Positions 1 through 64,000 of a DNA stretch of 64,000 nt are shown one piece after another. Positions within the stretch are counted from its first letter, which is position 1. The number at the start of each line of letters is the position of its first letter. A model generated the notes under the pieces. The model worked only from the letters and a program-made list of their open reading frames with translations, did not search any database and had not been told where the DNA came from. The position numbers were made by a program, and so were the translations under genes. The stretch is from Candidatus Scalindua arabica (GTDB taxonomy: Bacteria > Planctomycetota > Brocadiia > Brocadiales > Scalinduaceae). The stretch covers positions 9,197 to 73,196 of the forward strand of contig JAANXD010000074.1 of NCBI GenBank assembly GCA_018263435.1. The letters are read 5' to 3'.

Positions 1-68
1 ATCGGCAAAATCGCACAGCCGGCAATAACAGCCAGCATTAATAAATAGCCTCTAACTGAATGAACCAT
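1..68 (-). CDS. lipoprotein-like protein, N-terminal fragment (gene runs off the left edge)
   Basis: ATG at 68-66 follows a purine-rich AAGGAG stretch. MVHSVRGYLLMLAVIAGCAILP has a lipobox-like IAGC. Only 22 codons are visible. Confidence 0.3.
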   Translation of the reverse strand, partial: MVHSVRGYLLMLAVIAGCAILP

Positions 69-336
69 TCTTCTCTGTTCTCCTTTCTTCTCTAGACTAA
101 AAGATACCAATCCAAATAAGGTCTAAAAAAACTCAAATATGGTTAATAAAATGCTACAAATATTATATCTGATTCTTCTCAACTCACAAGTCAATGTTAA
201 TATTTACTCACAAACATAAACACCATGTGTATCAACGTTTTAGAGTAAATACGTAAATTCCACACCTACTCGTTACAGATGGTGAATTATACTTATAACG
301 GATTACTTGTCAAGCGGATTTTGAGATAAAATGAAA

Positions 337-379
337 TAAAAAAAGCTGGCATAGCTTTCAAACTCCTGCTATGCCAGCT
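337..379 (-). terminator. Rho-independent terminator downstream of hzsA
   Basis: Perfect 12-bp stem AGCTGGCATAGC (344-355) / GCTATGCCAGCT (368-379), followed on the minus strand by a T run (338-343). It lies about 55 nt after the hzsA stop. Confidence 0.65.
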
Positions 380-434
380 TTGTGTTAATAAATGCTCTAA
401 ACTGAGCATCAAGAATTCAAAAATACTACAATCC

Positions 435-2855
435 TTATTTGCCTCGATATCCTGGATAAGGGTCTGGGCCCTGAATATTATCCCACTGAGCGCCCAAATC
501 TACCCATTCAACAAACAAGAATCTTTCTTCTGGTGTCAACATCTTATTATGCATAACCCTAGCTTCAATTGGTATAGCTTTAGCCCTTGGTGCAAACTGT
601 GACAATTCTTCTTCATACAAACGCCATATGAGAAGACTGTTTATAGCAGCACTAGGGTTAACATACTTTCCACCAATGTTAGTATCCCTTCCTCTCTGTG
701 GAGCCAACAGACTGTTATATGATTGGCTGAATGCAGCAACACCATTAACAGATACCAGATCTGTGCTACCACTCAGATTAGGAGTCTGAGTATGACCATG
801 ACAAGAAGCGCACTTTGCGTCTATTATTGGCTGAATGTCTCTCCTGAAGTCAACTGTTCTCAGTTTGTCGATATAAAGACCTTCAACTGTCGCAGAAGTA
901 GTACCTGAAGCACCACCATAATAAACGTCTGCCGGTACCATAACGCTATCACCGTGCTTTACTCCGGCATACTTTCCATTCTTGTCAACTCTTAAGTGTT
1001 CCCACATAAACGGAGAATCATAATGGCTCAAATCACTGAACCACCAGTTATAAAGAGCTTTGGTATGAATGTTCAGATAACCCTTCTTATCATAAGAACC
1101 CCAGTGACAGCCCGTACAAATTCTTCCACCATAAGGCCTTACATATGCCCATGCCAGTTGTGTCTGTACTGCCATTCCTCTGTCATCCAGTATCTGTGTG
1201 CAGTAAGGCTCATCACCTGGATGTGAACTTACAACTGAACCATCATCCTCAACATACTGATAACCAAACATACGTCTTTGTGAGAAAGATGTACCTGAGT
1301 TAGAGCTTGATTTATCGCCACCAAGAAGATGGCTACCAGCACCCTGTACAAACCTGCTGGCATCCGGCTCATTAGTCTCTACTGCGTTAAGTACCCTTAT
1401 AGCCTTTATATCACCATGCTCCATTACCTTTGCTCTCTGATGTGGATATGGACCAATCGGAAGATTTGTCAATGTTGTATCAAAGCATATAGTTGTACTC
1501 CATGAGTGAGGATATCCCTCAACATTAACCTGGTCAAATGGCTGGTACGTTACAGTTGTAACACCAAAATGATCACCTGCAACAAATGCATTTATCCATC
1601 TTGGTTTGTAACGTGGATAAACAGGCTGAGGCTGATGATCATTCCACTCCGGATCATCATAAACTACCTCAGAAACTGTACCATTGTCAACACTGAACCA
1701 GTGTAGACCAAAGTCACGTCTTTCAGCAGAAGAAACCATTAAACGGCCATCCGGCAATGGATGCGGACTTCTGTAGAGTCTGCCATCATTGCTCAACCTG
1801 GATTGCGTTTTAGCATGAGGAGTAGTCCAGCTAACCCTGGCAAGATTACCTATACCAGAATTATTGTCCAAAGCCTCAATGTAATACACATAACCATCTG
1901 AAGCCTCTTTTGCCGAAACCTTAGGCGTGCTTGGCTGCTCGCTAACCTCATTACCATAGATGTGTCTTGGGTAAGCGCCAGTCCAGTTGTTAACTAACAG
2001 GCATGTGCTGCCTTTAGAATTATTATGTGTACCATTTGCCTGTGTACTGCTGTACAAGATGTTTCCATCACGAGTCAGTGTAGGATCAAAATTTGAACTT
2101 ACATTGTATGTGATCTGGTCAATAACAGTATCAACATTCGGCATATCGATACCTACTAATAAGTGACCGCAGATACGATCCATAGACTTTCCACCCTGCG
2201 GATCAAGCCTGTATAAGTCAAAAGCGAATGGTCTTCCAAATTCATCTATTGAACCATCTGGAGAATAAGCAACCATCAGGAAACCCATCTTTGGAACTGT
2301 ACCACGAGGAGCCCAGTCACCTTCAAAATACCTGGCCCTTGATATAACTCTACCTTCACCTTCCTCAATAGCACCGGCTGCATAATAGAGAGGGGACCTG
2401 AATGTACCAGGCGCATCAGTCATCTGCCTTACGCCTGAACCATCAATATTCATCTCCCATATCTGACTGCCACCACCATTTTTGTGAACACCTGCAAATG
2501 CAATCTTTGAACAATCCCAGTTAAGGCAAGGATCATAAGCGCTCTGGAAATCTTTTGTAAGCACAGTCACTTTCCTTGACTTCATGTTGTAAGACACAAT
2601 CCTGCTATCATTAGATACGTAATTAGGGTATTGATGATACGGGTCGCCTGCCAGTGTAGGCTTTGACTGGGTAAAAACAACAGACTCAACGTTTCCTTGA
2701 ATCTGTTTTGACATACCCCAGTAATCCGCCCAAATAGCTTCACCAGGCTTTGGACCACCAGTCATAACCTGCGCCTGACAGTCAGCACTGCTAAAAAGCC
2801 CCCATATTGCAACAACACCAACCAATGCTATTGACTTTAAAAATCCCATCTTCAT
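435..2855 (-). CDS. hzsA: hydrazine synthase alpha subunit
   Basis: The ORF track gives 435-2897 (GTG). ATG at 2855 is preferred: it has AAGGAG upstream and yields an MKMGFLKSIALVGVVAIWG signal peptide (806 aa). The protein contains YFEGDW, SHYDSPF and two haem c sites (CTGCH, CASCH). 2313-2330 is an exact match to the hzsA_526F primer TAYTTTGAAGGDGACTGG as I recall it. Confidence 0.9.
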   Translation of the reverse strand: MKMGFLKSIALVGVVAIWGLFSSADCQAQVMTGGPKPGEAIWADYWGMSKQIQGNVESVVFTQSKPTLAGDPYHQYPNYVSNDSRIVSYNMKSRKVTVLTKDFQSAYDPCLNWDCSKIAFAGVHKNGGGSQIWEMNIDGSGVRQMTDAPGTFRSPLYYAAGAIEEGEGRVISRARYFEGDWAPRGTVPKMGFLMVAYSPDGSIDEFGRPFAFDLYRLDPQGGKSMDRICGHLLVGIDMPNVDTVIDQITYNVSSNFDPTLTRDGNILYSSTQANGTHNNSKGSTCLLVNNWTGAYPRHIYGNEVSEQPSTPKVSAKEASDGYVYYIEALDNNSGIGNLARVSWTTPHAKTQSRLSNDGRLYRSPHPLPDGRLMVSSAERRDFGLHWFSVDNGTVSEVVYDDPEWNDHQPQPVYPRYKPRWINAFVAGDHFGVTTVTYQPFDQVNVEGYPHSWSTTICFDTTLTNLPIGPYPHQRAKVMEHGDIKAIRVLNAVETNEPDASRFVQGAGSHLLGGDKSSSNSGTSFSQRRMFGYQYVEDDGSVVSSHPGDEPYCTQILDDRGMAVQTQLAWAYVRPYGGRICTGCHWGSYDKKGYLNIHTKALYNWWFSDLSHYDSPFMWEHLRVDKNGKYAGVKHGDSVMVPADVYYGGASGTTSATVEGLYIDKLRTVDFRRDIQPIIDAKCASCHGHTQTPNLSGSTDLVSVNGVAAFSQSYNSLLAPQRGRDTNIGGKYVNPSAAINSLLIWRLYEEELSQFAPRAKAIPIEARVMHNKMLTPEERFLFVEWVDLGAQWDNIQGPDPYPGYRGK

Positions 2856-2928
2856 AAGTTGGTTTACTCCTTTCCTTTTTAATGTTAATTGAAACACAAA
2901 TTATAAGACAACGAAAGTTTTCATAGAG

Positions 2929-2959
2929 AATAGTCTCCAGCAATTAGCTGGAGACTATT
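2929..2959 (-). other. intercistronic stem-loop between the fused HZS subunit gene and hzsA
   Basis: 13-bp arms AATAGTCTCCAGC / GCTGGAGACTATT with a 5-nt loop and no following T run. It sits in the 80-nt gap 2898-2977. Confidence 0.45.
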
Positions 2960-2977
2960 TTCCCTAATAAAGAACTA

Positions 2978-5050
2978 TTATAAAGCCTTCATGAACTCAA
3001 CAAGATCCTGCAACTCTTGATTACTCAGATGTGATGTAACCCCATGCATATCTTGTGTAGTAGCTGTATTATCTATGGTATTCATCAGAGTCTCAGCGCT
3101 ACCATCATGGAAATATGTACCTGAAGCGTAAATATCTCTCAATGTAGGCGTATCAAACTCTTTTACAAGATCAAGTCCGATAATTGGAACATCGTACTCT
3201 TCACCATAAGGATCAACACCGGTCTCAAGAACTGTTGTATTAAACACAGCTCCAGGAGTTGTCCTGAATCCATCAGCACCAATTCTACCTGTTCCAACGT
3301 CATGAGTCTGTGCGTCACTGAATAAGGCTCTTGGGTTCTTTGGATCGCCAGGATGGCACTCAATACATCCAACCTTAGGATCACTAAATACCTTCCAGCC
3401 TCTCTTCTGTGCTTCTGTCATTGAACCATCTTCATTCCTGAAAGGACTTCCTGTAAACTCTAAAGACCTGATGTAAGCAATCAAGGCCTCTAATCTTTCA
3501 GGAGAGAAATTCTCACTTCTGAACACAAATCCAGGATCTCGTCCGCATACCCTGTCGATCGATGAAGCAGCTCCAACGATTTCATCAGGATGACCTGTAA
3601 ATCCTTCATGCCTGAACGGAGGAAGATACCTTCCGCCTCGGATATACTTTGTGTTCTTCCAACTGCCCCATCCTTCATCTCCAAGATCCCAGATCAAGCC
3701 TGTTGTCTGACCTCTTTCATAGTGGCAGCTTGCACATGAATACTCACCCTGCAGTGTCCATGATGCTTCATTAAACTGGAACTGTCCATATCGGACCAAT
3801 TCGCTCTTGTAAGGAGAGTGCTTCACCCTGTAATGTACTTCAGGAACTGTCAACGGCTCTCCCCTTGGAAGCGGCTCCCACACAATACCTGTCTGTACTG
3901 TATCCATAACCTGAGGGTCATCACCTGTCTGGATAATTGACAAGTCATTTGTGAAATAGTTTGCAGCGTATAAAGTCTTATCATCCGGAGAAAGAGCAAC
4001 TGAACTTGGGCCGAGGCCTACATTTACCCTTTTAACCAGATAATCAACCATCAAAGTCAGGTCATTCTTCATGTCATCAAGCTCTTCCTGAGTGCTTGAA
4101 GAAACGATAGCAAGCAACGCTTCCAGATCAAGGACAGTTATCCTGTGCATACTCCTGATACCAATAAAAACATACTTTCCTTCTGAATCAATTGCTAATC
4201 CATAAGGATTACCATCGTAATTGTTGTGCTCATCCAGAGGCATGCTTGCAACCTTTCCACCGGCCTTGGTCTCAACAACAGCAATGTTGTTTGAGAATAT
4301 CTGTGCATTCTCCGCTTCACATACAGGCAGCCAGTTCTTTGGCTGTTCCATTGTAACAAGCACATATGCTCCATCAGGCGTATACTCAATACCTCTCAAG
4401 TTTGCACTCTGATATATATTTCTGTGCTCAGTAACCCTTCCTGTTGCAAGATCTATGAAGTCAATACCCCTGTTGATCTTACCTGTTGTATCAAGGCATA
4501 CTGCCGCAGTTTTTCCGTCAGGGGAAATAGCTATATCCCTTGGGCCGTAATCAGTTGTCCTGATCTCACCGATTTTGCTATTCATCGCAGTGTCAATGAT
4601 ATCAACTGAATTCCACATACTACCGGAACAACATACATAAGCCTTTGAACCGTCTTTAGACAGCTTGATACTACAAGGCCAGTCACCAACTTTTATTGTC
4701 TTAACAACCGCCTTGTTACCTACATCAATAACTGATACAGTATCACTCTCTGCATTACACACATACAAAGTACGTCCGTCCAGTGAAAACACAGACGCTT
4801 CAGGTTGAACCTGAACAGGAACCTCTCCGGTCACCTTGTTAGACCTCGCATCAACAAACGTCACGCTATGGCCAGACTGATTGCTCAAAGCCAATGTCCC
4901 ACCATCAGGCGAAACAGACACGTGAAATGGTGATGGATGCTCTGTTCTCACCCTTGTACCCTGTATGAAGCCGGCACCGGCGCTTTGAGCCAATGCTAAG
5001 CTCAACACCCCAGCACCCAAGAAACCTAATAACCAAGCCTTTTTCTTCAT
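2978..5050 (-). CDS. hzsBC: hydrazine synthase fused beta-propeller (N-terminal) + di-haem cytochrome c peroxidase/MauG-like (C-terminal) subunit
   Basis: 690 aa with signal peptide MKKKAWLLGFLGAGVLSLALA. The N-terminal half has YVTN-type propeller repeats (SPDG..L....SV..ID). The C-terminal half has CASCH and CIECH plus GWGSWK and QTHDVGT. 3656-3675 and 3291-3310 match the hzsB_396F/742R primers as I recall them. Confidence 0.88.
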   Translation of the reverse strand: MKKKAWLLGFLGAGVLSLALAQSAGAGFIQGTRVRTEHPSPFHVSVSPDGGTLALSNQSGHSVTFVDARSNKVTGEVPVQVQPEASVFSLDGRTLYVCNAESDTVSVIDVGNKAVVKTIKVGDWPCSIKLSKDGSKAYVCCSGSMWNSVDIIDTAMNSKIGEIRTTDYGPRDIAISPDGKTAAVCLDTTGKINRGIDFIDLATGRVTEHRNIYQSANLRGIEYTPDGAYVLVTMEQPKNWLPVCEAENAQIFSNNIAVVETKAGGKVASMPLDEHNNYDGNPYGLAIDSEGKYVFIGIRSMHRITVLDLEALLAIVSSSTQEELDDMKNDLTLMVDYLVKRVNVGLGPSSVALSPDDKTLYAANYFTNDLSIIQTGDDPQVMDTVQTGIVWEPLPRGEPLTVPEVHYRVKHSPYKSELVRYGQFQFNEASWTLQGEYSCASCHYERGQTTGLIWDLGDEGWGSWKNTKYIRGGRYLPPFRHEGFTGHPDEIVGAASSIDRVCGRDPGFVFRSENFSPERLEALIAYIRSLEFTGSPFRNEDGSMTEAQKRGWKVFSDPKVGCIECHPGDPKNPRALFSDAQTHDVGTGRIGADGFRTTPGAVFNTTVLETGVDPYGEEYDVPIIGLDLVKEFDTPTLRDIYASGTYFHDGSAETLMNTIDNTATTQDMHGVTSHLSNQELQDLVEFMKAL

Positions 5051-5099
5051 TCTTCACCTCCAAAACATAAAATTATAAAATTGTATTGCAACATCACTA

Positions 5100-5696
5100 C
5101 TAAAAATCAGGAACATGAGGACATGTTCCTGACTCCCTGCAAAGGGTGTCAAGCGGTCCTCCACACTCCTTACAATTACCGTATGTCAATAGATGTTCTG
5201 CATATTCCTTCTTTTCATCAATCTCAAACCCTGCTCCCGGTTCGGTAAACTCCTTACCACATTTTGTACACTTGAAGTCAAGCTTTGCTCTAGTCATATT
5301 AGCTGTCAAGTCATCATTGCACAATTCGCAAAAGCCAATGTTAAAAGCATAGCAAGTCTTGGAATTCTCACATTTATCGTTTACGCAATGATATGTTTTC
5401 CTTAAACATGACCAAGTCTCTTCCATTTTATGCGTAGCAACTTCTTCACCAGCTTTATGTTTCTTGGTATCCCAGATGTATTTCAGATTACCGCATTCAT
5501 TCCAGGTAAAGACCTCCTTGCATACTGTGCACCAAAACAACTTTTCATTCTCTTTCTTTGGACATGCTTTTTCGCCCTCTGCTACTGCAAAATTCATCTG
5601 GCTACCCAAGAACAAAACCACACAAAGAAAGGCACTAAATAACAAAGCTTTGCCAATGTAACGTCTTAATGTATACACCTCTTCACCCCCTTTCAT
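5100..5696 (-). CDS. exported Cys-rich protein with four CxxC pairs (two zinc-ribbon/rubredoxin-like knuckle pairs), family unknown
   Basis: 198 aa with a hydrophobic N-terminus ending AVA/EGE. The mature part has 16 Cys including CTVC, CELC, CTKC and CKEC. An alternative GTG start at 5678 has a GGGGG SD. It lies 49 nt upstream of the fused HZS gene on the same strand. Confidence 0.6.
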   Translation of the reverse strand: MKGGEEVYTLRRYIGKALLFSAFLCVVLFLGSQMNFAVAEGEKACPKKENEKLFWCTVCKEVFTWNECGNLKYIWDTKKHKAGEEVATHKMEETWSCLRKTYHCVNDKCENSKTCYAFNIGFCELCNDDLTANMTRAKLDFKCTKCGKEFTEPGAGFEIDEKKEYAEHLLTYGNCKECGGPLDTLCRESGTCPHVPDF

Positions 5697-5734
5697 ACTA
5701 TTTTAACAATATAACACGCAATATACCAGGAAAG

Positions 5735-5750
5735 AGCATATCACGTGCCA
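5735..5750 (-). promoter_or_regulatory. candidate sigma54 (-24/-12) promoter for the Cys-rich protein/HZS genes
   Basis: The minus strand reads TGGCACGTGATATGCT. GG and GC are spaced exactly as in the consensus TGGCACG-N4-TTGCW. It is about 40 nt upstream of ATG 5696 and adjacent to an NtrC-type activator gene. Confidence 0.5.
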
Positions 5751-5935
5751 AAGCACTACTGCCTTATACATTTGACGTAAGCCATTTAGCACGAAAGCCT
5801 TGATTAAAAGCTTTCGAAAGCACTTTCCAAATGGCACCAAAAAACTGGCTCAAAAAAGCCAATATGCCATTCCAACCGCCAGTAATCTATCAAAAACTGC
5901 AATCAAAATCAATAATTTTAATTTTAATAAGCAGC

Positions 5936-7324
5936 TTAGTTATTATCGTATTTTTCCAATCTATACCTGAATGTTCCCCTGGTAAGACCCAGCAACTTAG
6001 CCGCCTTAGTTTTATTGTTTTTGCTTTTCTTCAGCGCCTGCAAAACAAGGTGCTTTTCCAATTCATCTATTGAAATCCCCTCTGGCGGCAGATTAAAATC
6101 CACCATCTTTAATACATTCCCTTTACCATTCTCATAGCCCGACACAGAATCCCTAACTAAAGCCAGCGGAAGATGTTCTTCTGATATCAAGTCACCCTTA
6201 CTCAGGATTACGGCTCTTTCCAGGCAATTTCTCAACTCCCTCACATTGCCCTCCCACCTGCTTGAAACAAGTATCTTTTCTACTTTCTTTGTCATTTTTA
6301 ACGATAGTTTACCCATTTTAACAGAAAACTGCTCAACAAAGTCCCGTGCTAATGGCAAAATATCCTCAGGCCTTGCCCTGAGTGGAGGTATATTTATTGG
6401 AAACACATTAACGCGATAATATAAATCCTCTCTAAATTGACCTTTTTTAACATACTCTTCAAGATTTTTATTACTGGCACATATAATCCTTACATCAACT
6501 TTAACTGTTTCCGACCCTCCAAGCCGCTCCAGCTCTCTTTCTTCAACAACTCTTAACACTTTGGCTTGAACAATGGGATTCATTTCCGATATTTCATCGA
6601 GAAACAGAGTGCCTCCGTTAGCCAACTCAAAACGGCCTTTCTTGCATTTCTCTGCACCAGTAAATGCACCCTTTTCATAACCAAACAATTCACTCTCTAA
6701 TAAATTCTCAGGCAACGCAGCACAGTTTATCGTAACTAATGGGCCGCTCTTCCTTAAACTATTAAAATGGATGGCCCTTGCTACAAGCTCTTTCCCCGTA
6801 CCACTTTCTCCATAGATAAATACGGTAGAATCCGTTCTGGAAACATCTCCAGCTAATAAAAGCACTTCTAATATCTTAGGTGAATTACCAATAATATTTC
6901 CAAAATTATAATGCGACTCTAACTCCTTTCGAAGATACCTGTTTTCCATTGTCAAAGATCTCATTTTCAGGGCTTTTTCTACTGCGACAGAAAGCGTACC
7001 ATCTTCAAATGGTTTTGTAATGTAATCAAACGCTCCTTCCTTCATCGATTCAACCGCCGTCTCGATGGAGTCATCCCCTGTCACAACAATCACAGGCAGT
7101 TCAGGATCCATTGACTTCACCTGTTTCAAGAATTCTAATCTGCCCACCTTGGGTACTCGCAGATCAGTAATGATTAAATGAAGCCTTTCGTGCTCAACAA
7201 AATCAACTATCGAAGTTACGTCTTGCGCCTTAACAACTTCGATATTTTCCATCTCGTCAAAAATAACCTTGATATTGCGTATTATACGTTCCTCGTCATC
7301 AGTTATCAGCACCCTGCTAACCAT
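5936..7324 (-). CDS. sigma54-dependent response regulator (NtrC family: REC + AAA+ + Fis-type HTH)
   Basis: 462 aa: REC with DDEE and [15 protein letters not shown] Walker [16 protein letters not shown] (GAFTGA loop), and a C-terminal [20 protein letters not shown]. Confidence 0.9.
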
Positions 7325-7366
7325 AAAAATACCCTACGAAAAATTGGAACAGCAAATTTTTGCTTA

Positions 7367-8278
7367 TCAGAACGCAAAAATACTAAAAATATCAAAATGA
7401 ATATTTTTGGTCAAATCTACAAAAACAGAAGCAAGGGAACATATTAGCGACGACAACATAAAACCGACCATAAGCAAACCAACTCCAAGAAGCGGAAGCC
7501 CCATCAGCTTAGATACAAACTTGGCCTTGCGAGATGCAGGTGGAACCTTAAGCTCCTCCAACTGCCCTTCTTCTTTCAACCTCTCATAATAAACACCTCT
7601 CTCGTGCTTAAAGTGCTCTTCGTCAATCCTTCCAGTAAACATTGCTTCATCTACAGGTATATTCTCCGGCAAGAGGTGGGTATGCAAAAAGTGAATGGAA
7701 AAGATGAAGCCTGCAGCCAGCAAGGCTTCATACCTGTGAGCAACGAGTGCGATGCTTGGCAAATCTATAAAGGTCGCAAGTTCAGCAGGTACTAAATTCG
7801 CGGATTGTACTGGAAACCAAAGGATAAATCCTGTAACAGCCATAACCATAGTGCCCCACATAAGCGAAAGATATTCAAACTTTTCCCAATAGATATATCT
7901 ATCAAACTGTGGCCTTTTCCCCAATCTGAAAAACCACAAGATATCTCCCAATATATTTAATAAATCCTTTGGCTGAATCAACAAAGATTCCGGTCCCCAG
8001 AAAATGTTCCTATTCTTCCTTACAAGGGTTTCAAAGGCTAGAAACGCAAAGTGCAGAAAGGTTGCAACAAAAGTTATCAAAGCACAAATCCTGTGAATAT
8101 TACCAGCGGTAGGATAACCACCCATAAGATTATACAGGAAGTGAGCCCATCCATAATCTTTGAAAACCAGCGGCATTCCGGTTAACACCAACCCAAAGAA
8201 ACTAATTATTATAAGAAAATGACCAAAACGGTGAAACAGGCCAAATCTTAGATAAGTAGTATTACCATTACTTGTCAT
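7367..8278 (-). CDS. cytochrome b-like integral membrane subunit of the HZS-associated electron-transfer module (FdnI/hydrogenase cytochrome b type)
   Basis: 303 aa with multiple TM helices carrying conserved His (HRFGH, HRICA, HRYEA, HFLHTH). Its ATG at 8278 overlaps the upstream stop by 11 nt. Confidence 0.75.
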   Translation of the reverse strand: MTSNGNTTYLRFGLFHRFGHFLIIISFFGLVLTGMPLVFKDYGWAHFLYNLMGGYPTAGNIHRICALITFVATFLHFAFLAFETLVRKNRNIFWGPESLLIQPKDLLNILGDILWFFRLGKRPQFDRYIYWEKFEYLSLMWGTMVMAVTGFILWFPVQSANLVPAELATFIDLPSIALVAHRYEALLAAGFIFSIHFLHTHLLPENIPVDEAMFTGRIDEEHFKHERGVYYERLKEEGQLEELKVPPASRKAKFVSKLMGLPLLGVGLLMVGFMLSSLICSLASVFVDLTKNIHFDIFSIFAF

Positions 8279-9281
8279 GTTCTGATTCCTTTCCTTTTCG
8301 CTCGTCCAATAATGTGCCTAACCACGACAAAAGCATATGCGTTCCAAATTGTGCAAAGGTTATTACCAAAATGCCCACATACATAATGAAGAGAATTGTC
8401 AATATTATCTGCGGACTCTTTATAATGCTGCCAAGCTGACCAGGATCTTTCCTGATATTCAGCAAGGCACCAACCGCAGATTTGTAATAACCAAGGTTTT
8501 TATATTGCGGATGTGCTACATGTTTAATAAAGCTATCACTGGCACCCGGATGGCATTTACCGCACGTCTCTTTAGCATTTTCCGGGCCCAGAGTAGACTC
8601 TGGATCTGATGAGTTCAATATGGTATGTTGGCCATGACAATCAACACACGTTGCTATGTCAGTATCTACATGCCCCATCGCTGTAACCTGGCCATGCAGA
8701 TTATTACGATAAGAATCATAGTATTCAGTGTGACACCCACCACATTTTCCTATAGTATCCATCCTGTGATACAAATCATCAGCCCTGGGAGTATCACGTT
8801 TGGACTTCTCTCCTGCATGGCAATGTTTACAGGTAGGAAGCTCCACACCTTTTTCCCGCATCAAATTTGCGTGACTACCTTCAAGAAATGTTTCGGCAGG
8901 ATCGTCATGACAAAATGTTATACAATCAACAGGCTGCAAATTAGGATAATGCTCGCCTTCTGATTCTTCTAAATCAGCATGACAATCAATACAGTAAAAA
9001 TCCTCACCGCCATGAGCAGATGCATGATATGCATCTTCATCAACCAGCATAGAGACAAGCTCTACTTCGCCGGTAACAGGATCGATTCTTACCTTATCCT
9101 CCACCTCTGCAGGATCTGTATGACACTCTAGACAGTCACTATTCTCCTGAGCGAAGATATTTTCTGAAGAAAAAGTAGAAGTGAAAAACAAAAGACATGA
9201 GAAAAGAGATGAAATAAATACAAATCTACAAACTTTACTATCCCTATATATTTTTATCGTTGTTTTCAGCAAAGATACCAC
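8268..9281 (-). CDS. membrane-anchored hepta-haem cytochrome c
   Basis: Six CxxCH motifs (CLECH, CIDCH, CKHCH, CGGCH, CVDCH, CGKCH) plus one CITFCH (CX3CH), and a C-terminal TM. The track start is 9359 (TTG). GTG at 9281 is preferred because of a GAGGAGG SD and the resulting signal peptide. Confidence 0.85.
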   Translation of the reverse strand: MVSLLKTTIKIYRDSKVCRFVFISSLFSCLLFFTSTFSSENIFAQENSDCLECHTDPAEVEDKVRIDPVTGEVELVSMLVDEDAYHASAHGGEDFYCIDCHADLEESEGEHYPNLQPVDCITFCHDDPAETFLEGSHANLMREKGVELPTCKHCHAGEKSKRDTPRADDLYHRMDTIGKCGGCHTEYYDSYRNNLHGQVTAMGHVDTDIATCVDCHGQHTILNSSDPESTLGPENAKETCGKCHPGASDSFIKHVAHPQYKNLGYYKSAVGALLNIRKDPGQLGSIIKSPQIILTILFIMYVGILVITFAQFGTHMLLSWLGTLLDERKGKESEHDK

Positions 9282-9386
9282 TTTATGATTTCCTCCTCTT
9301 GTTTGAAAGAAAGATAGTACATTTAAACAGTGGGTCAAACTTTCACTACAGCTACGCAACTTTTATTAAAAAGCAGAACACAATCA

Positions 9387-9418
9387 TCTCCCCTCCTCAT
9401 AAATAGAAGGAGGGGAGA
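9387..9418 (-). other. intercistronic stem-loop between the tri-haem and hepta-haem genes
   Basis: 11-bp GC-rich arms TCTCCCCTCCT / AGGAGGGGAGA with a 10-nt loop and no T run directly after it. Confidence 0.45.
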
Positions 9419-9514
9419 GAAAGAATAACTTACTGCCGTTACTTTTTTAAAAGCTACTAATGTGAAGCTTTAACTTTACAAATTAATTACTAAAGAAACA
9501 AAAAACCATTACAA

Positions 9515-10258
9515 TTAATCGTTAGGCGGACTTGTCTTATACCACGGATCCTGCTCTATGTACCCCTTCCATTTCTTTTTATCCACCTTAGGCAAAACGT
9601 CATCTATAGCATCATGGTCTCTGTGATCGTCTCTCTTAATGTAATCTTTAGTGAAGATCCTGTCATTACCTTCGCTGTTTTTTGTACCTTCGCACTTAGG
9701 GCACTTATTCTTGGCCTTTGCATCTTCCCAGTGGCATTGTAGACATTGCTCTTTTATTGTCTTGTACTTATTTATGCCGGCTACGAGCAAGCCAGCATCG
9801 TATTGCGCTTTTCTGGCCATCATTGGGTCTTCCTTTAACAGCTTTTTAAATGCGTCTTTACCCTTCTTCTTGTAATTTTTCTTTACCTTAATGTATCCCT
9901 CTCCCGGACCGTGACATGCTTCACATCCAACGTTTTCAATAAAGTTCTTACTACCCTTCTTAGACTTCCCCCTCTTTATCTTCATACCCAACGCTGTGGC
10001 ATGGCATTTCAGGCACTCAGGATTACTCTTATCTTCATCGGTTTCTAACCTTCTAAAAGTATTATAATGCTGATTCTTCATCTTCTTGTATTCTGTACCT
10101 TCAAAACAGCCCTTTGACAAGTGGCATTTACAACCTGAATTACTCATGAATTTCCACTTCTGCTTTGCGCCAAAACTCTGGCTACTTTGAAAGATTATAA
10201 GCGACAAAGAAAGAACTACAGACACCATGATAAATCTTCTTAAATTACAACCGAACAT
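9515..10258 (-). CDS. soluble tri-haem cytochrome c (electron-transfer module)
   Basis: 247 aa with a signal peptide, CLKCH, CEACH and CLQCH, plus an N-terminal CKCH. It is Lys-rich. An SD AAGGAGAAGGGGG lies upstream of ATG 10258. Confidence 0.8.
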   Translation of the reverse strand: MFGCNLRRFIMVSVVLSLSLIIFQSSQSFGAKQKWKFMSNSGCKCHLSKGCFEGTEYKKMKNQHYNTFRRLETDEDKSNPECLKCHATALGMKIKRGKSKKGSKNFIENVGCEACHGPGEGYIKVKKNYKKKGKDAFKKLLKEDPMMARKAQYDAGLLVAGINKYKTIKEQCLQCHWEDAKAKNKCPKCEGTKNSEGNDRIFTKDYIKRDDHRDHDAIDDVLPKVDKKKWKGYIEQDPWYKTSPPND

Positions 10259-10503
10259 ACTATTACCCCCTTCTCCTTAAGCTTAATGCAATTGTTATCT
10301 TATTAATCTCTTACCGACAGATTTTTCAATAAAAAATAGTGTGGCCAGAATGTGCCAGTTACCCTTTTTTATTGGATCGGGATTTTATCAAGACCATTTT
10401 ATTGTGTCAAGAAAAAATTATAAATGTTGTTTGCAATGTAGAAACCCGGCATAAGGCTTGGAATTTAAACACGTTACAGTGTGGTTTAAATGCTTTGTTG
10501 TTG

Positions 10504-11850
10504 TTATTTCTCACCTATGAGATTTTCAACAAAATGGGTGTCAATATCACCGGTAATAAACCTTTGATCAGAAATGATATTAAGATGAAGTGGTATTGTT
10601 GTCTTTACACCTTCAATCCTGTATTCGGTTAAGGCTCTTTTCATACAGGCAATCGCCTCTTCTCTGTTCTTTTTATGCACTATCAACTTACCTAAAAGTG
10701 AATCATAGTACGGAGGAACCTCGTATCCCGCACAAACATGCGAATCCACCCTGACACCTTTTCCTCCCGGAGCGCTGTACATTGTTATCTTACCAGCATA
10801 AGGCCTGAAATCATTATCCGGGTCTTCCGCATTTATCCTGCACTCTATTGAGACCCCTTCACTTTTTATCTTCTTCTGGCGCAAATTTAATCTCTCGCCA
10901 TAAGCAATTCTTAATTGTTCTGCTACCAAATCTATACCAGTAACCATTTCTGTTACAGGATGTTCAACCTGAAGCCTTGTATTCATTTCTATAAAATAGT
11001 ATTTCCCCTCTCCATCCACTATAAATTCTACAGTACCAACATTAGTATAATTAACTGCCTTTGCCAGCTTTATGGCCGCCTTACAAATGTCTTCACGCAA
11101 TTGATCTTTTATATTAGGAGCCGGTGCCTGTTCCACTAACTTCTGATGCCTCCTTTGAACTGTGCAATCCCTCTCGCCAAGATGTATTACATTACCATAT
11201 TTATCTGCAACTATCTGGACTTCGATGTGACGTGAATGTTCTATGTATTTCTCCATATATACGGAAGAATCTTTAAACGCTACTTCTGCCTCACGTTTAG
11301 CGATTGCAAGCGAATTAACTAAACTTATATCATTATGCGCAACCCTCATACCTCTCCCACCACCACCAAAAGAGGCTTTTATCAAGACAGGATAACCTAT
11401 CTCGTGAGCCACCTCCAATGCCTGTTGCTGATTTTCTATAACTGAATCACTGCCAGGAATAACAGGTATTTTATTTTCAATTGCTAAATTTCTAGCTTGA
11501 GTCTTATCACCCATCTTAGTCATAACCTCGGAGGCAGGCCCAATAAAAACAATATTGGAAGATTCACACACTTCTGCAAAGTGACTATTCTCAGCTAAAA
11601 AACCATAACCCGGATGTATAGCCTCTATATCTGTAATCTCTGCCGCACTGATGATACCCGGAATGTTTAAATAGCTTCCTTCAGATTCACCAGGCCCTAT
11701 ACAAACATGAGCATCTGCATGCTGTAAATACAGAGCATCTTTATCGGCTTTTGAATATACGGCAACAGTTTCAATACCAAGCTCTTTACAGGTTCTAATT
11801 ATTCGAAGGGCGATCTCACCCCTATTTGCCACTAAAATCCTTGAAAACAT
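10504..11850 (-). CDS. accC: acetyl-CoA carboxylase biotin carboxylase subunit
   Basis: 448 aa, [26 protein letters not shown]... It has ATP-grasp motifs and typical accC length and ends. Confidence 0.95.
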
Positions 11851-12094
11851 GGTCTGCGCTAATCCTCCTTATTTTCACGCCTTTCACATAATAACGAAAG
11901 GAACTAAATAGGCCTTCAATATTTGAACGGAAAACTATTTTTCTGTGTATAGAGAAATGTCGGATTTGATAATACTTGCGTGGACTCAATATTGCGTGTG
12001 AATAAGAGCAACAACAAAAAAGTACAGTTCGTAATAATTTGCCCGTTTATCAAATAACTGCCATAACTAAAGAATACTGCTTGGAACATATCCC

Positions 12095-12544
12095 TCATTC
12101 AGATGCTTCTACACAAAAAAGAGGCTGTCCATACTCAACAGCAGTACCGTTCTCCACCATCACCTCTACAATTTTTCCCTTTATCTCAGCTTTAATTTCG
12201 TTCATAATTTTCATGGCCTCAATAATGCAAACAACAGTATCCTCGTCAACATCATCTCCAATATTTACATAAGGATCTGCACCCGGCGCACTGGTATAAA
12301 ATGTACCGACCATTGGGGCCACAACCTCCGCAACACCAGACTCATCTTTAGACGGTAAATATTTAGTAGAACCTTCCTGTTGTAATGATGGCTTTACGGC
12401 TGGCAACTGAACACTGGTTTGTATCGAATCCAGGCTGTTCCTTTTCAGGCGTATTTTGGTTCCTTCTTCTTCAACCTCGATTTCTGCAAGGCTGTTTTCA
12501 TTCATCAACGAAATTAAATTTTTTACCTTTTCAATTAGATCCAT
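12095..12544 (-). CDS. accB: biotin carboxyl carrier protein
   Basis: 149 aa. The C-terminal lipoyl/biotinyl domain carries an EAMKIMNEI biotinylation motif. Confidence 0.9.
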   Translation of the reverse strand: MDLIEKVKNLISLMNENSLAEIEVEEEGTKIRLKRNSLDSIQTSVQLPAVKPSLQQEGSTKYLPSKDESGVAEVVAPMVGTFYTSAPGADPYVNIGDDVDEDTVVCIIEAMKIMNEIKAEIKGKIVEVMVENGTAVEYGQPLFCVEASE

Positions 12545-13073
12545 TTTGAAATGTAGTTTTATTTTCTATAATAGTAAAAGCCTTATCCACTGCCTCCTTA
12601 GCACTTTCACACTTAATTATACCATCGACATAACTTTTTTCGTCAGGGTAAATTCCATCAGATAGTTGACCTAAATCCCAGGTATGGAGACCGATAACAG
12701 GTTTCTTTTTTATAAGGGCATAGCTGATTTCAGTAAGAGTGCCGAGCCTGCCATTTACGGCAATTACAACATCTCCTGAATAAGCAACTAAGACATTTCT
12801 CGCAAAACCCAAACCGGTTGGCAATGGAATATCTATATAAGGATTTGCACTATCAGGATCTTCGCCGGGAATTATCCCGACAGTAAGACCGCCTCTCTCC
12901 TTTGCACCTTTTGCAGCTTCAGCCATTACACCGCCAAGGCCGCCACATATTAAAACAGCACCACGCTCTGCTATTTCTCTCCCCACCTCATTAGCAATCT
13001 TTGCAATTTGAGGACTTAGTGTACCATCATTGCTTCCACTTCCTATTACAGATATACAAATCTTCCTCGGCAT
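12531..13073 (-). CDS. TIGR00725/LOG-like Rossmann-fold nucleotide-binding protein
   Basis: 180 aa with GGLGGVMAEAAKGA and NGRLGTLTE (a GGxGTxxE-like motif). It overlaps the accB start by 14 nt. Confidence 0.7.
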   Translation of the reverse strand: MPRKICISVIGSGSNDGTLSPQIAKIANEVGREIAERGAVLICGGLGGVMAEAAKGAKERGGLTVGIIPGEDPDSANPYIDIPLPTGLGFARNVLVAYSGDVVIAVNGRLGTLTEISYALIKKKPVIGLHTWDLGQLSDGIYPDEKSYVDGIIKCESAKEAVDKAFTIIENKTTFQNGSN

Positions 13074-13076
13074 TAT

Positions 13077-13283
13077 CTATTTATTGACAATTTTATCTTC
13101 AAGAGCTACCAAGTCAATATCAGAAAGAAGATCAAGACAAAAACTAACTTTTACATTACTTTCGCCAAGTACTTTTGCAAGCTTGCACGCCTCTTCTTTA
13201 GTCAAGCCAATCGTAACATCAGGTAACAACTTTCTCCTATTCACCACTTGCATATCTTCCTCCCAATAACGAACAGGAAACAC
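13077..13283 (-). CDS. small hypothetical protein
   Basis: 68-codon track ORF directly upstream of the LOG-like gene; a likelier start is the internal MQVVNRR. No motif recognised. Confidence 0.25.
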   Translation of the reverse strand: MFPVRYWEEDMQVVNRRKLLPDVTIGLTKEEACKLAKVLGESNVKVSFCLDLLSDIDLVALEDKIVNK

Positions 13284-13583
13284 AGTTGAGAACCTTTTAT
13301 CATATTTGATTAGTTTATCAAGTGTTTTTATTTTATATACTGCTATTGCATTCTAGAATAGTTCGACTTTCCTACAAGAACGTAATCTAGTTTACCATGA
13401 ATACATTCAGGTTTCAGCACTAATATTTCTTACCAGAATGACATTTTTACTGGTTCATTCCTGCCCCTTAATGCAACATCAATGTGTGAACCTTTTACAA
13501 AGAAAGAAAATGCAAGATTATTATGTGCATTGTTGTCATAAGGATTCCCTTTGATAACATCTTCATATTTCTCAATGGCCTCT

Positions 13584-16196
13584 TCATACCCTAATATTGG
13601 CACCATAATTCCTGGTTATATGATAAGAAGCAGTTTCACTTTCAATAATTGCTCTTTCTACTTTGCCATCTGTATTATTTAAGGTGCCATTCACATTCTC
13701 CAGGCTATCATGTGCCTTTCCTGAAACCTTTTCCACTGCTTTCTCTTCATCAGATTCCCGTAATTTTTCTATGTTAGAAGTCCTTTCATTTTGATATTGA
13801 TCAAATTCAGGCTTTTCTATTTTAACCTTGCTTGTCACTATTACTTCCTCTATTACTTTATTTTCTGGAGGCATTTCAGGCTGATCCTTAAGAAGACCAC
13901 CACCTTCAATCTCTAAGATCTTATTAAACTCCATAATTGCCTTATCAAGTTCTCTGTTTTTCGCATAGTTTATGCCGAGATTATAATGTGCCTTTCCAAG
14001 AACATCCTTAACCTGAGTAAAATCCGGTGTAATATCTAATGCCTTGTCAAACACGGTAATAGCATTGTTATATTTTGCTTCCTCCAGGTAGGAAGCGCCT
14101 AATTCATAATATATTTCACTTAGTGAATTCTTTGCAATTAAGTGCCCCGGTTTGAGCTTTAATACCTTTTCGTATTCCAACTTTGCCCTTTCCAGTTTTT
14201 CTTCTCCTTTATAGGCATTCCCCAGATTAATGTGCGCCTTAACCTCATCTATCTTTGTTTTCGAATTCTTATCTGCCGATAATACATGGAAGACAATCTT
14301 TGCGACTGCCTCATCAAGATTAATATCTATCGCTTTTTTAAACTCAGCTTTGGATTTGTCCATCAGGCCTTTCAATACATATGCCGTACCTAATTCTACA
14401 TGGGAATCCAAGTGTTGCGGATTTGTTTCTACCGCATTTCTAAATTCCAGGATTGCCTCATCAATCAGGCCTTTTTCCGCGTAGAAAGTTCCGAGATCAA
14501 GATGGGCAAGCCCTATTGGGCTCAGGTTCGCCTTATCTGATACATTTTTCTGGTCATTCTCATCATCTGATATTTTCGGCACATCCGGTACTTTAGCTCT
14601 AAATGTTGGGGAGGCCTCTTCATTATTAAAATCCGCCACTACGTTGCTAATTTTCTTTTTATCAGTTGCTTTGCTACCAACAAATTGCTTCTTTTGTGTA
14701 CTGATTTCTATTGAAGATTGATCTTCTGCGGGAATCGCCATGGCTCCAATCTGACCAACCATACCATTCCCATCAGGAACTGTCACCTCACCATATGATC
14801 CCTTTACTACGTTAGTTGTATTGGCAGTCATCTTACCAATATCCTGTTTTCTTTGTGCACTAATATCTAATGCAATATTTTTTTGTACATCTTTATAAAA
14901 AGGATTAATACTTGCCACTTTTTCCCATGTAATGATTGCTTCATCATGATCACCTCTATAATAATGTACCAATCCAAGACTATATAGTGTGTCTATGTTA
15001 CCAGGCTTAATCTGTAGTGATTTCCTATATACAGAAACAGCATCGTCGTAATGTCCTTTATTGAAAAGAATAGGGCCCATATTATCAAGAGCTGAAGTAT
15101 TTTCAGGTTCAACAGCAAGAACCATTTTAAATTGAGCAATAGCTTTATTTATCAATCCATTATCCCTATAAACAGCTCCCAGACTGAAAAGTGCCTCAGG
15201 ATCATTCGGTCGTTCAATCAAGATTTGCTTGTATTCGCTAATGGCCTCCTTATACATTTTGTTTTTGGTGTAAGCAGCTGCAAGGTTGTAACGGGCATCT
15301 ACCATATCTGGATTTATTTCAAGCGCCCTTTTCCATGAAGAGATAGTCTTGCTAAACAACCTTTTCTCTTTGGTGTCTGGATCTACTTCAAGCGCCTTTC
15401 TCCATTCAGAAACTGCTTTGCAAAACAATCTTTTTTCATCATATACATTTCCAAGGTTGTAATAAGCATCTGCAAAGTTGGGATTAATCTCAATTGCTCT
15501 TTCCCATGCATCAATCGCTTCATCGATCATGCCCTTATCGAACAAAACCGAACCCAGATTGTTATAAGCATCAGCATAATTTCTGCTAATCTTTATAGCT
15601 GCCTCATATGACTTATGTGCCGAATCCAACATATTTTTATCATAATAAGCATTCCCCAAACTATAATAGGCTTCTGCATGATCAGGACTTAATTCTAGAG
15701 TATAATTGTATTCTTCGATTGCATTATCTAATTTACCTGTGTTTACATAAACAATCCCAAGGGAATAATGCGCTTCAGGATCTTCAGGATTAATTTCAAT
15801 TGCCTTTTTAAGTATTTTTGCAGCCTCTCTAAACATACCCCTCTTGGTATATGCAACTCCCATATTGAAATATACATCAATGTCAAACGGTGTAATCTCT
15901 ATCACCTTTTTCCATGCCGACACTGCTTCTTTTAACAACCCTTTTTCCTCATAGGCATTTCCCAAATTATAGTACGCTGCTGCAAATTCAGGATTAACTA
16001 TTACAGCTTTTTCCCATGCTGAAATTGCATCGTCTATATTACCTTTATCATAATAAGAAATCCCAAGGTCATAATAGAAATTACGCTCATCATTGCCAAA
16101 AACCATACTTCCCGGCAGTACGAGAAGCGCTAGAACGACCAAAAGCGGAATTATGCATTTTTTCTTCATTTTTGCCGTTATTCTCTTATTCTTCAC
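13584..16196 (-). CDS. large secreted TPR-repeat protein
   Basis: 870 aa with a signal/anchor peptide. It has more than 15 TPR units (AYYNLGNAY..G...EAI..Y.KA.EI.P), a central low-complexity spacer and a partial 22-aa repeat duplication. Confidence 0.85.
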   Translation of the reverse strand: MKNKRITAKMKKKCIIPLLVVLALLVLPGSMVFGNDERNFYYDLGISYYDKGNIDDAISAWEKAVIVNPEFAAAYYNLGNAYEEKGLLKEAVSAWKKVIEITPFDIDVYFNMGVAYTKRGMFREAAKILKKAIEINPEDPEAHYSLGIVYVNTGKLDNAIEEYNYTLELSPDHAEAYYSLGNAYYDKNMLDSAHKSYEAAIKISRNYADAYNNLGSVLFDKGMIDEAIDAWERAIEINPNFADAYYNLGNVYDEKRLFCKAVSEWRKALEVDPDTKEKRLFSKTISSWKRALEINPDMVDARYNLAAAYTKNKMYKEAISEYKQILIERPNDPEALFSLGAVYRDNGLINKAIAQFKMVLAVEPENTSALDNMGPILFNKGHYDDAVSVYRKSLQIKPGNIDTLYSLGLVHYYRGDHDEAIITWEKVASINPFYKDVQKNIALDISAQRKQDIGKMTANTTNVVKGSYGEVTVPDGNGMVGQIGAMAIPAEDQSSIEISTQKKQFVGSKATDKKKISNVVADFNNEEASPTFRAKVPDVPKISDDENDQKNVSDKANLSPIGLAHLDLGTFYAEKGLIDEAILEFRNAVETNPQHLDSHVELGTAYVLKGLMDKSKAEFKKAIDINLDEAVAKIVFHVLSADKNSKTKIDEVKAHINLGNAYKGEEKLERAKLEYEKVLKLKPGHLIAKNSLSEIYYELGASYLEEAKYNNAITVFDKALDITPDFTQVKDVLGKAHYNLGINYAKNRELDKAIMEFNKILEIEGGGLLKDQPEMPPENKVIEEVIVTSKVKIEKPEFDQYQNERTSNIEKLRESDEEKAVEKVSGKAHDSLENVNGTLNNTDGKVERAIIESETASYHITRNYGANIRV

Positions 16197-16593
16197 TTTA
16201 AGTAGTTTCAGAAATTATACGGGATTTTTCAGAATTCATGCTAAAATACTTTGAAATACTTGCATATTCTACAAGATTCTACCATCATGGAAAGTCGTTT
16301 AAATTACTTGTATATAATTAGTTATGACTGAAAGCCGAGTTTATTTTATGTATTATATTACAGAATCATACGAATTGCCTTTGAATACAAAAGTCTAACA
16401 CGATGGAATGATAGGTCTTACGATACGTACTGCAAGTCACGGCCTAAATCTGTCACCAGACCATTAAAAATGCAGCTTTTCAGTGTGGGATGTATTGCAT
16501 GTTTCTATGCAAAAAACGCCTATAGAAACATTACAAGTTCTTTACTCGTATCATATTAGAAAGAAAAAATCAATATAAATCTTTTAGAAATGC

Positions 16594-18057
16594 TCAATTA
16601 CCAAGGTTTATCCAAACGCTTTTTACCTGTGTATATAACTCCAGGGCATGAACCCCCAACTCTCTACCAAAACCACTTTGCTTAAACCCGCCAAAAGGTG
16701 AAGCAGCATCGAAGGAATTATAAGTATTTATCCAGATCGTTCCGGCTTTTAAATCCCTGGCAAGCCTGTGCGCCTTCTTTATATCTCTAGTCCAAACAGC
16801 AGCAGCAAGGCCGTAAATTGATCTATTACTTTGCCTTACCATATCATCAACATCATCAAACGTAATTGCAGACACAACCGGGCCGAATATCTCCTCACGT
16901 GCTATTTTCATATTGTTATCAACTGCATCAAAAATAGTAGGCTTAATAAAATATCCCCTCTCTCCACACCTCTCACCACCCGTTACCAATTTTGCACCTT
17001 CCTGCTTTCCACTATCAATATAGCCTAATATCTTATCAAACTGTTCCTTGGAAACCTGTGCTCCCATCTGAGTGCCAGCGTCTTCAGGGTTTCCGACACT
17101 CAGGCCGGAAGCCCTGCTTGATAATTTATCCACGAATTCATTATGAATACTCTTTTCAAGGAATAATCTGGAACCTGCACAACAGACTTCACCCTGATTG
17201 AAAAATATGCCTGTCATAGCGCCGGAAACGGCACTATCTATGTCGGAATCTGCAAATACAATATTGGGAGACTTTCCGCCTAATTCCAGTGATACCCGTT
17301 TTAAATTCTTTGAAGCTGCCTGCATTATGATGCGTCCCGTAGTATATTCTCCCGTAAAGGCGATCTTATCAACATCCATGTGCTCAGCAAGAGCAGCTCC
17401 TGCCGTGGGTCCATAACCTGGAACAATGTTCAGGACACCATCCGGCAAACCAGCCTCCTGGCAAATCTCACCTAGCCTCAATGCGGTTAACGGAGTCTGC
17501 TCGGCAGGTTTTAAGACTACTGTATTACCACAGGCTATAGCAGGCGCTATCTTCCATGCAGCCATCAGTAAAGGGAAGTTCCACGGTATTATCTGCCCGA
17601 CAACACCAACCGGCTCTCTCAAGGTATAGTTAAAGAATTCTCCTCTTACCGGAATCGTCTCGCCATGAATCTTATCTGCCCATCCCGCATAGTATAATAA
17701 GCAGTCAATTACAAGCGGAAGGTCACCGTTTGTTGCCTCGCTTATCGGTTTACCATTGTCCAATGTTTCCAACAATGCTAATTCATCCTTATTCTTTTCT
17801 ATTAAATTTGCCATTTTTAATAGAATCCGGCCTCTGTCCCGAGCATCTGTCTTTCTCCACGGGCCATCTTCAAATGCCTTACGAGCAGCCTTAACGGCAA
17901 GGTCTATATCAGCGCTATCTCCCTCAGCTATCGAGGTTATGACCTCTTCAGTCGCAGGGTTTAAAGTGTCAAACGTCTTACCTGAAACAGAATCAACCCA
18001 TTTCCCATCGATAAACAACTTTCCTGGTTTTATTTTTATCTCCTCTTTAGTAATCAT
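16594..18057 (-). CDS. NAD(P)-dependent aldehyde dehydrogenase
   Basis: 487 aa with the catalytic Glu motif LELGGKSP and the Cys motif GEVCCAGSR. Confidence 0.93.
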
Positions 18058-18096
18058 TTTGTTTGTCCCCCTCTATATAAAATACACACCACCACT

Positions 18097-18203
18097 GTAG
18101 CCGCCCGCCTGGGTGGACGTTTTTCATTATCTGATGGTTATATGAAGTTCTCAAATAAATTACGCAACCTAAAGGTTGCGGCTACAAAACACACTCAATT
18201 TAG
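18097..18203. mobile_element. MITE-like repeat, family A (truncated copy)
   Basis: It aligns in reverse orientation to 29385-29552 (TACGCAACCTAAAGGTTGCGGCTACAAA..CTCAATTTAG). It ends 1 nt from the stop codon of the vWA gene at 18205. Confidence 0.5.
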
Positions 18204-18204
18204 A

Positions 18205-19215
18205 TTACAATAACAAGAAAAGTGTGAGGAAAATCAGTGATCCCCCCAGAAAAAATTGGGAAACATCCTGGACTATACTCCTGGTTTTTACCCCAACAAC
18301 TTTTCTGTGTTTCTCTACGACACCTCTGAAAATATCCTTAAGCTCATCACCGGTTGCATCGTGTATATATGTCCCTCCGGTTATTTCAGCAATTTCCTGT
18401 AATAATTCCGGATCAGGTTTTGTCATGATAGTTTCACCTTCCATATCAACCTCAAAACCTGTGGTATGCCCGTTTTTATCCTTTTTTGGAATTGGTGAAT
18501 ACTCCAGAGGATTACCAATACCAATCAAATAGACTGCAATATCCTTCCTCTCCATCAGCATCTTGACGGCTTCTGCAACCTGGCTTCTCACTGCCAGCTG
18601 CTCTTCACCATCTGTAAGAAAGATAATAACCTTTTCTCTATCCTCCTTGCTGAACGACTCTATTGCAATAAGCAGCGCATTTCCAACATTTGTACCATAA
18701 GGTATGAAACGCGCATAGTTCTCGTTAATCATATGCAGAATCCTCAGATAAATACTATCATAGTCGGTAGTAAGATAAGGAAGCATGGAAAACGCGCGCC
18801 CGGCAAATACCACCAGACCCAAATAATCATTTTCAAGTTCCTTAATTAAATTCTCCATCTCAATCTTTGCCCTTTGCAGTCTATTAGGCTCCACATCCTC
18901 CGCCAGCATACTCAGCGACACATCCAGGACAAAGACTATTTCCATACCTTCTTTCTGTAAATACTCCTCGGTCGTCTGCCACTTCGGCCCTATCAAAACC
19001 ATACATAGCCCGCAAAAAGAAACGCTAACAGCCAGGCCTTTCATAACGTTGCGGATAGTATTTGGTATCCTGCTGAATCTCTGCAATATACCAAGACCGC
19101 CAAAACTCTTCAGCCACTTCCGTTTCCTTCCCGTTGAATAAAGATAGACAAGAAAAATAAGTGCAGCGCCAAGGAGTATGTAAATTAAATTTTGTTGCTG
19201 TGAAAAGAATAACAT
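18205..19215 (-). CDS. vWA-domain membrane protein (BatB-like)
   Basis: 336 aa with an N-terminal TM and a vWA MIDAS motif (FVLDVSLSM). Confidence 0.8.
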   Translation of the reverse strand: MLFFSQQQNLIYILLGAALIFLVYLYSTGRKRKWLKSFGGLGILQRFSRIPNTIRNVMKGLAVSVSFCGLCMVLIGPKWQTTEEYLQKEGMEIVFVLDVSLSMLAEDVEPNRLQRAKIEMENLIKELENDYLGLVVFAGRAFSMLPYLTTDYDSIYLRILHMINENYARFIPYGTNVGNALLIAIESFSKEDREKVIIFLTDGEEQLAVRSQVAEAVKMLMERKDIAVYLIGIGNPLEYSPIPKKDKNGHTTGFEVDMEGETIMTKPDPELLQEIAEITGGTYIHDATGDELKDIFRGVVEKHRKVVGVKTRSIVQDVSQFFLGGSLIFLTLFLLL

Positions 19216-19283
19216 TTTTTTAAGAAAAGCTGTAGTTGCTCAGCCTCATTTTTACACAAATTATGGCTGATTTGTTTGTAATT

Positions 19284-19892
19284 TCACCACTTTATCTTCT
19301 GATCTCCACTATGTCTATATCTATTACCCCATGGAATGAGTTTCAGAGACTGAACCCTTTCTTCTCTTTCCTGTTTTACAGGGGTGAACAGCGTTGAGAG
19401 TTGCCTTTGTCCCATCCGCATCCTTTCAAGATTCTTTTTTGCCTTAAAGTCGTCCGGGTCTATCTGGAGTGCCTTCGAATACTCTTCTGCAGCTGTAATA
19501 AAATCCATATTTGTTGCTATTATATTCGCCCTGTTATATATGGCATTTTCCTTAATTACTTCATTGTCTGACCTGGCAGCCTGCTTGAATTCCACCCCGG
19601 CCCTCTTGGTATCCCCCATCAACATCAACACCACTCCGGTATTGTATGCAATATAGGGGTCTTCTCCATACAAAACCTTTGAAAGCCTGTACCGTCTCGA
19701 TTCTCGTACTCCTTCCAATGACTCAAGTGCTTTATTATACCTTCCCATTGCTACATCCTTTTTGATTTCCTCTGCCAGCTTGTGCCTGCTCCAATACCCG
19801 CGTCCACAGGCAATTAAAGCTATTGCAAGGACAAGAAGCGAAATTTTAACTATTAGACTCTTACTCATCATTATCTCCATAGAAAACAACAT
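19284..19892 (-). CDS. TPR-repeat membrane protein (BatC-like)
   Basis: 202 aa with an N-terminal TM and TPR units. It sits between two vWA genes. Confidence 0.6.
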   Translation of the reverse strand: MLFSMEIMMSKSLIVKISLLVLAIALIACGRGYWSRHKLAEEIKKDVAMGRYNKALESLEGVRESRRYRLSKVLYGEDPYIAYNTGVVLMLMGDTKRAGVEFKQAARSDNEVIKENAIYNRANIIATNMDFITAAEEYSKALQIDPDDFKAKKNLERMRMGQRQLSTLFTPVKQEREERVQSLKLIPWGNRYRHSGDQKIKW

Positions 19893-19945
19893 TACCTATA
19901 TTACCATGGCAACGAGAATTTCTACCGACATTATGGGGTTCTTTC

Positions 19946-20176
19946 TTGACAATAGATTTTGTTAATGCTAGATTATTTACCATGTCAGATCGTAAACGAG
20001 AATTTATTGCACGTGGATTATTCAACTTAGCAACCTTACTTTCTGCATCTGGACTTATCACACTTTTCTTCGAAGAAAAATTTTCTGCTTTAGAAAAATT
20101 ATTCTTCTTAGTTATGGTACTTTTCTTGTTTATGTTAAGTATTTTTCTATTTCCAAATACCAGCAAGGAGAATTGA
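19946..20176 (+). CDS. small two-TM membrane protein (hypothetical)
   Basis: 76-codon ORF whose TTG start coincides with a TTGACA -35 box. The internal ATG at 19982 would be nearly leaderless relative to TTGACA-17nt-TAGATT. Confidence 0.3.
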   Translation: MTIDFVNARLFTMSDRKREFIARGLFNLATLLSASGLITLFFEEKFSALEKLFFLVMVLFLFMLSIFLFPNTSKEN

Positions 20177-20177
20177 G

Positions 20178-20285
20178 ATGTCAATGTATATGACAACCCT
20201 TTTAGCATTATTTCTATTTGCCATGGGCGTGATGATATATTTCTTGATTGATCTGTATCGAGAGAAGAAGAAACACTCCCATTAA
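20178..20285 (+). CDS. 35-aa hydrophobic mini-protein with a basic C-tail
   Basis: MSMYMTTLLALFLFAMGVMIYFLIDLYREKKKHSH. AAGGAG lies 7 nt upstream of the ATG, which starts 1 nt after the previous stop. Below the ORF-track cutoff. Confidence 0.35.
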   Translation: MSMYMTTLLALFLFAMGVMIYFLIDLYREKKKHSH

Positions 20286-20361
20286 TATCACCTTGGCCTC
20301 TCCCGAAGTTCGACCCTTAATCACTGCCCTTTATTTCTTTGTATATTGTATTAGCAAAATT

Positions 20362-21384
20362 TCACGGAAGCTTCAACCAGATATTTTCTATTACAACCAT
20401 TCCCAATAAGAAGCAGATACTAATTGCCGTTGGAATAAAGAAGAGATCCTTCTTCTTTACAACTGTTTCCATAATGATCTTTTCCTTTTCTATCCTGTCA
20501 ATCTCTGAATAAAACTGTTCAACCTCTTCATAATTCTCAGCTTCAAACAATCTTCCACCGGTTGATTCAACACCTTTCCTCAATGATGCTGTCCTTTCGG
20601 CAGCCTGTTCATGCTCCACGCCTGTCTCTGCAGATGCAGGTACGGAAACCACGTGCACTTTAACCCCCAACCTCTTAATAAAACGGAGCGGTCTGGTTGG
20701 ATTTATTCCCACATTATATATGCCGTCCGTAAACAATATTATTACCTTGTTCTTCATTGTGCCCCTGTTCTGGACCATCTTTGCAAAATCCAGGGCATAT
20801 TTTCCAAGCCCTTTCTCCCTGTTCATACTCTTTCTTAATTTGTTAATTTCAAAGACCTGTCCCATGTCTTTCTCAATAAGGGCAAGTATTGAAGTGAAAA
20901 GCCCTTCACCGATGGCAGTACGAACACCAACATGATGGGGTTTAATCCTGTCTAATGATTTCTCCAGCAACTCTGTCTCCCAGGTAGGGAGCACAACAAC
21001 CACGGCATCTGTTCCGTACATGGTAATGCCTATCATATCATGGCTTCTCTTCCTTATAAAATCCTTGGCTATATCCCTGATCTTCTCCATTGCCTCTCCC
21101 GTCATACTGAACGATGTATCAATGGATAATATTATTTCACGTCCCTGGTATGATACCTCTGTTTCATGATAGTCTGATTGCGGCCTGGAAAATGCAAGTA
21201 TCGCAAAGAGTACCATGAGAAAGCATAATATCTTAGGCAGCCGCCTTATGAAGGTCTTTACATTTTTGGTACCTTCCAAATGACTCGTACTTGAATATCC
21301 CAGGTACTTCCCTTCTCTCCTGAAAAAGATCAGAAAAACAAAAGGAATCAACGCCAGAAGAAAGATAGGATCATCCAGTTTCAT
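20362..21384 (-). CDS. vWA-domain membrane protein (BatA-like)
   Basis: 340 aa with N- and C-terminal TM segments and a vWA MIDAS motif (LSIDTSFSM). Confidence 0.8.
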   Translation of the reverse strand: MKLDDPIFLLALIPFVFLIFFRREGKYLGYSSTSHLEGTKNVKTFIRRLPKILCFLMVLFAILAFSRPQSDYHETEVSYQGREIILSIDTSFSMTGEAMEKIRDIAKDFIRKRSHDMIGITMYGTDAVVVVLPTWETELLEKSLDRIKPHHVGVRTAIGEGLFTSILALIEKDMGQVFEINKLRKSMNREKGLGKYALDFAKMVQNRGTMKNKVIILFTDGIYNVGINPTRPLRFIKRLGVKVHVVSVPASAETGVEHEQAAERTASLRKGVESTGGRLFEAENYEEVEQFYSEIDRIEKEKIIMETVVKKKDLFFIPTAISICFLLGMVVIENIWLKLP

Positions 21385-21419
21385 GTTTTATAAGACCTGC
21401 AATTAATTTAAATAAAGTG

Positions 21420-22826
21420 TTAATAATAGCCCCGCTTCTTAGCCTCTTTCAATATCTCCTGCACTCCATCCATAGCCTTCTTAATCTCGTCCTTATCAAT
21501 ATCACCAAAGATTACGGAGTCAAATGATTTAAGTATATTGCCTGCACAATCAACTATTTCCCCGGACAGTTTTTTGCCCCTGACTATATCGATAAGTTTC
21601 GCAGTGGTTACTGAACGTACCACTTCTCCCGGCACCTCCACCAATGAGCCCAGGAATGCCCTTGAGGAACAATCAATCTTGACAACCGACTGCCTTAAAT
21701 CATCACCTTCCGCATCACTGTTGTAATCAGTAATCAGCTTCTCCAGCCTTTCTGCATGTGCAAGAGGAGACCTTGCCATCCTCTCCTTAATAACTCCAGA
21801 CAGCCTGTAAACAAGCTTTCTGATTTCGTTTGCCCCCAGAGCAATTATAATAATGAACCCCAGAATAATAGGAAGATGACTTCTCAGACATTTATCCTTC
21901 TGTGAATACATAAGCGGCCCCTTCAAGCCTTCAAGGGGCACATCAATTCTTTTTAATAAACTGTTGATTAATACAGGAATTGCAGAAGTGCTTATTTTCT
22001 GTGTTGCTGCTGTTTTCTCACCCTCTTTATACTTGGCATCTCCTTCACGATTAATACTGTAAAGTACCGGCAGTGAAGGAATTTCAAAATTCTCTGACTG
22101 ACCAGGCACGTCATAGATTGAGAGTTCATATTCTACCGTTGTCTTTCCCAATTTCCCTTCAACTTCTTCATTAATCCCGAAATTCATCAACTTAAACGGA
22201 TTAAGGTTAAGCCCTTCCATATTTTCTTTGAGTATGTGTACATACTTCTCGTGCCAGATAATAAGTTTATATTTAAGCCTGTCCCCGATATCAACTATAT
22301 CTCTATCTAGCTCTGTCTCTACCATAATCGGAACCTTCTTTAATGCCATGGGAGACGTCTGCACTTGCCCGGATGTCTTATTTGCCTCATCGTTATAAGG
22401 AATAGAAAATACCGGTACGGTATAAATTCCCTCCTCCGCATCATCCGGCAGAGAGAGGATGTAGGTTATGACACAGAAGTCACTATCATTATTAAATATC
22501 TGCCTCTCTCCGACAGTAACCTTTTCTATCTTAAATGGAGACAGATCAACTTCTTTAAATAACTCCTTATTTACACTGACACCAAGCTTCCACACCATCT
22601 GAAGTGTTAAGTGTATCATTTTGCCTGTAACAAACCGGTAGTTTTCTACAAAAAGCCACAACTCAACAGCCTCACTCATCTCCGGTATCAAGGTGTCTGT
22701 ATCACGCGGCTGCTCAGATTCTCCATACGCCTGATGCTGTCTGTAACCTTCCTGTCCGTTACATCTGTCCAGACTTATAATCATGATGAATACACACAGA
22801 CAAATTGTAAGTAGAATCTTTTTCAT
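21420..22826 (-). CDS. BatD-like exported protein with a C-terminal TM and cytoplasmic tail
   Basis: 468 aa with a signal peptide and a single TM near residue 325. It sits between the DUF58 and vWA genes. Confidence 0.55.
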   Translation of the reverse strand: MKKILLTICLCVFIMIISLDRCNGQEGYRQHQAYGESEQPRDTDTLIPEMSEAVELWLFVENYRFVTGKMIHLTLQMVWKLGVSVNKELFKEVDLSPFKIEKVTVGERQIFNNDSDFCVITYILSLPDDAEEGIYTVPVFSIPYNDEANKTSGQVQTSPMALKKVPIMVETELDRDIVDIGDRLKYKLIIWHEKYVHILKENMEGLNLNPFKLMNFGINEEVEGKLGKTTVEYELSIYDVPGQSENFEIPSLPVLYSINREGDAKYKEGEKTAATQKISTSAIPVLINSLLKRIDVPLEGLKGPLMYSQKDKCLRSHLPIILGFIIIIALGANEIRKLVYRLSGVIKERMARSPLAHAERLEKLITDYNSDAEGDDLRQSVVKIDCSSRAFLGSLVEVPGEVVRSVTTAKLIDIVRGKKLSGEIVDCAGNILKSFDSVIFGDIDKDEIKKAMDGVQEILKEAKKRGYY

Positions 22827-23677
22827 CTCTTTACCCTGCTTCTTCGCCTTGCCCTCATATCAAAAAAGTCTGACAATGCCTTTGTCCATTGCTCTTCATT
22901 CTGATCGGTCATCAATGTAAGGCTGTTCAAATTAAGTTTATTAAACAAATCAAGGTGTTGTGAACTCCCCATAATGTCTTTAGACAAATCCAGATACTTC
23001 ACGCCTTGTGTCTCCAGATCCTTTACGGCCACAAAGCCCCTTGCCCCGGGAATTACCTCTTCCCTTAAATCTGAAATAATAATGGGAATAACGTCATGCT
23101 TTCTCACAAGTGATTTGAGTGATGTCTCATAATCAAACGGTGCGAAGAAATCAGATAACACAAATACAAGTGAAGGTTTGAACTGCATGCTGTTCAAGAA
23201 TTTAAAGGCACAATTGATATCGGTACGTACACCTTCAGTATCAGAATTCATTATGCCTCTGGCTATCCTGACACCTTCTTTCTGACCTGACAGGGGAGGA
23301 ATGTATTTCTCGATTCTATCTGTAAAGGTAATGAAGCTGACAAGATTACCGGCTTCTGTTGCAGATTCAACAAGGATGGAAATTATAGATGATTGAATAT
23401 CTTCCTTGGTAACACCTGCGGAACCAAACTTCTTTGATCCGCTTCTGTCAATCAGGAAGAATATGTTGGTTCTTTTGTCCACCAGTTTTAACCTGACATG
23501 TAAAACACCTGTCCTTGTAGTAGTCTTCCAGTCAATAGACCTGAATTCATCGCCAGGCTGGTACTGCCTCAACTCATCAAGCTCAATACCCCTTGTTGAG
23601 TTCATGTAACTGGAAAAAGAGCCTGCAAAGAGATTGGCTACCATCCTCTGTATATGTAATCTTATCTTACTTCTCAC
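22823..23677 (-). CDS. DUF58 family protein (MoxR-associated, vWA-like)
   Basis: 284 aa with RQYQPGDEFRSIDWK, a typical DUF58 motif. 4-nt overlap with the downstream gene. Confidence 0.85.
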   Translation of the reverse strand: MRSKIRLHIQRMVANLFAGSFSSYMNSTRGIELDELRQYQPGDEFRSIDWKTTTRTGVLHVRLKLVDKRTNIFFLIDRSGSKKFGSAGVTKEDIQSSIISILVESATEAGNLVSFITFTDRIEKYIPPLSGQKEGVRIARGIMNSDTEGVRTDINCAFKFLNSMQFKPSLVFVLSDFFAPFDYETSLKSLVRKHDVIPIIISDLREEVIPGARGFVAVKDLETQGVKYLDLSKDIMGSSQHLDLFNKLNLNSLTLMTDQNEEQWTKALSDFFDMRARRRSRVKR

Positions 23678-23771
23678 TAAATCAGTTCACTCCGTTCGCT
23701 AATTTAGTGTATTTTGCCTGTCCAAATAGCTTATCGGTCGAGCTTACACTAAACATGGTTTATAAATACCT

Positions 23772-23965
23772 AAAGCCCTAACTCCAGAAGTACCAAGGCC
23801 AAAAAACTAATTCTGTTGGAGTTAAGGCTTTAGCCTTTTACTATGCCTGTAGCGGAGGTTTTCAAACCTCCACACACAACGGATTCAATGTCAATTTAAA
23901 CTTCCGTATAACCATTTTGTTTGTCAGGCTTATGGACATGGAAGGCTAAAGCCATTCCGCTACAG
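23772..23965. repeat. cluster of palindromic REP-like units in the moxR-DUF58 spacer
   Basis: Inverted repeat 23772-23789 / 23811-23831, hairpin GGAGGTTT..AAACCTCC (23854-23871), and unit GAAGGCTAAAGCCATTCCGCTACAG (23941-23965). Confidence 0.55.
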
Positions 23966-23996
23966 TTACTAAATTGTAGTGTCCACCCGTATGGCG

Positions 23997-25010
23997 CTAA
24001 CTTGGAGCATCTGCTTCCAGAATTGGGATCTTTTTCAATATAGTATTTATTATATCATCCGGATCAATCCCCTGAGACTCCGCCTCATGCGTTAGAATTA
24101 TTCTGTGCCTTAAGACAGGATACGCCATTTTGTGGATGTGTTCCGGCAGTACTATCTTACTCCCTGACAGAAAGGCACACACACGTGCGGCCTTTGCCAG
24201 ATAAATCGAAGCTCGAGGAGAAGCGCCATACATGACCATATTACTTATATATTCATCATCACCGTTCGGCCTTGTCTCTCTTACTATGCGTGTTGAATAT
24301 TTCAGGATTTCAGATTCCTTATGCAAAGGAATCTTTTCTGTTATGAAGTGTCTCAATGAAATTATCTCGTCAGGACGCAGTACCACATCAAGTTCAGGCT
24401 CTTTGTCACTGACCTGCCTCTCCGTAATCTCCCTCTCTTCCGTATAAGAAGGGTAATCAACCCTGAGCTTAAACATAAACCTGTCGACTTCAGCTTCCGG
24501 CAGGAGATATGTCCCTGATATCTCTATCGGGTTTTGAGTGGCAAGGACGGTGAACAATTTCTCCAGTTTAAATGTCTCCCTGCCTATCGTTACCTGTTTT
24601 TCCTGCATACTCTCCAACAAGGCGCTCTGTACTTTTGCAGGTGCCCTGTTAATCTCATCTGCCAAAAGCAGATTAGTAAATATCGGCCCCTTCTGAACTG
24701 CACTCTTTCTTGTTTCAGGATCGCACAACTCATATCCTGTAATATCACCAGGTATCAGGTCAGGCGTAAACTGAACCCTCTGAAATTTTGCATCAATTGC
24801 CCTTGACAGGGTCTTAACTGTTATAGTCTTCCCCAGGCCGGGATAACCTTCCAGCAGAATGTGTCCGTCAGAAAAGAGGGCAATAATAATAGCCTCAATC
24901 ATATCATCCTGACCGACAATAACCTTTTCGATCTCTTTTTTAATACAACTGAACTTCTCCTTAATATACTGAACATCTTCAAAATTCTCAGTCTGAGTGT
25001 CTTCTATCAC
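23997..25010 (-). CDS. MoxR-family AAA+ ATPase
   Basis: 337 aa with Walker A GYPGLGKT, Walker B LLADEINR, and typical MoxR length. Confidence 0.93.
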   Translation of the reverse strand: MIEDTQTENFEDVQYIKEKFSCIKKEIEKVIVGQDDMIEAIIIALFSDGHILLEGYPGLGKTITVKTLSRAIDAKFQRVQFTPDLIPGDITGYELCDPETRKSAVQKGPIFTNLLLADEINRAPAKVQSALLESMQEKQVTIGRETFKLEKLFTVLATQNPIEISGTYLLPEAEVDRFMFKLRVDYPSYTEEREITERQVSDKEPELDVVLRPDEIISLRHFITEKIPLHKESEILKYSTRIVRETRPNGDDEYISNMVMYGASPRASIYLAKAARVCAFLSGSKIVLPEHIHKMAYPVLRHRIILTHEAESQGIDPDDIINTILKKIPILEADAPS

Positions 25011-25362
25011 CTTATATTTCTCCTAAACCGTAAAACATAAAATATAATAATTGTAGCGGAATGGCTTTAACGCATATCCTTAGCCAATTTACAAAAAATA
25101 TTTACTTAAATTCATAATTACTTACTTTATAAATTAAGCAGCCTTGTTAAGTGTTTAAACAAAAAAGCTTACATTAAATTGAACTTACACATTAGACAGT
25201 TAAAGAAAAAGTACAAAGTTTAATTATCACCAGGACATAATTAATTTCACACAAAAAGATGGGTTCATTTCAGCCATCATTGTTGCAAAACTAATAAAAT
25301 GGAGATGTTGGGAATAATTATATAGAAATTGGATTTAGTGTCAATCAAGATTAATTTAGTTC

Positions 25363-25390
25363 TTGACGGTACAGGATGCAGCGTTAAAAT
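25363..25390 (+). promoter_or_regulatory. candidate sigma70 promoter of the MTA phosphorylase gene
   Basis: TTGACG, 16-nt spacer, TAAAAT. About 43 nt upstream of ATG 25433. Confidence 0.4.
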
Positions 25391-25432
25391 AACACGCTTT
25401 TAAAAAAACTTTGTTAATAAAGGAAAATAAAT

Positions 25433-26293
25433 ATGACTAACGGAAGAATAGGGATAATTGGCGGAAGCGGTTTGTATAACATTGAAGGAATAACAGATGT
25501 TGAAAACATTAAAGTGGAAACTCCTTTCGGAGACCCTTCTGATCAATTCATCACAGGAAACCTTGAAGGGAAGAACGTTGTATTCTTACCGAGACATGGA
25601 AAAACCCATAATATACTGCCGTCTGAACTGAATTTCCGCGCAAATATATACGGCATGAAAAAGCTGGGAGTGGAGAGGATAATTGCCGTCAGTGCTGTGG
25701 GAAGTATGAAGGAGGAAATTAAACCTCTCGATATTGTCATTCCCGACCAGTTCATTGATCGTACGCAAGGTAGAATAGGTACCTTTTTCGGCGACGGAAT
25801 TGTCGGACACGTAAGCCTCGCTGATCCTGTTTGTAGTGTTCTTGCCGAAACGCTCCATCAAGCCGCAAAGAATGCCGGAGCTACAGTTCATAAGGGAGGC
25901 ACTTATGTATGCATAGAAGGGCCCCAATTCTCAACGAGGGCAGAATCTCTAACCTACCGCCAATGGGATGTCAGTGTTATTGGCATGACAAACCTGCAGG
26001 AAGCCAAACTGGCCCGTGAAGCCGAGATATGCTACAGTACACTAGCTCTTTCTACTGACTACGACTGCTGGCATGAAGGAGAGGAAGACGTTACCGCGGA
26101 GATAGTCCTTCAAAATATAATGAAAAACGTTGATATGGCGAAAGCCATCATCAAACATGCCATCCCAATGATTGAAGGTGAAAGAGGATGTGGGTGTGTT
26201 AATGCGGCAAGTAATGCCATTGTAACACAGACGGAAAACATCCCGGACGAATTGAAGGAAAGATTGAGTGTTATATTTGGAAAGTATTTATAG
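25433..26293 (+). CDS. mtnP: S-methyl-5'-thioadenosine phosphorylase
   Basis: 286 aa with IGIIGGSGLY, FLPRHG and VSAVGS motifs of the PNP/MTAP family. Confidence 0.9.
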   Translation: MTNGRIGIIGGSGLYNIEGITDVENIKVETPFGDPSDQFITGNLEGKNVVFLPRHGKTHNILPSELNFRANIYGMKKLGVERIIAVSAVGSMKEEIKPLDIVIPDQFIDRTQGRIGTFFGDGIVGHVSLADPVCSVLAETLHQAAKNAGATVHKGGTYVCIEGPQFSTRAESLTYRQWDVSVIGMTNLQEAKLAREAEICYSTLALSTDYDCWHEGEEDVTAEIVLQNIMKNVDMAKAIIKHAIPMIEGERGCGCVNAASNAIVTQTENIPDELKERLSVIFGKYL

Positions 26294-26312
26294 ATGTTAC
26301 AAAACTGACTCC

Positions 26313-26422
26313 TGTCATCTCTGAAACCTGTGCTGAACTTGTTTCAGTATTATTTCAGGATCTCTGATTGTAGATGCTGAAATAAGCAGCACAAAGTTGC
26401 TAACCCACGATTCAGCATGACA
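26313..26422. repeat. palindromic extragenic repeat of the GTCAT..CTGAA..TTCAG..ATGAC type
   Basis: TGTCATCTCTGAA...CTGAACTTGTTTCAG...TTCAGCATGACA. A related element lies at about 34360-34530, and a partially related GTCAT..CTGA fragment at about 46290-46390. Confidence 0.45.
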
Positions 26423-26458
26423 AATATAGCGTAGTTATCCTTAATCCCCCCCGAATCC

Positions 26459-28612
26459 TTAAATCCCTAATTCATTTATATGTTTTGATAACTCTGAGAG
26501 ATCAAAAGGTTTTTTGATAATGAAGTCTACTTTGAACTCTTCATCATCTATAGGCTTGAGCTTCTCGCCCCAGCCTGTGATTATGCCTATCTTTGGCCTT
26601 TTCTCTAATTTGTTCAATGCTCTTACTACTTCATGTCCATTAACATCCGGCATGGCTATATCACACAACACAAGGTCGTAATTTATAGCCTTTGCTAATA
26701 TTATTGCCTCTTTACCATTACCGACAGTCCTGACCAGGTGACCTTTTTTAGAAAGGAAATTGTCCAGAATATTGCATATATCCTCTTCGTCATCTATCAC
26801 CAGGACGCTAAGACTATCCCTTTTTATTTCTTGTTCCGTTTCAGGTAATTCTTCCGGCCTATCTGCTTCAGCGGCTGCCGGGAATTGCAGTGTAAATATA
26901 CTTCCCTTCCCACCCTCACTTTCCACCTCTATTTTACCGCCATGTCCGCTTATTATGCCGTAAGCCGTGCTCAGACCCAATCCGGTCCCCTTCACTCCCT
27001 TTGTGCTAAAGAATGGGTCAAATATATTCTTCTTTACTTCCTCGGTTATACCCCCTCCTGTGTCGGAAATGTTCATGAATACGGTACTATCTTCACTCCA
27101 TGTACGAAATGTTATACGGCCATCATCAGGCATTGCATCAAGTGCATTGTTTATTATATTTACAAATACCTCTCTTAATTCTGCAGGATTACACAAAATG
27201 GATGGTACACTCATCATGCCTTCCGTGTCCATGTGGTAATTTATGCCTTTGACCTGAGCCTCATTCTTCCACCTGGGTATTGTGAAATCAATTGCCTGAT
27301 TTATCAACTCGTTTATATCAAAAGGCACAAACCCTGATGAGTCTATATCTCTTTTAGTAAATTTAAGCATTCTCCCGGATATTTGAGCACCATCATCAGC
27401 CGCCCTCTTGATAGTGTGAAGTGCTTTCGTCAATCCTGCATCGTCTTTACAGCTTTCCTCCAGCAACTGTACATTACCGGAGATAATTGCAAGTATGTTG
27501 TTAAAATCGTGGGAAATCCCGGCAGTTATCGTCCCCAGCGACTTTAACTTTTCAGATTGCAGTAGCGCCTCTTCCATTTTTTTCTTTTCAGTGATATCAT
27601 CCTTAATAGCAATAAAATTAATAATAACGCCTTTATCATCTTTAACAGGTGATATTAGAGCGGACTCCCAATAAAGTTCACCACTATTTTTCCTGTTACA
27701 GAATTCTCCTCTCCATTCTTTACCGGATTTAATGGTTTTCCATAACTCTTTGTAATCTTCCGGCGGAGTCTTACCAGATTGTAATATACGTGGATTTTTG
27801 CCTATTGCGTCACTAACACTGTAACCTGTAAGTTGGCAAAATTTGGGATTTACATACTCAATTTTTCCTTCAGTATCCGTAATTACAACTGTAGCAGAAA
27901 TATTTTCGATCGCATGTGATAGCTTGTGTAGCTGTTCTTCAGCTTTTGTGATATGCTTTCTCATCAATCGCAGAATGTATCCCCAAGCAATGGTTAAGCA
28001 CGGCAGAGCAATGGCAACAGCCATAATAGTCAGAAACATATCCTTGCGATGCTTATTTAAGACCCTGTCTACGCTCACTTGCATTTCAGCCGTAATCTTT
28101 TCCATACCCTGGGCGTAAATTCTCGTCTGTTCTTCATATACATCACTGAATAAAAGAGTCGAGGCTGCATCCTTCTGCCCCTTACGCACCAGATCAAATG
28201 CCTGCTCCTCCATTGCAGCCAGTTTGACATGGGCAGCACCTGTCTGGTCGGCAACGTGAATCGAGAAGGCATCAGGAGCCAGCCTTCTGGCTTTCTTGAT
28301 AGCAGCATCCAATTGTAGCTCAATGCGCTGGTAGCGTTCTTCCCATTTCTGACTGCCAGTTGCTACACACATGAGCGCAGACTGGACCAACACCTCATCC
28401 AGATGAAGTATAGTGCCTGCCAGCCTCTGGACTTGGAGACCTTGTTCTTGAATAAATTTGACGTCTTTATAGTTTGACCAGATATGCCAAAACAGCCCCA
28501 TAATCAATGTCAGCGTTATAAAGAGGATAGCCAATAACGGAATTAAAGGGCGATGTCCTTTTGTTGTTGTTTTAGACTGAATCATAACGCCCTTCATTTT
28601 CTGAACATCCAA
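26459..28612 (-). CDS. hybrid sensor histidine kinase (TM - helical sensor - TM - PAS - HisKA - HATPase_c - REC)
   Basis: 717 aa with H-box ISHDFNNIL, G-boxes (GTGLGLS) and a C-terminal REC (VIDDEE..CDIAMPDVNG). The start is uncertain (TTG 28612, ATG 28597 or ATG 28585). Confidence 0.88.
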   Translation of the reverse strand: MDVQKMKGVMIQSKTTTKGHRPLIPLLAILFITLTLIMGLFWHIWSNYKDVKFIQEQGLQVQRLAGTILHLDEVLVQSALMCVATGSQKWEERYQRIELQLDAAIKKARRLAPDAFSIHVADQTGAAHVKLAAMEEQAFDLVRKGQKDAASTLLFSDVYEEQTRIYAQGMEKITAEMQVSVDRVLNKHRKDMFLTIMAVAIALPCLTIAWGYILRLMRKHITKAEEQLHKLSHAIENISATVVITDTEGKIEYVNPKFCQLTGYSVSDAIGKNPRILQSGKTPPEDYKELWKTIKSGKEWRGEFCNRKNSGELYWESALISPVKDDKGVIINFIAIKDDITEKKKMEEALLQSEKLKSLGTITAGISHDFNNILAIISGNVQLLEESCKDDAGLTKALHTIKRAADDGAQISGRMLKFTKRDIDSSGFVPFDINELINQAIDFTIPRWKNEAQVKGINYHMDTEGMMSVPSILCNPAELREVFVNIINNALDAMPDDGRITFRTWSEDSTVFMNISDTGGGITEEVKKNIFDPFFSTKGVKGTGLGLSTAYGIISGHGGKIEVESEGGKGSIFTLQFPAAAEADRPEELPETEQEIKRDSLSVLVIDDEEDICNILDNFLSKKGHLVRTVGNGKEAIILAKAINYDLVLCDIAMPDVNGHEVVRALNKLEKRPKIGIITGWGEKLKPIDDEEFKVDFIIKKPFDLSELSKHINELGI

Positions 28613-28718
28613 ACAAAATAAGTGCTGGCATTTTTATAAATACCGGGGCGTTAGTTATTATGCCAAATCCACATGCTATCTTTGATCCCAATTTCATATT
28701 CTTAAACATCTTTAACAT
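28572..28718 (-). CDS. 48-codon upstream ORF overlapping the kinase start, out of frame
   Basis: AAGGAGG lies 8 nt upstream of ATG 28718. The product MLKMFKNMKLGSKIACGFGII... resembles the N-terminus of MCP-type sensors. Confidence 0.3.
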   Translation of the reverse strand: MLKMFKNMKLGSKIACGFGIITNAPVFIKMPALILFGCSENEGRYDSV

Positions 28719-29384
28719 CTTTTAGGCCTCCTTTTCATGGCCAAAAACCATGCAATTTGCAATATTTCAGTTTATTCCTGAAAACATGGCAAATTATGAT
28801 TTAAAAACAGACGGAGAATTTGAACAACTAAAACAGGGCTTTATGCCCTGTCAGAATTGCACAATGGCGGAGATTGTTTTCCATGGCTGACTGGGCAAGA
28901 TTATAAAAACGCCGGGCTGTTTCCAACCAGGCGTCAAGCGCTTCAGAGAAATATCTTTGGCGCTTACAACCATGAAGTATTGAATAAATAGTGATATATG
29001 ACCCGGCGCTGACAAAGACACCGCATGTGTCAGCCAGCCTGACTATGTACAGAAAAAATGGGGGGGGGGTAACACGTAGGTACACAAAGAGTTATGATAT
29101 TTTTTTGTGCTGCAGGGCAATTTGTATTGTCCATAGTTTTCTTCATTGCGCATTGGTGGTTTTGTTTAAGTGGTACTGGTTGTTCTGGATTAAACATAAA
29201 AAAAATGCGGCGCACATTTCGGCATCTAACAAAACGCGCAGTTTCGCATTACAAAATCACTTCTGATTTGGACGTTACATCTAGTCAAAACACATTGCAA
29301 CAGCTTTTATTTCGTATACGTCCAATGTCCAATTGATTGTATAATACAGATTAAAAATCTGCAATTCAAGTATATTTTTATTTA

Positions 29385-29552
29385 ACCTGAATTGAGCGAT
29401 TTGTAGCCGCATCCTTTAGGTTGCGTAGCTTACGAGAAATTCACATCAACCCGCCAGATGTTGAGAAACGCAGGCTACCCGCCTGAAAGACGTAGTCGGG
29501 CAGGAAGCCTGTAGCTACTAGAATATAGAAAACAAAATCGCTCAATTTAGGT
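29385..29552. mobile_element. MITE-like repeat, family A (full copy)
   Basis: About 168 bp with terminal inverted repeats ACCTGAATTGAGCGATTT / AAATCGCTCAATTTAGGT. An internal hairpin reads TGTAGCCGCATCCTTTAGGTTGCGTAGC. Confidence 0.55.
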
Positions 29553-29665
29553 CTTAATTAATGTTTCTCTGGCCCATACACTTTATTTAAAATAAGATTA
29601 TGAGACTTGTGAATATCTGCTGCGAAAATCGGGTCTGGCAACAGGCATAAAATTGTGAAGGGGTG

Positions 29666-29756
29666 GGGGTCAGACCTCAACATTTGACATAAATTCGATG
29701 AATCTCTTTAATAAACCTTATAAAATTGTTAATGTCAAATGTTGAGGTCTGACCCC
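29666..29756. mobile_element. MITE-like hairpin element, family C copy 1
   Basis: 91 bp with perfect 25-bp arms GGGGTCAGACCTCAACATTTGACAT / ATGTCAAATGTTGAGGTCTGACCCC. It differs from 35177-35267 at one position. Confidence 0.7.
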
Positions 29757-29971
29757 ATTTTCTTGGATTATTACCACACATAGACTCGGAAGACCCTCCG
29801 ATGGCAAAGAGATTCAAGGCGATAATGACGCGTCGCCCTTCAGTAGAAAGGATGATAAAACGACTGAAGTGTGATATTAGTGATGATCGTTTAAGCAAGA
29901 GAGGTGATCTCTCATTTCAGGCGTACTTGGATAAGACGATGATTGCTTTTCATCTCTTGTTACAGAATTGA
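29753..29971 (+). pseudogene. DDE transposase C-terminal remnant
   Basis: The open frame ends ..MAKRFKAIMTRRPSVERMIKRLKCDISDDRLSKRGDLSFQAYLDKTMIAFHLLLQN. This is the R..VE..I..LK...R.RG...A.NL-like tail typical of IS4/IS5-type transposases. The 5' part is missing and it abuts MITE C1. Confidence 0.4.
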
Positions 29972-30166
29972 ATTGAGGATTTTAAAAAGTATTGACAGAA
30001 GCAATCAATAGGTAATTTACCATATATCTGTAAAACGAACACGAAGAAAAGGCATATCGCGAGGTATGATCAACTATGCAAAACGTCAAATACACACTAC
30101 AGATCCCAAATGATGAATATAGAACATCTTAGACAACATCCATAACTCTACATTCAGTGTTCGCAA

Positions 30167-31957
30167 CTAAATATCCTGCTTATAAGCCTTGACTGCCTCA
30201 GTAAGCAAACCAAGTTCGCTGTAGGAATCACCAATTAATCCCGAGACCCAGGTCCTCTGCTCCTCCGTCACTTCTCCATCAAGAACCTTCCGGTAGTTTT
30301 CTATTGCCTTTTCAAACTGTCTGTCTCGCCCTAAACAAATACCTGCATAAATGTCAGCTTCAACCGCCAGATTCTTCTCCTTCTCTCTTTCGGCAATCCT
30401 CTTAAAGACATCAAAAGCCCTTTTGTTATTCTCATCATCAAGATAACATAAACCAATTTCAAATTTAATACTTTCAGCATATATACTATCTGGGTATTTA
30501 TCTAAACCTTGATTAAGTATTTCTACAGCACTATCTAACATCTTCATTATGCGTAGTGATTTTCCGCTATACAGGAAACCAATTGGCGACAAACTGCTGT
30601 CGGGATACTCTGCTAATGCACCTTTGTATAATTGAAATGCTGTCAAAAAATCCCCTGACTTAAAGAAACAATCTGCCAGTTTGTAGTAAGCTTTATCCAG
30701 TACACCGTTGCCAGTCTCATAAAGAACGAATTTACTTAGTGTATGTATAGCTTCTTCATAGTTACCAGATAAATGATAGCAGTTACCTATCTGATATTCT
30801 AATTCATAACGTATCTTTTCAGGTAAGATTAAACGGTCAGATGTAAGAATAGTATCTTCTGACTGGTATGCCTGCATATCACTCTCAGACTGAAATTTCT
30901 CCTTGATATCCAGGAATGTCTGTAACGCTACAGAATAATCCCCTGCATCAAGGTAGGTCTTTCCCAACCGCATATGAGCAGATATGACTGTATCACTATC
31001 ATGGTATTCTTTAATCACATAGTTATAGTTTTCAATGGCCTTTTCATGGTTACCTTGTTTTTTCCATAAGTCACCAATAATAAGATATGTATCATCCACA
31101 TTAGACTCATTGGGATATCTCCGCACGTAATTTAAATAACTCCCTCTCGCCTTTTCTAAATCATCCAGTTTAACATAACACTTTCCTTCACTAAACTTAG
31201 ATTTCTTTGCCAGTGGATGATCTGAATAATTTGCCGACACGGTTCTGTACTCCTGCAGCGCTATTGATGGAAAATTAGAATCAAGATAGAAGTTTCCCAG
31301 TTCGTAATATGCTTGTGCTATCCCCTCATAATCCGGATATTTTATCATAGCCTTTTGGTATGCCTGTACCGCCTTATCTTGATAATAACCATATGATGAC
31401 ACCACATTCAGCTTTGCAGGCAACGTTACAAATATTAAGTTTTCACTTATAATTGGTTCAAGCCCTTTTGCACCAAGTATAACATCAATTATGTCAATCA
31501 AAGGATTATCTTCCAGATCAACAGAAATAACAGAAGCGATTTCATCTTTATCAATATCCTCATCTATAATAATCTTCTTCATGCTTACAGAAGCTAACCT
31601 TTGCAGGATGACCTCCACAGATATTAAATCAGCCTTTATTGAGTACATGGTAGTACCGTAATTGCCTTTACTCCTGTTTATTGATACACCCTCGTCATCG
31701 GTAATTAATTCTACTGCCATATCCTCCTCCTGCAAGGCATGACGCTGCTTTAATTCCAACAACTTCTTTAATCCAGCTAACACCGTTCTCTCGTTATCTA
31801 CCATTTTCTTAAATTTGTTAACCGGCACATTCAACAATTTGGCGCCCGCATCATTTTGTACATCCGCATCAACATATCCCGTTGTACCAACCAACAAAAG
31901 GAATATCGTTAATATATTCATAAATGTGCGTCTTAATTTCGGATTTTCAGTATTCAT
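30167..31957 (-). CDS. secreted TPR-repeat protein
   Basis: 596 aa with a signal peptide and YbgF/BamD-like TPR units through the C-terminal 400 aa. Confidence 0.8.
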   Translation of the reverse strand: MNTENPKLRRTFMNILTIFLLLVGTTGYVDADVQNDAGAKLLNVPVNKFKKMVDNERTVLAGLKKLLELKQRHALQEEDMAVELITDDEGVSINRSKGNYGTTMYSIKADLISVEVILQRLASVSMKKIIIDEDIDKDEIASVISVDLEDNPLIDIIDVILGAKGLEPIISENLIFVTLPAKLNVVSSYGYYQDKAVQAYQKAMIKYPDYEGIAQAYYELGNFYLDSNFPSIALQEYRTVSANYSDHPLAKKSKFSEGKCYVKLDDLEKARGSYLNYVRRYPNESNVDDTYLIIGDLWKKQGNHEKAIENYNYVIKEYHDSDTVISAHMRLGKTYLDAGDYSVALQTFLDIKEKFQSESDMQAYQSEDTILTSDRLILPEKIRYELEYQIGNCYHLSGNYEEAIHTLSKFVLYETGNGVLDKAYYKLADCFFKSGDFLTAFQLYKGALAEYPDSSLSPIGFLYSGKSLRIMKMLDSAVEILNQGLDKYPDSIYAESIKFEIGLCYLDDENNKRAFDVFKRIAEREKEKNLAVEADIYAGICLGRDRQFEKAIENYRKVLDGEVTEEQRTWVSGLIGDSYSELGLLTEAVKAYKQDI

Positions 31958-32001
31958 AATTCACAGTAACGGATTCTCAAAGTTTTGCTGTAATGAATAA
32001 A

Positions 32002-32068
32002 AGAAACCACAGATAACTCAAGGAAACAATCTGTGCTATCTGTGAAATCTGTGAAATCTGTGGTTTCT
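32002..32068. repeat. 13-bp inverted repeat enclosing four ATCTGTG direct repeats at 9-nt phase
   Basis: Arms AGAAACCACAGAT (32002-32014) and ATCTGTGGTTTCT (32056-32068). ATCTGTG starts at 32029, 32038, 32047 and 32056. Confidence 0.6.
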
Positions 32069-32133
32069 CTTCTTAGTAAATTTGCACAGCTATTTCGATA
32101 TTCATTATTCAATACTTTACAATGGTTCTTCCT

Positions 32134-32892
32134 TCAGTGGACTGTTACCACTTTTTTCCGCTCTTCTTCTTCCCTGAAGTACTGTTTTGCCTGCTCAATG
32201 TAACTGTCGGCAATTTTATAATACGCTTTTATCACCATATGTTTATCGTTATCTTCTGTATATTTTGCCTCTAAGCCTGTTATTGAGTATAAAATTCTTC
32301 TAGCTTTTCCATAATCACCAGTTAGAATCAAACACTCTCCCAGGCCCAGTTGAGCCTTCAATCTATAAGGACTGTTCAAATAATCATTAGACACTTTTCT
32401 GTATACGCTTGATGCCTTATCATATTCTCCCAATTTATAATAACATTCTGCTAAACGGCTATAGACCCTGTCACTCTCATCAATAGCAATCTTTGATTTC
32501 ACCAGCTCTTCATATACGGATACGGCCTTCTTGTGCAGATCATAATCAAAATACATATCTGCTTCCTTTATAACATTCTTAATGTTTTCTTTAGTTATTT
32601 TACCACCAAACGAATAATTATTAGAAATACCGCCAGCATTCTTCTTTTCCCCGGGTGGGGCTATAGTTTTTTCTGGAACTTTCAGAGTATTTGTCCTTAT
32701 TGTTTTCTTGCTTATACTCTGTTTCTCTATCATGGATTTAAGCTCTTTCTTCTCCTCGGTGATCCAATTACGCTGTAAAAACATCAGTCCTGCAACCAAC
32801 AAGATGATTATCAGGTTTATTGCAATAACCCCTTTTAATCCACTTGTAGTGCCTATTAGCGTACTCAACTTTTGTTTTAGCTTCTTTATCAT
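32134..32892 (-). CDS. membrane-anchored TPR protein
   Basis: 252 aa with one N-terminal TM and C-terminal TPR units. Confidence 0.7.
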   Translation of the reverse strand: MIKKLKQKLSTLIGTTSGLKGVIAINLIIILLVAGLMFLQRNWITEEKKELKSMIEKQSISKKTIRTNTLKVPEKTIAPPGEKKNAGGISNNYSFGGKITKENIKNVIKEADMYFDYDLHKKAVSVYEELVKSKIAIDESDRVYSRLAECYYKLGEYDKASSVYRKVSNDYLNSPYRLKAQLGLGECLILTGDYGKARRILYSITGLEAKYTEDNDKHMVIKAYYKIADSYIEQAKQYFREEEERKKVVTVH

Positions 32893-32961
32893 GTTCTATT
32901 TCCTGTAAACAATAACAACTAATATAATATTAAGAACTCGACATTAACACAGTCACTGCAA

Positions 32962-34158
32962 TTACCTCTCCAATCTACACTTTTCACTCTCTGGTGAGTA
33001 TCCTGCATCATTTCCATCGAGGCTTATTAATAACACTGTTTCATCATCAAGGCTAACATCCTTATTATTTGTGAATGAAGCATGTTCAACCCTATTAGAC
33101 TGTTCTTCTTGTAGACTCTGCATATTCTGCAAGGCACTGTCAATCTTCTGCTTTATCAAGGCACCTTCTTCCATAATTCTTGACATTGAATTACTTCTTG
33201 ATAACATCAATTTGTTTTCATAAGAATAAGGAATTGTACTTTCAACTAAGTCAATTTCCGATGAAACGCCTAACGGGCAAGGGTTGTCCTCCAGTATTTC
33301 TGTCTCTCCGTCCGGTGCTATCATCGAACATACCAGGTTATTCCCGCTATTTACATATTTAATAACTCTCTTTTTCTTATCAACAAGCACACATAACATC
33401 GACACTTTGACATGAGGGATAATATTCTCGCACAAAAATTTATTTATACCGTCCATTACTCTTTTTGGTGTATTCCCTGCCTTTGATCTAAATAATGTCT
33501 TAATCATTATTCCTATCTGCCTGTTTTCCCACCATTCCCTGCGATGTTCACTTTGGCCATTAATATTCCCGAATATCAACATTGATCTGTTATTGCTAAC
33601 GGCAAAAGAATCAAAGACAACTGTACTTTTAGGTTGACATGCCGGACCATCAAAGTAATAAGACATACCGCCCGGTTTCAAAAGGTTATCAGTTTTTGAT
33701 AATTGCTCACTGTCATTGCACTGTAAGTGGCGGTCTTCTTCTTTATCTGTGCCCTTTGAGATACTGGAATTATTGAGCATCCTTAAGAGAACGTCTTTTA
33801 TTTCCTGTATCTTGAAAGGCTTGCTGATCATCTCAACTACACCCAGTTTTGCCGCTTCTTTGACTGTTTCAAGAGAACCATATGCCGTGATAATGACTAT
33901 TTTCAAATCAGAATCACTCTTCTTCACCTCACGTATTAATTGGATACCATCCATACCACGCATCTTAATATCTGTTATAATTAAGTCGTATGGCGCCTCC
34001 TTGAAACGCTCCATAGCCTGAAAGGCATCCCGAGCCACGTCTACCTTATAACCTTCACTGGCCAAAGCCTCCTGTAAGACGTATCTGATTGTCTCTTCAT
34101 CATCTACCAACAAGATCCTGTTATTTACCATATCACTTATTCTCTTACTTGTAGTCAA
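32962..34158 (-). CDS. response regulator with a C-terminal SpoIIE/PP2C-like domain (catalytic residues degenerate)
   Basis: 398 aa. The REC domain is intact (LLVDDEE, ITDIKMRGMDG, SKPF). The C-terminal domain aligns to the SpoIIE pattern (Y.N.G.N...DG...L...PLG) but has GGMSYYFD, GNINGQ and SRSN where metal-binding Asp motifs are expected. Confidence 0.7.
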   Translation of the reverse strand: MTTSKRISDMVNNRILLVDDEETIRYVLQEALASEGYKVDVARDAFQAMERFKEAPYDLIITDIKMRGMDGIQLIREVKKSDSDLKIVIITAYGSLETVKEAAKLGVVEMISKPFKIQEIKDVLLRMLNNSSISKGTDKEEDRHLQCNDSEQLSKTDNLLKPGGMSYYFDGPACQPKSTVVFDSFAVSNNRSMLIFGNINGQSEHRREWWENRQIGIMIKTLFRSKAGNTPKRVMDGINKFLCENIIPHVKVSMLCVLVDKKKRVIKYVNSGNNLVCSMIAPDGETEILEDNPCPLGVSSEIDLVESTIPYSYENKLMLSRSNSMSRIMEEGALIKQKIDSALQNMQSLQEEQSNRVEHASFTNNKDVSLDDETVLLISLDGNDAGYSPESEKCRLER

Positions 34159-34359
34159 CGACCACCGGCATAGCCGGGGGACTTGAGGAGCCCCCCCCTA
34201 AAAGGGGTACTAATCTAAAATATTTTCCCAACCATTTTATTCTTCTGAAAGTCTGAGCCTGAAGAATGATTCTGCTTTCTGGTTTCCTTGCCGGTTCAAA
34301 ATAATCCAGACAAGTGAGAACAAAAATATGCTCCTCTCTTTCGAGAGGATTCCAACACT

Positions 34360-34530
34360 GGCAGCCCGCCTAATGCAGACCGTGTCACAATAGCAAAAAC
34401 GGCCAATTTGTCATCCTCATCTTCTGAACTTGTTTCAGGATCTAATGTTTACAACGACTTAGCAACTTAAGAGATCCCGAAATGAATTCGGGATGACAAT
34501 TGTGACACAGCCTAATGGCTGGCGGTTAAA
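34360..34530. repeat. composite palindromic repeat (GTCATCC..GGATGAC type nested in CCGCC..GTGTCACAAT arms)
   Basis: The left arm CCGCCTAATGCAGACCGTGTCACAAT and right arm ATTGTGACACAGCCTAATGGCTGGCGG flank GTCATCCTCATCTTCTGAACTTGTTTCAGGATC...GGATGAC. Coordinates are approximate. Confidence 0.4.
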
Positions 34531-34611
34531 AATGACAAAACATGCATTTTTGTTATTATGACAACAGCCTCCAGATAGTCTGTGGCGACTGGAACGCACT
34601 CAAGAAACTTA

Positions 34612-35115
34612 CTACTTACTGGAAAATGCTTTAAAAAGATCCTTAACAATACATTCCAGACGGTCAACCTCTTTAAAAATCATCCTGAAGATTCTTTCGT
34701 TTGAATCATCTTTCTCCACTCTCTCCCTTAACACTTCTACAGCAGCAGAAATACCAGCCAGAGGATTTCGTACTTTATGAGTAACAATACCCATCAATTC
34801 GTTCAGGTCATCAAAATATTCAGTTTCCTTATACTTGTCTACTATCATCTTTATTCCTTCATCATCACTTAAATCAACACCCGACTTCTCTCCACTCCCT
34901 GAAGATTCAATCTGCTTGTTCAATGCAGCAGACAATTCCTCCTTCGAGATTAGGTTCATATTGACAAGGATCATCCCCAGGAGCTGATGATCAGGATTGT
35001 CTTTTTGCATACTTAATGCTTTTTGAACATCAGAACTCTTAACCTTGCCGTCTTTAACTAGAATCTCTCCAAGTTTCTTCTGACATAATTCAGTATCTTC
35101 TTTGACATTGATCAC
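34612..35115 (-). CDS. stand-alone MshEN/T2SSE_N-like motif pair fused to a HisKA dimerisation/phosphoacceptor domain (no ATPase domain)
   Basis: 167 aa, GTG start. It carries KLGEILVKDGKVKSSDVQKALSMQ and LLGMILVNMNLISKEELSAALNKQ, then an H-box VTHKVRNPLAGI. The ORF ends before any HATPase_c motifs. Confidence 0.65.
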   Translation of the reverse strand: MINVKEDTELCQKKLGEILVKDGKVKSSDVQKALSMQKDNPDHQLLGMILVNMNLISKEELSAALNKQIESSGSGEKSGVDLSDDEGIKMIVDKYKETEYFDDLNELMGIVTHKVRNPLAGISAAVEVLRERVEKDDSNERIFRMIFKEVDRLECIVKDLFKAFSSK

Positions 35116-35176
35116 TTTATATCATTTCCTTTTCTAATTGTGCATATTGTTAATCGAAACCAGTGTTGCATGGGGG

Positions 35177-35267
35177 GGGGTCAGACCTCAACATTTGACA
35201 TAAATTCGATGAATCTCTTTAATAAACCTTATAAAATTGTTAATGTCAAATGTTGAGGCCTGACCCC
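35177..35267. mobile_element. MITE-like hairpin element, family C copy 2
   Basis: Near-identical to 29666-29756 and preceded by a G9 run. It lies 11 nt downstream of the NtrC-type gene stop codon (35279). Confidence 0.7.
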
Positions 35268-35278
35268 ATTTTCTATTT

Positions 35279-36676
35279 CTACTGTTTAATACCATAATGC
35301 TTTATCTTGTTATATAAAGTGGTACGGTTAATACCCAGTATCTTAGATGCCTTGGTCATCCGCCAGGAAGTCTCCTTAAGGATTTCTGTTATATGTTGTT
35401 TCTCAACAGTTGAAATAGACTGATCTACCTCTTCATCCTGCCCAATATCGTTCATTTCTGACTCGGGCCCCAGTAACAGGTGCTCGGCAGAAATTGCAGA
35501 ATTATTTGAAAGAAGAACAGCTCTTTCAATAACGTTTTTCAGTTCTCTCACGTTTCCAGGCCATTCATATTTTTTCAAAATAGCTTTTATTTCCGGTGTC
35601 AGGCCATTGACTTCCTTATTGAATTCTTTATTAAATTTATCAATATAGTGTTTTGCAAGCGGGACGATGTCATCCTTCCTTTCCTTCAATGCACACAAAT
35701 ATACCGGCAAGACTTTCAGGCGATAAAAAAGATCTTTCCTGAAATTCCCTTTCTTTACTTCCTCTTCCAGATTCCGGTTTGTCGAAGCAACTATCCTTAC
35801 GTCTACATTTATAACATCGTCCCCACCTACCCTCTTAAACTTCCTTTCCTGAAGCACTCTCAGCAGTTTTGCCTGTAATGGCAAACCCATCTCTCCAATC
35901 TCATCAAGAAACATGGTGCCTCTCTGGGTGGCTTCGAACAGACCGGCCTTTCCTGTAGTAGAAGCTCCTGTAAAAGAACCCTTTTCATAACCAAACAACT
36001 CGGCTTCAAGCAGGTTCTCTGTCAGTGCAGCACAATTAATCTCCATAAACCTGTACTTATTTCTCGCACTCATCATATGAATATAGTTGGCAATCAACTC
36101 CTTACCTGTCCCACTCTCTCCCTGTATAAGCACCGTACTTGAAGGGCTCTGTGCAATTACCTTTACATGTTCAAAGATCTTTTTCATTTCTTTACTAACG
36201 GCAATAATATTAGCATTACCTGTAACATCTGTTTTTTTCCTTAGCCTTAATACTTCCCTCATCAGAGATTGAGTACTCAATGCCTTATCAACCACAACCT
36301 TGACGTGTTCCATCTTAAACGGTTTCTCAAGATAATCGAATGCCCCTGCTTTCATTGCGCTTACTGCAGTGTCAACAGAACCATGACCTGTTAAGAGAAT
36401 TACGAGTATGTTCGGATCATGCGCTTTTATTTCCCTTAATAAATCCAGGCCACTCATTCCGGGCAACTTTAAGTCCAATATAACCAGGTCAGGAATCACC
36501 TTCTTTACCAGGCTTAAAGATTTTTCCCCATCCTCCTCCGTGTATACTTCATGCCCTTCAGACTCCAATGCCTCTTTTAAACAAAACCTGATTGTTTCCT
36601 CGTCATCCACAACTAAGATTACGGGCTTTACGCTATCCTGGCTTTCCGCATTTTTAACCGATTTTGTTTCTTTCAT
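35279..36676 (-). CDS. sigma54-dependent response regulator (NtrC family)
   Basis: 465 aa: [26 protein letters not shown], and a C-terminal HTH KASKILGINRTTLYNKIK. Confidence 0.92.
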   Translation of the reverse strand: MKETKSVKNAESQDSVKPVILVVDDEETIRFCLKEALESEGHEVYTEEDGEKSLSLVKKVIPDLVILDLKLPGMSGLDLLREIKAHDPNILVILLTGHGSVDTAVSAMKAGAFDYLEKPFKMEHVKVVVDKALSTQSLMREVLRLRKKTDVTGNANIIAVSKEMKKIFEHVKVIAQSPSSTVLIQGESGTGKELIANYIHMMSARNKYRFMEINCAALTENLLEAELFGYEKGSFTGASTTGKAGLFEATQRGTMFLDEIGEMGLPLQAKLLRVLQERKFKRVGGDDVINVDVRIVASTNRNLEEEVKKGNFRKDLFYRLKVLPVYLCALKERKDDIVPLAKHYIDKFNKEFNKEVNGLTPEIKAILKKYEWPGNVRELKNVIERAVLLSNNSAISAEHLLLGPESEMNDIGQDEEVDQSISTVEKQHITEILKETSWRMTKASKILGINRTTLYNKIKHYGIKQ

Positions 36677-36793
36677 TTAACCCTCTATTCTAAAATAAAT
36701 TTTCTTTCCTTATTTGGTAGCCTCTAATTGCCATAAAAAAATGCCTATATCTTATACATAATGTTGTATAAATATACAATGTTTTTGTATCAA

Positions 36794-36924
36794 TCCATAA
36801 AAGGGGACAGGCTACTTTTTTGCCTAATATATCCTATTCGCTACTTCTCCGTTATCTTTTAAAAGATTTTACTCCATACTCCCCATCACCTTTAACAAAA
36901 AAGTAGCCTGTCCCCTTTTATGGA
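36794..36924. mobile_element. MITE-like repeat, family B copy 1
   Basis: 131 bp with perfect 25-bp terminal inverted repeats ATAAAAGGGGACAGGCTACTTTTTT / AAAAAAGTAGCCTGTCCCCTTTTAT. It abuts the stop codon at 36925. Confidence 0.65.
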
Positions 36925-38136
36925 TCAGGGATTAAGCTTATCAAGTTTGCCCTTAGCCGCCTTAATCTCATCTATGTTACGTGCATATCTAACGCATTCC
37001 TTAAGATGCTTTTTGACTTTATCTGGTTGGTTTCTCCTCTCAAATATTTCGACCAGAACAAAATTTATCTCGTAGCTGCCTTTGTGTTTTTCGAGTGATT
37101 TCTCAAAGGCCTGTATCGCTTCATCTTCAGAACCACTATTTAAGTATAATAACCCAAGTTCTTTATAACGACCGGCAATATTCATGGGATACACACTCAG
37201 TGTCTTTTTATATACATCAATAGCTTTATTATAATCGCCTCTCTTAGTATAAATCTTTGCCATTTCATCGAATGGATCAAAACCGGAAGTCAAAAATACT
37301 TCAAGTACCTTCTCGTCAAAATTCTGATCCAAACGCCTTAAGACCATCACACCTTCACCCAGAATCTTATCTTCTAATGAGGAATTCTCCTCTTTGCTGG
37401 TTCTGGTTAGATAAAGTACTATCAATGAGGCACGTATGCCAATTGCATCACCGGTAATCGAAAGTATTTCTCTCAGCTTCTTTTCAGACACATCAAAGGT
37501 ATATTGGCCCTGATTATATAACCCTATAATACTTAACGCATCATCGTATGCATTTCGTTCTCGGCAGAAGTTCGTTATCTTTACAGATAACTCCTTCAGG
37601 ATGCTGGTTGACAATTCTTCAGGGTTACCCTCTACGGCAACAAAACCTAATGTTTCCTTCTCCTTAACACCTACTATTTCAGCATCTATTCTCAAACTGC
37701 TTCCTATTAAAGAGATGTTACCTTTCAGAACATAGTCTGACTTCAATTGCCTGCCAAATTTCTTGACCGTTTTCGTATTCAACTTTGCCCCAGCATCCAC
37801 CTGATCTGCTGACCAGGCCCCACCAGAACTAGTAATATTGTCGACATTTATATCCTCACTTAATGTCACCGTACTAACCTTCTCATAAATAATTTCCCTG
37901 TCTATCGGCTCAAAATACCCTGTCTGTGTAAACATACTTCTTAATGCATCTGGAACAACTTCTTCCATGTTCATCTGGGCATAATCCTTGAACGGCAGAA
38001 TAACAATCTTGTAACTCCTTTTCGCATCGCAATTTTGGCTGACAAAAGCTACAAGAATGAAAACAATTAACACCGTTTTAATACCAATCGCCATTCTTAA
38101 TAATCCCCTTATTTTGTATAAAATATTCATTTTCAC
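36925..38136 (-). CDS. exported protein with C-terminal TPR units
   Basis: 403 aa, GTG start, N-terminal hydrophobic anchor. TPR-like units in the last 120 aa. Confidence 0.65.
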   Translation of the reverse strand: MKMNILYKIRGLLRMAIGIKTVLIVFILVAFVSQNCDAKRSYKIVILPFKDYAQMNMEEVVPDALRSMFTQTGYFEPIDREIIYEKVSTVTLSEDINVDNITSSGGAWSADQVDAGAKLNTKTVKKFGRQLKSDYVLKGNISLIGSSLRIDAEIVGVKEKETLGFVAVEGNPEELSTSILKELSVKITNFCRERNAYDDALSIIGLYNQGQYTFDVSEKKLREILSITGDAIGIRASLIVLYLTRTSKEENSSLEDKILGEGVMVLRRLDQNFDEKVLEVFLTSGFDPFDEMAKIYTKRGDYNKAIDVYKKTLSVYPMNIAGRYKELGLLYLNSGSEDEAIQAFEKSLEKHKGSYEINFVLVEIFERRNQPDKVKKHLKECVRYARNIDEIKAAKGKLDKLNP

Positions 38137-38414
38137 TCCTTTAAATTATTTTCTTTGAAATATACGCATATTTTATGCCTATTCTTATAATATAGTCTTG
38201 AGAGTACCTTTTAATCTTTACTGCCAGCCTTAGACTACTTTACAGGAATTAAACCCGGTTAACCATGTTCAGATTTTGATCATATTGTGTTTCAGTTTAG
38301 GTCAATCCAGATTTGCTGATTTTTTTCTCTAAAGCTTCCCCCTCTTTCTACCGAAAAGATACTTAGTGACGTTTTTATTTTATATTTCAAATCTTGTTGA
38401 ATGGAGGTGCAAGA

Positions 38415-38787
38415 ATGTCTTTAATTACCTGGGACGACAGCAAGTACAGCGTAAAAGTCACACCAGCATAGCTGGTGGTTTACTGTACAGATTAATTAAA
38501 CAGTGCCATGTCTGACGGTAAGGGTAAGGAAGTACTGGAAAGAATATTAGGGAATCTGGCAAGTTATGCCGATTACCATTTTACCGCTGAAGAGACGGAA
38601 ATGGTAAAATACAAATACCCTGATTACGAAGCACATAGAGGCAAACATCAAGCAATGCTGGGTAAAGTTGGAGCCTTAATAGAAGACTACTGAAGTATCA
38701 GGCTTTCTGAGTGACTGGCTTAACAAACATATTGTAGGAACTGATCAACAATACAGCAGCTTTATGAACGGCATGGGCGTAAACTAA
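38415..38787 (+). pseudogene. bacteriohemerythrin pseudogene (stop plus frameshifts)
   Basis: After a GGAGGTG SD, MSLITWDDSKYSVKV runs into TAG at 38469. Frame 2 gives ..GKGKEVLERILGNLASYADYHFTAEE..YPDYEAHRGKH. Frame 3 gives GFLSDWLNKHIVGTDQQY. All three pieces match hemerythrin segments, but the ID.QH segment is missing. Confidence 0.7.
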
Positions 38788-38804
38788 GAGAGACATTCCA
38801 GAAG

Positions 38805-38834
38805 CGGTTTGAACCGTTTAAACGGTTCAAACCG
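38805..38834. repeat. perfect 30-nt palindrome (family D copy 1), possible bidirectional terminator
   Basis: CGGTTTGAACCGTTTAAACGGTTCAAACCG lies between convergent genes. A degenerate copy is at 40015-40044. Confidence 0.6.
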
Positions 38835-38841
38835 TTATTGT

Positions 38842-39054
38842 TTAAGATGCAGTAAAGAACCGGTTACTCACACCGCCTCTACCGACCCTTACAGTCAAAC
38901 GACCAAGGCATCTGGGGCACTTTCCTTCATATTGCTTTCCTGAGTAGTTATAAATACGTCCATATATATTGCAACATGTAAAATAAATCCCCAGAAACTT
39001 CCTCTTCTTTTGCTTATCAGCCTCTACCGTTGATCCATCCGCTACTATATCCAT
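38842..39054 (-). CDS. small zinc-ribbon-like protein (hypothetical)
   Basis: 70 aa with a GAGG SD. It has a basic N-terminus, then FTCCNIYGRIY....CPRC. Confidence 0.45.
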   Translation of the reverse strand: MDIVADGSTVEADKQKKRKFLGIYFTCCNIYGRIYNYSGKQYEGKCPRCLGRLTVRVGRGGVSNRFFTAS

Positions 39055-39195
39055 TTTTCCTCACATAAAATACTGATCATCACACAAAGACACGAAGAAC
39101 ACAAAGGGTAAAAAATACTATCTTTTGTTTTATTTCTCAATTTCGTTTTCTTAGTGATCTCTGTGACTTCGTGTGATTACTTTTTCAAATATTAA

Positions 39196-39537
39196 CTATA
39201 TCAGGCCGGAGTTCTTAATTGACCTGGCAACTTCCTTAGTAACCGCATCAGGGTCGTAAATACCAGCTTCTATGCGGGCCTTAACATCCTTTACTTTTTC
39301 CTCTCTGACATCAGGCATATTCTTAATTTCTGCCTTTAAGGTTGATAGTGTTTCCTGTAACTTTCTGGCTTCAGCGGAAATCTCTACTTTGTCTCCTTCT
39401 TTTGATACTTGCACTTCCTTAGAATAACCGGATGCAGCTTTTTTAATATCCCCCGGCTTTGTAAGATTTTTATTACCAATAACCTTCCCAACTTGACTAT
39501 TATTAATTCCCGCCATTTTGTCTACAGACATTTTCAA
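39196..39537 (-). CDS. flgM: anti-sigma-28 factor FlgM
   Basis: About 111 aa (ATG 39531 is likelier than TTG 39537). Small acidic/Lys-rich protein whose C-terminal VKARIEAGIYDPDAVTKEVA matches the FlgM sigma28-binding helix pattern. Confidence 0.65.
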   Translation of the reverse strand: MKMSVDKMAGINNSQVGKVIGNKNLTKPGDIKKAASGYSKEVQVSKEGDKVEISAEARKLQETLSTLKAEIKNMPDVREEKVKDVKARIEAGIYDPDAVTKEVARSIKNSGLI

Positions 39538-39711
39538 ACCTCCAATCTAAACTTGAAACTGACAATTTGCTAAAGAAAAACATTAATTCTACCACAGATT
39601 TCTCCATGTAAACATCGATCTGTGACAGAATGTATATTATAAACAACCCTTTTGAAATGACAATGTTATAAGTCTATGTCATTCCCATCATAGGCATAGA
39701 ACATTTATGTA

Positions 39712-39885
39712 CTAAGATCGCGCATTCCATAGCCTTTTAGTATTATATTGATAACTTAGCAGTTTGTGCCACAGGCACTCTACACACCAGCAAAAGCTTA
39801 AGGAAACACTTTCAAACGTTGATGATTTCCTCTTCAAACTTGATGGATAAATGTCGTCATAATACTCATACTCGAATCGTCTCAT
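39712..39885 (-). CDS. 57-aa hypothetical protein
   Basis: AGGAGG lies 5 nt upstream of ATG 39885. Product MRRFEYEYYDDIYPS...FCWCVEC...; no family recognised. Confidence 0.3.
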   Translation of the reverse strand: MRRFEYEYYDDIYPSSLKRKSSTFESVSLSFCWCVECLWHKLLSYQYNTKRLWNARS

Positions 39886-40014
39886 TCCGACCTCCTGTAA
39901 ATACATACCTCTTCCACTTATATTATCGTCAGACCCTCAATACTCTTTAGCCAAAAATATATTTTATTTTTCAAGCAATAATTATGCCGCATAAAATTAG
40001 GGTAGAAACAGATT

Positions 40015-40044
40015 CGGTTTGAACCGTTTAAACAGTTTAAACCA
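40015..40044. repeat. degenerate copy of the family D palindrome
   Basis: CGGTTTGAACCGTTTAAACAGTTTAAACCA (3 mismatches to 38805-38834) with the same flanking ATTATT. Confidence 0.5.
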
Positions 40045-40355
40045 TTATTTTCTCCTAACGTTAGACACTTCAAACTTTGCTTCAGTTAATAAACGTTCAA
40101 ATAATCTACATTATGCCCAGAAAACCAACGATAACGGAATTTATTTCCTCCTGAACAACAGTTATAAAGTCCAGTTGTTCTCATAACTATAAGAATAAAA
40201 TAATAATGAAAATCTTCTACTAAATCCTTGTTTCATATGTATTGCCTGAAACCAAGAGTCGTATGAGGAGGGTTAATAAAAGACAATTCATTGTTATTCG
40301 CAGAAATGGCAACTATTTTGCGATACTAAGCGACCATAGCAGTACATGAACATAG

Positions 40356-40553
40356 AGCGGCGTTGCCGCCCGCCTGCCCGGCAATACCGTTCGGACAGGT
40401 ACCTATTCTGGCAGGCAATCAAGTTTGAAGTGACTTCCTGTCCCCGTCCGATCCGGCACCGGCGGGCGCCAGTTTGCTAGGCGGGAAGTTAACTCCTGCC
40501 TGTCATGCCTCAGGCAGACTCGCTGTGGCGAGCCGGTAGGCAAGGAAAGCGCC
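40356..40553. other. GC-rich structured island (candidate ncRNA or cluster of REP units)
   Basis: About 200 nt far above local GC with no ORF. Nested helices: CGCCCGCC (40367-40374)/GGCGGGCG (40461-40468) and GGACAGG (40393-40399)/CCTGTCC (40437-40443). Two mutually exclusive hairpins overlap at 40480-40517. Confidence 0.35.
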
Positions 40554-40634
40554 TAAAGATAAAGAGTATTTTCTCGATGTTCCGGTGTGTTCTCACGCCG
40601 AAACATCGGCAGGTACAAATGAAAATATTGTGAC

Positions 40635-40661
40635 TAATCTTTATGCAACTTGTACCGATAA
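40635..40661 (+). promoter_or_regulatory. candidate sigma28 (FliA) promoter of the chemotaxis operon
   Basis: TAAT-N15-ACCGATAA versus the consensus TAAA-N15-GCCGATAA. 90 nt upstream of the cheY ATG 40751. Confidence 0.5.
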
Positions 40662-40750
40662 TACACAAAAATTAGCAATATATTATATAAATTTTAAAAT
40701 CTTAAATAATATTAATCTTTATGTTCTTAAAGAAAGGAATGGTGGCCTAA

Positions 40751-41131
40751 ATGTCGAAAGTTTTATTAGTTGATGATTCTGCCGTAATGAGAAAGATAAT
40801 CCAGAGAAATATAAAGGAAACGGGTATGATAGTGGATGAATTCATTGAAGCGGGAGACGGCAAACAGGCATTAGATAAAGTAAATGATGATGGTGCTCTG
40901 GATCTAATACTGCTTGATTGGAATATGCCAAACATGTCAGGTATAGAATTTGTCAAGGCATTGAGATCCTTAAACCTTCCGAACAGGATACCTGTTGTAA
41001 TGGTAACGACCGAAGGTTCTGAAACCAAAGTAAGCGAAGCAAAGGAGAGTGGTGCAGACGGCTATCTTACAAAGCCATTTACGGCAGACCAGCTGCGCGA
41101 CACACTCGGAGACTATCTTTTAATAAAATAA
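40751..41131 (+). CDS. cheY: chemotaxis response regulator CheY
   Basis: 126 aa single REC domain: LLVDDS, LLDWNMPNMSG, TKPF. Confidence 0.9.
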   Translation: MSKVLLVDDSAVMRKIIQRNIKETGMIVDEFIEAGDGKQALDKVNDDGALDLILLDWNMPNMSGIEFVKALRSLNLPNRIPVVMVTTEGSETKVSEAKESGADGYLTKPFTADQLRDTLGDYLLIK

Positions 41132-41163
41132 TCCGGCTAAATAACTATATTAGGAGAATAATA

Positions 41164-41700
41164 ATGACAACCACAACTTACGATGATGTAGTAGAAGATA
41201 TTGTGAGTAGTACCAATGAAGTATTCTCAACAATGATACCAATGGAAATCACGTCTGACGGCTCATTCTATCAAAAGGAGGATATGATATCTACTGACGT
41301 AATATCTCTCGTCAGTTTCACAGGAGAACATTCCGGCATACTTGCTATATTTTGTTGCAAGGAAATTGCACTTAAAATTACGTCCAGCATGCTGGGTATT
41401 GAAGCTGCCGAAATAGATCATGACACAAAGGATGCTATGGGAGAGGTGGCAAATATGATTGCCGGTACTTTAAAGAACAAGATTTTTGAGAAATTTGGAG
41501 CAATGCATCTCTCTGTCCCTATAGTCATAGCAGGTGAGAGCCTTTCAATACGCTCTGCTACAGATGGTAGTAATGACCAACAAGACATCAAGATTACTTC
41601 AGGTGTAACATGCAACAGTCAGAGCTCCTGGTTGATGACACCATTCTCTTCAAATGGAAGTAGTTTTAACGTTGGATTCGTTGTCAAAAAGAATGATTAA
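41164..41700 (+). CDS. cheX: CheY-P phosphatase CheX
   Basis: 178 aa. The CheX pattern is present: ..FSTM.., SFTGEHSGILAIF, and GEVANMIAG (E-x2-N). Confidence 0.75.
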   Translation: MTTTTYDDVVEDIVSSTNEVFSTMIPMEITSDGSFYQKEDMISTDVISLVSFTGEHSGILAIFCCKEIALKITSSMLGIEAAEIDHDTKDAMGEVANMIAGTLKNKIFEKFGAMHLSVPIVIAGESLSIRSATDGSNDQQDIKITSGVTCNSQSSWLMTPFSSNGSSFNVGFVVKKND

Positions 41701-41876
41701 CCTGTATAGTTGCGGAATGCGGATTTCGAAATACGGAATGAAAGAGCTGAATCTGTATAATTGCGGACTTCGACGTGAACTCAGTCGAACGATTGTGGAA
41801 TTCGAATTGTTTTTTCTGTAATCCGGAATCCGAAATTGAAAATTGGACAGCAAATTATAAAAATTCAAAGATAATA

Positions 41877-42875
41877 ATGGAAGAAACCGTAGATAATAAT
41901 ATTTGCCCACCAAAACTCAAAGAGTTGATAGAAGGTATGATAAATAAACTGAATGAGGATTGTACCAGTCTTTTAGGCAGAAACTTTGGCATATCAAAAC
42001 CCAATAGCGAGATAGTTACCCTTGGCGATTTTATAGATAATAATAATGATGCCTATTATTATTTAATAAACTCAGAACTCGGAGGATTTTACCAGGGCAA
42101 TATATGTACTATATTAAAGCTAAGTGATGTTATTAAGATAAGTAGTGTTCTACTTGGTTCTGAAGATAAAGAAATACAGGAAAAAGTAGAGAAGGGAGAA
42201 CTTGATGCCGACGGTACTGATGGAATTATGGAATTCAGCAGGCAGTATTCAAGCATTATTGAATCCGCACTCAGAAACAAATTACCAAAGGAGGTACAAG
42301 TAAAGCTATCAACATGCACAACTATAGATAAAGACAATGCGAGTGAAGCCTTGAAGGATATTATTTCTAATGAGTATATAAATCTGAAGTCCCTTCTGTT
42401 AATCAAAGGATTCGATACAGAAGAATACAATATGTTATTTCCTATTGAATCAGTAGAAGAATTCTTTGGAGAAGCGATTCATGAAAAGAACACAAATGTT
42501 CTAGTTACAGATGACTCCTTAACCGATGTCAGGGTAATCAGTAAATATCTGACCAACACTTCGTTCCATGTCATTCCCGCACATGACGCCAAGCAGGCAT
42601 TTGCTATCTTACAAAAGGAGAAGATACACTTGATAATTCAGGATCTAATCATGCCAGAACAAAGCGGTATTGAGATCTGCAAGAAAATTAAAAAGACACC
42701 GTACACCAGAGGGATTCCCTTAATAATGATTTCCAGCCACCCAACACAAGAGGCTGTAGTGGAATCACTACAGGCAGGTGCAAGAGATTTCCTTGTCAAA
42801 CCGTTTAGCAAAGAAAAACTATTACAAAGAATAAGCAGATACAAAGTTAAAGAGAAGCTTGCAACGCTGTATTAA
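41877..42875 (+). CDS. response regulator with an uncharacterised N-terminal domain (possibly CheC/CheX-like)
   Basis: C-terminal REC (VLVTDDS, IQDLIMPEQSG, VKPF). The track start 41775 lies inside a repeat element, so ATG 41877 is preferred. Confidence 0.7.
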   Translation: MEETVDNNICPPKLKELIEGMINKLNEDCTSLLGRNFGISKPNSEIVTLGDFIDNNNDAYYYLINSELGGFYQGNICTILKLSDVIKISSVLLGSEDKEIQEKVEKGELDADGTDGIMEFSRQYSSIIESALRNKLPKEVQVKLSTCTTIDKDNASEALKDIISNEYINLKSLLLIKGFDTEEYNMLFPIESVEEFFGEAIHEKNTNVLVTDDSLTDVRVISKYLTNTSFHVIPAHDAKQAFAILQKEKIHLIIQDLIMPEQSGIEICKKIKKTPYTRGIPLIMISSHPTQEAVVESLQAGARDFLVKPFSKEKLLQRISRYKVKEKLATLY

Positions 42876-43018
42876 CCCTGCAAGAAGATATGCTGTACAG
42901 ATAATCTACACAAAAAATATATTTGGTGAATTGGCTGCCCAAGGTAACAGTCGGAACTGTTTGCCGGGAGCGGCATAGGCTAACAATAAAAACTGATAAA
43001 AAGAAAGGACTGACAAAA

Positions 43019-45124
43019 ATGAGCAAATCTAACGAAGAAGATGTACAGAATACCAGTCCTGGAAGTGATGAACTTACTCTTGATATTAAAGAAGATTCAG
43101 AGATATTCCTGGAATTTTTGTCAGAGGTCCAGGACCATCTGGAAGATTCAGAAAGCAATGTACTCAGTATTGAGGATGACGCCTGTGACTATGAAACAAT
43201 CAATGCTATCTTCAGAAGCATTCATAGTATAAAAGGAAGCGCCGGGTTTCTTGGACTTACCCAGATGCAGGGACTCAGCCATGAGTTGGAAACACTGCTG
43301 GACAAGGTAAGAAAAGAAGAGATCAGCATGTCACAGGAGATAATAAACGTATCATTAAGCTCAATAGACTCACTTAGAAAACTCCGGGACAATCTGGAGA
43401 TCAGGGTTGACAGAGAACTTGGAAATGATAAGGACTCTGACTCCTCTCCCCAGGAACAGCCTGTAAATATCCAACCTTTAATAGATACTATATTATCCAT
43501 ACTAAATAACGAAAGTAAACATGAAGAGGCAGTACCGGAATCTCCTCAAGAGATAACAGACAAAATCATCAACTCAGAACCTGAAGAAGACTCAGGGGAA
43601 GCCGTGGAAGATCAAGAATCATCAGAAAGCGATTGCCTGGGTGGAATACTTCTGGATGAAGGCGCAATTACTCAGGAGCAACTGGACAAGGCCCTTGATG
43701 AACGAGGCAAAAAGATTGGGGAAATACTCGTAGAAGAAGGAGTAACAACTGCAGAAAAGGTAGAGAACGCTCTTGATGAACAGAAATCAATAGGACAAAT
43801 CCTCACCGAAAAAGGTGAAATAACAGAATCCCAGCTTGCCGGTGCACTGAAACAGCAGGAAAGAAAAGTAGGCGAAATACTCGTAGATAGCGGCGCAACA
43901 ACTACAGGCGATATAGATACTGCATTAGAATCCCAACAAAACAAACGAAAGACAAAGTTACAGTCCAGAACAGTTAAGGTTGATACCGCCAAGCTCGACA
44001 ACCTGTTCGACATGGTAGGAGAACTCGTAATAACCAATACCATGATTTGCGGAGAAGCCAATTCAGCAGACAATAACGGTACGAGCAAGAACCTGTCTCA
44101 ATTAACCAAGATTACCAAGGATATTCAGGATCAGGTTATGTCCATGAGGATGGTCACCTTGAAACAAACATTTCAAAAGATGTCAAGGCTGGTAAGAGAC
44201 GTTTCTTTGCAATCTGGAAAGAAAGTTAAATTACAGATTTCCGGTGAAGACACAGAACTCGACAAGAATGTAATCGAAGAACTCGCAGACCCACTTGTAC
44301 ACATACTCAGAAACTCAATAGACCATGGTGTTGAGGCTGAAGAAGACAGGGTTTCCAAAGGCAAGCCGGCAGAGGGCCTGGTGAAGTTAAGCGCCTTCCA
44401 TAGAGGAGGAAACATAGTAATAGAGATTCAAGACGACGGCAATGGGATTCGGAAAGACAAAATATTACAAAAAGCCATAGATAGAGGAATGGTAACCAGC
44501 CAGTCATCCTTAACAGACAATCAGATATACAATTTAATCTTTTCACCCGGACTATCAACTGCAGCCAAGGTTACAAATATTTCAGGCCGAGGTGTAGGCA
44601 TGGACGTGGTAAAGAAAAATATCGAAAAACTCCGCGGCACTGTTGATGTTACATCAGAAGAGGGAAAGGGATCTACCTTTACCATTAAGCTGCCTCTAAC
44701 CCTTGCTATTATTGATGGAATTGTCGTTAACGTGGGCGACACAAAATATATTATACCAACTGTTTCGATAGAAGAATCATTGCGTCCAACCAAAGAAGAC
44801 ATCAGTACAGTCAAGAATCAGGGTGAAGTGGTTAACATAAGAGGTAGTTTGTTATCTCTGGTCCGCCTCCACAAACTTTACAATATTGACACAGAAAAGA
44901 CCAATCCATGGGAATCAATAGTCGTAGTAGTAGAAGGCGCCGAAGGAAGATATGGTGTATTGGTCGATGAACTCCTGGGACAACAACAGGTTGTGATTAA
45001 GAGTCTCGGCGACAGGTTTAAGGATGTTAAAGGAATTTCAGGAAGCGCTATACTTGGTGACGGAAGAGTCGGTCTGATTCTGGACGTCAGCGGAGTAAAA
45101 GAAGCATTTATTGGAAGTAATTAG
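43019..45124 (+). CDS. cheA: chemotaxis histidine kinase CheA with an atypical linker (four MshEN/T2SSE_N-type motifs in place of P2)
   Basis: 701 aa from ATG 43019. It has Hpt (RSIHSIKGSAG), P3 (LDNLFDMVGELV), HATPase (GRGVGMDVV, GKGSTF) and a P5 CheW-like domain. Confidence 0.93.
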   Translation: MSKSNEEDVQNTSPGSDELTLDIKEDSEIFLEFLSEVQDHLEDSESNVLSIEDDACDYETINAIFRSIHSIKGSAGFLGLTQMQGLSHELETLLDKVRKEEISMSQEIINVSLSSIDSLRKLRDNLEIRVDRELGNDKDSDSSPQEQPVNIQPLIDTILSILNNESKHEEAVPESPQEITDKIINSEPEEDSGEAVEDQESSESDCLGGILLDEGAITQEQLDKALDERGKKIGEILVEEGVTTAEKVENALDEQKSIGQILTEKGEITESQLAGALKQQERKVGEILVDSGATTTGDIDTALESQQNKRKTKLQSRTVKVDTAKLDNLFDMVGELVITNTMICGEANSADNNGTSKNLSQLTKITKDIQDQVMSMRMVTLKQTFQKMSRLVRDVSLQSGKKVKLQISGEDTELDKNVIEELADPLVHILRNSIDHGVEAEEDRVSKGKPAEGLVKLSAFHRGGNIVIEIQDDGNGIRKDKILQKAIDRGMVTSQSSLTDNQIYNLIFSPGLSTAAKVTNISGRGVGMDVVKKNIEKLRGTVDVTSEEGKGSTFTIKLPLTLAIIDGIVVNVGDTKYIIPTVSIEESLRPTKEDISTVKNQGEVVNIRGSLLSLVRLHKLYNIDTEKTNPWESIVVVVEGAEGRYGVLVDELLGQQQVVIKSLGDRFKDVKGISGSAILGDGRVGLILDVSGVKEAFIGSN

Positions 45125-45179
45125 AATTGTGGAATGCGCCCGACAAATGGCAGGCGGGCGCATTCTGCAATCCGAAATT
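45125..45179. repeat. che-operon intercistronic palindromic unit (family E) with a GC core
   Basis: AATTGTGGAATGCG-CCCGACAAATGGCAGGCGGGCGCA-TTCTGCAATCCGAAATT. The core hairpin is GCGCCCG/CGGGCGC. Confidence 0.6.
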
Positions 45180-45199
45180 TATTGAAAAGGAGGAGCAAG

Positions 45200-45691
45200 A
45201 TGGAAGCAGTATTAGAAGAGAAACGGACGAAGAGTCATGAGGGGAAATATTTAACATTTGTACTCGGCACGGAAGAATACGGTATAGAAATTCTCAAAGT
45301 CAGAGAAATCATCGGAATGATGGACATTACGACCGTACCACAGACTCCGGATTATATGAAAGGTGTTATTAATCTGAGAGGAAAGGTTATACCGGTAATC
45401 GACCTGAGACTGAAGTTTGCAATGGACGAACTTAAACATACTCAGGAAACGTGCACAATAGTAGTAGAAGTCAACAGTTCTTTGATAGGAATCATAGTTG
45501 ATACTGTCTCTGAAGTAGTTGACATAGGTAGTGAAGCAGTTGAAGACACACCGGCGTTCGGACAGGGAATAGACACTGACTTTATAATCGGCCTTGGCAA
45601 GGTACAGGAGAAGATAATTATACTCCTTGACATAGAGAAGGTAATGTCTACTGAAGAGCTCGAGATAGCTGAAAAGATGGCTGAAAATTGA
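45200..45691 (+). CDS. cheW: chemotaxis coupling protein CheW
   Basis: 163 aa from ATG 45200 (AAGGAGG SD). The YLTFVLGTEEYGIEILKVREI pattern is present. Confidence 0.92.
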   Translation: MEAVLEEKRTKSHEGKYLTFVLGTEEYGIEILKVREIIGMMDITTVPQTPDYMKGVINLRGKVIPVIDLRLKFAMDELKHTQETCTIVVEVNSSLIGIIVDTVSEVVDIGSEAVEDTPAFGQGIDTDFIIGLGKVQEKIIILLDIEKVMSTEELEIAEKMAEN

Positions 45692-45729
45692 TGATTATCA
45701 ATTGCGGGATGCGGAACAGAAGAGATGAA

Positions 45730-46125
45730 TTATAAAAGCTTAACCAGAACAGCCACAATGATAATGCCGGCGGTTAACATGGCGCCCAGCTTGACAGTAA
45801 GACGTAATTCCGACTCTTTGATATCGCGCTTTAATGATGTTTCCAGTTCTTTCATATCGCGCTTTAATGACGTTTCCAGTTCTTTCATATCGCGCTTTAA
45901 TGATGTTTCTAGTTCTTTCATATCGCACTTTAATGATGTTTCCAGTTCTTTCGTATCGTGCTTTAATGATGTTTCCAGTTCTTTCGTATCGTGCTTTGTG
46001 GCAAGACGTTCATCGATCAGTTCGGCCTGTGTTGCGGCTAACGTTTCAGCCTGCTCTTCGGAAAATCCGACGGCCTTTAGCTTTTTTACGTATGCGTGAG
46101 TATCAAATGTAGTGGTTTGTGACAT
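45730..46125 (-). CDS. DUF1640-like coiled-coil membrane-anchored protein with an 11-aa tandem repeat stalk
   Basis: 131 aa from ATG 46125. It has FDTHAYVKKLKAVGFSEEQAE, then (K[RH]D[TM]KELETSL) x about 5.5, then a C-terminal TM. Confidence 0.7.
   Translation of the reverse strand: MSQTTTFDTHAYVKKLKAVGFSEEQAETLAATQAELIDERLATKHDTKELETSLKHDTKELETSLKCDMKELETSLKRDMKELETSLKRDMKELETSLKRDIKESELRLTVKLGAMLTAGIIIVAVLVKLL
45816..45997. repeat. 33-bp in-frame tandem repeat, about 5.5 copies
   Basis: The unit CTTTCATATCGCGCTTTAATGATGTTTCCAGTT repeats head-to-tail from 45816, with a few SNPs per copy. Confidence 0.9.
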
Positions 46126-46551
46126 AACACTATTATGGTGCAACAATTATATATTTTTGTCAAGAAGAAAAAAGATGAGGCTGTACAACAATTGCGGAAT
46201 GCGGAGCTTTGCTGATTGAAGATGGTCGGTTGAAATTTGATGAATGAAAAAGAAATTGGTGTATTACTTAAAACAATTAATTAGATTCTTCTTTCCGCTT
46301 CACTACATTCAGAAGACAAGTCAGCATGTCATTCTGAGGAAGGAACGACCGAAGAATCTCAACGTCGACAACTTTGAGATTCCTATACATGAACATAATG
46401 AAAGACTTAAAGATTTCTAATTACGAAACTTCAACTTTAGATTGCGGACTGCCCTGGTATCTGGTATGTTATGCTCTGCGGTCCGGGGCTAGACATACGG
46501 AATGGAACATAATATGCAGAATCGATAATAAAAAACCGAAACAAGCAGATT

Positions 46552-46650
46552 TCAATGCTGCTTAGCTTTTTTATCTTTAACATAAAATGTTACAGCTATA
46601 ACTGCAGCGATAATAGATAATAAGATGAAAGTTATAGTTAGTTCTATCAT
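46552..46650 (-). CDS. 32-aa hydrophobic mini-protein with a basic C-tail
   Basis: MIELTITFILLSIIAAVIAVTFYVKDKKAKQH. AAGGAG lies 7 nt upstream of ATG 46650. Below the ORF-track cutoff. Confidence 0.35.
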   Translation of the reverse strand: MIELTITFILLSIIAAVIAVTFYVKDKKAKQH

Positions 46651-46921
46651 TTTCTACTCCTTATTAACAGCAATTGCGGCAATAAAGCAAAGAATTGAAG
46701 AAACTATTCCAAATACAAAAACCATATTAGGAATTGCGGAGGAAGAGACAAATTTACCGATAACTAAACCTGCAAACACTAACTTTCCCAAATCCGAAAG
46801 TATGTTTGAGAGTGTTGCTCTTTGCTTACTTTGTCATAGTTGTAACTTAACCCTTTTTTTACTATCGTCAAGTAAAAAGTTAAATTAAAAACTTAGTAAT
46901 TATCAACAATGAAGACAAACT

Positions 46922-47410
46922 ATGATATTAAACAACAACGGGAATATTATTACTGTAGGCGTTGGAGACTTAAAGATTGGCAAGTCACCCAAAATGATAA
47001 AGACCAGTCTTGGCTCATGCGTAGGTGTTGTCTTGTATGATAGCGTACAGAAGATTGGGGGTGTCCTGCACCTAATGCTGCCCAATTGTAACGACAGAGA
47101 AGGCAAGCCAAGTAAATACGCCGACACAGGGATACCTTTATTACTTGACTTGATGTTAAACCAGGCCAAATCAAAGAAAAATGTACTGACTGCAAAGATA
47201 TTTGGCGGAGCAAATATGTTTAACGTCAGTAGCGAATTATTTGACATCGGGAAATCTAATATTGCAGAAACAGAAAGGCTTTTGAATCACTTTGGCATAA
47301 GAATCACAGCCTCAAGAGTAGGCGGCACTAAAGGCCATCAGATTACACTTGATACAGAAACTGGTGTTGTTCAAAGCAGGATATTCGGAGAACCGATAAA
47401 AGAATACTAA
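46922..47410 (+). CDS. cheD: chemoreceptor glutamine deamidase CheD
   Basis: 162 aa with the LGSCVGVVLYD motif. Confidence 0.9.
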   Translation: MILNNNGNIITVGVGDLKIGKSPKMIKTSLGSCVGVVLYDSVQKIGGVLHLMLPNCNDREGKPSKYADTGIPLLLDLMLNQAKSKKNVLTAKIFGGANMFNVSSELFDIGKSNIAETERLLNHFGIRITASRVGGTKGHQITLDTETGVVQSRIFGEPIKEY

Positions 47411-47426
47411 TAATAATTGATGATTT

Positions 47427-47528
47427 TAGATTGCGGATTGCAGATTTTGAATTCCAAGCCCACTGGTTTCATTCAGAAATCCCTGCCCGACAAATGGCAG
47501 GCGGGCGCACTCCGAAATCCGAAATTGG
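47427..47528. repeat. che-operon intercistronic palindromic unit (family E) with a GC core
   Basis: TAGATTGCGGATTGCAGATTT...CCCGACAAATGGCAGGCGGGCGCA..CTCCGAAATCCGAAATTGG. It has the same 24-nt core as 45139-45162. Confidence 0.6.
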
Positions 47529-47546
47529 AAGAAAGGATTGTAAATC

Positions 47547-48161
47547 ATGCAGATATCTAAAGAACATCTTAAGATATTAGATATTGTAGTAAAGATGGGA
47601 ATGGACAATGCCTCTCGCAGGTTTTCCAAGACCATAAGACGTGCTGCATTGATAGAATTAGTAAAGACCGAAATGGTGGATATCAGTGAGGCTACGGAAG
47701 AGATGAACAATGATTTACGTGAAATGGTATCATCTATGCTGCAGCTTGAGGGTGCATTTAATGGAAAACTACTGTTCATGATCCCTCTGGAGGGCGCTCT
47801 TTCACTACAGGATTTCTATACGGGTCAGCCACAAGGCACTTCTAAAGAATATGATGAATTTACAGAGGGCACAGTACAGGAGATTGGGAATATTCTTGCA
47901 AGCTCAATTGGCAATTCTTTTGCATTAGACCTTGGCTCTCAACTGCTACCAACTCCACCACAGATTTTATGCGATTTTGCAGGTACAATCTTTACATCAC
48001 TTATTTTTGAAGAAGGAATGTACAATGACAAAATTCTGCTGACTGAAACAAAGTTTAATATACATAAGACTGAAATAGACTGTTACTTCTTCTTACTTCC
48101 GGAAATAGGTTCATTAGAGGTGACACTGAATAAATTAGAAAAGTCAGAGAGTTTTGCCTGA
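47547..48161 (+). CDS. cheC: CheC-family CheY-P phosphatase
   Basis: 204 aa. The second E-x2-N site is intact (QEIGNILASSIG ...P). The first site is degenerate (KMGMDNAS). Confidence 0.78.
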   Translation: MQISKEHLKILDIVVKMGMDNASRRFSKTIRRAALIELVKTEMVDISEATEEMNNDLREMVSSMLQLEGAFNGKLLFMIPLEGALSLQDFYTGQPQGTSKEYDEFTEGTVQEIGNILASSIGNSFALDLGSQLLPTPPQILCDFAGTIFTSLIFEEGMYNDKILLTETKFNIHKTEIDCYFFLLPEIGSLEVTLNKLEKSESFA

Positions 48162-48339
48162 TAAAGTGTAGGGTAGAAAATTAAGACAATTTCAGAATTC
48201 GGATTGCGGAATGGAACAAAAACAAATCTGCATTCAGCAATTGCACAGGTTTATATTTTTTATCCCGCAATCAGAAATCAGAACTCCGAAATCGTAATAA
48301 AAGGAGATATGTTTTAGTACTAAATAACAGGGGAATATT

Positions 48340-48705
48340 ATGAAAAGAGTATTAATAGTAGATGACGCAAGTGTTGTAAGGTTAATGATAAAGAAAGTTC
48401 TCAAGGAAGGTGATTTTGAGATAGCTGGAGAAGCGGCAAATGGAGTAGACGCACTCACAAAGTATAAGGAGCTGAGACCTGACGTAGTCACCATGGACAT
48501 AACAATGCCGGAAGCAGATGGTATTCAGGCTACAAAGGACATAATAGCATTTGATGAGGACGCAAAGGTAGTAATCCTGTCCGGCATAGATCAAAAGGAG
48601 ATGTTATGGCAGGCGATTAAGGCTGGAGCCGCTTCGTACATCGTAAAACCGTTTGAAAATGACAGGGTATTATCAACACTGAATGAAGTTACAGGAAAAC
48701 AGTAA
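48340..48705 (+). CDS. cheY: chemotaxis response regulator CheY (second copy)
   Basis: 121 aa single REC domain: LIVDDAS, TMDITMPEADG, VKPF. Confidence 0.88.
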   Translation: MKRVLIVDDASVVRLMIKKVLKEGDFEIAGEAANGVDALTKYKELRPDVVTMDITMPEADGIQATKDIIAFDEDAKVVILSGIDQKEMLWQAIKAGAASYIVKPFENDRVLSTLNEVTGKQ

Positions 48706-48774
48706 TTTCGGGATTCGGATTCCAGATTTTGGAGTCAAAGAAATGAATCTGCAATCCGAATCCCGAAATCTAAA

Positions 48775-49620
48775 ATGGAATTATCAATGCAATATATCCT
48801 ATCAAACGAAGAATTTGAATTATTCAGACGCTTGATTTACGATTCCTGTGGGATAAGCCTGGCGCTATCCAAAAAGGAATTAGTCAAGGCAAGGCTGACC
48901 AAACGCCTTATTAAGGTTGGTATAGATTCATTTAAGGATTATTATAGATACGTTACTAAGACTGACAAGACAGGAAAGGAGTTAGTTCATCTTGTTGACA
49001 GCATCTCAACTAATAAAACAGACTTTTTCAGAGAGAAGAAGCATTTTGATCTTCTAAATACTTCAATCTTGCCATCTTTGATTGCAAGCAAGACAAAGAC
49101 CGGAAACAAGAAACTTCGCATCTGGTGTGCCGCGTCGTCATCTGGCGAAGAACCATATACCCTGGCCATGACCGTCCTTAACCATTTAAACCCTGACAAT
49201 GGATGGGATATAAAGATCCTGGCAACAGATATATCCACAAAAATACTTCAAAAAGCGATCAATGGTGTTTACAGGAAAGAGCTGTTAAGAGATATTCCAC
49301 TTGGAACTATCTCTGCAAACTTCTCCAGTGTTATTTATGAGAATGCAAACTGTTATAAGGTCAAAAATCATCTCAAGGATATTATCACTTTCAGAAGATT
49401 TAATCTAATGACACCTGAGTTTCCATTTAAAAACCCTTTTGATTTTATCTTTTGCAGAAACGTAATGATTTATTTTAATCCTGAAACACAAAACACGCTT
49501 GTTTCAAAATTTTACGATTGTTTACCAAAAGATGGCCATCTTTTTATCGGCCACTCTGAGACATTATCCAGAAGTAATACCAGTTTTAAATACATACAAC
49601 CGGCTGTTTATCAGAAATAG
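48775..49620 (+). CDS. cheR: chemotaxis protein methyltransferase CheR
   Basis: 281 aa with TDFFRE, IWCAASSSGEEPYTLAM and CRNVMIYF motifs. Confidence 0.92.
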   Translation: MELSMQYILSNEEFELFRRLIYDSCGISLALSKKELVKARLTKRLIKVGIDSFKDYYRYVTKTDKTGKELVHLVDSISTNKTDFFREKKHFDLLNTSILPSLIASKTKTGNKKLRIWCAASSSGEEPYTLAMTVLNHLNPDNGWDIKILATDISTKILQKAINGVYRKELLRDIPLGTISANFSSVIYENANCYKVKNHLKDIITFRRFNLMTPEFPFKNPFDFIFCRNVMIYFNPETQNTLVSKFYDCLPKDGHLFIGHSETLSRSNTSFKYIQPAVYQK

Positions 49621-49632
49621 TGAGCAAACAAA

Positions 49633-50736
49633 ATGAATAATAAAACCAAGGTATTGATAGTTGACGATTCTGCCGTTGTAAGAAAGATATTATCAAGCGC
49701 ATTAGGCAAATACCAGGATATTGAAATAGTTGGCACTGCACCAGACCCATTTATAGCCAGGAACAAGATCCTACAACTTAAACCGGATGTCCTTACACTC
49801 GATGTTGAAATGCCGAGGATGGATGGGATCACATTCCTGAGAAAGTTGATGACACACTATCCCATACCAACGGTAATGGTAAGCTCACTTACTCAGGCAG
49901 GTTGCGACGCAACACTACAAGCTCTTGAAGTAGGAGCCATAGACTTTGTCGCAAAGCCAACAAGCAGGCTTGGCAGTGATGTAGGTGATGTAATAGATGA
50001 GTTGCATACCAAAATAAAATATGCATCCAGAGCAAAAGTAAGAGTACAGTGTAATTCGGCAGGAAATGGAAATGGTAATAGTAAATCTGTCCGAACTGTC
50101 CAGCCAAAAGCAGGCACACCTGACAATGGTCAGGAAAGTAGACAAGATTATACTGTGTTCAAGGGTACTCACAAAATCATATTAATTGGCGCATCAACCG
50201 GTGGCACAGAGGCATTGAAGGAAGTCTTAACAAAAATGCCTCCGGATTCACCGGCGATTGCTATTGTCCAGCACATGCCGGAAATGTTTACAAAGGCATT
50301 TGCAAACAGGCTGGATTCGTTGTGTGCTATCACAGTAAAGGAAGGTAAACATGCTGAAAGTCTTATACCGGGACAGGCAATAATAGCACCAGGAAATTAC
50401 CATATGGTCATAAAAAAAAGCGGTGCAATGTACAAAGTTGAAATGGATCAGGGGCCTCCCGTTCACCATCAAAGACCGGCTGTAGACAACTTGTTTGACT
50501 CAGCTGCTAAATACGTAGGGCCAAATGCTATTGGCGTGATCATGACAGGTATGGGTGATGATGGTGCAACCGGATTACTCAAAATGAAAGAATCTGGCGC
50601 CGGAACAATAGCCCAGGACGAAGATAGTTGTGTGGTATTTGGTATGCCAAAAGAGGCTATCAAATTAGGTGCAGCAGATAAAGTAGTTTCTCTACACAAC
50701 ATTCCGAACAGTATCATTTCTTTAATAAACAATTAG
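49633..50736 (+). CDS. cheB: protein-glutamate methylesterase CheB
   Basis: 367 aa: REC (LIVDDSAVVR, TLDVEMPRMDG) plus an esterase domain (GASTGG, MTGMGDDG). Confidence 0.93.
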   Translation: MNNKTKVLIVDDSAVVRKILSSALGKYQDIEIVGTAPDPFIARNKILQLKPDVLTLDVEMPRMDGITFLRKLMTHYPIPTVMVSSLTQAGCDATLQALEVGAIDFVAKPTSRLGSDVGDVIDELHTKIKYASRAKVRVQCNSAGNGNGNSKSVRTVQPKAGTPDNGQESRQDYTVFKGTHKIILIGASTGGTEALKEVLTKMPPDSPAIAIVQHMPEMFTKAFANRLDSLCAITVKEGKHAESLIPGQAIIAPGNYHMVIKKSGAMYKVEMDQGPPVHHQRPAVDNLFDSAAKYVGPNAIGVIMTGMGDDGATGLLKMKESGAGTIAQDEDSCVVFGMPKEAIKLGAADKVVSLHNIPNSIISLINN

Positions 50737-50763
50737 TATTTCTCTCTATTCATTGTAAGACTT

Positions 50764-51351
50764 ATGGAAAACAATACTCATGGCCCTGGTGATGTTGAAA
50801 TCGTAAAAGAGGCCGATATAAATATTATTGATGATGGTAATAATAATGACCAGGCAATGCTTAAGGTATTGAAGAATGAGATATCACATCTCAAAGCATC
50901 CAATGCATCTCTAAAAATCCAACTCCAGTATTTCCGAGAAAATTACCTGCCTAATGTTCTTCTTGTAGATGACAATCATGAAACCGTTCAAGTTATCACA
51001 GGAATTCTTAGCGATTATAATGTAATTAATACAGGAAATGGTATTGAAGCCTTAAGCATGCTTCGCAAAATGGGTAATGTAGGAAGTGACATCCAGCGAA
51101 TTGATACAATACTATTAGAAGTCAATCTGCCAGGTATGAGTGGATTCACCTTGTGTCGGGAGTTGAAAAAAAACATTAAATTAAATATCCCGATAATCTT
51201 CTGCTCGGCAAACAATACCAAAAAAGATGTGATTAAGGCAATCAGCTTTGGAGCCGACGACTATATTATCAAGCCATTTCAGGAAAAGGCATTATTAGAA
51301 AAAGTTGGCAAATGGACAAAGAAACGGTTAGCACTTAATAGAACCAGGTAG
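50764..51351 (+). CDS. atypical receiver protein (coiled-coil N-terminus; phospho-acceptor Asp replaced by Glu)
   Basis: 195 aa with the REC fold (LLVDDNHE, ..IKPF). However, the beta3 motif reads ILLEVNLPGMSG, with E119 (51118-51120) at the Asp position. Confidence 0.7.
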   Translation: MENNTHGPGDVEIVKEADINIIDDGNNNDQAMLKVLKNEISHLKASNASLKIQLQYFRENYLPNVLLVDDNHETVQVITGILSDYNVINTGNGIEALSMLRKMGNVGSDIQRIDTILLEVNLPGMSGFTLCRELKKNIKLNIPIIFCSANNTKKDVIKAISFGADDYIIKPFQEKALLEKVGKWTKKRLALNRTR

Positions 51352-51485
51352 GTTAGGTTGGCAATCGTTCCAGCCCTTATGAGGTGACTCAATCGAATGT
51401 ATAATTCTCTACTCGAAATATATAGCCCGCAATCCTAAATCCCTGGTCCAGACCGCAGGGCGGATTGCACCAGGGTGGGCTGAAA

Positions 51486-52568
51486 TTATATACTACTAAT
51501 AGGTATTAAGGACGGAATTGTCTCAAGCACTTTCCTGAAGCTTGTATTTCTAACGTATCTCCATTCCTTATCATCTTCCTTCTTTTCGGGAGTTGTAATA
51601 TTATTTATAATTGGTAACCCCTTAAGGCCTTTAGCCAATTTAAAGGAACGAGCCCTTCCAGACGCCTCACCACCAGGCAATACATCCGTTATAAAATCCA
51701 TGGCTACCTGAGTATTATCAAAGATTGCAGTTGTCGCTTTTCTGCCGGCTTTAAAGTTACCTATTGTTGCATCCGGTATCACCTCAACAGCATTTAAGCC
51801 TGCAAACATTACATCTTCACCAATATTAATCGCACTCCTTGGAATCCCCTTCACAATATCTCCAATCACTGCATCCTTTAATACTTTCTTAAACAGATGT
51901 TTGACTCTACCAGCACCCTGGGGTTTAGCTTCTCCCTCCGGAGTGTAGATACCAAAAGAAAGGCCGCTTGCTACATCTTTGACAAAATTTACTACTGTAC
52001 CCGCAAGGCCTACCTTTCTGCCCTCATTTACGTTTCCGTTCTTATCCACATACCTGAACTTTGCACCAATACCTAAATCCTTTACTGCATTAAGAAGATT
52101 ATTACCTGCATCTGCCAAATCCTTGCCTACCCTCTTTGTAATCCTGGAATGGTCATAACCGTTATCTATTACTCCTGAAGCCTTACTCAAGAAGAAGCTG
52201 TCACCACCGGGGTTAGACATCAACTGATCCTCTTTATAAACCTTATACTGTTCTGCTAAAGAAGACGCTGGAGGTTTGCTTACATTCTGGTTTGGAATAA
52301 ATACTTCAGGATGTGGAAGTACCCTTGAAGGAGAGATTGGCATAAAGTTTCTTGCATTTTTCCTTTGGAAGTTAAAGTTGTTAACATTGGCTAACTCCTT
52401 ATTCAAGACCCTGCCAAACGGCTGCAGCTTTGAAGAATTATTAAAGCTCACAACGTTAGGGCTATTAAGTTTAGCCATGCCCTTTGCAAATGCCTGTGTA
52501 ATTACCTGTGAATTGTCTGTGTTGTTAAAATCCATAATCGCCAGTATTAAACGCAAAAGAAATACCAT
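51486..52568 (-). CDS. hypothetical protein, Cys-free, Gly/Asn-rich
   Basis: 360-codon ORF with no TM, signal peptide or recognisable motif. The alternative ATG is at 52535 and there is no clear SD. Confidence 0.5.
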   Translation of the reverse strand: MVFLLRLILAIMDFNNTDNSQVITQAFAKGMAKLNSPNVVSFNNSSKLQPFGRVLNKELANVNNFNFQRKNARNFMPISPSRVLPHPEVFIPNQNVSKPPASSLAEQYKVYKEDQLMSNPGGDSFFLSKASGVIDNGYDHSRITKRVGKDLADAGNNLLNAVKDLGIGAKFRYVDKNGNVNEGRKVGLAGTVVNFVKDVASGLSFGIYTPEGEAKPQGAGRVKHLFKKVLKDAVIGDIVKGIPRSAINIGEDVMFAGLNAVEVIPDATIGNFKAGRKATTAIFDNTQVAMDFITDVLPGGEASGRARSFKLAKGLKGLPIINNITTPEKKEDDKEWRYVRNTSFRKVLETIPSLIPISSI

Positions 52569-52758
52569 ACATACCGATTGCTATTAAAATTTACATAATC
52601 TACCAAGCCTTTGATATATCATTGCTTAGGAGACCAACACAAGATGTCAGCACAAATTCCATAGTGGACTCTCTGTAAAACAGGAAGAAATTGACCGGTT
52701 AAAGGTAAGAATGACTTGATAAAACATGAGATATGCAGGACAAAAGGAGGTACTGATT

Positions 52759-54732
52759 TTATTGCAGGCCAACAGGAACATTTCTTTGTGAACCGGCACT
52801 TGAATAATTATCAATTATTTTGTGTAATTCTGCAAACTCTATCGGTTTGTTAAGGATATAATCTACTCCTTCGCTTCTATAGTCAATAGCGCCTGTGTCC
52901 AGTTCATAACCTGTAATCAGCACGACAGGCGTTTTTGGCTTCTTCCTGACACTATCAGACTCTTTTACAAACCTGGCCACCTGCCAGCCATTTGACTTCG
53001 GCATTGCAAGGTCACACAAAACAATATCATACGTATTTTTCTCATACATTTTCATACCAACACTTGAATCTTGTGCTACAAATACATTATGCCCCCTTGA
53101 CTCGAGAATAACTCTCATCATGTCCAATATTACCTTTTCATCTTCAATCACAAGTATATTCGCACTATGACCGGTAATATCGCCTGTCACTTCATCTTGA
53201 TGTAGTACTTCATCTGCAGAACACAGAGGCATCATTAGATGCATTGTAGTGCCTTTTCCAGGGGAACTATCAATCCTAATCTCACCATCATATCTGGTCA
53301 TTATACTATATGAGAGGCTCATGCCCAGTCCAGACCTTTTTACACCTTTGGTTGTGAAAAAAGGATCGAAAACTTTTTCTTTAACATCTTCGCTTATACC
53401 GATCCCATTGTCTGAAATAGAAATGACTGCATTATCTCCATCCGTTTTTACAGATAATTCAATCTTACCGCCATTAGGCATTGCATCAATACTGTTATTA
53501 ATAATGTTTATAATGACCTCGCGCAACTCTGAAGGTTTACATCTGGCACGATACTTTGAAGTTGTGAAGTTGTGCTTGACAATTTCATACTCAACCCCTT
53601 TTGATTGAGCCACTGTCTTCCATCTTGGCATGGTAAGTTTCAAGGCATCATCAATGATTTCAACAAGGTCAATTGACTTCTCTACATTTTCATGCTCTTT
53701 CTTAATCCTTGAGAATTGTTGAATCTTATCTACGATTTCTGCTCCATCTCTCGCAGCTTTTTCTATAATATTTAGAGAATCTAAAACCTTCTCATTCTCA
53801 TCCTTAATCCCCATCTTCACAATGTCCAGATATCCAAGTATTATTCCCAGTATATTATTGAAGTCATAGGCAATACCACTTGACTGTAATCCTAATGCAT
53901 TTAGTTTGTCTATTTGAAACAACTTCTGCTCAAATTCTTTTCTCCCGGTAATATCTCTTACAACCCCTTCAAACAGTGTCACTTTACCATTTTCATCATA
54001 ATCCATCTTCGCATTCAATTGAACGTCCTTTATCAGGCCACTCTTAGTCTTTATCCTGAACTCATACCCCTCCAGGAATTCTCTCCTGCCTGCAAAGGCG
54101 CCCTTGATACAATCGACAATTTTCTTCCTATCTTCTTTATGAATCAAATCAAAGAAAGATAAACCCCTGGCCTCTTCACCTGAATATTCAAAAACTCTCT
54201 TGCTGGCAAGATTTATCGATGTAATGTTTAGCTCCTGATCTGCCGTAAATACCACATCAATCATGTTGTCGATCAACGTCTTGTATCTTAACTCAGATAC
54301 CCTTAATTCATTCTCAACTTCTTCCTTCTCTCTCTTTGTCCGAGACTCCAGTACCGCTCTATCCACAATTGAAGGTAATCTCTTCAAATAACCTTCTTCC
54401 TTGGCAATATAATCACAAGCTCCAACCTTCATTGCTTCTACTGCAACACTTTCATCACCAAATGCTGTTGCCATTATGACTGGACAGTTGTTTTCTTGGC
54501 GGTTTATACGCTTCAACACTTCTATCCCGTTCATGTCGGAAAGGCTATAATCAATGATTGTCGCATCAAAAGCTTCATTTGACAATTTGTGAATGCACTC
54601 TTCGCCAGTACAGACAAACACAACTTCCACATTCTGCTTATCCTGTTTCAGAACATCTTCCATTAAGATCTGATGATCTTCGTTGTCATCCACAATTAAT
54701 ATATTTAATCGATTGACACTCACAGCAAACAT
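52759..54732 (-). CDS. hybrid histidine kinase (REC - PAS - HisKA - HATPase_c - REC)
   Basis: 657 aa with an N-terminal REC (IVDDNEDH, IIDYSLSDMNG), an H-box-like IAYDFNNIL, a G-box SGLGMS and a C-terminal REC (LCDLAMPKSNG). Confidence 0.9.
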   Translation of the reverse strand: MFAVSVNRLNILIVDDNEDHQILMEDVLKQDKQNVEVVFVCTGEECIHKLSNEAFDATIIDYSLSDMNGIEVLKRINRQENNCPVIMATAFGDESVAVEAMKVGACDYIAKEEGYLKRLPSIVDRAVLESRTKREKEEVENELRVSELRYKTLIDNMIDVVFTADQELNITSINLASKRVFEYSGEEARGLSFFDLIHKEDRKKIVDCIKGAFAGRREFLEGYEFRIKTKSGLIKDVQLNAKMDYDENGKVTLFEGVVRDITGRKEFEQKLFQIDKLNALGLQSSGIAYDFNNILGIILGYLDIVKMGIKDENEKVLDSLNIIEKAARDGAEIVDKIQQFSRIKKEHENVEKSIDLVEIIDDALKLTMPRWKTVAQSKGVEYEIVKHNFTTSKYRARCKPSELREVIINIINNSIDAMPNGGKIELSVKTDGDNAVISISDNGIGISEDVKEKVFDPFFTTKGVKRSGLGMSLSYSIMTRYDGEIRIDSSPGKGTTMHLMMPLCSADEVLHQDEVTGDITGHSANILVIEDEKVILDMMRVILESRGHNVFVAQDSSVGMKMYEKNTYDIVLCDLAMPKSNGWQVARFVKESDSVRKKPKTPVVLITGYELDTGAIDYRSEGVDYILNKPIEFAELHKIIDNYSSAGSQRNVPVGLQ

Positions 54733-54914
54733 CGCCCCTTTTTATTATTTCAGGATGCCAGGAAACTTCACAGCTACAAGAACTTTAACCAGTCGATGTC
54801 CATTACTACTAACGATTAATGATATATTCGAAGTGGCCTGATTACAAGCAGAAAATCGTTAATTTCTGTACTATACTGTAAAATAGAGTCGCTAGGATGG
54901 AGAAGTATAGTAAA

Positions 54915-56276
54915 TCACTCATCCTTTGACCATTCTTTGATCTTATATTCAATCTTTCGCGTTGAAATACCGAGTATCTTTGCCGCCTTTGATTTACTAC
55001 CATTGGTTGTTTGAAGTGCCTCAATGATAACCTTCTTCTCTATCTCCTTCATAGTTGCTCCCGATGGGATACGAAAGGTTTCTTTTCTGGATTTCTTAGA
55101 ATTCACATTAATATTTGAAGGAAGATCGCCTGGTTCTATATATTCATTTCTTGCCATTACCACAGCTCTTTCGATTGCGTTTTCAAGTTCTCTGACATTA
55201 CCGGGCCAGTCGTAATTATTCAACAACTTTGCGCTCTGCGGAGTAATGCCCTTAATATCTTTCTTGTTCTTTTTTGAATATTTTACAAGAAAGTTATCTA
55301 TCAGCAATCCAATATCTTCTTTCCTCTCTCTTAATGACGGGAGTTTCAGGTTGATAACATTTAATCTATAGTATAAATCTTCCCTGAATCTTCCCTCCTT
55401 GATCTCTTCCTCCAGGTCTCTATTTGTTGCAGCAATAATTCTAACGTCTGATTCAAAGGTTTTTTCACCACCGACTCTTTCAAATTTCCCGGTTTCCAAA
55501 ACTCTTAACAGTTTGATTTGAATATGTGAATTCATCTCTCCCACTTCATCAAGAAAGAGACTGCCTCCATTAGCCAATTCAAACCTGCCCCGTCTCTGGC
55601 TTACCGCACCGGTAAAAGCACCCTTTTCGTGCCCAAAGAGTTCGCTTTCCAATACACCTTCAGATAATGAAGCACAATGAAGTGCAACAAATGGTTTGTC
55701 CTTTCTATCACTATTGTAATGTATAGCATTAGCAATAAGCTCCTTTCCTGTCCCGGTATCACCATAAATCAACACAGTAGCTGCTGTTGGAGCAATCTCT
55801 GTTATTGTCTTGTAAATAAGCTGAATTTCAGGCGAATTACCAATAATTCCTGAGAAATTATATTTATCATTTAATTTCTGTTTCAATTCCTTGTTCTGTA
55901 ATACCAGGAGCCGTCTCTCCCATATCTTTTTAAGTATCAATTCTAATTCTTCAATATTTACCGGCTTGGTCAAGTAGTCATCCGCGCCCTTTTTCACCGC
56001 ATCAATAGCAGTCTGTATAGAACTAAATGCAGTTATCATTACCACAGCAATATCAACATCCTTCTTCTTAGCCTTTTCAATAATGGAAAAACCACTGATA
56101 TCAGGTAGCTTCATATCTGTAATTACTATATCAAAGTGCTCGCTTTCGATTAAATTCAATGCTTCTTTGCCTGTATACGTACAACTTGTATCATAGCCAT
56201 CCTGCAAGAGAATCTTTGTCAGGCCGTCGGCTGTATTTTTATCGTCATCTACTAATAATATTCTTGGTTTCTTCAT
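54915..56276 (-). CDS. sigma54-dependent response regulator (NtrC family)
   Basis: 453 aa: [26 protein letters not shown], and an [21 protein letters not shown]. Confidence 0.93.
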
Positions 56277-56323
56277 TATCTATTTAAACCTAAATTGAGT
56301 GATTTTGTATTATATGTTAGATG

Positions 56324-56447
56324 ATAAAAGGGGACAGGCTACTTTTTACCTGATATCTCCTATTCTCTGCTTTCCCATAGTCTGTTAAAAGATTTCAATC
56401 CGTGTTCCCCATCACCTTTGTCAAAAAAGTAGCCTGTCCCCTTTTAT
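56324..56447. mobile_element. MITE-like repeat, family B copy 2
   Basis: It has the same 24-bp terminal inverted repeats as 36794-36924. It lies 6 nt downstream of the kinase stop (56454) and 48 nt upstream of the NtrC-type start (56276). A solo family A terminal repeat sits at 56288-56308. Confidence 0.65.
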
Positions 56448-56453
56448 TTATAA

Positions 56454-57539
56454 TTAAGCCAAAGGTAATTCGATAATAAATTCCGCACCATTATTTAGAT
56501 CTTTAAACCTTATATTACCCCCATGAGCCTGAATAATATTCTTTGTAATAGCCAAACCTACACCCGTTCCACCACTCTTCGTAGAATGAAAAAGGTCGAA
56601 GATCTTGTCATGCTGCTCACTGGGTATTCCGGGCCCTGTATCCTTTATAGATATATTTAAATAACCATCATTATGTGAAATGATTATATTTATATTCCCT
56701 CCTCCTGTCATTACTTCTACAGCATTTATTATTATATTCAATAGCGCCTGTTTGAGTTTATCCTTGTCTACTGAAATTTGTGGAGAGTCTTTCAATACCC
56801 TTAGATATATTTTAATCCCATTTAAGTCTGCATGCGGGTTGATCAGGGCAATCAGTTCATTAAGTATTTTAACAATATCTTCTTTCTTACGTTTTAAATC
56901 ACCAGATTTTGAGAAACTTAAACAATCCTTTGCTAATTTATTCAACCTTTCAATTTCTTCTTTAACCACTTTTACAACTTCGTGAAGTTCTTTCGTAGAG
57001 CCCAACTCATGTTTATCAATTTCTCTCTGCAACAATGACATCTGTATATTAATAGCATTTAAAGGGTTCTTAATCTCATGTGCCAGTTCATTGCTATATT
57101 GCCCAAGTGTTGAAAGGGTCTTAGTCTTTACAAGTTCCTCATTAAACATTTTCTCCTCTGTAATATCACGCATAACCCCTACCACATATTCAATCTCATT
57201 GTTCCAACTCTTTATTATAGAATAATTTGTTATTACCCACTTTTCTTTACCGTCTTTAGTCTTGATAAGGTATTCGCGTGCAATCCTGGAACGTTTCTCT
57301 TCAAAAAGGTGAAGTCCCGGACATATGGTCAGATCCAAGCCGTCTGAGGAGTGACAACTAAATATATCGTGACAGCCGTAATCACTTTTCATGATTTCTT
57401 CTTTGGTAATACCCACAATCTTTTCACAAGCGGGATTAAACAATACTATCTTTCTATCCTTATCAAATATAAATACACCATCATTGAGGTATTGTAATGC
57501 GATATCCTGTATATTCTGGTCCTTAATCATGTTTGCCAC
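56454..57539 (-). CDS. cytoplasmic PAS sensor histidine kinase (NtrB/AtoS-like)
   Basis: 361 aa: a PAS domain with a Cys/His cluster, an H-box LAHEIKNPL, then N, G1 and G2 boxes (GTGVGLA). Confidence 0.9.
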   Translation of the reverse strand: MANMIKDQNIQDIALQYLNDGVFIFDKDRKIVLFNPACEKIVGITKEEIMKSDYGCHDIFSCHSSDGLDLTICPGLHLFEEKRSRIAREYLIKTKDGKEKWVITNYSIIKSWNNEIEYVVGVMRDITEEKMFNEELVKTKTLSTLGQYSNELAHEIKNPLNAINIQMSLLQREIDKHELGSTKELHEVVKVVKEEIERLNKLAKDCLSFSKSGDLKRKKEDIVKILNELIALINPHADLNGIKIYLRVLKDSPQISVDKDKLKQALLNIIINAVEVMTGGGNINIIISHNDGYLNISIKDTGPGIPSEQHDKIFDLFHSTKSGGTGVGLAITKNIIQAHGGNIRFKDLNNGAEFIIELPLA

Positions 57540-57573
57540 TCAATAAATATTCTGTCAAAAAACCGTAATTACT

Positions 57574-58337
57574 TTATAAAAGACCGGCTTTTAAGAACTC
57601 CCGGTTCATACGGGCAATATTTTCAATAGATATTTCTTTGGGACACTCTTTTTCACACTCTGTTTCATTGGCGCAGTTTCCAAAACCCAATTGATCCATT
57701 TTGCCAACCATTGCAAGCGCCCGTTTCTTTGCCTCTGGTAGCCCCTGAGGAAGCAGGGTAAACTGAGAAATCTTTGCGCCTACGAAAAGCATGGCTGATG
57801 CATTGGGGCATGCGGCAACACAGGCTCCACATCCAATGCATTCTGCAGCATCCATCGCTTTCTCAGCTACCTCCTGAGGAACAGAAACAGCGTTTCCGTC
57901 AGGTGCACCGCCGGTGTTAACCGATATATAACCACCCGCTTGAATAATCTTTTCAAATGCAATTCTGTCAACAACTAGGTCCTTTATTACCTTAAAGGCC
58001 CTTGAACGCCATGGTTCAATTACCACAGTATCGCCAGGTGAGAAATGGCGCATATGCAGCTGGCAGAGCGTTGTTCCTTTTTCCGGGCCATGGGCACGGC
58101 CGTTTACCATTGTACCACACGCACCGCAGATACCTTCCCTGCAGTCATGGTCAAACGCTATAGGATCTTTGCCTGAAAGAATTATCTCCTCATTGACAAC
58201 ATCAAGCATCTCAAGAAATGACATGTCCGTTGAAACGTCTCTAGCCTTGTACGTCTCAAACCGTCCCCTGGCATCAGGCCCCTTCTGACGCCAGACTTTC
58301 AATTTAAGATTTATGCAGCTTTTATCTCTGGCCTTTG

Positions 58338-58341
<4 letters not shown>
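57574..58341 (-). CDS. sdhB: succinate dehydrogenase/fumarate reductase iron-sulfur subunit
   Basis: 255 aa with Cys clusters [21 protein letters not shown] and [12 protein letters not shown]. Confidence 0.92.
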
Positions 58342-60251
<1,910 letters not shown>

Positions 60252-60262
60252 TTTTTGTCATT

Positions 60263-60916
60263 TCAAGAAATAAACGAGATGTAAATCGGAAGAATACCGA
60301 ATCCAAATCCCACTGCAAGGCTTATGATTATGCTCACCACACGAAAAACTGACATATACTCTGAGTTACTTACCCCCAGTGTCTGGAATGCACTCCAGAA
60401 CCCATGACTCACATGGATAGCAACAATGATCATGGACACAATATAAAAGAAAGCATAGCCTGGATTTGAAAATGTTTCTAATACGATTTGATAGATAGTC
60501 TGATCTGTTTTCTCCACAAAATGAAAATCAACAAGATGAATGACAATAAATAATAATATAAAAAGACCGGTATATGGCATTGTCACAGAACCGATAGTTC
60601 GTCCACCTGCATTCTTCTTTACCAGGTACCCTTCAGGCCTGGCACGGAAATTCTCATAAAAAAGATAGGCCCCGATGAAAACATGGGCCACTGCAAAGAA
60701 AAGAAGTCCAATTTCTGTGAGGATTATGAGTGGTCCCAATGCATGGAGACGCTCGGAATAGGAGTTAAATGCATCTTCACCCGCACAAATAGTCAGATTG
60801 CCGGCAAGATGAGCGATCAGGAAGATACAAAAGCCGAGTCCGGTAAGAGCCATAATCAGCTTTTTTCCGATTGAAGATCTCAGTGTACAAATAAACCAGT
60901 TCAAATCCCACTGCAT
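60263..60916 (-). CDS. sdhC: succinate dehydrogenase/fumarate reductase cytochrome b subunit (single 5-TM type B anchor)
   Basis: 217 aa with five hydrophobic helices carrying conserved His. It lies directly upstream of sdhA. Confidence 0.75.
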   Translation of the reverse strand: MQWDLNWFICTLRSSIGKKLIMALTGLGFCIFLIAHLAGNLTICAGEDAFNSYSERLHALGPLIILTEIGLLFFAVAHVFIGAYLFYENFRARPEGYLVKKNAGGRTIGSVTMPYTGLFILLFIVIHLVDFHFVEKTDQTIYQIVLETFSNPGYAFFYIVSMIIVAIHVSHGFWSAFQTLGVSNSEYMSVFRVVSIIISLAVGFGFGILPIYISFIS

Positions 60917-60987
60917 AATTTTCTGGCATACGTCTCATGGACAAGAGCCATATACTATTTTACTAAGGTTAAGCCCACCTTCCAAAC

Positions 60988-61908
60988 TTAAATTGAAATA
61001 CCCTGACAAAGCTTTTTAACGGCATCTGCAGATTTCTTTAAGGCTTCAGATTCTCCCTCATTAAGCTTTATTTCAATAATCTGCTCAAGTCCGTTCTTAC
61101 CTAGCTTGGCAGGAAGGCCAATGAATATATCATCAAATCCATATTCACCGTTACATAATACAGTACAAGGTAATATCTTCTTCTTATCCTTAACAATTGA
61201 ATCAATCATTTCAACAATTGAAGCCGCCGGTGCATAAAAAGCACTTCCGGTCTTCAGAAGACTGACTATCTCCGCACCTCCGTCTCTCGTCCTCTTGACT
61301 ATGGCATCTAACCTGTCTTCAGGAATCAATTCTGTAACTGGTATGCCTGATACTGTTGTATATCTTGCTAAAGGAACCATAGTATCACCATGCCCCCCAA
61401 GGACAAAAGTATGCACATTCTCCACAGAAACATTTAATTCCATTGCTATAAAGGTTCTCATTCTCGATGTGTCCAAGACTCCTGCCATACCAATAACCCT
61501 CTCCCTGGGAAATTTACTCACCTTATACGTCACATATGTCATTACATCAAGCGGATTAGATACCACAATTAGAATTGCATCTGGAGACTTCTCTACTACC
61601 TGCTCTACAACACTCTTTACAATATCCGCATTAACTTTAACCAGATCATCCCTGCTCATTCCCGGTTTACGTGGCAAACCGGATGTTATAACAACTATAT
61701 CTGAATTATCAGTTTCTTCGTATGAATTAGTTCCGATGATCTTGCAATTATAGTTATAAATTGGACTTGCTTCCATCAGATCAAGTCCCTTACCCTGCGG
61801 TAACCCTTCAACTATATCAACAAGTACAATATCCCCGAACTCCTTTTCAGCAAGCCTTTGTGCAGTTGTTGCCCCCACATTTCCAGCGCCAATAACGGTT
61901 ATCTTCAT
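60988..61908 (-). CDS. mdh: malate dehydrogenase (LDH-like family)
   Basis: 306 aa with [29 protein letters not shown] and GGHGDTMVP. Confidence 0.94.
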
Positions 61909-61942
61909 TTACACAATCCTTTTAAAAGTAAATTACTCCAAC

Positions 61943-61973
61943 AAAAAAACCCACCTTGTCGGTGGGTTTTTTT
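61943..61973 (-). terminator. Rho-independent (bidirectional-looking) terminator after the 11-haem cytochrome gene
   Basis: AAAAAAACCCACC-TTGTC-GGTGGGTTTTTTT: a 7-bp GC stem flanked by A and T runs, 46 nt after the stop at 62019. Confidence 0.65.
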
Positions 61974-62018
61974 GAAATCATTAATTTTGTTTCTAAACAA
62001 ATACTTGTACCAATACCA

Positions 62019-63230
62019 TTAATCAATACTCAATAAACCAACATTTCTATTAAAATTGTGGTGACTGTATGGATCACTATGACATGACTGGCATCTCAAC
62101 TTTATGTTACCCTCTTCCTCCCATCTCCCAAACAGCTTACCATGCAGAGACTTAGCACTCATATCGAGCTGTGCATGAACCGGCCCGCCAATATGACAAT
62201 TTTCACAAACCTTCGCCTCAGAGGCACTCGCCCTTGAAAACAAATGTTTAGGATGACAGCCTTCACAACTTCCTCCCGGTCCTGTATCCCATGACTTGTT
62301 TAAACCAAGCATATGACATTTCCTACAATCCTCCCGCATCACTACATCTTTAGTACCTACTTCAACTCCGGCAACTTCAGCGACTATACGTCCTTTGTAA
62401 TGGTTGCTCTGTGCGAAATCGTTATACATAGTCACGTGACATTCACCACATTTGCTTGGCAATACCCTGCCTCCTCTTTCAACAATCTCCCCATGATCAT
62501 TTCCATGGCACTCAAGACATGAAACACCGCTTTTCGAATGTGGGCTATTCGTCCATTCTTTTACAATTTTCGGAGTCGCATGTCTGTGACAAGCATAGCA
62601 ATCATTCTCAGAAAATGTACCAAAAGGAGGAATCTTCTTCTCTGCATATACCTTATACACATCTGCACTCCAACTTGGATGCACAACTCCTATGTGGCAG
62701 TCAGTACAGAAGAAATCTTCAAGGCTGCCATCTTCTCCCTTTCTTTTAGATTGTGCAACATACTCAAGGTGTGTTTTATCCTTTGTATACTCTTCATTAT
62801 TGGTATGACATCTAACACAGTTACCATTTACAATAGGCACACTATCTTCGGCTATTTCAATAAACAGACCTGAATTTACACTGGTAAGATAGGTTTTCCT
62901 CGCGTGTTCAAATGAGTCGTGAGCGCCGTCACTTAATTTTGCATGCAAGAAACCCTTCAGACCGGGACCGATATGACAGGTATGACAACTATGTACATGC
63001 TCATTATGATGCTTTGAACTCATAAAGGAATCGTAATGCACATCCATTTCATGGCAACTGCCACAGAATTCACTTGATTCAGCATAATGCCAGAACTTCT
63101 TACCACCTACCAAACCAACCGCCACCAGGATAATAAAAGCAACACCTACTAATTTTTTGTGTTTAACTATCAGTCCTAGTATCAGTTTTATGAGATTGAC
63201 AACCTTATCCTTTAAACATCCACATTCCAT
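62019..63230 (-). CDS. membrane-anchored undeca-haem cytochrome c with a NapC/NirT-type N-terminal module
   Basis: 403 aa with one N-terminal TM and eleven CxxCH motifs (CGSCH, CHTCH, CVRCH, CTDCH, CYACH, CLECH, CGECH, CRKCH, CEGCH, CENCH, CQSCH). Confidence 0.88.
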   Translation of the reverse strand: MECGCLKDKVVNLIKLILGLIVKHKKLVGVAFIILVAVGLVGGKKFWHYAESSEFCGSCHEMDVHYDSFMSSKHHNEHVHSCHTCHIGPGLKGFLHAKLSDGAHDSFEHARKTYLTSVNSGLFIEIAEDSVPIVNGNCVRCHTNNEEYTKDKTHLEYVAQSKRKGEDGSLEDFFCTDCHIGVVHPSWSADVYKVYAEKKIPPFGTFSENDCYACHRHATPKIVKEWTNSPHSKSGVSCLECHGNDHGEIVERGGRVLPSKCGECHVTMYNDFAQSNHYKGRIVAEVAGVEVGTKDVVMREDCRKCHMLGLNKSWDTGPGGSCEGCHPKHLFSRASASEAKVCENCHIGGPVHAQLDMSAKSLHGKLFGRWEEEGNIKLRCQSCHSDPYSHHNFNRNVGLLSID

Positions 63231-63411
63231 TGAGTTCTCCTTAATTGTTATCTATACGATGACTTAAGCAACTTGGTATCTTAATTTAAAATGACGAATT
63301 TTGGCATAATACCAAAAAATAACTGTAATATCAAGACCTTTTTAACACAAAGCAACTCAATCCTATTATTACCTTTATAATAATATTCTAAACAATTTTG
63401 GCAAAAAATTT

Positions 63412-63476
63412 AAGAATTTAGGAATTTGGGAATTCAGGAATTCCTTAATCCCTCAATTCCTCAATATTATAATTCC
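63412..63476. promoter_or_regulatory. phased GGAATT half-site array in a divergent promoter region
   Basis: 8-nt register: AAGAATTT AGGAATTT GGGAATTC AGGAATTC | CTTAATCC CTCAATTC CTCAATAT TATAATTC. It is palindromic about 63440/63441 (17 of 21 arm positions match). Confidence 0.45.
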
Positions 63477-63599
63477 GACTAGTTCGGGTTAGGTATTGAT
63501 TTAAGCGAAAATTGATTGTATAATTGCACTTTCAACGTTTATTCACTAATAAACTAATGCTTTAAACTATATCACTTTATTGAGTTAAGGAGGAAGTAA

Positions 63600-64000
63600 T
63601 TGAAGAAGATTCTTGTTTTTCTAATTGTTCTATTTTTTTATGTAACATGCTCATATGCACAAACACTTGAAAAATCAGGAGAGAAGAAAAATAATGAGGT
63701 AAAGGCCGAAGAAAGTCAGGAAACTTCGGAATCAACAGACGAAGAAGTATTTCAACAGGTAGAGAAATATATTCAAAGCGCAAATTCTTTGCGCGAAATC
63801 CAAAACGACTATGACGGCGCACTGGAATTATATAAAAAAGCTCTAGAACTAGACCCTGAAAGACCTTCTCTTCACTGGTATATAGCAGGTGTTTACTGGA
63901 AGCTGAACAACCACAAAAAGGCACTGGAACATCTTGAAAGATGCAGAAACCTGATGCCTCAGATACCTGAAGAATTGAATGAGGTGGACGACTTCATAGC
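63600..64000 (+). CDS. TPR-containing exported protein, N-terminal part (runs off the right edge)
   Basis: TTG start 6 nt after AAGGAGG. MKKILVFLIVLFFYVTCSYAQ is a signal peptide, followed by ..YDGALELYKKALELDPERPSLHWYIAGVYWKL (TPR). It is absent from the ORF track because it has no stop in the window. Confidence 0.6.
   Translation, partial: MKKILVFLIVLFFYVTCSYAQTLEKSGEKKNNEVKAEESQETSESTDEEVFQQVEKYIQSANSLREIQNDYDGALELYKKALELDPERPSLHWYIAGVYWKLNNHKKALEHLERCRNLMPQIPEELNEVDDFI

Follow-up and report, generated by a model that had tools for sequence, protein, structure and literature searches.

Hydrazine synthase genes of a marine anammox bacterium, 'Candidatus Scalindua arabica', with a proposed mechanism and regulation

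We identified a complete and intact hydrazine synthase (HZS) gene set, together with its electron-supply genes, at positions 435-10,258 (reverse strand) of the window, the 64,000-nt stretch of DNA that we analyzed. HZS is the signature enzyme of anammox bacteria; our results are best explained if this locus encodes the HZS of 'Candidatus Scalindua arabica', a marine anammox bacterium, with the mechanism and regulation proposed below (probability about 0.96). A sequence-only reading had described seven open reading frames in one reverse-strand array as a complete HZS locus with its electron-transfer module, and all seven were found at the coordinates it gave. That description is supported, and every test that could have spoken against it favored HZS: HZS itself (the 5c2v chains) is the best match rather than any generic propeller or CCP protein; the window proteins keep the published active-site residues, barring alpha-Cys303, which is Glu; and the locus is fully syntenic with anammox genomes, even to the accC gene on its flank.

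All seven proteins are 100% identical to MBS1258721-27 of the deposited 'Candidatus Scalindua arabica' MAG, which share a single deposited contig of 74.7 kb. Because of this identity (and of the taxonomy of the MAG), it is correct to call this an anammox genome. The locus reading is right but no discovery, because the locus had been deposited before and good descriptions of the cluster exist; the biology is important, yet already known, from a deposited marine Scalindua genome. The gene order had been said to mirror that of Kuenenia kuste2854-2861, which agrees with the published gene table (PMC6423088) used for the comparison: the order accC, tetrahaem cytochrome, heptahaem cytochrome, cytochrome b, activator, Cys-rich protein, hzsC/B, and hzsA is shared by six Scalinduaceae and three Brocadia-type loci, and the eight-gene content and order are the same as in Kuenenia stuttgartiensis kuste2854-2861, the source of PDB 5C2V/5C2W.

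The hydrazine synthase subunits

The gene for the HZS alpha subunit, hzsA (435-2,855, reverse strand; kuste2861 orthologue), encodes 806 amino acids from an ATG, as had been proposed, and its open frame extends past this ATG to a GTG at 2,897. The product is identical to MBS1258721.1, matches 5c2v_A over its full length (E = 0, 1161 bits), scores 1629 bits against the NCBIfam model hydrazine_alpha (NF052339; cut-off 800, exceeded 2.0-fold), and shares 63% identity with the Kuenenia alpha subunit. The motifs reported for it (YFEGDW, SHYDSPF, CTGCH, and CASCH) each occur at a single position. We mapped the catalytic residues named in PMC12607021 and PMC12758564: the published alpha residues C583/C586/H587/Y591, C685/C688/H689/H772, R748, and R760 are conserved, the window protein keeping C580/C583/H584/Y588 and C682/C685/H686/H769. 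The sole exception among the mapped haem and active-site residues is the zinc co-ligand alpha-Cys303, a Glu in the window; this replacement was already known in all Scalinduaceae, which do perform anammox (PMC12758564).

In 'Candidatus Scalindua arabica' a single polypeptide comprises both beta and gamma; it is encoded by an hzsBC fusion (2,978-5,050, reverse strand; 690 aa) that has neither the gamma signal peptide nor the intergenic spacer. The fusion had been described as a beta-propeller plus di-haem protein, and so it proved, the N-terminal propeller (residues 27-377) being HzsC, or beta, and the C-terminal dihaem part (378-690) HzsB, or gamma; its motifs CASCH, CIECH, GWGSWK, and QTHDVGT were each located at a single position. 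Both 5c2v_B (1.1e-156) and 5c2v_C (8.6e-187) are matched over their full length, and the two matches abut without a gap. The junction has a gap of 0 nt, versus 156-194 nt in split loci. The dedicated NCBIfam model for the beta-gamma fusion (hydrazine_BC, NF052342) is matched with 1622 bits (cut-off 1250, exceeded 1.3-fold). In ungapped alignment with Kuenenia, beta reaches 63% identity and gamma 82%; the gamma residues C102/C105/H106, E122, H144, C165, D168, C225/C228/H229, and H332 are conserved, and the beta loop PKNWLPVCEAEN is identical to that of published HZS. The window HZS has its four haem sites, Tyr ligand, third Cys link, Asp168, His144, and beta loop in common with Kuenenia HZS, and differs from it in the single beta-gamma polypeptide and the Glu at alpha-Cys303. 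The fused HZS of 'Ca. Scalindua profunda', S. brodae, and S. japonica (scal00025, KHE93198.1) has the same 690-aa architecture, and for S. profunda, gels showed the fused protein at 75 kDa (PMC3655542). The window fusion falls in the same 90%-identity cluster as the S. brodae "hydrazine synthase BC subunit"; with no substantive difference from the other fused Scalindua enzymes, it is a species-level variant. Fusion is not universal in Scalinduaceae: the genes are split in S. rubra and in four groundwater lineages (L006, L008, L010, and L011).

Three diagnostic primers, which the sequence-only reading took to be identical to the DNA, match without mismatch exactly where it put them: hzsA_526F at 2,313-2,330, hzsB_396F at 3,656-3,675, and hzsB_742R at 3,291-3,310 (primer sequences verified against PMC5653767 and PMC9899793), with 0.00-0.02 matches per window expected by chance. 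A fourth primer that it had not mentioned, hzsA_1857R, also matches, at 1,008-1,027 with 1 mismatch.

Proteins similar to HZS are found in non-anammox Planctomycetota, Desulfobacterota, and Bacteroidota (clades I-IV; PMC12758564), and the window genes might be such paralogues, making no hydrazine. These pairs have the same folds with a CCP/MauG-like dihaem domain, and their alpha and fused beta-gamma genes are co-located, as in the window; for example, the Bacteroidetes MAG L030 has an alpha-like protein (24% identity) and a beta-gamma-like protein (27%). However, the non-anammox proteins are 23-30% identical, often carry extra N-terminal haems, and are without Tyr591, His772, gamma-His144, and the loop Glu (PMC12758564), whereas those of the window share 63-82% identity with the crystallized Kuenenia enzyme, keep Tyr591/Ser590, His772, gamma-His144, and the beta-loop Glu (L030 has CVGCHEDH, without the Tyr), pass the equivalog cut-offs, and lie within the entire kuste2854-2861 neighborhood. 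The residue and identity tests have already refuted the paralogue reading, to which we give practically no weight: the window genes do not belong to the non-anammox kind. It is also very improbable that the HZS genes are real but the window is chimeric or mis-binned, in which case the genome need not be that of an anammox bacterium. Chimeric contigs can occur in MAGs, a 2.6-kb hzsA contig in L014 (labelled Ignavibacteria) is probably mis-binned, and L029 is heavily frameshifted; but the GC content of the window is even (0.37-0.43, barring one bin), its strand skew is unbroken over the cluster boundary, accC lies beside the cluster in Scalindua and Brocadia genomes too (among them the complete genome L017), independent Logan assemblies from four sequencing runs show this arrangement again, and the seven proteins lie together on the one deposited contig.

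Electron-transfer genes and proposed mechanism

The first gene of the cluster (9,515-10,258, reverse strand) encodes a soluble tetrahaem cytochrome c of 247 aa with a signal-like N-terminus, orthologous to kuste2854 (KsTH). It had been labelled tri-haem, which is wrong: the protein has three CXXCH motifs (CLKCH, CEACH, and CLQCH) and a contracted CKCH, and therefore four haem sites. The CKCH is invariant in nine syntenic orthologues, and KsTH has the same cluster position and the same CKCH plus three CXXCH, a motif invariant across genera. The window protein is only about 52-57% identical to Brocadia-type orthologues, and its motifs suggest a likeness to KsTH; the CKCH tetrahaem cytochrome of the Kuenenia hzs cluster exchanges electrons with HZS (PMC7096707, PMC8388095). 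Upstream of the gene is a sigma-70-like promoter (10,382-10,410, reverse strand; TTGACA-17-TAAAAT plus a TG extension, 11 of 12 positions); downstream, a strong hairpin with a 12-bp GC-rich stem (9,387-9,418, reverse strand; -23.8 kcal/mol, z = -4.3, poor U-tract) is possibly a partial terminator or processing site.

The next gene (8,268-9,281, reverse strand; kuste2855 orthologue), with a GTG start behind an AGGAGG Shine-Dalgarno sequence, encodes a heptahaem cytochrome c (Pfam matches Cytochrome_C7 and c3). Both the seven haem sites and the membrane anchor claimed for it are present, the latter a C-terminal transmembrane segment at residues 292-310, with the correction that one site is a CX3CH (CITFCH) beside six CXXCH; all seven are kept in eight of nine orthologues, the ninth being the error-ridden L029. 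The ATG of the membrane cytochrome b gene (7,367-8,278, reverse strand; kuste2856 orthologue) overlaps the end of the heptahaem gene by exactly 11 nt, as had been noticed. Its assignment as FdnI-like draws on two weak family matches, both below cut-off (Ni_hydr_CYTB, 6.1e-5; TIGR01583, 1.4e-9); comparison with PDB sequences gave no match. It is 64-67% identical to its syntenic Brocadia orthologues, and we propose that it may be an FdnI-like quinol-oxidizing subunit. Four hydropathy segments pass the threshold (TM1-3 and a C-terminal one); a possible fifth, at residues ~182-200, was read by eye below threshold.

By orthology, HZS in 'Candidatus Scalindua arabica' would work as its Kuenenia counterpart does, on which the enzymology was done. 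As a proposed route from quinol to HZS through the heptahaem and cytochrome b pair, electrons of the quinol pool would enter via the FdnI-like cytochrome b in the anammoxosome membrane, pass to the membrane-anchored heptahaem cytochrome c, and be carried by the soluble KsTH-like tetrahaem protein (contracted CKCH) to the surface haem gamma-II of HZS. The two-step mechanism of the enzyme itself is a working hypothesis in the field. At haem gamma-I, which is linked covalently to three Cys and to which Asp168 is proposed to donate protons, NO and three electrons would give hydroxylamine; this would move through an internal tunnel, with the beta-propeller loop as a gate, to haem alpha-I, where a Tyr would be the ligand and the CXXCH His would be diverted to a zinc ion, and there react with ammonia to give hydrazine.

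Transcription of the hzs operon

A single operon comprises the Cys-rich gene, hzsBC, and hzsA. The exported Cys-rich protein (5,100-5,696, reverse strand; kuste2858 position), another of the predicted frames, has a signal-like hydrophobic N-terminus and 17 Cys, 16 of them conserved from Scalindua to Brocadia; the gene has the same position in all loci compared, and a Pfam search with the protein gave no match. Its true start is probably the GTG at 5,678: GGAGGTG is conserved upstream of a GTG/TTG start, and many homologues are 192 aa long. Upstream lies the gene of a sigma-54-dependent response regulator (5,936-7,324, reverse strand; kuste2857 orthologue), the NtrC-type activator already recognized, with REC, AAA+, and HTH_8 domains (Response_reg 8.8e-23, Sigma54_activat 2.3e-70, HTH_8 6.4e-14), a GAFTGA motif, and the Walker A GESGTGKE.

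Directly upstream of the operon we found a candidate sigma-54 (-24/-12) promoter, TGGCACGTGATATGCT (5,735-5,750, reverse strand; GC of the -12 element at 5,736-5,737), the sole match with at most one mismatch to TGGCACG-N4-TTGCW in 64 kb. The pattern TGGYAY-N5-WTGCK recurs at this position in 9 of the 10 related primary loci (L010 is off by one base). Judging from these elements, the operon is most likely driven by a sigma-54 promoter, with the response regulator of the adjacent upstream gene as its activator. In known systems of NtrC-family enhancer-binding proteins the same REC-AAA+(GAFTGA)-HTH_8 protein adjoins a TGGCAC-N5-wTGC element; unlike them, the hzs cluster encodes no cognate histidine kinase, and the target, a catabolic enzyme, is constitutively very abundant.

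For regulation only, it is possible, but we think less likely, that the operon uses a sigma-70 promoter or read-through and that TGGCAC-N5-ATGC is, for example, a repressor site or an RNA structure. HZS is among the most highly expressed anammox proteins (PMC6423088, PMC3655542), a level not usual for a sigma-54 promoter under tight gating; in the scan the element also came out as an arm of a weak hairpin (5,750-5,712); a weak hairpin (-9.5 kcal/mol, z = -1.7) follows the activator gene; and in the literature that could be searched we found no description of a sigma-54 promoter for hzs. On the other hand, the GG-GC spacing is exactly 10 nt and 11 of 12 specified positions fit the sigma-54 consensus; the element is a conserved block kept in an otherwise diverged intergenic alignment, although the surrounding spacer is unalignable between Scalindua and Brocadia; 10 of the 11 pattern matches precede hzs operons (233 kb on two strands, 467 kb searched); and an activator gene with intact GAFTGA is always immediately upstream, also where Brocadia-type genomes have a second hzsCBA copy (L018, L021).

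An intrinsic terminator ends the hzs operon (335-381, reverse strand), with a perfect 14-bp stem followed by U7 (-23.1 kcal/mol, z = -5.9; none of 200 shuffles folds as well). Beyond it lies a sigma-70-like promoter (286-313, reverse strand; TTGACA-16-TATAAT, 12 of 12 positions), which, like that at 10,382-10,410, comes from a consensus scan and is a pattern match only. It precedes an octahaem HAO-like gene that follows hzsA directly. The window contains the 5' end of this gene (3-68, reverse strand), the rest lying past the left edge, and this part translates to MVHSVRGYLLMLAVIAGCAILP; the syntenic gene in L001 (9,897-11,510) begins ...MVHSVRGYIVVLAVIVGCAILP and has eight CXXCH. An HAO gene lies downstream of hzsA in Scalindua species with fused HZS as well, the octahaem hao of S. 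profunda (scal01317) having the same position, whereas the Kuenenia orthologue is elsewhere in the genome (PMC3655542). By analogy, the product would recycle leaked hydroxylamine.

The locus and its source record

We found all seven genes named in the sequence-only reading in the ORF list, all on the minus strand: hzsA (435-2855; 806 aa from an ATG, with the open frame extending to a GTG at 2897), the fused hzsBC gene (2978-5050; 690 aa), a gene for a Cys-rich protein (5100-5696; 198 aa, 17 Cys), an NtrC-type activator (5936-7324; 462 aa), a membrane protein assigned as cytochrome b (7367-8278; 303 aa), which starts with an ATG and shares its first 11 nt with the end of the gene before it, a heptahaem cytochrome c (8268-9281; 337 aa; GTG start with AGGAGG ahead), and a small cytochrome (9515-10258; 247 aa). 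Each of the peptide motifs and haem sites quoted in that reading occurs once. Hydrazine synthase (HZS) is the enzyme that defines anammox, to which as much as about half of the nitrogen lost from the oceans is attributed. The window is part of a marine Scalindua genome, and the intact HZS locus labels it correctly; the observation is confirmed and its interpretation supported, with small corrections.

The sites of the diagnostic primers hzsA_526F, hzsB_396F, and hzsB_742R lie exactly at the coordinates given in that reading, with 0 mismatches (chance expectation, 0.00-0.02 hits per window); the primer sequences were verified against published text (PMC5653767; PMC9899793). The reverse primer hzsA_1857R, which is standard and much used, has one internal mismatch at 1008-1027 (A where the primer has Y), which might slightly disfavor this Scalindua lineage in PCR surveys.

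An exact-sequence look-up matched all seven proteins, with full identity, to MBS1258721-MBS1258727 (MAG551_01783-01789), encoded on a 74.7-kb contig of the “Candidatus Scalindua arabica” MAG (family Scalinduaceae, class Brocadiia). The locus is already deposited and is an already understood member of a well-described system. The practical value is modest: the beta-gamma fusion, still a “hypothetical protein” in a record that does name HzsA, could be re-annotated, and the small cytochrome should be named a tetrahaem (CKCH) protein. Look-up of contigs encoding the exact product returned no record for the fusion, and only short Logan contigs of the same organism for the tetrahaem protein; Rfam at gathering thresholds gave no match in window positions 1-12000.

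Hydrazine synthase subunits and their relatives

HzsA matched the NF052339 profile (“hydrazine synthase subunit alpha”) with 1628.7 bits (cut-off 800) over profile positions 3-804 of 804, and aligned over its whole length to 5c2v_A of the Kuenenia stuttgartiensis HZS crystal structure (E = 0, 1161 bits; 63% identity). The generic YVTN-propeller and CCP/MauG families scored orders of magnitude below the HZS matches, which bears out the proposed identity. Residue roles were taken from PMC12607021 and PMC12758564, later papers that cite Dietl et al. (2015) and Ferousi et al. (2019). In Kuenenia, H587 of the CXXCH motif is diverted to zinc, and Tyr591 is the proximal iron ligand of haem alpha-I (PMC12607021); the corresponding stretch of our protein, C580-T-G-C583-H584-W-G-S-Y588, aligns to C583/C586/H587/Y591 and is the predicted haem alpha-I site. 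For haem alpha-II, C682/C685/H686 and H769 correspond to the H689-type CXXCH and distal His772 of Kuenenia; the arginines R748 and R760 are present as R745 and R757. Across 17 HzsA sequences, drawn from Scalindua, Brocadia, Jettenia, Kuenenia, and deeper Brocadiales, none of these mapped residues varies except R757 (= R760), which is T in L011 and K in L023 (two loci from our HzsA-based genome scan). The zinc co-ligand alpha-Cys303 is absent: the residue is Glu303 in the window (codon at about 1947-1949, minus strand) and in all eight Scalinduaceae sequences, and Cys303 is kept in all other anammox sequences (Brocadia, Kuenenia, and Jettenia-type). Its non-conservation in Scalinduaceae has already been remarked, though without the replacing residue (PMC12758564), so Cys303 does not define the HzsA family across anammox bacteria.

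The 690-aa protein had been described as a propeller joined to a di-haem domain, and these parts proved to be HzsC (beta) at the N-terminus and HzsB (gamma) at the C-terminus. Residues 27-377 align without gaps to residues 1-351 of the beta subunit 5c2v_B (1.1e-156; 63% ungapped identity), in keeping with the cofactor-free, seven-bladed propeller expected of HzsC, residues 378-690 align to the gamma subunit (8.6e-187; 82% ungapped identity), and the whole protein scored 1622 bits against the NCBIfam “beta-gamma fusion subunit” profile (cut-off 1250). Haem gamma-I is bound at C439/C442/H443. Its unusual third covalent link (Cys165) is C502, and the proposed proton donor (Asp168) is D505; these residues are all conserved together with E459 (= Glu122) and H481 (= His144, in place of the Trp of CCP/MauG proteins), as are the haem gamma-II residues C562/C565/H566 and H669, equivalent to the bis-His pair H229 and H332 (residue roles from PMC12607021 for gamma-I and gamma-II, and from PMC12758564 for gamma-I). 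The beta-propeller loop PKNWLPVCEAEN, which carries a conserved Glu, is identical to that of Kuenenia and, judged from the alignment, probably corresponds to the published 245-260 tunnel loop.

With an HzsA alignment as query, a search that covered one genome for each GTDB species returned 36 loci, 29 of them anammox-type; K. stuttgartiensis is not among the 36, and Kuenenia HZS sequences were taken from PDB alignments. A 0-nt junction between beta and gamma (...IQTGD/DPQV...) occurs only in the window and in L001, L002, L003, and L027. In all other loci, including the Scalinduaceae loci L006, L008, L010, and L011, the stop codon, spacer, and gamma signal peptide together take up 156-194 nt. 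The fusion of S. profunda was described in 2013, with a 75-kDa protein visible on gels (PMC3655542); S. brodae also has fused beta-gamma, whereas the S. rubra genes are split. The hzsBC region of L029 is full of frameshifts and stops and looks like an assembly error.

Mapping the window proteins onto the loci with tblastn gave the order accC, small cytochrome, heptahaem cytochrome, cytochrome b, activator, Cys-rich protein, hzsC/B, and hzsA, which is kept in six Scalinduaceae loci (L001, L008, L010, L011, L027, and L029) and three Brocadia-type loci (L013, L017, and L028). It equals the published kuste2854-2861 table (PMC6423088) of Kuenenia, the cluster with which the sequence-only reading had compared the locus. 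The accC and accB genes (biotin carboxylase and its carrier protein; 10504-12544, minus strand) flank the cluster, and accC adjoins the tetrahaem gene in Scalindua and Brocadia loci alike. In Brocadia-type genomes hzsCBA occurs a second time, there lacking the electron-transfer genes (L018 in Brocadia pituitae, and L021 in H5_AMX3).

A lone hzsA on a 2.6-kb contig of an “Ignavibacteria” MAG (L014) is Brocadia-like, with 64% identity, and the contig is probably mis-binned. A distant HZS-like pair in a Bacteroidetes MAG (L030, 9848-13296) consists of a 470-aa alpha-like protein with CVGCHEDH and no C-terminal cytochrome domain, and a 677-aa fused beta-gamma-like protein with one extra N-terminal CXXCH; a protein in which we saw FG-GAP-like repeats by eye adjoins the pair. 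Fused beta-gamma genes are also known from the distant HZS-like pairs of non-anammox bacteria; the single extra haem motif of L030 agrees with clade III of these, and an FG-GAP neighbor has been mentioned for the non-anammox clades (PMC12758564). We rejected L030 as an HZS because the Tyr ligand is missing.

Electron-transfer genes and a proposed route

The genes for the tetrahaem (CKCH) cytochrome, the heptahaem cytochrome, and a putative FdnI-like cytochrome b precede hzs in conserved order, as tabulated for Kuenenia (PMC6423088). The small cytochrome had been called tri-haem; we count four sites, since SGCKCH stands beside CLKCH, CEACH, and CLQCH, and the CKCH is invariant in 9/9 syntenic orthologues. 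Ferousi et al. (2019), as cited in PMC7096707 and PMC8388095, showed that the Kuenenia protein at this position is a tetrahaem cytochrome, that its contracted CKCH site is functional, and that it exchanges electrons with HZS. The seven haem sites and membrane anchor claimed for the heptahaem protein hold, with the detail that the sites are six CXXCH and one CX3CH (C[IV]TFCH); all seven are conserved, so is the C-terminal membrane helix (residues 292-310), and the search against PDB sequences gave only a marginal match to NrfB. The cytochrome b has His residues within or beside its predicted membrane segments, and scored 23.3 bits against PF01292 (cut-off 30.1) and 38.2 bits against TIGR01583 (cut-off 115.9), with no usable match in the PDB sequence search. 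With family matches below threshold and no PDB sequence match, the cytochrome b assignment is the weakest link of the proposed electron route. The 11-nt overlap of the heptahaem and cytochrome b genes suggests translational coupling.

We took the route from work on Kuenenia and carried it over by orthology. Quinol would deliver electrons to cytochrome b, from which they would pass through the anchored heptahaem cytochrome c and the soluble tetrahaem cytochrome to haem gamma-II and haem gamma-I. There, NO would be reduced to hydroxylamine (NO + 3 e- + 3 H+ -> NH2OH), which would reach haem alpha-I through a tunnel that the beta loop gates, and be condensed there with ammonia (NH2OH + NH3 -> N2H4). 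Work on Kuenenia has shown the structure of HZS, that NO binds at gamma-I, and that the enzyme exchanges electrons with the tetrahaem cytochrome; we infer the membrane part of the route, and the whole mechanism in S. arabica (including NO + NH4+ + 3 e- -> N2H4), by orthology.

A candidate sigma-54 promoter for the hzs operon

The NtrC-type activator proposed at this locus has the expected architecture of REC, AAA+, and HTH_8 domains according to Pfam, with the Fis-type HTH at the C-terminus, and its translation contains “GESGTGKE” (Walker A) and “EKGAFTGA” (the GAFTGA loop). It scores under every NCBIfam equivalog cut-off and is therefore not AtoC or NtrC proper. Between this gene and the Cys-rich gene lies a candidate sigma-54 promoter, TGGCACGTGATATGCT (5750-5735, minus strand), 38 nt before the ATG at 5696, with GG and GC 10 nt apart, as in the pattern TGGCAC-N5-TTGCW; it is the only match to the sigma-54 consensus with at most one mismatch in the 64-kb window. 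TGGYAY-N5-WTGCK occurs at the same place in every related locus (L010 is off by one base). Across 233 kb of loci, both strands, the pattern has 11 matches, of which 10 are directly upstream of an hzs operon; these include the second hzs copy of L021, and L018 has a near match. In the alignment of Scalindua intergenic regions, the -24/-12 element is a conserved block and the spacer around it has diverged. The second copies in L018 and L021 each have a different NtrC-like activator ahead (42-45% identity), together with a sigma-54-like element that reads TGGTACGATTGTTGCT in L021 and CGGTACGGATGTTGCT in L018. A palindrome about 90 nt upstream of the -24 element, GCTTTCGAAAGC, was considered as the activator binding site and rejected, being kept only among the closest relatives. 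The window contains no rpoN.

Based on the unique consensus match, its recurrence upstream of hzs operons, and the adjacent REC/GAFTGA/HTH_8 regulator, we propose that the Cys-rich gene, hzsBC, and hzsA form a sigma-54 operon controlled by that regulator. Other signals help to outline the likely transcription units. Just 3′ of hzsA (335-381) is a 14-bp hairpin followed by U7 (-23.1 kcal/mol, z = -5.9); the pattern scan places a separate sigma-70-like promoter (10410-10382, 11/12) ahead of the small cytochrome gene, and a strong hairpin follows the gene (9418-9387). We consider it slightly better than an even bet (a probability of roughly 0.55) that all anammox lineages have a dedicated sigma-54 switch on hzs, in which a kuste2857-family regulator from within the cluster activates a conserved -24/-12 promoter just ahead of the Cys-rich-hzsCBA operon, with the electron-transfer genes transcribed separately. 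The activator gene itself has long been annotated (the kuste2857 family), and its pairing with a sigma-54 promoter is the only lead of this analysis absent from the searchable literature, in which we found no description of such an hzs promoter; regulation of hzs is poorly understood. If true, this switch would open the first concrete and testable way into the regulation of the signature enzyme of anammox bacteria, and it would link the exported 16-Cys protein with HZS as an accessory factor transcribed along with it, such as one for metal delivery or assembly.

The Cys-rich protein has a signal-like N-terminus and no family assignment in Pfam or NCBIfam; 16 Cys are conserved from Scalindua to Brocadia, mostly in CXXC pairs, with CPH at the end. 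Its gene probably starts at the GTG at 5678 instead of the ATG at 5696, because the “MKGGEE” codons overlie a conserved GGAGGTG ribosome-binding site with GTG (in L008, TTG) behind it, and a length of 192 aa is common among the homologues, compared with 198 for the window ORF. A word-index protein search reached Scalindua-type homologues only (at least 56% identity), and the Brocadia orthologues (about 38% identity) were reached only via synteny. An AlphaFold2 model built with 27 Scalindua homologues had a mean pLDDT of 59 and was confident only at about residues 140-190. Foldseek found nothing in the PDB with E < 0.1, and its few matches of about 50 residues are to proteins that we take to carry zinc-binding modules. 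L008, a groundwater Scalindua-like MAG, has two tandem diverged copies before hzsC (4523-5149 and 5184-5783), with 62% and 42% identity to the window protein.

A second, relaxed sigma-54 match, TGGTATTTCTTTTGCG (52552-52567, minus strand), lies just downstream of an activator and PAS-kinase pair (52759-54732 and 54915-56276) and ahead of a 360-aa ORF without a Pfam match; it overlaps the listed ORF start, where there is no clear ribosome-binding site, and translation may really begin at the ATG at 52535.

Downstream of the hzsA terminator, an octahaem HAO-like gene begins at 68 and is truncated by the window edge (3-68, minus strand); ahead of it the pattern scan found a sigma-70-like promoter (313-286, 12/12); the L001 orthologue has 537 aa and eight CXXCH sites, and S. 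profunda has an HAO-like gene (scal01317) at the same position (PMC3655542). Elsewhere the window encodes housekeeping functions, chemotaxis proteins, two-component systems, and two more sigma-54 activators. Near its right end, on the minus strand, are genes for a fumarate reductase/succinate dehydrogenase-type flavoprotein (58338-60251) and a NapC/NirT-family multihaem cytochrome (62019-63230); the composition bin 58001-60000 has the highest GC in the window (0.466).

Follow-up and report, generated by a model that had tools for sequence, protein, structure and literature searches.

Anammox is reported to supply as much as half of the N2 produced worldwide, and hydrazine synthase (HZS) is the enzyme that defines the process. 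In the 64,000-nt stretch of the Candidatus Scalindua arabica genome examined here (the window), the HZS genes are preceded by a small ORF, which was originally predicted to encode an exported cysteine-rich protein co-transcribed with HZS. Is this ORF a real gene, and what might its product do next to HZS?

A conserved gene directly upstream of hzs

As listed, the ORF occupies positions 5100-5696 of the minus strand and, read from an ATG at 5696, has a product of 198 aa. Its existence and its gap of exactly 49 nt to the fused HZS gene stood up to scrutiny, but its listed length is probably too great. Because a conserved extended Shine-Dalgarno (SD) sequence lies inside the listed ORF, the most likely start is the GTG at 5678 (Table 1). 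In 15 loci representing all five anammox families, the start codon is preceded by the extended SD at a distance of 5-9 nt, and the orthologues P0004, P0006 and P0009 are 192 aa long with an equivalent start position. Judged from these sequences, the product would most likely be a 192-aa precursor giving a 159-aa mature protein of 18.2 kDa.

Table 1. Features of the hzs locus in the window
Feature	Coordinates	Strand	Basis or remark
hzsA, alpha subunit of hydrazine synthase	435..2897	minus	NF052339, 1629 bits
hzsBC, beta-gamma fusion subunit of hydrazine synthase	2978..5050	minus	NF052342, 1622 bits
Spacer to hzsBC, 49 nt	5051..5099	minus	carries hzsBC SD GGAGGTGA; terminator none
Cys-rich protein CDS, probable true extent	5100..5678	minus	GTG start, 192-aa precursor; stop codon 5100-5102
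Mature 159-aa domain, 16 Cys	5103..5579	minus	alignments and AF2 models; beta-hairpin-rich, four CxxC at hairpin turns
Near-invariant C-terminal motif S-G-T-C-P-H	5115..5132	minus	low-confidence (flexible) tail
Sec-type signal peptide MYTLRRYIGKALLFSAFLCVVLFLGSQMNFAVA	5580..5678	minus	sequence; predicted cleavage after AVA
Extended Shine-Dalgarno AAAGGGGGTGA	5683..5693	minus	inside listed ORF, 4 nt before GTG 5678
Sigma54 -24/-12 promoter element TGGCACGTGATATGCT	5735..5750	minus	motif match
Terminator-like hairpin and T run	5844..5863	minus	after activator gene, before sigma54 promoter
Sigma54-dependent response regulator (kuste2857 equivalent)	5936..7324	minus	PF00158, PF00072, PF02954
Electron-transfer module (ETM)	7367..10258	minus	Pfam/NCBIfam; same order in all families
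ETM cytochrome b	7367-8278	minus	
ETM multihaem c	8268-9359	minus	
ETM Kuste2854-type small multihaem c	9515-10258	minus	

The family profile matched 79 of the 92 genomes of the anammox order and none of the 40 genomes in the rest of the class, and an exhaustive search of 1.84 billion representative proteins returned only 19 clusters. The 13 members of the order without a match were examined. The contig of G079 ends inside hzs-beta, and only a secondary hzs copy is assembled in G060 and G075; no such explanation was found for the missing match in G055. The partial copy G043:C4 was rejected as a truncated gene, being cut by the contig end. Against 10 same-genus orthologues with estimable dS, dN/dS was 0.07-0.29, indicating purifying selection. 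Conservation in 79 genomes, this constraint and the detection of the Kuenenia orthologue by mass spectrometry (MS) confirm that the ORF is a real gene; its cysteine pattern is conserved as well, and the alternative of a spurious or decaying ORF was not borne out.

On sequence, the gene is the orthologue of Kuenenia kuste2858 (KSMBR1 / KsCSTR_28180). A tblastn comparison with the Kuenenia MBR1 locus (L034) gave E = 1.5e-34 and 38% identity over the full length, and the family profile search gave E = 1.5e-64 for the K. stuttgartiensis MBR1 genome (G049), whose orthologue has 181 aa and a mass of 20.25 kDa, identical to that given for KsCSTR_28180/kuste2858. Both genes lie between a sigma54 regulator and hzs-beta, and their products share the 16-Cys pattern, the signal peptide and the C-terminal SGTCPH. 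In contrast to the window gene, kuste2858 encodes 181 aa from an ATG, the beta and gamma genes are separate in Kuenenia, and extra hzs copies there are without the gene. kuste2858 itself has been known since 2006, named only as an 'unknown protein', and no assigned function was found in the literature searched; here it is placed in a conserved family of putative multi-metal-site proteins.

The original prediction had called for a test of linkage to hzs across anammox genera, and this linkage was found. In 14 loci from five anammox families, as in the window, the gene immediately precedes hzs-beta in the same orientation and follows the ETM, even where the sigma54 regulator is missing; the gap to hzs-beta is 40-125 nt in all five families. 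Extra hzs copies are without the gene, which speaks for a transient, sub-stoichiometric action of its product. In the window, the gene lies downstream of the sigma54 promoter element, as had been proposed, and no terminator separates it from hzsBC. No internal hzs promoter was detected on the minus strand at 5051-5696, where we found neither a sigma54 match with up to 2 mismatches nor a sigma70-like site. This layout makes co-transcription with hzsBC plausible, and the transcript drops together with hzs under hydrazine exposure. In clusters that include the activator (L045, L041, L042, L032-L035 and L037), the orthologue is always preceded by a sigma54-type element, and none was found in clusters without the activator. 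Two whole families and a genus outside them have neither activator nor element in the cluster, and there the gene stays in place.

Export signal and cysteine sites

The predicted hydrophobic leader with an AVA/EGE cleavage-type site is present, and kuste2858 is classified as 'SP' by SignalP6 (PMC11897245 Table S1); published Kuenenia proteomics places it in the predicted anammoxosomal set. The window leader contains an RR pair (TLRRYIGK), in place of which orthologues show RG, VK, RA, KK and similar pairs. Two alternatives were rejected: a Tat signal, given the lack of RR conservation and the 'SP' call for kuste2858, and a lipoprotein, since there is no lipobox ahead of the first mature Cys. 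The export route is thus predicted to be Sec-type, and such a signal implies that the protein is exported unfolded.

The 16 mature cysteines of the window protein, including CTVC, CELC, CTKC and CKEC, follow the leader as described, and their pattern is conserved across orthologues. No CxxC motif of the window protein has a His after it, so that the CxxCH haem-attachment motif of a c-type cytochrome is absent. The family alignment shows 14 invariant Cys; of the other two, C178 gives way to Asp in 12 sequences and C146 to an Asp/His context in 10, always singly and never together. Mature Cys counts are 15, 16, 17 or 18 across orthologues, and odd counts are frequent because these two positions are replaced one at a time. 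The two AF2 models, of the full precursor and of the mature domain, had pLDDT values of 76 and 80. In both, C143xxC146 and C175xxC178, whose replacements are mutually exclusive, are placed at hairpin turns and might together form one Cys4 site; any assignment of ligands to sites would follow from secondary structure and the substitution pattern. At the C-terminus, S189, G190, C192, P193 and H194 are invariant in 46 aligned sequences, and the last 9 residues have a pLDDT of ~32-35.

Among 21 genomes, DsbB was not found in any, and VKOR was confined to 3, of which this genome is not one. The single Asp/His swaps and odd Cys counts, together with the absence of DsbB and the rarity of VKOR, favour metal sites, probably Zn, over disulfides, although Fe or Cu in Cys4 sites would also be possible. 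A secreted protein knotted by 8 disulfides, with a function unrelated to metals, would agree with the export of the window protein and its even number of cysteines (16), but we consider it highly improbable: a mature Cys count of 15 or 17 is common among orthologues, the replacements being single, the enzymes named above are absent or rare, hydrazine is present inside the organelle, and CxxC knuckles at hairpin turns have the geometry of metal sites.

As originally noted, no known family could be recognized: Pfam, NCBIfam, PDB sequences and Foldseek yielded no relative. DUF7351 (PF24042; 14.9 bits, E = 0.023, gathering cut-off 31.2 bits) and the dual CXXC motif small (seleno)protein NF041197 (16.2 bits, E = 0.0086, curated cut-off 40 bits) fell under their cut-offs, were driven by the CxxC motifs and were rejected. 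The PDB sequence-profile search returned only a C2H2 zinc-finger protein (E = 0.36), also rejected, and the family is absent from all PDB chains by this search. A rubredoxin domain was not recognized: no rubredoxin profile matched, and the motifs CTVCKE, CELCND, CTKCGK and CKECGG differ from the CxxCG...CPxCG of that ~50-aa domain. Pfam/NCBIfam scans gave no ferredoxin match either. The DnaJ-type zinc finger PF00684 did not match, and Gly directly follows the second Cys in only two of the four CxxC motifs.

There is some resemblance to zinc-ribbon and knuckle modules such as RPC12/RpoP and the Zn motifs of MCM and Mcm10, in which CxxC pairs also lie at hairpin turns 15-30 residues apart. The JGI automatic annotation calls some orthologues RPC12/RpoP, and the best Foldseek matches of the two AF2 models in the PDB were Zn-ribbon-containing domains, albeit non-significant (E ~0.8, TM 0.19-0.30) and therefore not structural neighbours. 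For the curated zinc-ribbon family (RPC12/RpoP, COG1996-type) there was no Pfam/NCBIfam match above cut-off, and the best PDB profile hit was the one at E = 0.36. Moreover, the window domain packs eight Cys besides the four knuckles into one unit of 159 aa and is exported, unlike zinc ribbons, which are typically cytoplasmic binders of nucleic acids or proteins. The sequences suggest a protein with several putative metal sites and without known relatives, conserved in anammox.

Candidate roles next to hydrazine synthase

Expression is documented in Kuenenia, an organism other than the source of the window, whose orthologue (38% identity) was found by MS in published proteomics (PMC11897245, PMC6423088). 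The MS intensity of kuste2858 was 7.45e8, compared with 1.1-1.8e11 for HZS (PMC11897245 Table S1), i.e. ~0.5% of HZS, a rough figure because MS intensity underestimates small Cys-rich proteins. In size-exclusion chromatography (SEC), kuste2858 peaked in fraction F21, as a free small protein, and HZS in F13; the small carriers NaxLS and Kuste2854 peaked in F21 and F20, respectively (PMC11897245 Table S1). Its distribution over membrane, intermediate and cytosolic fractions was 30/14/56%, compared with 21/32/47% for Kuste2854 (PMC11897245 Table S1), so that 56% was soluble. A stable partnership with HZS was not upheld by native SEC, in which the two did not co-elute, and a stable subunit of the complex is contradicted by the SEC peaks, the low intensity and the absence of the family from PDB chains. 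Free elution fits a soluble role unrelated to HZS equally well as transient action on it.

Three roles had been put forward, namely a metal-binding accessory factor, an assembly chaperone and a redox partner; sequence does not separate them, and the last of these has been weakened. We tentatively prefer, at somewhat short of an even chance, a Zn-stabilised accessory or maturation factor of HZS that acts transiently in the anammoxosome lumen. We infer this role, as well as the identity of the metal and the compartment in Scalindua. The protein would be exported unfolded via Sec into the lumen and would take up its fold in that compartment, organised by tetrahedral metal sites. There would be several of these sites (probably four), most likely occupied by Zn, with the 16 cysteines and one or two histidines as ligands and the CxxC knuckles at beta-hairpin turns. 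Metal cross-links would replace disulfides in this strongly reducing compartment of an organism without DsbB and VKOR. The gene would belong to an ancestral hydrazine-synthase module in the order ETM, Cys-rich gene and hzs, and in this genome it would be transcribed from the sigma54 promoter heading the hzs unit. Its product, neither a stable HZS subunit nor the main electron donor, would act sub-stoichiometrically on HZS, and could hold a subunit or deliver metal (e.g. the Zn of the alpha subunit) through the flexible, invariant SGTCPH tail. It would not simply aid beta-gamma assembly, because the gene is under strong constraint in a genus in which beta and gamma are fused.

The location of the gene between the ETM and hzs in every family would also suit a small metal-thiolate electron carrier, a rubredoxin-like Fe(Cys)4 protein shuttling electrons from the ETM to haem gamma-II of HZS. 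The four CxxC pairs and the free elution in the range of NaxLS and Kuste2854 point the same way. A Sec-type signal, however, means unfolded export, and we know of no Sec-exported Fe-Cys redox protein. Single Cys to Asp/His changes are tolerated at the knuckles, as is usual for structural Zn, and would shift a redox potential; neither a rubredoxin nor a ferredoxin profile matched. The abundance of kuste2858 is only ~13% of that of Kuste2854 (PMC11897245 Table S1), besides its low level relative to HZS. A further point in favour of a carrier is that purified HZS is slow, for which the lack of a suitable donor is one explanation offered (10.64898/2026.02.25.707902). The donor of HZS is, however, less of a riddle than the original prediction had assumed, as Kuste2854, the cytochrome encoded in the cluster itself, is reported to exchange electrons with HZS (PMC8388095). 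Sec export, Asp/His at ligand positions, low abundance and this exchange weaken the redox-carrier role, which we regard as unlikely.

We rate as quite unlikely a lumenal sensor or regulator in which a Zn-thiolate responds to NO, to hydroxylamine or to the redox state, and which would either bind HZS or the ETM and modulate their activity or feed back on the sigma54 system. In the window and in most families, the gene comes directly after the sigma54 activator and promoter; its product has the low abundance of a regulator, and Zn-thiolate sites are known targets of NO. kuste2858 was undetected in NO-grown Kuenenia and detected in two other conditions (PMC6423088). Against it, the gene persists in the lineages whose cluster is without activator and -24/-12 element, no histidine kinase or membrane partner is encoded adjacent to it, and a soluble protein with a cleaved leader has no obvious signalling route to the cytoplasm. 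The prospect is slim that the protein is instead a loosely bound fourth component of the ETM (Kuste2854-2856 equivalents) that does not act on HZS and, e.g., docks the small multihaem cytochrome to the membrane complex. The gene shares with the ETM genes, but not with hzs, its presence in a single copy; where hzs is duplicated it remains beside the ETM, and in families that have no regulator in the cluster it comes right after the gene for cytochrome b. The fractionation of kuste2858 is much like that of Kuste2854, in adjacent SEC fractions. Its peak one fraction after Kuste2854, however, is that expected of separate monomers of 17 and 28 kDa, the gap to hzs-beta is always shorter than that to the ETM genes, and the promoter, where present, is common to the gene and hzs.

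Some comparable systems are known. The plant proteins BSD2, PSA2 and LQY1 are small DnaJ-type Zn proteins with four CxxC motifs that help to assemble an abundant enzyme complex, transiently and in sub-stoichiometric amounts, and PSA2 does so in the thylakoid lumen. The window protein differs in having no CxxCxGxG repeat, no PF00684 match and no homology to them; by analogy, the likeness would be one of the mode of working only. ZraP, a helical periplasmic Zn-binding chaperone of the CpxP family under sigma54/ZraSR control and the analogue for the sensor or regulator reading, is a small exported metal-binding protein with a sigma54 promoter beside a sigma54 response regulator. It is not Cys-rich, however, and the linkage to the regulator has been lost from the kuste2858 family in several anammox lineages. 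Within anammox, the assembly factor of hydrazine dehydrogenase, kustc1130, is another small anammox-specific protein associated with a key enzyme of the process, and its function was formerly unknown. The two proteins are unrelated in sequence, and kustc1130, with 97% in the large-particle fraction and an SEC peak in F14 (PMC11897245 Table S1), differs from kuste2858, which is free at F21.

Significance for anammox

The gene is one of very few that are restricted to anammox bacteria, nearly universal there, locked to hzs, expressed and exported. The family provides an extra marker to distinguish true anammox HZS clusters from the HZS-like genes of non-anammox bacteria, which are without it. 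Purified HZS reaches ~1-5% of cellular rates, i.e. it is ~100-fold slower than in cells, and the kuste2858-family protein is a candidate for the factor missing from it. In its boldest form, which we consider unlikely, the family would be the component required for HZS rates in vivo: a metal-thiolate protein with a fold not seen before that activates HZS or brings it to maturity, either by loading the unusual Zn/haem alpha-I site of the alpha subunit or by gating the delivery of electrons or NO through the invariant SGTCPH tail. If so, purified HZS supplemented with the protein would recover much of the ~100-fold difference from its activity in cells.

Gene order and translation start upstream of hzs

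The 49 nt spacer between the Cys-rich ORF and the fused hydrazine synthase (HZS) gene contains a Shine-Dalgarno (SD) sequence and no terminator, and genes for a sigma54 response regulator, cytochrome b and two multihaem cytochromes lie upstream on the same strand. The small multihaem cytochrome (9515-10258) carries a CKCH motif at 10121-10132, which is probably a real haem site; a contracted CXCH haem motif has been described for its Kuenenia counterpart Kuste2854. The gene order is that described for Kuenenia kuste2854-2861 (PMC6423088; PMC12053348). A terminator-like hairpin closes off the activator gene before the sigma54 promoter, which suggests two separate transcripts, one for the activator and one for the Cys-rich/hzs unit.

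Features of the Cys-rich/hzs cluster in the window, and tandem paralogues in related loci
Feature	Position	Strand and location	Detail
Cys-rich ORF as listed	5100-5696	minus	198 aa
hzsBC, beta-gamma fused hydrazine synthase gene	2978-5050	minus, downstream	NF052342, 1622 bits
hzsA	435-2897	minus, downstream	NF052339, 1629 bits
sigma54 -24/-12 element	5750-5735	minus, upstream of Cys-rich ORF	TGGCACGTGATATGCT
Terminator-like hairpin with T run	5863-5844	minus, between sigma54 regulator gene and sigma54 promoter	
Tandem Cys-rich paralogues	L044 9838-11094; L045 9765-11035		also in genomes G080, G070, G089

The original prediction of an exported protein with 16 Cys, four CxxC pairs and no haem motif, encoded 49 nt from hzs, describes the sequence correctly: the hydrophobic leader ends at AVA/EGE, and the 16 Cys of the mature part include CTVC, CELC, CTKC and CKEC, with no CxxCH motif. 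The ORF and its strand also stand, but the start codon probably does not. The first six codons (ATG AAA GGG GGT GAA GAG) form an extended SD sequence, AAAGGGGGTGA (minus strand, 5676-5696 region), which is found 5-9 nt before the orthologous gene in 15 loci covering every anammox family, and several orthologues begin at the equivalent of codon 7. This makes GTG 5678 the most likely true start, giving a 192 aa precursor and a 159 aa mature protein of 18.2 kDa. The start codon varies among orthologues (ATG, GTG or TTG). Residue numbers below follow the 198 aa ORF.

Linkage to hzs and distribution in anammox bacteria

Synteny with hzs, proposed originally as a check, was found across all five families when the window cluster proteins were mapped onto 14 loci. 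The order is constant: small multihaem c, heptahaem c, cytochrome b, the sigma54 regulator where present, Cys-rich gene, hzs-beta, hzs-gamma and hzsA, with 40-125 nt between the Cys-rich gene and hzs-beta. In two families (genomes G001 and G002; G003 and G016) and in the genus of G053, which belongs to Brocadiaceae, the main hzs cluster has no regulator. These clusters also lack the -24/-12 element and yet keep the Cys-rich gene in position. Regulation of hzs thus differs between anammox lineages, and the Cys-rich gene has a tighter link than the regulator to hzs and to the electron-transfer module (ETM; cytochrome b and two multihaem c genes). In loci L038, L039, L040, L043 and L036, where regulator and element are absent, the Cys-rich gene directly follows the cytochrome b gene. 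The beta-gamma fusion is confined to the window's genus; other genera of its family have separate genes about 170 nt apart (compared loci L041, L044 and L045).

The family member of K. stuttgartiensis MBR1 (G049; 181 aa, 20.25 kDa) is flanked by the regulator and the hzs copy matching kuste2859-61, and KsCSTR_28180/kuste2858 is listed at 20.2 kDa (PMC11897245 Table S1). This position and the matching mass identify the window protein, at 38% identity, as the orthologue of kuste2858.

A word-indexed search returned 33 close relatives, those with a name all labelled Scalindua, and an exhaustive HMMER search gave only 19 clusters in total among 1.84 billion representative proteins. Profile search and cluster look-up found members in Brocadia, Loosdrechtia, Anammoxibacter, Bathyanammoxibius, Avalokitesvara and Scalindua sediminis, annotated 'hypothetical protein' throughout. 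Of the 92 genomes in the window's order, 79 match the family profile; 40 from other orders of the class give no match, among them G097, which has an HZS-gamma-like gene without the Cys-rich gene. Assembly breaks explain some of the missing matches in draft genomes: the contig of G079 stops inside hzs-beta, and only a secondary hzs copy was assembled in G060 and G075. Many matches, too, lie at contig ends beside hzs. G055, a 99%-complete draft without a profile match, has an hzs-gamma copy (contig C179, locus L055), and the 4 kb upstream of it contain neither hzs-beta nor the Cys-rich gene in recognisable form; the hzs copy may be incomplete and the main cluster unassembled. One protein from the HMMER search, P0045, is a long ORF (824 aa) with beta-propeller-like NNSGQVVW repeats, whose C-terminus matches residues 91-195 and is preceded by AVRAEGGACPK, which resembles a signal-cleavage site; the ORF is either two genes joined by the gene call or a third paralogue shortened at its N-terminus.

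In many anammox genomes there are two to four copies of hzs but just one Cys-rich gene. The secondary copies L046 (G049), L048, L050, L051, L056 and L057 have neither the Cys-rich gene nor the ETM and are preceded by a paralogous sigma54 activator with 39-42% identity (41-42% in G045, G066 and G023). The extra copies of Kuenenia share identity with the main cluster from about 30 nt before hzs-beta onwards, past the Cys-rich gene. The extra copies of G045, G066 and G023 have a promoter-like GG-N10-GC element and a 230-290 nt leader without an ORF (three loci checked: L048, L050 and L051). The L048 and L051 leaders contain a GTGAAAGGAGGTGGTT motif resembling the SD/start region of the Cys-rich gene, of which it may be a relic. 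Several genomes of the window's family encode two tandem Cys-rich paralogues, about 58% and 41% identical to the window protein; genus g2 (G064-G067) retains the second type only and the window's genus the first only, a pattern that suggests an ancient duplication with differential loss afterwards. The gene was compared with 13 ungapped same-genus orthologues, of which three had saturated dS; dN/dS was 0.14-0.29 against the three closest and 0.07-0.10 against the other seven with estimable dS, all more distant.

Cysteine pattern, fold and export

The Cys-rich protein stays below the cut-off of every Pfam and NCBIfam model, and no PDB chain is related to it by sequence. Both AF2 models, one of the precursor (pLDDT 76) and one of the mature domain (pLDDT 80, pTM 0.69), are rich in beta-hairpins, with the four CxxC motifs at hairpin turns. 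Foldseek against the PDB gave no match better than E = 0.8 and TM 0.3, the top non-significant matches being Zn-ribbon-containing domains. In an alignment of 46 sequences, 14 of the 16 Cys show no or almost no variation, and W55, W95, D129, F141 and a C-terminal S-G-T-C-P-H motif are also conserved. This motif and the N-terminal C45 lie in low-confidence model segments, which are presumably flexible.

C178 is replaced by Asp in 12 sequences and C146 is lost in 10, in the context C-P-D-G-H, never both in one protein. This mutual exclusion fits a single putative ribbon-type site formed by C143/C146 and C175/C178. Mature Cys counts among orthologues are 15, 16, 17 or 18; metal ligands tolerate single Asp/His swaps and odd numbers of Cys, and disulfide partners do not. 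Among 21 genomes, DsbB was found in none and VKOR in three, VKOR being absent from this genome and from three near-complete genomes (98-100%) of other families; these genomes are without the usual disulfide-generating machinery. The RR pair of the window leader is not conserved among orthologues, and SignalP6 calls kuste2858 'SP' (PMC11897245 Table S1), from which we conclude that export is by Sec, with the protein unfolded. Fe-S clusters fit poorly with such export; what remains are sites able to self-assemble afterwards, the metal most likely being Zn.

Kuenenia expression data and the possible role

All proteomic evidence for the family comes from Kuenenia. In Hu et al., the LFQ value of kuste2858 was about 1.4-1.8e5 versus about 2e7 for HZS subunits, and the protein was not detected in NO-grown cells (PMC6423088). 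Strain CSTR1 gave intensities of 7.45e8 for kuste2858, 1.1-1.8e11 for HZS and 5.6e9 for Kuste2854 (PMC11897245 Table S1); kuste2858 was 30% membrane, 14% intermediate and 56% soluble, and about 95% of HZS was in the large-particle fraction (PMC11897245). A stable association with HZS is contradicted by native SEC, where kuste2858 peaked in F21 (16.0-16.5 mL), shared with the small NaxLS dimer, versus F13 for HZS and F20 for Kuste2854 (PMC11897245). Its transcript drops along with those of hzs and the ETM on hydrazine exposure (PMC12053348), and Medema et al. list it with a predicted signal peptide and localisation code 'A' (PMC2881027 supplement), which we read as anammoxosome. Together, these data show that kuste2858 is a cleaved, soluble, low-abundance monomer, neither a stable HZS subunit nor membrane-anchored.

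The best-supported reading is a protein exported by Sec into the anammoxosome lumen, its fold stabilised by some four metal sites built from Cys, probably Zn, whose gene would be part of the ancestral HZS module and whose product would act transiently on that module. From the tight hzs linkage, low stoichiometry, free elution and tolerated ligand substitutions we infer an accessory or maturation role on HZS, which could be that of a holdase or of metal delivery, possibly via the flexible SGTCPH tail. HZS-alpha holds one Zn per heterotrimer, according to the introduction of 10.64898/2026.02.25.707902. An electron carrier for HZS would suit the gene position and the elution among small carriers, but is unlikely given Sec export, the ligand substitutions, the low abundance and the report that the tetrahaem Kuste2854 exchanges electrons with HZS (PMC8388095). 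We consider a sensor or regulator slightly less probable, and a protein associated with the ETM the least probable of these alternatives.

kuste2858 appears in print solely as table entries ('unknown protein', 'uncharacterized protein'), and our literature search found no paper pairing hydrazine synthase with 'cysteine-rich' and none discussing the kuste2858 sequence. Small metal-knuckle accessory proteins whose genes neighbour those of their enzymes are already familiar. As far as the searches show, what is new is an anammox-restricted family, near-universal there and locked to hzs, with a 16-Cys ligand pattern that includes Asp/His substitutions and without any sequence or fold relative. The Cys-rich protein of the HZS module offers a direct test on a long-standing problem, the low activity of HZS in vitro.

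Follow-up and report, generated by a model that had tools for sequence, protein, structure and literature searches.

A small gene in Candidatus Scalindua arabica joins an MshEN-type pair of c-di-GMP motifs to a HisKA DHp hairpin and stops where the hairpin stops. Its small product is conserved among flagellated marine anammox bacteria and probably lets c-di-GMP remove phosphate from the sigma-54 activator encoded next to it. The gene and its neighbours are listed in Table 1 by their positions in the window, which is the whole stretch of 64,000 nucleotides that was analysed.

The routes by which c-di-GMP enters two-component signalling are few and varied, CckA being one example and ShkA and RavS further ones, and the catalogue of outputs for MshEN, a widespread receiver domain, is still growing. 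If our reading is true, a DHp without a CA domain would offer a clean minimal system for studying how receivers are dephosphorylated, or phosphate relayed, by a DHp alone, and also how the action of a DHp is gated by a tethered nucleotide sensor. It would further provide a first handle on the swim-or-settle choice of marine anammox Scalindua, organisms that are closed to genetics and for whose place in oxygen-minimum zones swimming versus settling matters. The protein is small and predicted to be soluble, and its function would be amenable to tests in vitro or in E. coli alone.

A whole gene with MshEN and DHp modules

The open reading frame starts with GTG, about 11 nucleotides downstream of an AGGA-type ribosome-binding site. 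Residues 14-68 of the product align to the whole of the NCBIfam model NF053729 ('c-di-GMP_motif, MshE-related'; model positions 1-53), scoring 44.6 bits against a cut-off of 38 (E 8.8e-12); two orthologs score 44.6 bits (P0121) and 36.7 bits (P0035), the latter slightly under the cut-off. The Pfam HisKA model (PF00512) matches with 40 bits, above its gathering threshold of 26.9, and the Hpt model (PF01627) does not match the protein, the genome's Hpt matches lying elsewhere. Pfam T2SSE_N (PF05157) gave no match to the protein at E <= 1, which is expected because only the MshEN_N subdomain is present: motif II and the DHp are about 35 residues apart, whereas the PF05157 domain also takes in the MshEN_C alpha/beta subdomain. 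Residues 85-97, which align to PilB in the family profile, are a possible remnant of the last MshEN_C helix.

The original prediction, made from the sequence alone, had described a 167-aa protein with two 24-residue motifs (K14-Q37 and L45-Q68) and a seven-residue spacer, continuing into a HisKA domain with the H-box THKVRNPL and ending there, with no ATPase domain. These elements are all present as it described them, and the HisKA assignment is upheld by the HMM search. The T2SSE_N/MshEN similarity that it proposed stands by the NF053729 score, above the cut-off, and does not stand by PF05157.

Table 1. Features of the MshEN-DHp gene and its surroundings, numbered from the first nucleotide of the window
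Feature	Position	Strand	Basis and remarks
MshEN_N-DHp gene	34612..35115	-	167 aa, GTG start; complete, conserved; ORF, domains, homologs
MshEN motif I, residues 14-37, KLGEILVKDGKVKSSDVQKALSMQ	35005..35076	-	NF053729 alignment
Spacer, residues 38-44, KDNPDHQ, 7 residues	34984..35004	-	Read from sequence
MshEN motif II, residues 45-68, LLGMILVNMNLISKEELSAALNKQ	34912..34983	-	NF053729; Leu at position 1, Asn at position 10
Linker, residues 69-84, acidic, Ser/Gly-rich, probably flexible	34864..34911	-	AF2 pLDDT < 50 at residues 72-82
HisKA DHp, residues 104-160, H-box T-H113-K114-V-R-N117-P-L	34636..34806	-	Pfam HisKA; His113 at 34777-34779
NtrC-type sigma-54 activator, REC + AAA+ + HTH_8, 465 aa	35279..36676	-	Domains; intact receiver; invariant upstream neighbour, likely target
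REC + SpoIIE/PP2C-like protein (REC-PP2C), 398 aa	32962..34158	-	Domains; usual downstream neighbour, second likely partner
Dispersed repeat, about 150 nt, between DHp and REC-PP2C genes	34364..34525		blastn against own genome
Palindromic MITE-like element, 28-nt arms, between NtrC stop and DHp start	35167..35274		Second copy found
FlgM anti-sigma-28 gene, head of same-strand cluster	39196..39537	-	Pfam FlgM; conserved synteny
TPR/LpoB-like protein, 403 aa, conserved upstream cluster member	36925..38136	-	Domains, synteny
Two TPR proteins, 252 and 596 aa, conserved downstream cluster members	30167..32892	-	Domains, synteny
CheA, 733 aa, with two MshEN_N modules	42923..45124	+	NF053729 at 43637-43936; CheA domains

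From the AF2 model of the protein, which is of low confidence (mean pLDDT 60), the secondary structure alone was used; it has four helices within residues 4-71. A Foldseek search of the PDB with this model returned noise only and no meaningful match. In the homolog P0039 an insertion falls within the acidic linker.

HATPase_c is absent from the open reading frame and from every frame of the 453 nucleotides that follow it, and this is the one HisKA match out of 23 in the genome that has no HATPase_c in the same frame. The 453-nt non-coding gap 3' of the gene, together with the mobile repeats on its flanks, could suggest a pseudogene, that is, the 5' fragment of a kinase cut by rearrangement, a reading that the original prediction had itself raised. 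The comparative data have already refuted it, leaving it next to no probability. A word-indexed search retrieved about 170 clusters of homologs, the best 120 of which are nearly all 164-173 aa long and 71-100% identical, with Candidatus Scalindua as the few named sources among them; their source annotations read 'histidine kinase dimerization/phospho-acceptor domain-containing' or 'hypothetical'. The stop position is common to the roughly 170 clusters, all orthologs in three genera ending at this one position, the end of DHp helix alpha2, and the H-box is invariant. The next gene follows after only 5-40 nucleotides in orthologous loci, and in the present genome a dispersed repeat, with blastn matches on over 12 other contigs (78-94% identity), fills about a third of the gap. 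The MshEN-DHp gene is a whole gene and not a broken kinase.

Candidates for a missing kinase part or parent were each rejected. Translation of the gap in three frames revealed nothing kinase-like that might be a decayed CA domain, and the HATPase_c domains without HisKA that might have been the orphan partner of a split kinase belong to CheA, to large proteins and to a 221-aa frame, none of them near the locus. An exhaustive search of 1.84 billion representatives, in which we looked for a full-length MshEN-HisKA-HATPase_c parent, returned family members and fragments and after these only half-matches. The full-length matches belong to the MshEN-DHp family only; beyond it, the N-terminal half matches MshEN-repeat proteins and the C-terminal half ordinary kinases, and none of the 148 non-family matches has an MshEN motif and an H-box together. 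One match that spans both halves (P0269) is a normal PAS kinase.

The c-di-GMP motif pair and the H-box

Residue conservation was assessed in an alignment of 120 members of the MshEN-DHp family. L15, G16, L34 and Q37 of motif I and L46, G47, L61, L65 and Q68 of motif II are each kept in 118-120 of the 120; in both motifs the LG and LxxxLxxQ residues that contact the ligand are invariant or nearly so, and the surface positions are variable. The original prediction held that both motifs fit the pattern xLGxx(L/I/V)(L/I/V)xxGxxxxxxLxxxLxxQ. The fit is not exact: position 17 of motif I is Val (Val or Ile across the 120 members), and motif II has Asn for Gly at position 10. The relaxed regular expression of Wang et al. 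2016 fits neither of them. In place of the canonical Arg, the first position holds K14 in motif I and L45 in motif II. At position 10, which lies at the helix turn, motif I has G23; in motif II, Scalindua has N54 there and the sister genera have Ser. Geobacter PilB carries Asn at this position of its motif I in the family-profile alignment.

Compared with solved structures, the family profile found PilF GSPII-C as its best match (E 2.6e-11), MshE at E 5.5e-4, and PilB as well. The spacer of GSPII-C, KGLPRAK, likewise has seven residues, and a Lys at position 11 is common to both proteins in the family-profile alignment. PilF GSPII-B, which has Lys and Leu at the first motif positions, binds c-di-GMP with a KD of 6 nM, and GSPII-C binds it with a KD of about 500 nM, an MshEN-like affinity (PMC11731258). 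Given that characterised PilF domains share both features, the worry over Lys in place of Arg and over a spacer of seven rather than five residues is removed (PMC11731258). Asn54 at the turn of motif II is the only departure of the motifs that lacks a known binding precedent. The 167-aa protein is predicted to bind c-di-GMP. Four GGDEF proteins are encoded in the genome, along with seven other MshEN matches, of which two lie in the CheA of the window; these modules are predicted to form a second c-di-GMP input in the same locus.

In the DHp, the stretch T-H-K-V-R-N-P-L-A-G-I, which includes H113, K114, N117 and P118, is invariant in all 120 members. The acidic residue at H+1 is absent, its place taken by K114, and the phosphatase-type Asn at H+4 is kept as N117. 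Lys at H+1 occurs in this one alone of the genome's 23 HisKA domains; 21 of the remaining 22 read H-E or H-D, and one has Tyr replacing the His. CrdS, an NtrB-like kinase with an NtrC-type partner, provides experimental counterparts to these residues: E372A (H+1) abolishes kinase activity and leaves phosphatase activity at the wild-type level, N375A (H+4) abolishes phosphatase activity, and H371A lowers phosphatase activity only about 4-fold (PMC3510030). On the strength of the E372A and N375A phenotypes, K114 and N117 predict a natural H-box that is kinase-null and phosphatase-competent. With no CA domain, and with Lys where autophosphorylation needs Glu or Asp, the protein is therefore no kinase. 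The invariance of His113 lends no special support to phosphatase activity, because CrdS H371A loses only about 4-fold (PMC3510030); the His is not strictly needed for such activity, and its invariance fits a role in phosphotransfer at least as well.

Variant copies also bear on the DHp. N117 or P118 is gone from the truncated relics in two genomes that lack the module. A DHp-only version with its H-box intact is kept in one species, and the DHp is therefore the effector. On one Brocadiaceae contig the DHp is duplicated.

The locus, its receivers and its distribution

The minus-strand cluster runs in the order FlgM, a 70-aa ORF, the TPR/LpoB-like protein, the NtrC-type activator, MshEN-DHp, the REC-PP2C-like protein and the two TPR proteins, and this order is kept in three genera. 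A divergent chemotaxis operon on the plus strand encodes CheY, CheX, a REC protein, CheA (with its MshEN modules), CheW, CheD, CheY, CheR and CheB. An NtrC-type regulator had been placed just upstream of the gene by the original prediction, which suggested control of a sigma-54 regulator. Its domains confirm the assignment, with an intact receiver and a GSFTGA loop, and the suggested link has been strengthened. In every orthologous locus examined that extends far enough upstream, MshEN-DHp directly follows the NtrC-type gene, whose ortholog is also co-absent with it. Its best NCBIfam matches are generic (AtoC, NtrC), and a putative flagellar role is read from gene context alone. An assignment of the NtrC-type and TPR genes to the PEP-CTERM system PrsR/PrsT was rejected, as the TIGR02915 score of 419 bits falls short of the 502.6-bit cut-off and does not exceed the scores of generic NtrC models. 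The REC-PP2C gene is less constant, being missing in two species (L013 and L020) and reduced to the receiver in a third (L021). In other Scalindua genomes the TPR genes are followed by a full kinase of 436 aa with HisKA and HATPase_c (HK436) and a second NtrC-type gene, a pair that lies on contig C59 in the present assembly.

The beta1-alpha1 segments of the two receivers that flank the DHp gene are strikingly similar, VVDDEETIRFCLKEALESEGHEV and LVDDEETIRYVLQEALASEGYKV, and by identity neither has a closer match in the genome than the other. Their alpha1 helices are nearly identical, reading DDEETIR[F/Y]xLxEALxSEG. Receivers dock on kinases mainly through helix alpha1, and because these docking helices are nearly the same, the DHp probably recognises both the NtrC-type and the REC-PP2C receiver. 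In genus g3 both receivers change in parallel (F/Y to S/C and S to G) and the DHp carries A120S at H+7, a covariation that amounts to one phylogenetic event and is suggestive only.

Orthologs were surveyed in 61 related genomes. They occur in three genera of one family, the Scalinduaceae, at 53-87% identity (53-100% over the protein family as a whole), and none was found among the 61 genomes in other families of the order. Eight genomes have no intact MshEN-DHp gene, six of them having no copy and two a truncated relic only. All eight also lack an ortholog of the 465-aa NtrC-type activator, their best matches being 40-47% identical as against 74-94% for orthologs, and no REC-PP2C ortholog was found in the six that have no copy at all, which were the six searched. 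Of the 19 genomes with the MshEN-DHp gene, 17 encode FlhA, and of the eight without it, none does; one genome whose contig ends at the locus was set aside (Fisher p about 2e-5, a hand calculation that ignores phylogeny). Many genomes have flhA at a distance of about 25 kb from the module, and the co-occurrence may come from a single loss at clade level or simply from physical linkage.

The MITE-like element between the NtrC-type and DHp genes has a second copy at 29656-29763, 96% identical to the first, and a degenerate stretch at 28.6-30.2 kb that was considered as a transposase remnant has no Pfam support. An Rfam scan of 32-40 kb detected no c-di-GMP riboswitch, its only matches being sub-threshold and miRNA-like, on palindromic repeats. 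Scanning the window for sigma-54 promoters gave four matches, not above chance and none in the MshEN-DHp cluster, and a scan of 34000-35400 for sigma-70 promoters and terminators did not rise above the shuffled expectation.

Candidate mechanisms and known systems

The best explanation for these observations is that MshEN-DHp is a dedicated c-di-GMP-gated phosphatase of the NtrC-type activator, and probably also of REC-PP2C, which we hold at a confidence just short of even. It is the most likely role because the protein has no CA domain and carries Lys at H+1, and because the His and the H+4 Asn, with which HisKA proteins dephosphorylate their receivers, are both retained; both the phosphatase activity and the identity of the target are predictions. 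The protein would be soluble and probably dimeric, with a four-helix MshEN_N module that a flexible acidic linker joins to a whole HisKA DHp hairpin, and with its C-terminus at the exact point where the ATP-binding domain of a kinase would start. The DHp would bind the neighbouring NtrC-type activator at its phosphorylated receiver and remove the phosphate under the control of c-di-GMP; REC-PP2C, with nearly the same docking helix, would probably be a second docking target. We assume that the phosphatase is on at high c-di-GMP, by analogy with CckA, which reportedly responds in this direction, and c-di-GMP would then lower the expression of motility genes under the flagellar/chemotaxis locus.

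The precedent for a phosphatase consisting of a DHp only is mixed. In many kinases a nucleotide-bound CA domain is needed for full phosphatase activity, and the EnvZ DHp alone is reported to have been active in vitro (Zhu et al. 2000, a work cited in PMC8971529 and listed by title in PMC3510030). In a cell assay the EnvZ DHp alone had no phosphatase activity (PMC8971529).

Several of the same observations would also follow if the protein were a DHp-type histidine phosphotransferase similar to Spo0B or ChpT, with His113 passing phosphate between the flanking receivers in either direction as a c-di-GMP-gated relay or sink. We regard this main rival as unlikely, though it deserves serious weight. 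His113 is invariant, the gene lies between two receiver proteins with near-identical alpha1 docking helices that are mutual closest matches in the genome, and the two receivers change in parallel with A120S at H+7 in g3; a basic residue beside the His could, by analogy with Hpt domains, stabilise His~P. That covariation is a single phylogenetic event, however, and at least two species (L013 and L020) retain the DHp and NtrC-type genes after losing REC-PP2C. The genome already encodes a conventional stand-alone Hpt protein, and MshEN-DHp, which ends with DHp helix alpha2, has no pseudo-CA alpha/beta domain such as Spo0B and ChpT possess. The Asn at H+4 is also invariant, although in CrdS it is needed only for phosphatase activity (PMC3510030).

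Two smaller rivals were weighed as well. The DHp dimer might be a non-catalytic anti-activator under c-di-GMP control, binding the NtrC-type receiver and blocking its oligomerisation or its access to a kinase. Strict adjacency to and co-occurrence with the activator are in keeping with this, a DHp alone is enough for receiver binding, and catalytically dead EnvZ variants still lowered OmpR output (PMC8971529). Sequestration nevertheless leaves unexplained why His113, Lys114 and Asn117 are invariant and why these residues have decayed in the relics, and we judge it improbable. We give still less credence to a heterodimeric 'poison subunit' of a full histidine kinase, in the manner of RetS acting on GacS, for example by pairing with the DHp of HK436. 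HK436 is encoded a few genes downstream in the same cluster of other Scalindua genomes, but no closely related DHp exists among the kinases of the present genome (the highest identity is 35%), and E for the HK436 ortholog does not pass the 1e-5 threshold. HK436 moreover adjoins an NtrC-type partner of its own with a different alpha1 helix, and in the present genome the pair is on another contig.

Taken jointly, a gated phosphatase with these properties would be the first natural free-standing HisKA DHp that serves as a dedicated response-regulator phosphatase and the first case of MshEN gating two-component phosphorylation; it would bring c-di-GMP to a flagellar sigma-54 activator in trans, and one DHp would serve two receivers that share a docking helix. 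We put this combination forward tentatively, as somewhat less than evenly probable.

V. cholerae MshE (PDB 5HTL) and the GSPII-B and -C domains of T. thermophilus PilF have the same tandem 24-residue motifs with LG and LxxxLxxQ (PMC5013675, PMC11731258). The present protein resembles GSPII-B in its Lys and Leu at the first motif positions and GSPII-C in its seven-residue spacer. It differs in that the output is a DHp hairpin where theirs is a traffic ATPase, in that MshEN_C is missing save for the possible remnant of its last helix, and in the Asn at the turn of motif II. MshEN has been described in fusion with REC, HD-GYP, CheA, CheX, cyclase, Ser/Thr kinase and glycosyltransferase domains (Wang et al. 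2016, PMC5013675), the glycosyltransferase fusion being NfrB (PMC5013675, PMC8669469). MshEN_N would likewise be a portable c-di-GMP input here, and a CheA-MshEN fusion is found in the same window. HisKA or DHp is not named as an MshEN output by Wang et al. 2016 (PMC5013675), neither 'HisKA' nor 'histidine kinase' occurring in the main text or supplement.

Among HisKA kinases in the phosphatase state (CrdS-CrdA, HK853-RR468, EnvZ and NtrB; PMC3510030), the protein shares with those of the NtrB/AtoS/ZraS-like type the H-box xH-x-[IV]-R-N-P-L, the Asn at H+4 and an adjoining NtrC-type partner. Its Lys at H+1 is a natural counterpart of the engineered CrdS E372A, which is kinase-dead and phosphatase-proficient (PMC3510030). 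Unlike these kinases, MshEN-DHp has no CA domain whatever, and its kinase-null state is natural and invariant rather than engineered. CckA of Caulobacter is switched between kinase and phosphatase by c-di-GMP, which it binds on its CA domain, and stays a bifunctional kinase (PMC5026420). As in CckA, a HisKA transmitter would have its phosphatase output set by c-di-GMP; unlike in CckA, the sensor would be an MshEN module and there would be no kinase activity to switch.

Spo0B of Bacillus and ChpT of Caulobacter are dimeric DHp-type phosphotransferases with a pseudo-CA domain that are not known to have a HisKA-type H-box or a second-messenger input; MshEN-DHp is like them a kinase-less DHp with a His, set between receiver proteins. 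FleQ and FlrA are flagellar sigma-54 activators that bind c-di-GMP directly, and in P. aeruginosa the HptB-HsbR-HsbA-FlgM pathway places the flagellar sigma hierarchy under phosphorelay control. The proposed system would resemble these in the control of flagellar sigma-54/sigma-28 by c-di-GMP or phosphorelay, with the gene of a small His protein adjoining REC-PP2C near flgM. In contrast to FleQ and FlrA, it would be a DHp partner, acting in trans, and not the activator itself that senses c-di-GMP, and in contrast to the HptB pathway, the His protein is of the DHp type and not of the Hpt type.

Probable relics and variant copies of the family

Truncated or decayed homologs of the DHp gene (the MshEN_N-HisKA gene without a HATPase_c domain), 112 to 140 aa in length, were found in genomes lacking the flagellar module (loci L022 in genome G009 and L024 in G004; proteins P0122, P0123, P0125 and P0127). 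No MshEN motif I is left in these copies, and some have also lost N117, P118 or even the histidine of the H-box; in P0127, tyrosine replaces the histidine. They look like relics that remained after deletion of the flagellar module. In both L022 and L024, a MoxR gene lies about 6 kb away. Two further natural variants, one reduced to the DHp domain and one in which this domain is duplicated, are listed in the table.

Features in the window and variant family copies at other loci
Feature	Location	Strand	Description
DHp-only variant	L023 (G020), 9998-10300		94 aa; synteny otherwise intact
Duplicated-DHp variant (P0035)	L004, 2780-3577		265 aa; His lost from first DHp copy
Palindromic MITE-like element, two copies	35167-35274 and 29656-29763		108 nt; 28-nt arms; 96% identity between copies
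Dispersed repeat	34364-34525		About 150 nt; matched at 78-94% identity on more than 12 other contigs in this genome
Perfect inverted repeat	36793-36925		30 nt; 73-nt loop; between TPR/LpoB and NtrC-type genes
CheA	42923-45124	+	Two MshEN_N modules; MshEN matches at 43637-43936
REC-PP2C protein	32962-34158	-	C-terminal half: weak, partial SpoIIE match (31 bits)
ORF-poor stretch	28613-30166		1.5 kb
Two additional NtrC-type sigma-54 activators, one with partner kinase	5936-7324, 54915-56276, 56454-57539	-	
Sigma-54-like promoter match	5735-5750		One mismatch; 39 nt upstream of unannotated 198-aa ORF

Repeats around the DHp gene

One copy of the MITE-like element is placed between the stop of the NtrC-type gene and the start of the DHp gene, where it might serve as a transcriptional hairpin. 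Apart from the two in the window, the assembly yielded no copies of this element. On the other side, the dispersed repeat is inserted between the DHp and REC-PP2C genes, interrupting here a coupling that is tight in other species (5-40 nt). The inverted repeat upstream of the NtrC-type gene gave a sub-threshold, miRNA-like Rfam match.

Other signaling genes and a possibly rearranged cluster

The two MshEN_N modules of CheA are positioned between its Hpt and dimerization domains, which brings the number of predicted c-di-GMP inputs at the locus to two. Sequence comparison of the REC-PP2C C-terminal half with solved structures gave no match.

Searches of the ORF-poor stretch for Pfam domains and for ORFs of at least 100 aa yielded neither. 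The equivalent place in other Scalindua genomes holds TPR240 together with the genes for a full kinase of 436 aa and a second NtrC-type protein. In the window's own assembly these three genes are on another contig, C59, and thus either the cluster has been rearranged or the assembly is broken at this point.

Of the two additional NtrC-type activators in the window, one is partnered by a PAS-HisKA-HATPase_c kinase, and the other has a sub-threshold match to the FleQ N-terminal domain.

Follow-up and report, generated by a model that had tools for sequence, protein, structure and literature searches.

Bacteria switch between swimming and settling chiefly through c-di-GMP, and their chemotaxis systems centre on CheA; no link between nucleotide and chemotaxis could be shorter than a c-di-GMP receptor domain inside CheA itself. 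[quoted passage not shown] In anammox bacteria, whose aggregation matters in reactors and in the ocean, this module would possibly tie motility to c-di-GMP. A literature search for c-di-GMP enzymes of anammox bacteria or Scalindua yielded nothing beyond a correlation of c-di-GMP with EPS at the level of the community in anammox granules.

Domain organization of the Scalindua CheA

The window CheA (Table 1) is identified as such by the ordered occurrence of the Pfam domains Hpt, H-kinase_dim, HATPase_c and CheW and by its position within a che operon, and is 100% identical to P0001, annotated as Ca. Scalindua arabica CheA. The NF007835 CheA profile gives 471 bits, under its equivalog cutoff. 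An in-frame TTG upstream, at 42923, would extend the protein to 733 aa. The phospho-acceptor of P1 is His69 in the sequence HSIKGSAG, and the five P1 helices span residues 27-53, 58-78, 81-98, 106-133 and 152-167 in the AlphaFold model. A gene for the anti-sigma factor FlgM upstream of the operon suggests that the latter serves flagellar motility. The 240-aa N-domain of the REC protein encoded upstream of cheA has no match in Pfam, NCBIfam or the PDB. A second MshEN_N protein is encoded in the same window, and an Rfam scan of the whole window returned no match.

Table 1. Features of the che locus and parts of CheA, in window positions.
Feature	Position	Strand	CheA residues	Basis or remark
flgM (anti-sigma-28 factor)	39196..39537	-		Pfam FlgM, 48.3 bits; upstream of che operon
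cheY	40751-41131	+		Pfam; upstream of cheA
cheX	41164-41700	+		Pfam; upstream of cheA
240-aa N-domain + REC protein	41775-42875	+		Pfam; upstream of cheA
cheA	43019..45124	+		701 aa from ATG; ORF list
P1 / Hpt five-helix bundle	43097..43519	+	27-167	Pfam Hpt residues 30-118
Acidic disordered P1-to-module linker	43520..43633	+	168-205	Place where P2 would be; no fold
MshEN_N-like pair A	43634..43783	+		NF053729 51.4 bits (cutoff 38), model positions 2-53
Pair A motif 1, CLGGILLDEGAITQEQLDKALDER	43634-43705	+	206-229	Followed by GK spacer
Pair A motif 2, KIGEILVEEGVTTAEKVENALDEQ	43712-43783	+	232-255	
MshEN_N-like pair B	43787..43936	+		NF053729 46.3 bits, model positions 2-53
Pair B motif 3, SIGQILTEKGEITESQLAGALKQQ	43787-43858	+	257-280	Followed by ER spacer
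Pair B motif 4, KVGEILVDSGATTTGDIDTALESQ	43865-43936	+	283-306	
Module-to-P3 tether, QNKRKTKLQSRT	43937..43972	+	307-318	12 residues
P3 dimerisation domain	43964..44146	+	316-376	Pfam H-kinase_dim, 52.9 bits
P4 ATP-binding kinase domain	44285..44701	+	423-561	Pfam HATPase_c, 71.8 bits
P5 CheW-like domain	44717..45097	+	567-693	Pfam CheW, 95.7 bits
cheW	45134-45691	+		Pfam; downstream of cheA
cheD	46922-47410	+		Pfam; downstream
cheC/X-like	47547-48161	+		Pfam; downstream
cheY (second)	48340-48705	+		Pfam; downstream
cheR	48775-49620	+		Pfam; downstream
cheB	49633-50736	+		Pfam; downstream
REC protein	50764-51351	+		Pfam; downstream

From the AlphaFold model, the kinase is predicted to be built in the order P1, disordered acidic linker, eight-helix module, 12-residue tether and P3. 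The claim that no canonical P2 domain is present agrees with these data: Pfam detects no P2 at E ≤ 1, the full-length model contains no β-strand before residue 378, and residues 166-205 form no strands and have pLDDT values below 50. The linker itself (residues 168-205) is unconserved, and pLDDT is also low in the tether region (residues 311-320). P2 is dispensable, and many CheA classes lack it.

Relationship of the module to MshEN_N domains

The original prediction placed four back-to-back MshEN-type motifs of 24 residues at CheA residues 206-306, between the Hpt and P3 domains. Translation of positions 43634-43936 (+ strand) reproduces the 101 quoted residues exactly, the flanking Pfam domains (Hpt, residues 30-118; H-kinase_dim, residues 316-376) enclose them as described, and every one of the 120 orthologues examined carries the repeat. 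A loose motif expression finds four in-register matches, against 0.025 expected per shuffled CheA and 0.002 in shuffles of the module's own composition. The motifs are separated by 2, 1 and 2 residues (spacers 1-2, 2-3 and 3-4), and any two share only 8-12 of their 24 residues, such that the duplication must be old; a recent duplication or an assembly artefact is ruled out by the absence of a DNA-level repeat in the module (TRF).

Two departures from MshEN had been pointed out from the start, and both are accurate: position 1 of the four motifs is C/K/S/K, and the spacers measure 1-2 residues rather than 5. To these are added the terminal Arg, in place of Gln, of motif 1 and the Thr or Glu at positions 11/12. 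None of the four motifs (0/4) satisfies the relaxed pattern of Wang et al., [RKPN]hGxxhhxx[GAS]hhxxxxhxxxhxx[QNKRYWST], the failures lying at position 1 (C in motif 1, S in motif 3) and in Thr or Glu at positions 7, 11 or 12. These pattern-breaking positions belong to the bundle core or to the weakly contributing position 1, and are not the main ligand contacts.

Assignment to the MshEN_N family is supported by the NCBIfam profile NF053729 ('c-di-GMP motif, MshE-related'; model length 53, curated cutoff 38 bits), which matches the 101 residues in two stretches with 86 bits overall (E = 1e-24) and, when pairs A and B are scored separately, exceeds its cutoff for both. Calibration of the profile on the binders VcMshE, NfrB and Bd2402 gave 85.2, 55.5 and 36.8 bits, and on the non-binder XpsE 17.1 bits, with no match to PilB of P. 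aeruginosa or V. cholerae; the scores of pairs A and B lie within the range of known binders and well above non-binders. Sequence matches to the module in the PDB are confined to the N-domains of MshE, PilF and PilB. The check originally proposed, with Pfam PF05157 (T2SSE_N), failed to return a match on CheA even at E ≤ 1. In the published alignment (Wang et al. 2016; PMC5013675), however, the Pfam05157 line covers only the last part of motif II before continuing into MshEN_C, a region absent from the window CheA. Because the Pfam model starts at so late a point, this negative refutes nothing; NF053729 rather than PF05157 is the right model for the module. Sub-threshold or marginal Pfam matches to DUF4388 and FumaraseC_C were treated as echoes of the helical-hairpin motif and left unused.

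Profile scores do not fix the phase in which the motifs pair, as the out-of-phase combination of motifs 2 and 3 scores 49.2 bits on NF053729, as good as the in-phase pairs. Spacer variation was used instead: orthologues occur with spacers of 2, 6, 2 and of 2, 3, 2, and two-motif relatives have a spacer of 2, which shows that motifs 1 and 2, and motifs 3 and 4, are the pairing units. Each unit departs from the 53-residue MshEN_N format, comprising 50 residues because its spacer is 2 instead of 5.

Each pair is predicted to adopt the four-helix-bundle fold of MshEN_N. In the full-length AlphaFold model, four helices belong to pair A (residues 201-213, 219-227, 233-239 and 245-254) and four to pair B (258-264, 270-278, 284-290 and 296-315). 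The AlphaFold model of the module (pLDDT 80.7) likewise has eight helices and, in line with the structure-based check that had been suggested, superposes on MshE with bound c-di-GMP (5HTL) at 1.4 Å, a structure that AlphaFold2 may have met in training. The same structure is the top Foldseek match (5htl_A; 54 columns, rmsd 1.4 Å, 35% identity, probability 1.00), with an E-value of 0.79 that is weak because the domain is tiny. Foldseek additionally matches the PilB N-terminal domain in the PilB-PilZ complex (7lkm, 7lko; rmsd 1.9-2.1 Å, 50 columns).

Across 55 distinct orthologue modules, Gly3 is conserved in 100% of cases in all four motifs, Gly10 in at least 95%, and positions 2, 6, 17 and 21 are always hydrophobic, save for one Ala at position 21 of motif 2. 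In motifs 2-4, at least 95% of modules retain Gln24; motif 1 instead ends in G/R/K, the window protein having Arg there. None of the four motifs has kept Arg1: position 1 is F/Y/C, K, P and K in motifs 1-4 of the orthologues and C, K, S and K in the window protein. In MshE, mutation of Arg9, Asp12 or Gln32 changed binding at most fivefold, mutation of hydrophobic residues more than tenfold, and the ligand did not detectably stabilise the Gly mutants (Wang et al. 2016; PMC5013675). Given the mild effects of the Arg and Gln mutants, and the existence of binders with a position 1 other than Arg and with spacers other than 5, neither the position 1 residues nor the short spacers appear to be serious objections to binding. 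Conservation of the hydrophobic and Gly residues is by itself no proof of binding, since the fold depends on them as well.

CheA proteins with MshEN_N-type pairs

No described CheA of this architecture was known to the authors of the original prediction, but one had already been listed and measured. Wang et al. (2016, Nat Commun 7:12481; PMC5013675) mention CheA in their main text as one of the proteins to which MshEN is fused. Their Supplementary Table 4 gives the Aeromonas veronii CheA as 'HPT - CheY-binding - MshEN_N - dimerisation - HATPase - CheW', and their Supplementary Table 6 reports a K_D of 2.6 μM for c-di-GMP, measured by ITC, for its insert (residues 261-390). This 2016 record of the CheA link thus comprises an architecture and one K_D in supplementary tables, and the A. 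veronii insert is the only one for which c-di-GMP binding has been shown among CheAs (PMC5013675). Our literature search found no functional follow-up of CheA-MshEN_N, and no published work on the effect of c-di-GMP on any CheA beyond these binding data.

A genome scan with the single pattern K[IVL]GEIL[VI][ED]xG, which represents a biased sample rather than a census because only one pattern was used, found, among its 80 best-matching genome loci, 41 that encode a CheA with a pair 5-18 residues ahead of P3. These CheAs represent about ten phyla, and all ten that were tested (10/10) pass NF053729. Across 159 CheAs, the tether has a median length of 12 residues and mostly measures 5-18. The 2-residue spacer is recurrent (43 instances among the top 150 representatives), and the short-spacer pair (1-2 residues) is the commonest form in the CheAs examined. 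Brocadiales CheAs carry between 2 and 6 motifs, three motifs are seen in a few relatives (P0083, P0099), and four-motif CheAs are also found in Acidobacteriota and Desulfobacterota, with spacers of 6-7 residues. Added to the earlier record, then, are that the CheA insert is common, that its short-spacer form is the commonest, and that two pairs occur in Scalindua and in some Acidobacteriota and Desulfobacterota. In most pair-bearing CheAs, Hpt is separated from the pair by an additional segment of ~120 residues. A P2 identity was considered for this segment and rejected, as Pfam detects none, and it is left unnamed here.

On sequence grounds, the Scalindua CheA is best assigned to this widespread and already described CheA-MshEN_N class, within which it is set apart by an ancient duplication, a 2-residue spacer and the absence of any folded domain between P1 and the module. 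Like the window protein, the A. veronii CheA carries an MshEN_N-type pair between P1 and P3, immediately before P3, and has a residue other than Arg (Met) at position 1 of its first motif. It differs in its single pair, whose motifs lie ~9-11 residues apart, and in its CheY-binding P2, whereas Scalindua has two pairs with 2-residue spacers and no P2. The N-domain of V. cholerae MshE (5HTL) shares with the module the tandem 24-residue motif, the four-helix bundle, and the hydrophobic and Gly positions that contact the ligand. However, MshE and the PilB/PilF/GspE ATPases carry the domain at their N-terminus, ahead of MshEN_C, where it regulates an ATPase of secretion or of pili; the MshE type has a spacer of 5 and Arg at position 1, in contrast to the module, which has a spacer of 2, is internal to a histidine kinase, lacks MshEN_C and is present twice. 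Bd2402 of Bdellovibrio bacteriovorus (REC - MshEN_N - unknown) likewise has MshEN_N inside a two-component protein, and its first motif, in which Phe occupies position 1 and Lys position 24, shares its consensus with most Scalindua orthologues (FLGE...). Bd2402 is a response regulator with a single pair and a spacer of 3, whereas the window CheA is a kinase with a spacer of 2. Bd2402 is reported to bind c-di-GMP tightly, at 0.04 μM (Table 6; 0.4 μM in the footnote; Wang et al. 2016; PMC5013675).

Predicted function of the doubled module

We consider it reasonably probable that the module consists of two tandem MshEN_N-type bundles, each of which binds c-di-GMP, with occupancy altering phosphotransfer by CheA. 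By analogy with characterised domains, we infer that the Scalindua pairs, with their 2-residue spacers, would bind the nucleotide and could thereby affect the kinase. Each pair would bind one c-di-GMP across its two motifs, as in MshE, through the hydrophobic residue at position 2 and the partner motif's positions 17 and 21, the Gly3 backbone amides, and Gln24, so that a protomer could hold at most two ligands and a dimer four. Since the module is tethered closely to P3/P4 and P1 is carried on a floppy linker, occupancy would alter P1 delivery, changing either the access of P1 to the ATP site of P4 or phosphotransfer from P1 to CheY and CheB. The motile or sessile state of the cell, as signalled by c-di-GMP, would then be mirrored in its chemotactic output; as to direction, inhibition at high c-di-GMP is our guess. 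A more elaborate version, for which the chances seem slim, is that the doubled module without P2 acts as a two-threshold or cooperative switch, with pair B of high and pair A of low affinity, that either gates P1 delivery to P4 or docks CheY in a c-di-GMP-dependent manner in place of P2. In that case, CheA would itself be a graded second-messenger receptor.

The alternatives each account for part of the data. The module may be a protein-docking platform that replaces the lost P2 rather than a nucleotide sensor, with a CheY, CheX, the upstream N-domain-REC protein or a PilZ-like adaptor as candidate partners. This would be in keeping with the missing P2 and with the location of the module at the place that P2 occupies in other CheAs. 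It also has a precedent in the MshEN-like N-domain of Xanthomonas PilB, which binds PilZ and not c-di-GMP. Foldseek matches the PilB N-terminal domain from a PilB-PilZ complex (7lkm, 7lko), and non-binding MshEN-like domains are further represented by XpsE and D. geothermalis PilB_3 (PMC5013675). We nevertheless regard docking as unlikely: known non-binders lack the hydrophobic-Gly signature and score no more than 17 bits or so on NF053729 (XpsE 17.1), whereas the orthologue modules show little or no variation at Gly3 and at the hydrophobic positions. Furthermore, the insert of A. veronii CheA does bind c-di-GMP (PMC5013675), and the ~120-residue extra segment of most pair-bearing CheAs argues that the pair is not generally a P2 replacement.

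It is less likely still that the ligand is another cyclic dinucleotide, such as 3'3'-cGAMP, or that the pairs differ in specificity. Wang et al. do include a results section entitled 'MshEN can also bind cGAMP' (PMC5013675), positions 1 and 24 consistently distinguish pair A from pair B, and no diguanylate cyclase was found when the six-frame ORFs of the 64-kb window were all searched with a GGDEF domain by phmmer. However, the same authors also call the domain specific for c-di-GMP, the c-di-GMP affinities of all characterised MshEN_N domains lie in the sub-micromolar to low-micromolar range (PMC5013675), and the sequence gives no sign of a changed specificity. The least probable reading, in our estimation, is that a relic MshEN_N array serves as a structural spacer that sets the length or stiffness of the P1-P3 linker and has neither ligand nor partner. 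The length of the CheA linker matters for P1 delivery, and the variable motif number among Brocadiales is what a length-tolerant linker would allow; yet Gly3, Gly10, positions 2, 17 and 21, and Gln24 are near-invariant down to 50% identity and across phyla, while the adjoining true linker (residues 168-205) is unconserved and disordered.

Were c-di-GMP to bind as we favour, the module would join several other routes through which the nucleotide acts on chemotaxis: the PilZ adaptor MapZ acting on CheR1, PilZ-containing chemoreceptors, the CheY-like Cle proteins, and YcgR at the motor. These also tie the c-di-GMP level to chemotactic or motor output, but do so at the methyltransferase, the receptors or the motor, via PilZ or arginine-rich peptides, whereas in the window CheA the putative receptor domain is inside the kinase. 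Because Scalindua is not genetically manipulable, the real value of the locus is in pointing to tractable relatives, namely Aeromonas, Maridesulfovibrio and Deferribacter abyssi. Beyond CheA, the same short-spacer double pair is carried by the diguanylate cyclase P0159.

Domain layout of the Scalindua CheA

Translation of window positions 43634-43936 on the plus strand yields exactly the peptide of the original prediction, comprising four motifs in CheA separated by spacers of 2, 1 and 2 residues (see table). A loose regular expression for the motif gives four in-register matches in this protein, compared with 0.025 expected per shuffled CheA. No repeat underlying the motifs was found at the DNA level, and any two of them share only 8-12 of 24 residues, which points to an old duplication. 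The literal relaxed pattern of Wang et al. (2016; PMC5013675) is met by none of the four motifs, and the mismatches fall on position 1 and on positions 7, 11 and 12 of the core. Pfam recognizes the kinase domains but no P2 in CheA, even at E ≤ 1, and the full-length AlphaFold model (pLDDT 75.7) contains no β-strand before residue 378, hence no P2 fold.

Features of the window and of the CheA protein
Feature	Position	Strand	Remarks
Hydrazine-synthase-alpha-like protein	435-2897	-	
β-propeller/cytochrome c protein	2978-5050	-	adjoins preceding gene
REC-SpoIIE/PP2C protein	32962-34158		neighbour of HisKA protein
MshEN_N pair + HisKA protein	34612-35115	-	167 aa; ~8 kb upstream of cheA
Sigma-54 REC-AAA activator	35279-36676		neighbour of HisKA protein
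Hemerythrin-like fragment	38508-38693		61 aa
Cys-rich ORF	38842-39054	-	70 aa
flgM	39196-39537	-	
Unknown N-domain + REC protein	41775-42875	+	366 aa; between cheX and cheA; C-terminal receiver domain
cheA	43019-45124	+	701 aa; 100% identical to annotated CheA of Candidatus Scalindua arabica MAG
P1, five helices	CheA residues 27-167		full-length AlphaFold model
Hpt	CheA residues 30-118		Pfam
Acidic disordered stretch	CheA residues 166-205		full-length AlphaFold model
Helical module	CheA residues 201-315		full-length AlphaFold model
Motif 1	CheA residues 206-229		
Motif 2	CheA residues 232-255		
Motif 3	CheA residues 257-280		
Motif 4	CheA residues 283-306		
Short hinge before P3	CheA residues 311-320		full-length AlphaFold model; low confidence
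H-kinase_dim	CheA residues 316-376		Pfam
HATPase_c	CheA residues 423-561		Pfam
CheW	CheA residues 567-693		Pfam

Relation to the MshE c-di-GMP-binding domain

The 101-residue module is matched in two stretches (E = 1e-24) by NF053729, the NCBIfam profile for 'cyclic di-GMP-binding domain-containing protein, MshE-related' (53 positions; cutoff 38 bits), with 51.4 bits for motifs 1+2 and 46.3 bits for motifs 3+4. Reference sequences from the supplement of Wang et al. (PMC5013675) score 85.2 bits (Vibrio cholerae MshE), 55.5 bits (Escherichia coli NfrB), 36.8 bits (the reported binder Bd2402) and 17.1 bits (the non-binder XpsE of Xanthomonas campestris), with no hit to PilB of Pseudomonas aeruginosa or V. 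cholerae. Within this small set the profile therefore tells binders and non-binders apart, and by score both Scalindua pairs are on the binder side. A PDB sequence search with the module returns only N-domains of MshE, PilF and PilB. Its AlphaFold model (eight helices, pLDDT 80.7) has as best Foldseek match the c-di-GMP complex of MshE (5htl_A; rmsd 1.4 Å over 54 columns, 35% identity, probability 1.00), the weak E-value of 0.79 reflecting the small size of the domain.

The repeat is present in all 120 orthologues examined. Most Scalindua proteins have four motifs and many other Brocadiales two, set 2 or 4 residues apart; a few proteins have three or six. Spacers of 2,6,2 or 2,3,2 in some orthologues, together with relatives that have two motifs only, show that the motifs pair up as (1+2) and (3+4); NF053729 is unable to fix this phase, since the out-of-phase pair 2+3 also scores 49.2 bits. 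Across 55 distinct four-motif modules, Gly3 is invariant in each motif, positions 2, 6, 17 and 21 are hydrophobic except for a single Ala (motif 2, position 21), and Gly10 is at least 95% conserved, as is Gln24 in motifs 2-4 (G/R/K in motif 1). From motif 1 to motif 4, position 1 reads F/Y/C, K, P and K. Binding by MshEN rests mostly on hydrophobic residues and Gly: hydrophobic-residue mutants lose more than tenfold affinity and Gly mutants show no detectable stabilization by ligand, while mutants of Arg9, Asp12 and Gln32 (MshE numbering) shift affinity at most fivefold (Wang et al., PMC5013675).

The original prediction knew of no described fusion of this kind, but CheA already figures among the MshEN fusion partners of Wang et al. 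(PMC5013675), whose Supplementary Table 4 gives the architecture. Residues 261-390 of Aeromonas veronii CheA form an equivalent insert, which binds c-di-GMP with a K_D of 2.6 µM by ITC (Wang et al., Supplementary Table 6, PMC5013675). Position 1 of this insert is Met, and its spacer is long. In Bd2402, position 1 is Phe, position 24 is Lys and the spacer is 3 residues, with an affinity listed as 0.04 µM in the table and 0.4 µM in its footnote (Wang et al., PMC5013675). The two reservations first attached to the motifs, a position 1 other than Arg and spacers of 1-2 residues, are thus real but not serious, as both proteins bind with a residue other than Arg at position 1 and a spacer other than 5. 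Homology to MshEN and the absence of P2 hold from the original prediction and novelty does not: the Scalindua CheA, with its pair doubled, its spacers short and P2 lacking, is a new form of a fusion already described and biochemically validated.

Distribution and possible function

At E ≤ 1e-3, exhaustive searching with the module, without a profile, matches 1255 cluster representatives of very diverse architecture, including NfrB-like glycosyltransferases, REC-GGDEF, zinc-ribbon and multi-Hpt proteins. Among the top 150 of these, spacers of 5 residues are the most frequent (133 instances) and those of 2 recur as a class (43 instances). In a genome scan with a single peptide pattern and one genome per species, a biased sample rather than a census, 41 of 80 loci are CheAs with a pair directly ahead of the P3-P5 core; their hosts are Brocadiales, Desulfobacterota, Spirochaetota, Deferribacterota (including the isolate Deferribacter abyssi), Methylomirabilota, Acidobacteriota, Actinomycetota, SAR324, Fibrobacterota and Bdellovibrionota. 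All ten scanned CheAs checked pass NF053729 (43.5-76.7 bits). The usual form is a protein of ~710 aa with a single pair, a 1-residue spacer and an extra segment of ~120 residues after Hpt, in which Pfam does not recognize P2. Acidobacteriota and Desulfobacterota also include CheAs with four motifs, spaced by 6-7 residues. Across 159 CheAs, the last motif precedes the P3 signature by a median of 12 residues (mostly 5-18).

The Scalindua CheA carries two MshEN_N-type bundles in which ligand-contact positions 2, 3, 17 and 21 are conserved; a short tether joins them to P3, and P1 hangs on a disordered linker; c-di-GMP is bound by the equivalent insert of another CheA, that of A. veronii (Wang et al., PMC5013675). 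Each pair would bind one c-di-GMP molecule, and occupancy could alter access of P1 to P4, or phosphotransfer, thereby coupling chemotaxis to the motile-versus-sessile state; that high c-di-GMP inhibits CheA is a guess. Literature searches found no paper testing the effect of c-di-GMP on any CheA.

The module might instead be a docking platform, given that Foldseek also matches the PilB N-domain of the PilB-PilZ complex, or a purely structural spacer, but that Gly3 and the hydrophobic positions stay invariant from phylum to phylum speaks against both. Its ligand might also be a different cyclic dinucleotide.

Several relatives differ in build. Six loci from Deltaproteobacteria or Adiutrix MAGs (L018, L031, L035, L036, L040 and L058) encode CheAs of ~850-1000 aa with four motifs before P3 and spacers of 6-7; the window Hpt probe matches none of them, and Pfam detects no Hpt in L018, the only one of the six scanned. 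A bacterial-type CheA with a motif pair (L012:250-2352, plus strand) lies on a contig of 3.1 kb with low coverage, assigned to the bin 'Promethearchaeota archaeon', probably through mis-binning, possibly through horizontal transfer. The four motifs at the C-terminal end of P0159 (MBW2107960.1, Deltaproteobacteria MAG), which is a REC-GGDEF diguanylate cyclase, are spaced by 2, 5 and 2 residues; they form the same double pair with short spacers that the Scalindua CheA has, here on a c-di-GMP-making enzyme whose product they possibly sense. Two or three [Hpt - double MshEN_N-type pair] repeats without a CheA kinase core occur in a Hydrogenedentota MAG (L007:2191-4911, plus strand), where che-gene probes match no adjoining ORF, and in P0121, P0125, P0126, P0128, P0131, P0132, P0135, P0145, P0154 and P0210, with an acidic TSP3/dockerin-like C-terminus in at least P0126 and P0135. 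We know of no description of this odd architecture.

Genomic surroundings

A second MshEN_N pair in the window (44.6 bits on NF053729) indicates that the domain is used more than once in the two-component proteins of this organism. It reads KLGEILVKDGKVKSSDVQKALSMQ, a 7-residue spacer and LLGMILVNMNLISKEELSAALNKQ, and is fused to a HisKA domain with an H-box; the protein has no ATPase domain and may sense c-di-GMP as a phosphotransfer or phosphatase module. No GGDEF domain was found within the 64-kb window, and the anammox literature links c-di-GMP to granulation only at the community level.

The che operon runs cheY, cheX, the unknown N-domain + REC protein, cheA, cheW, cheD, cheC-like, cheY, cheR, cheB and a REC protein, and flgM upstream suggests that it serves flagellar chemotaxis. 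For the N-terminal ~240 residues of the unknown protein, neither Pfam nor NCBIfam nor a sequence search of the PDB gives a match. Between cheW and cheD, the opposite strand (45730-46146) encodes a CCDC90/DUF1640-like protein of 138 aa with six tandem 11-residue repeats (HDTKELETSLK and variants) and a hydrophobic C-terminus; overlapping plus-strand ORFs (45725-46112) appear to be shadow ORFs of the repeat. Upstream of the operon, ~2.6 kb (38137-40750) lacks ORFs of at least 120 aa and any Rfam match, and contains flgM, the hemerythrin-like fragment and the Cys-rich ORF. The hydrazine-synthase-alpha-like and β-propeller/cytochrome c genes are anammox markers that fit the Scalindua assignment.
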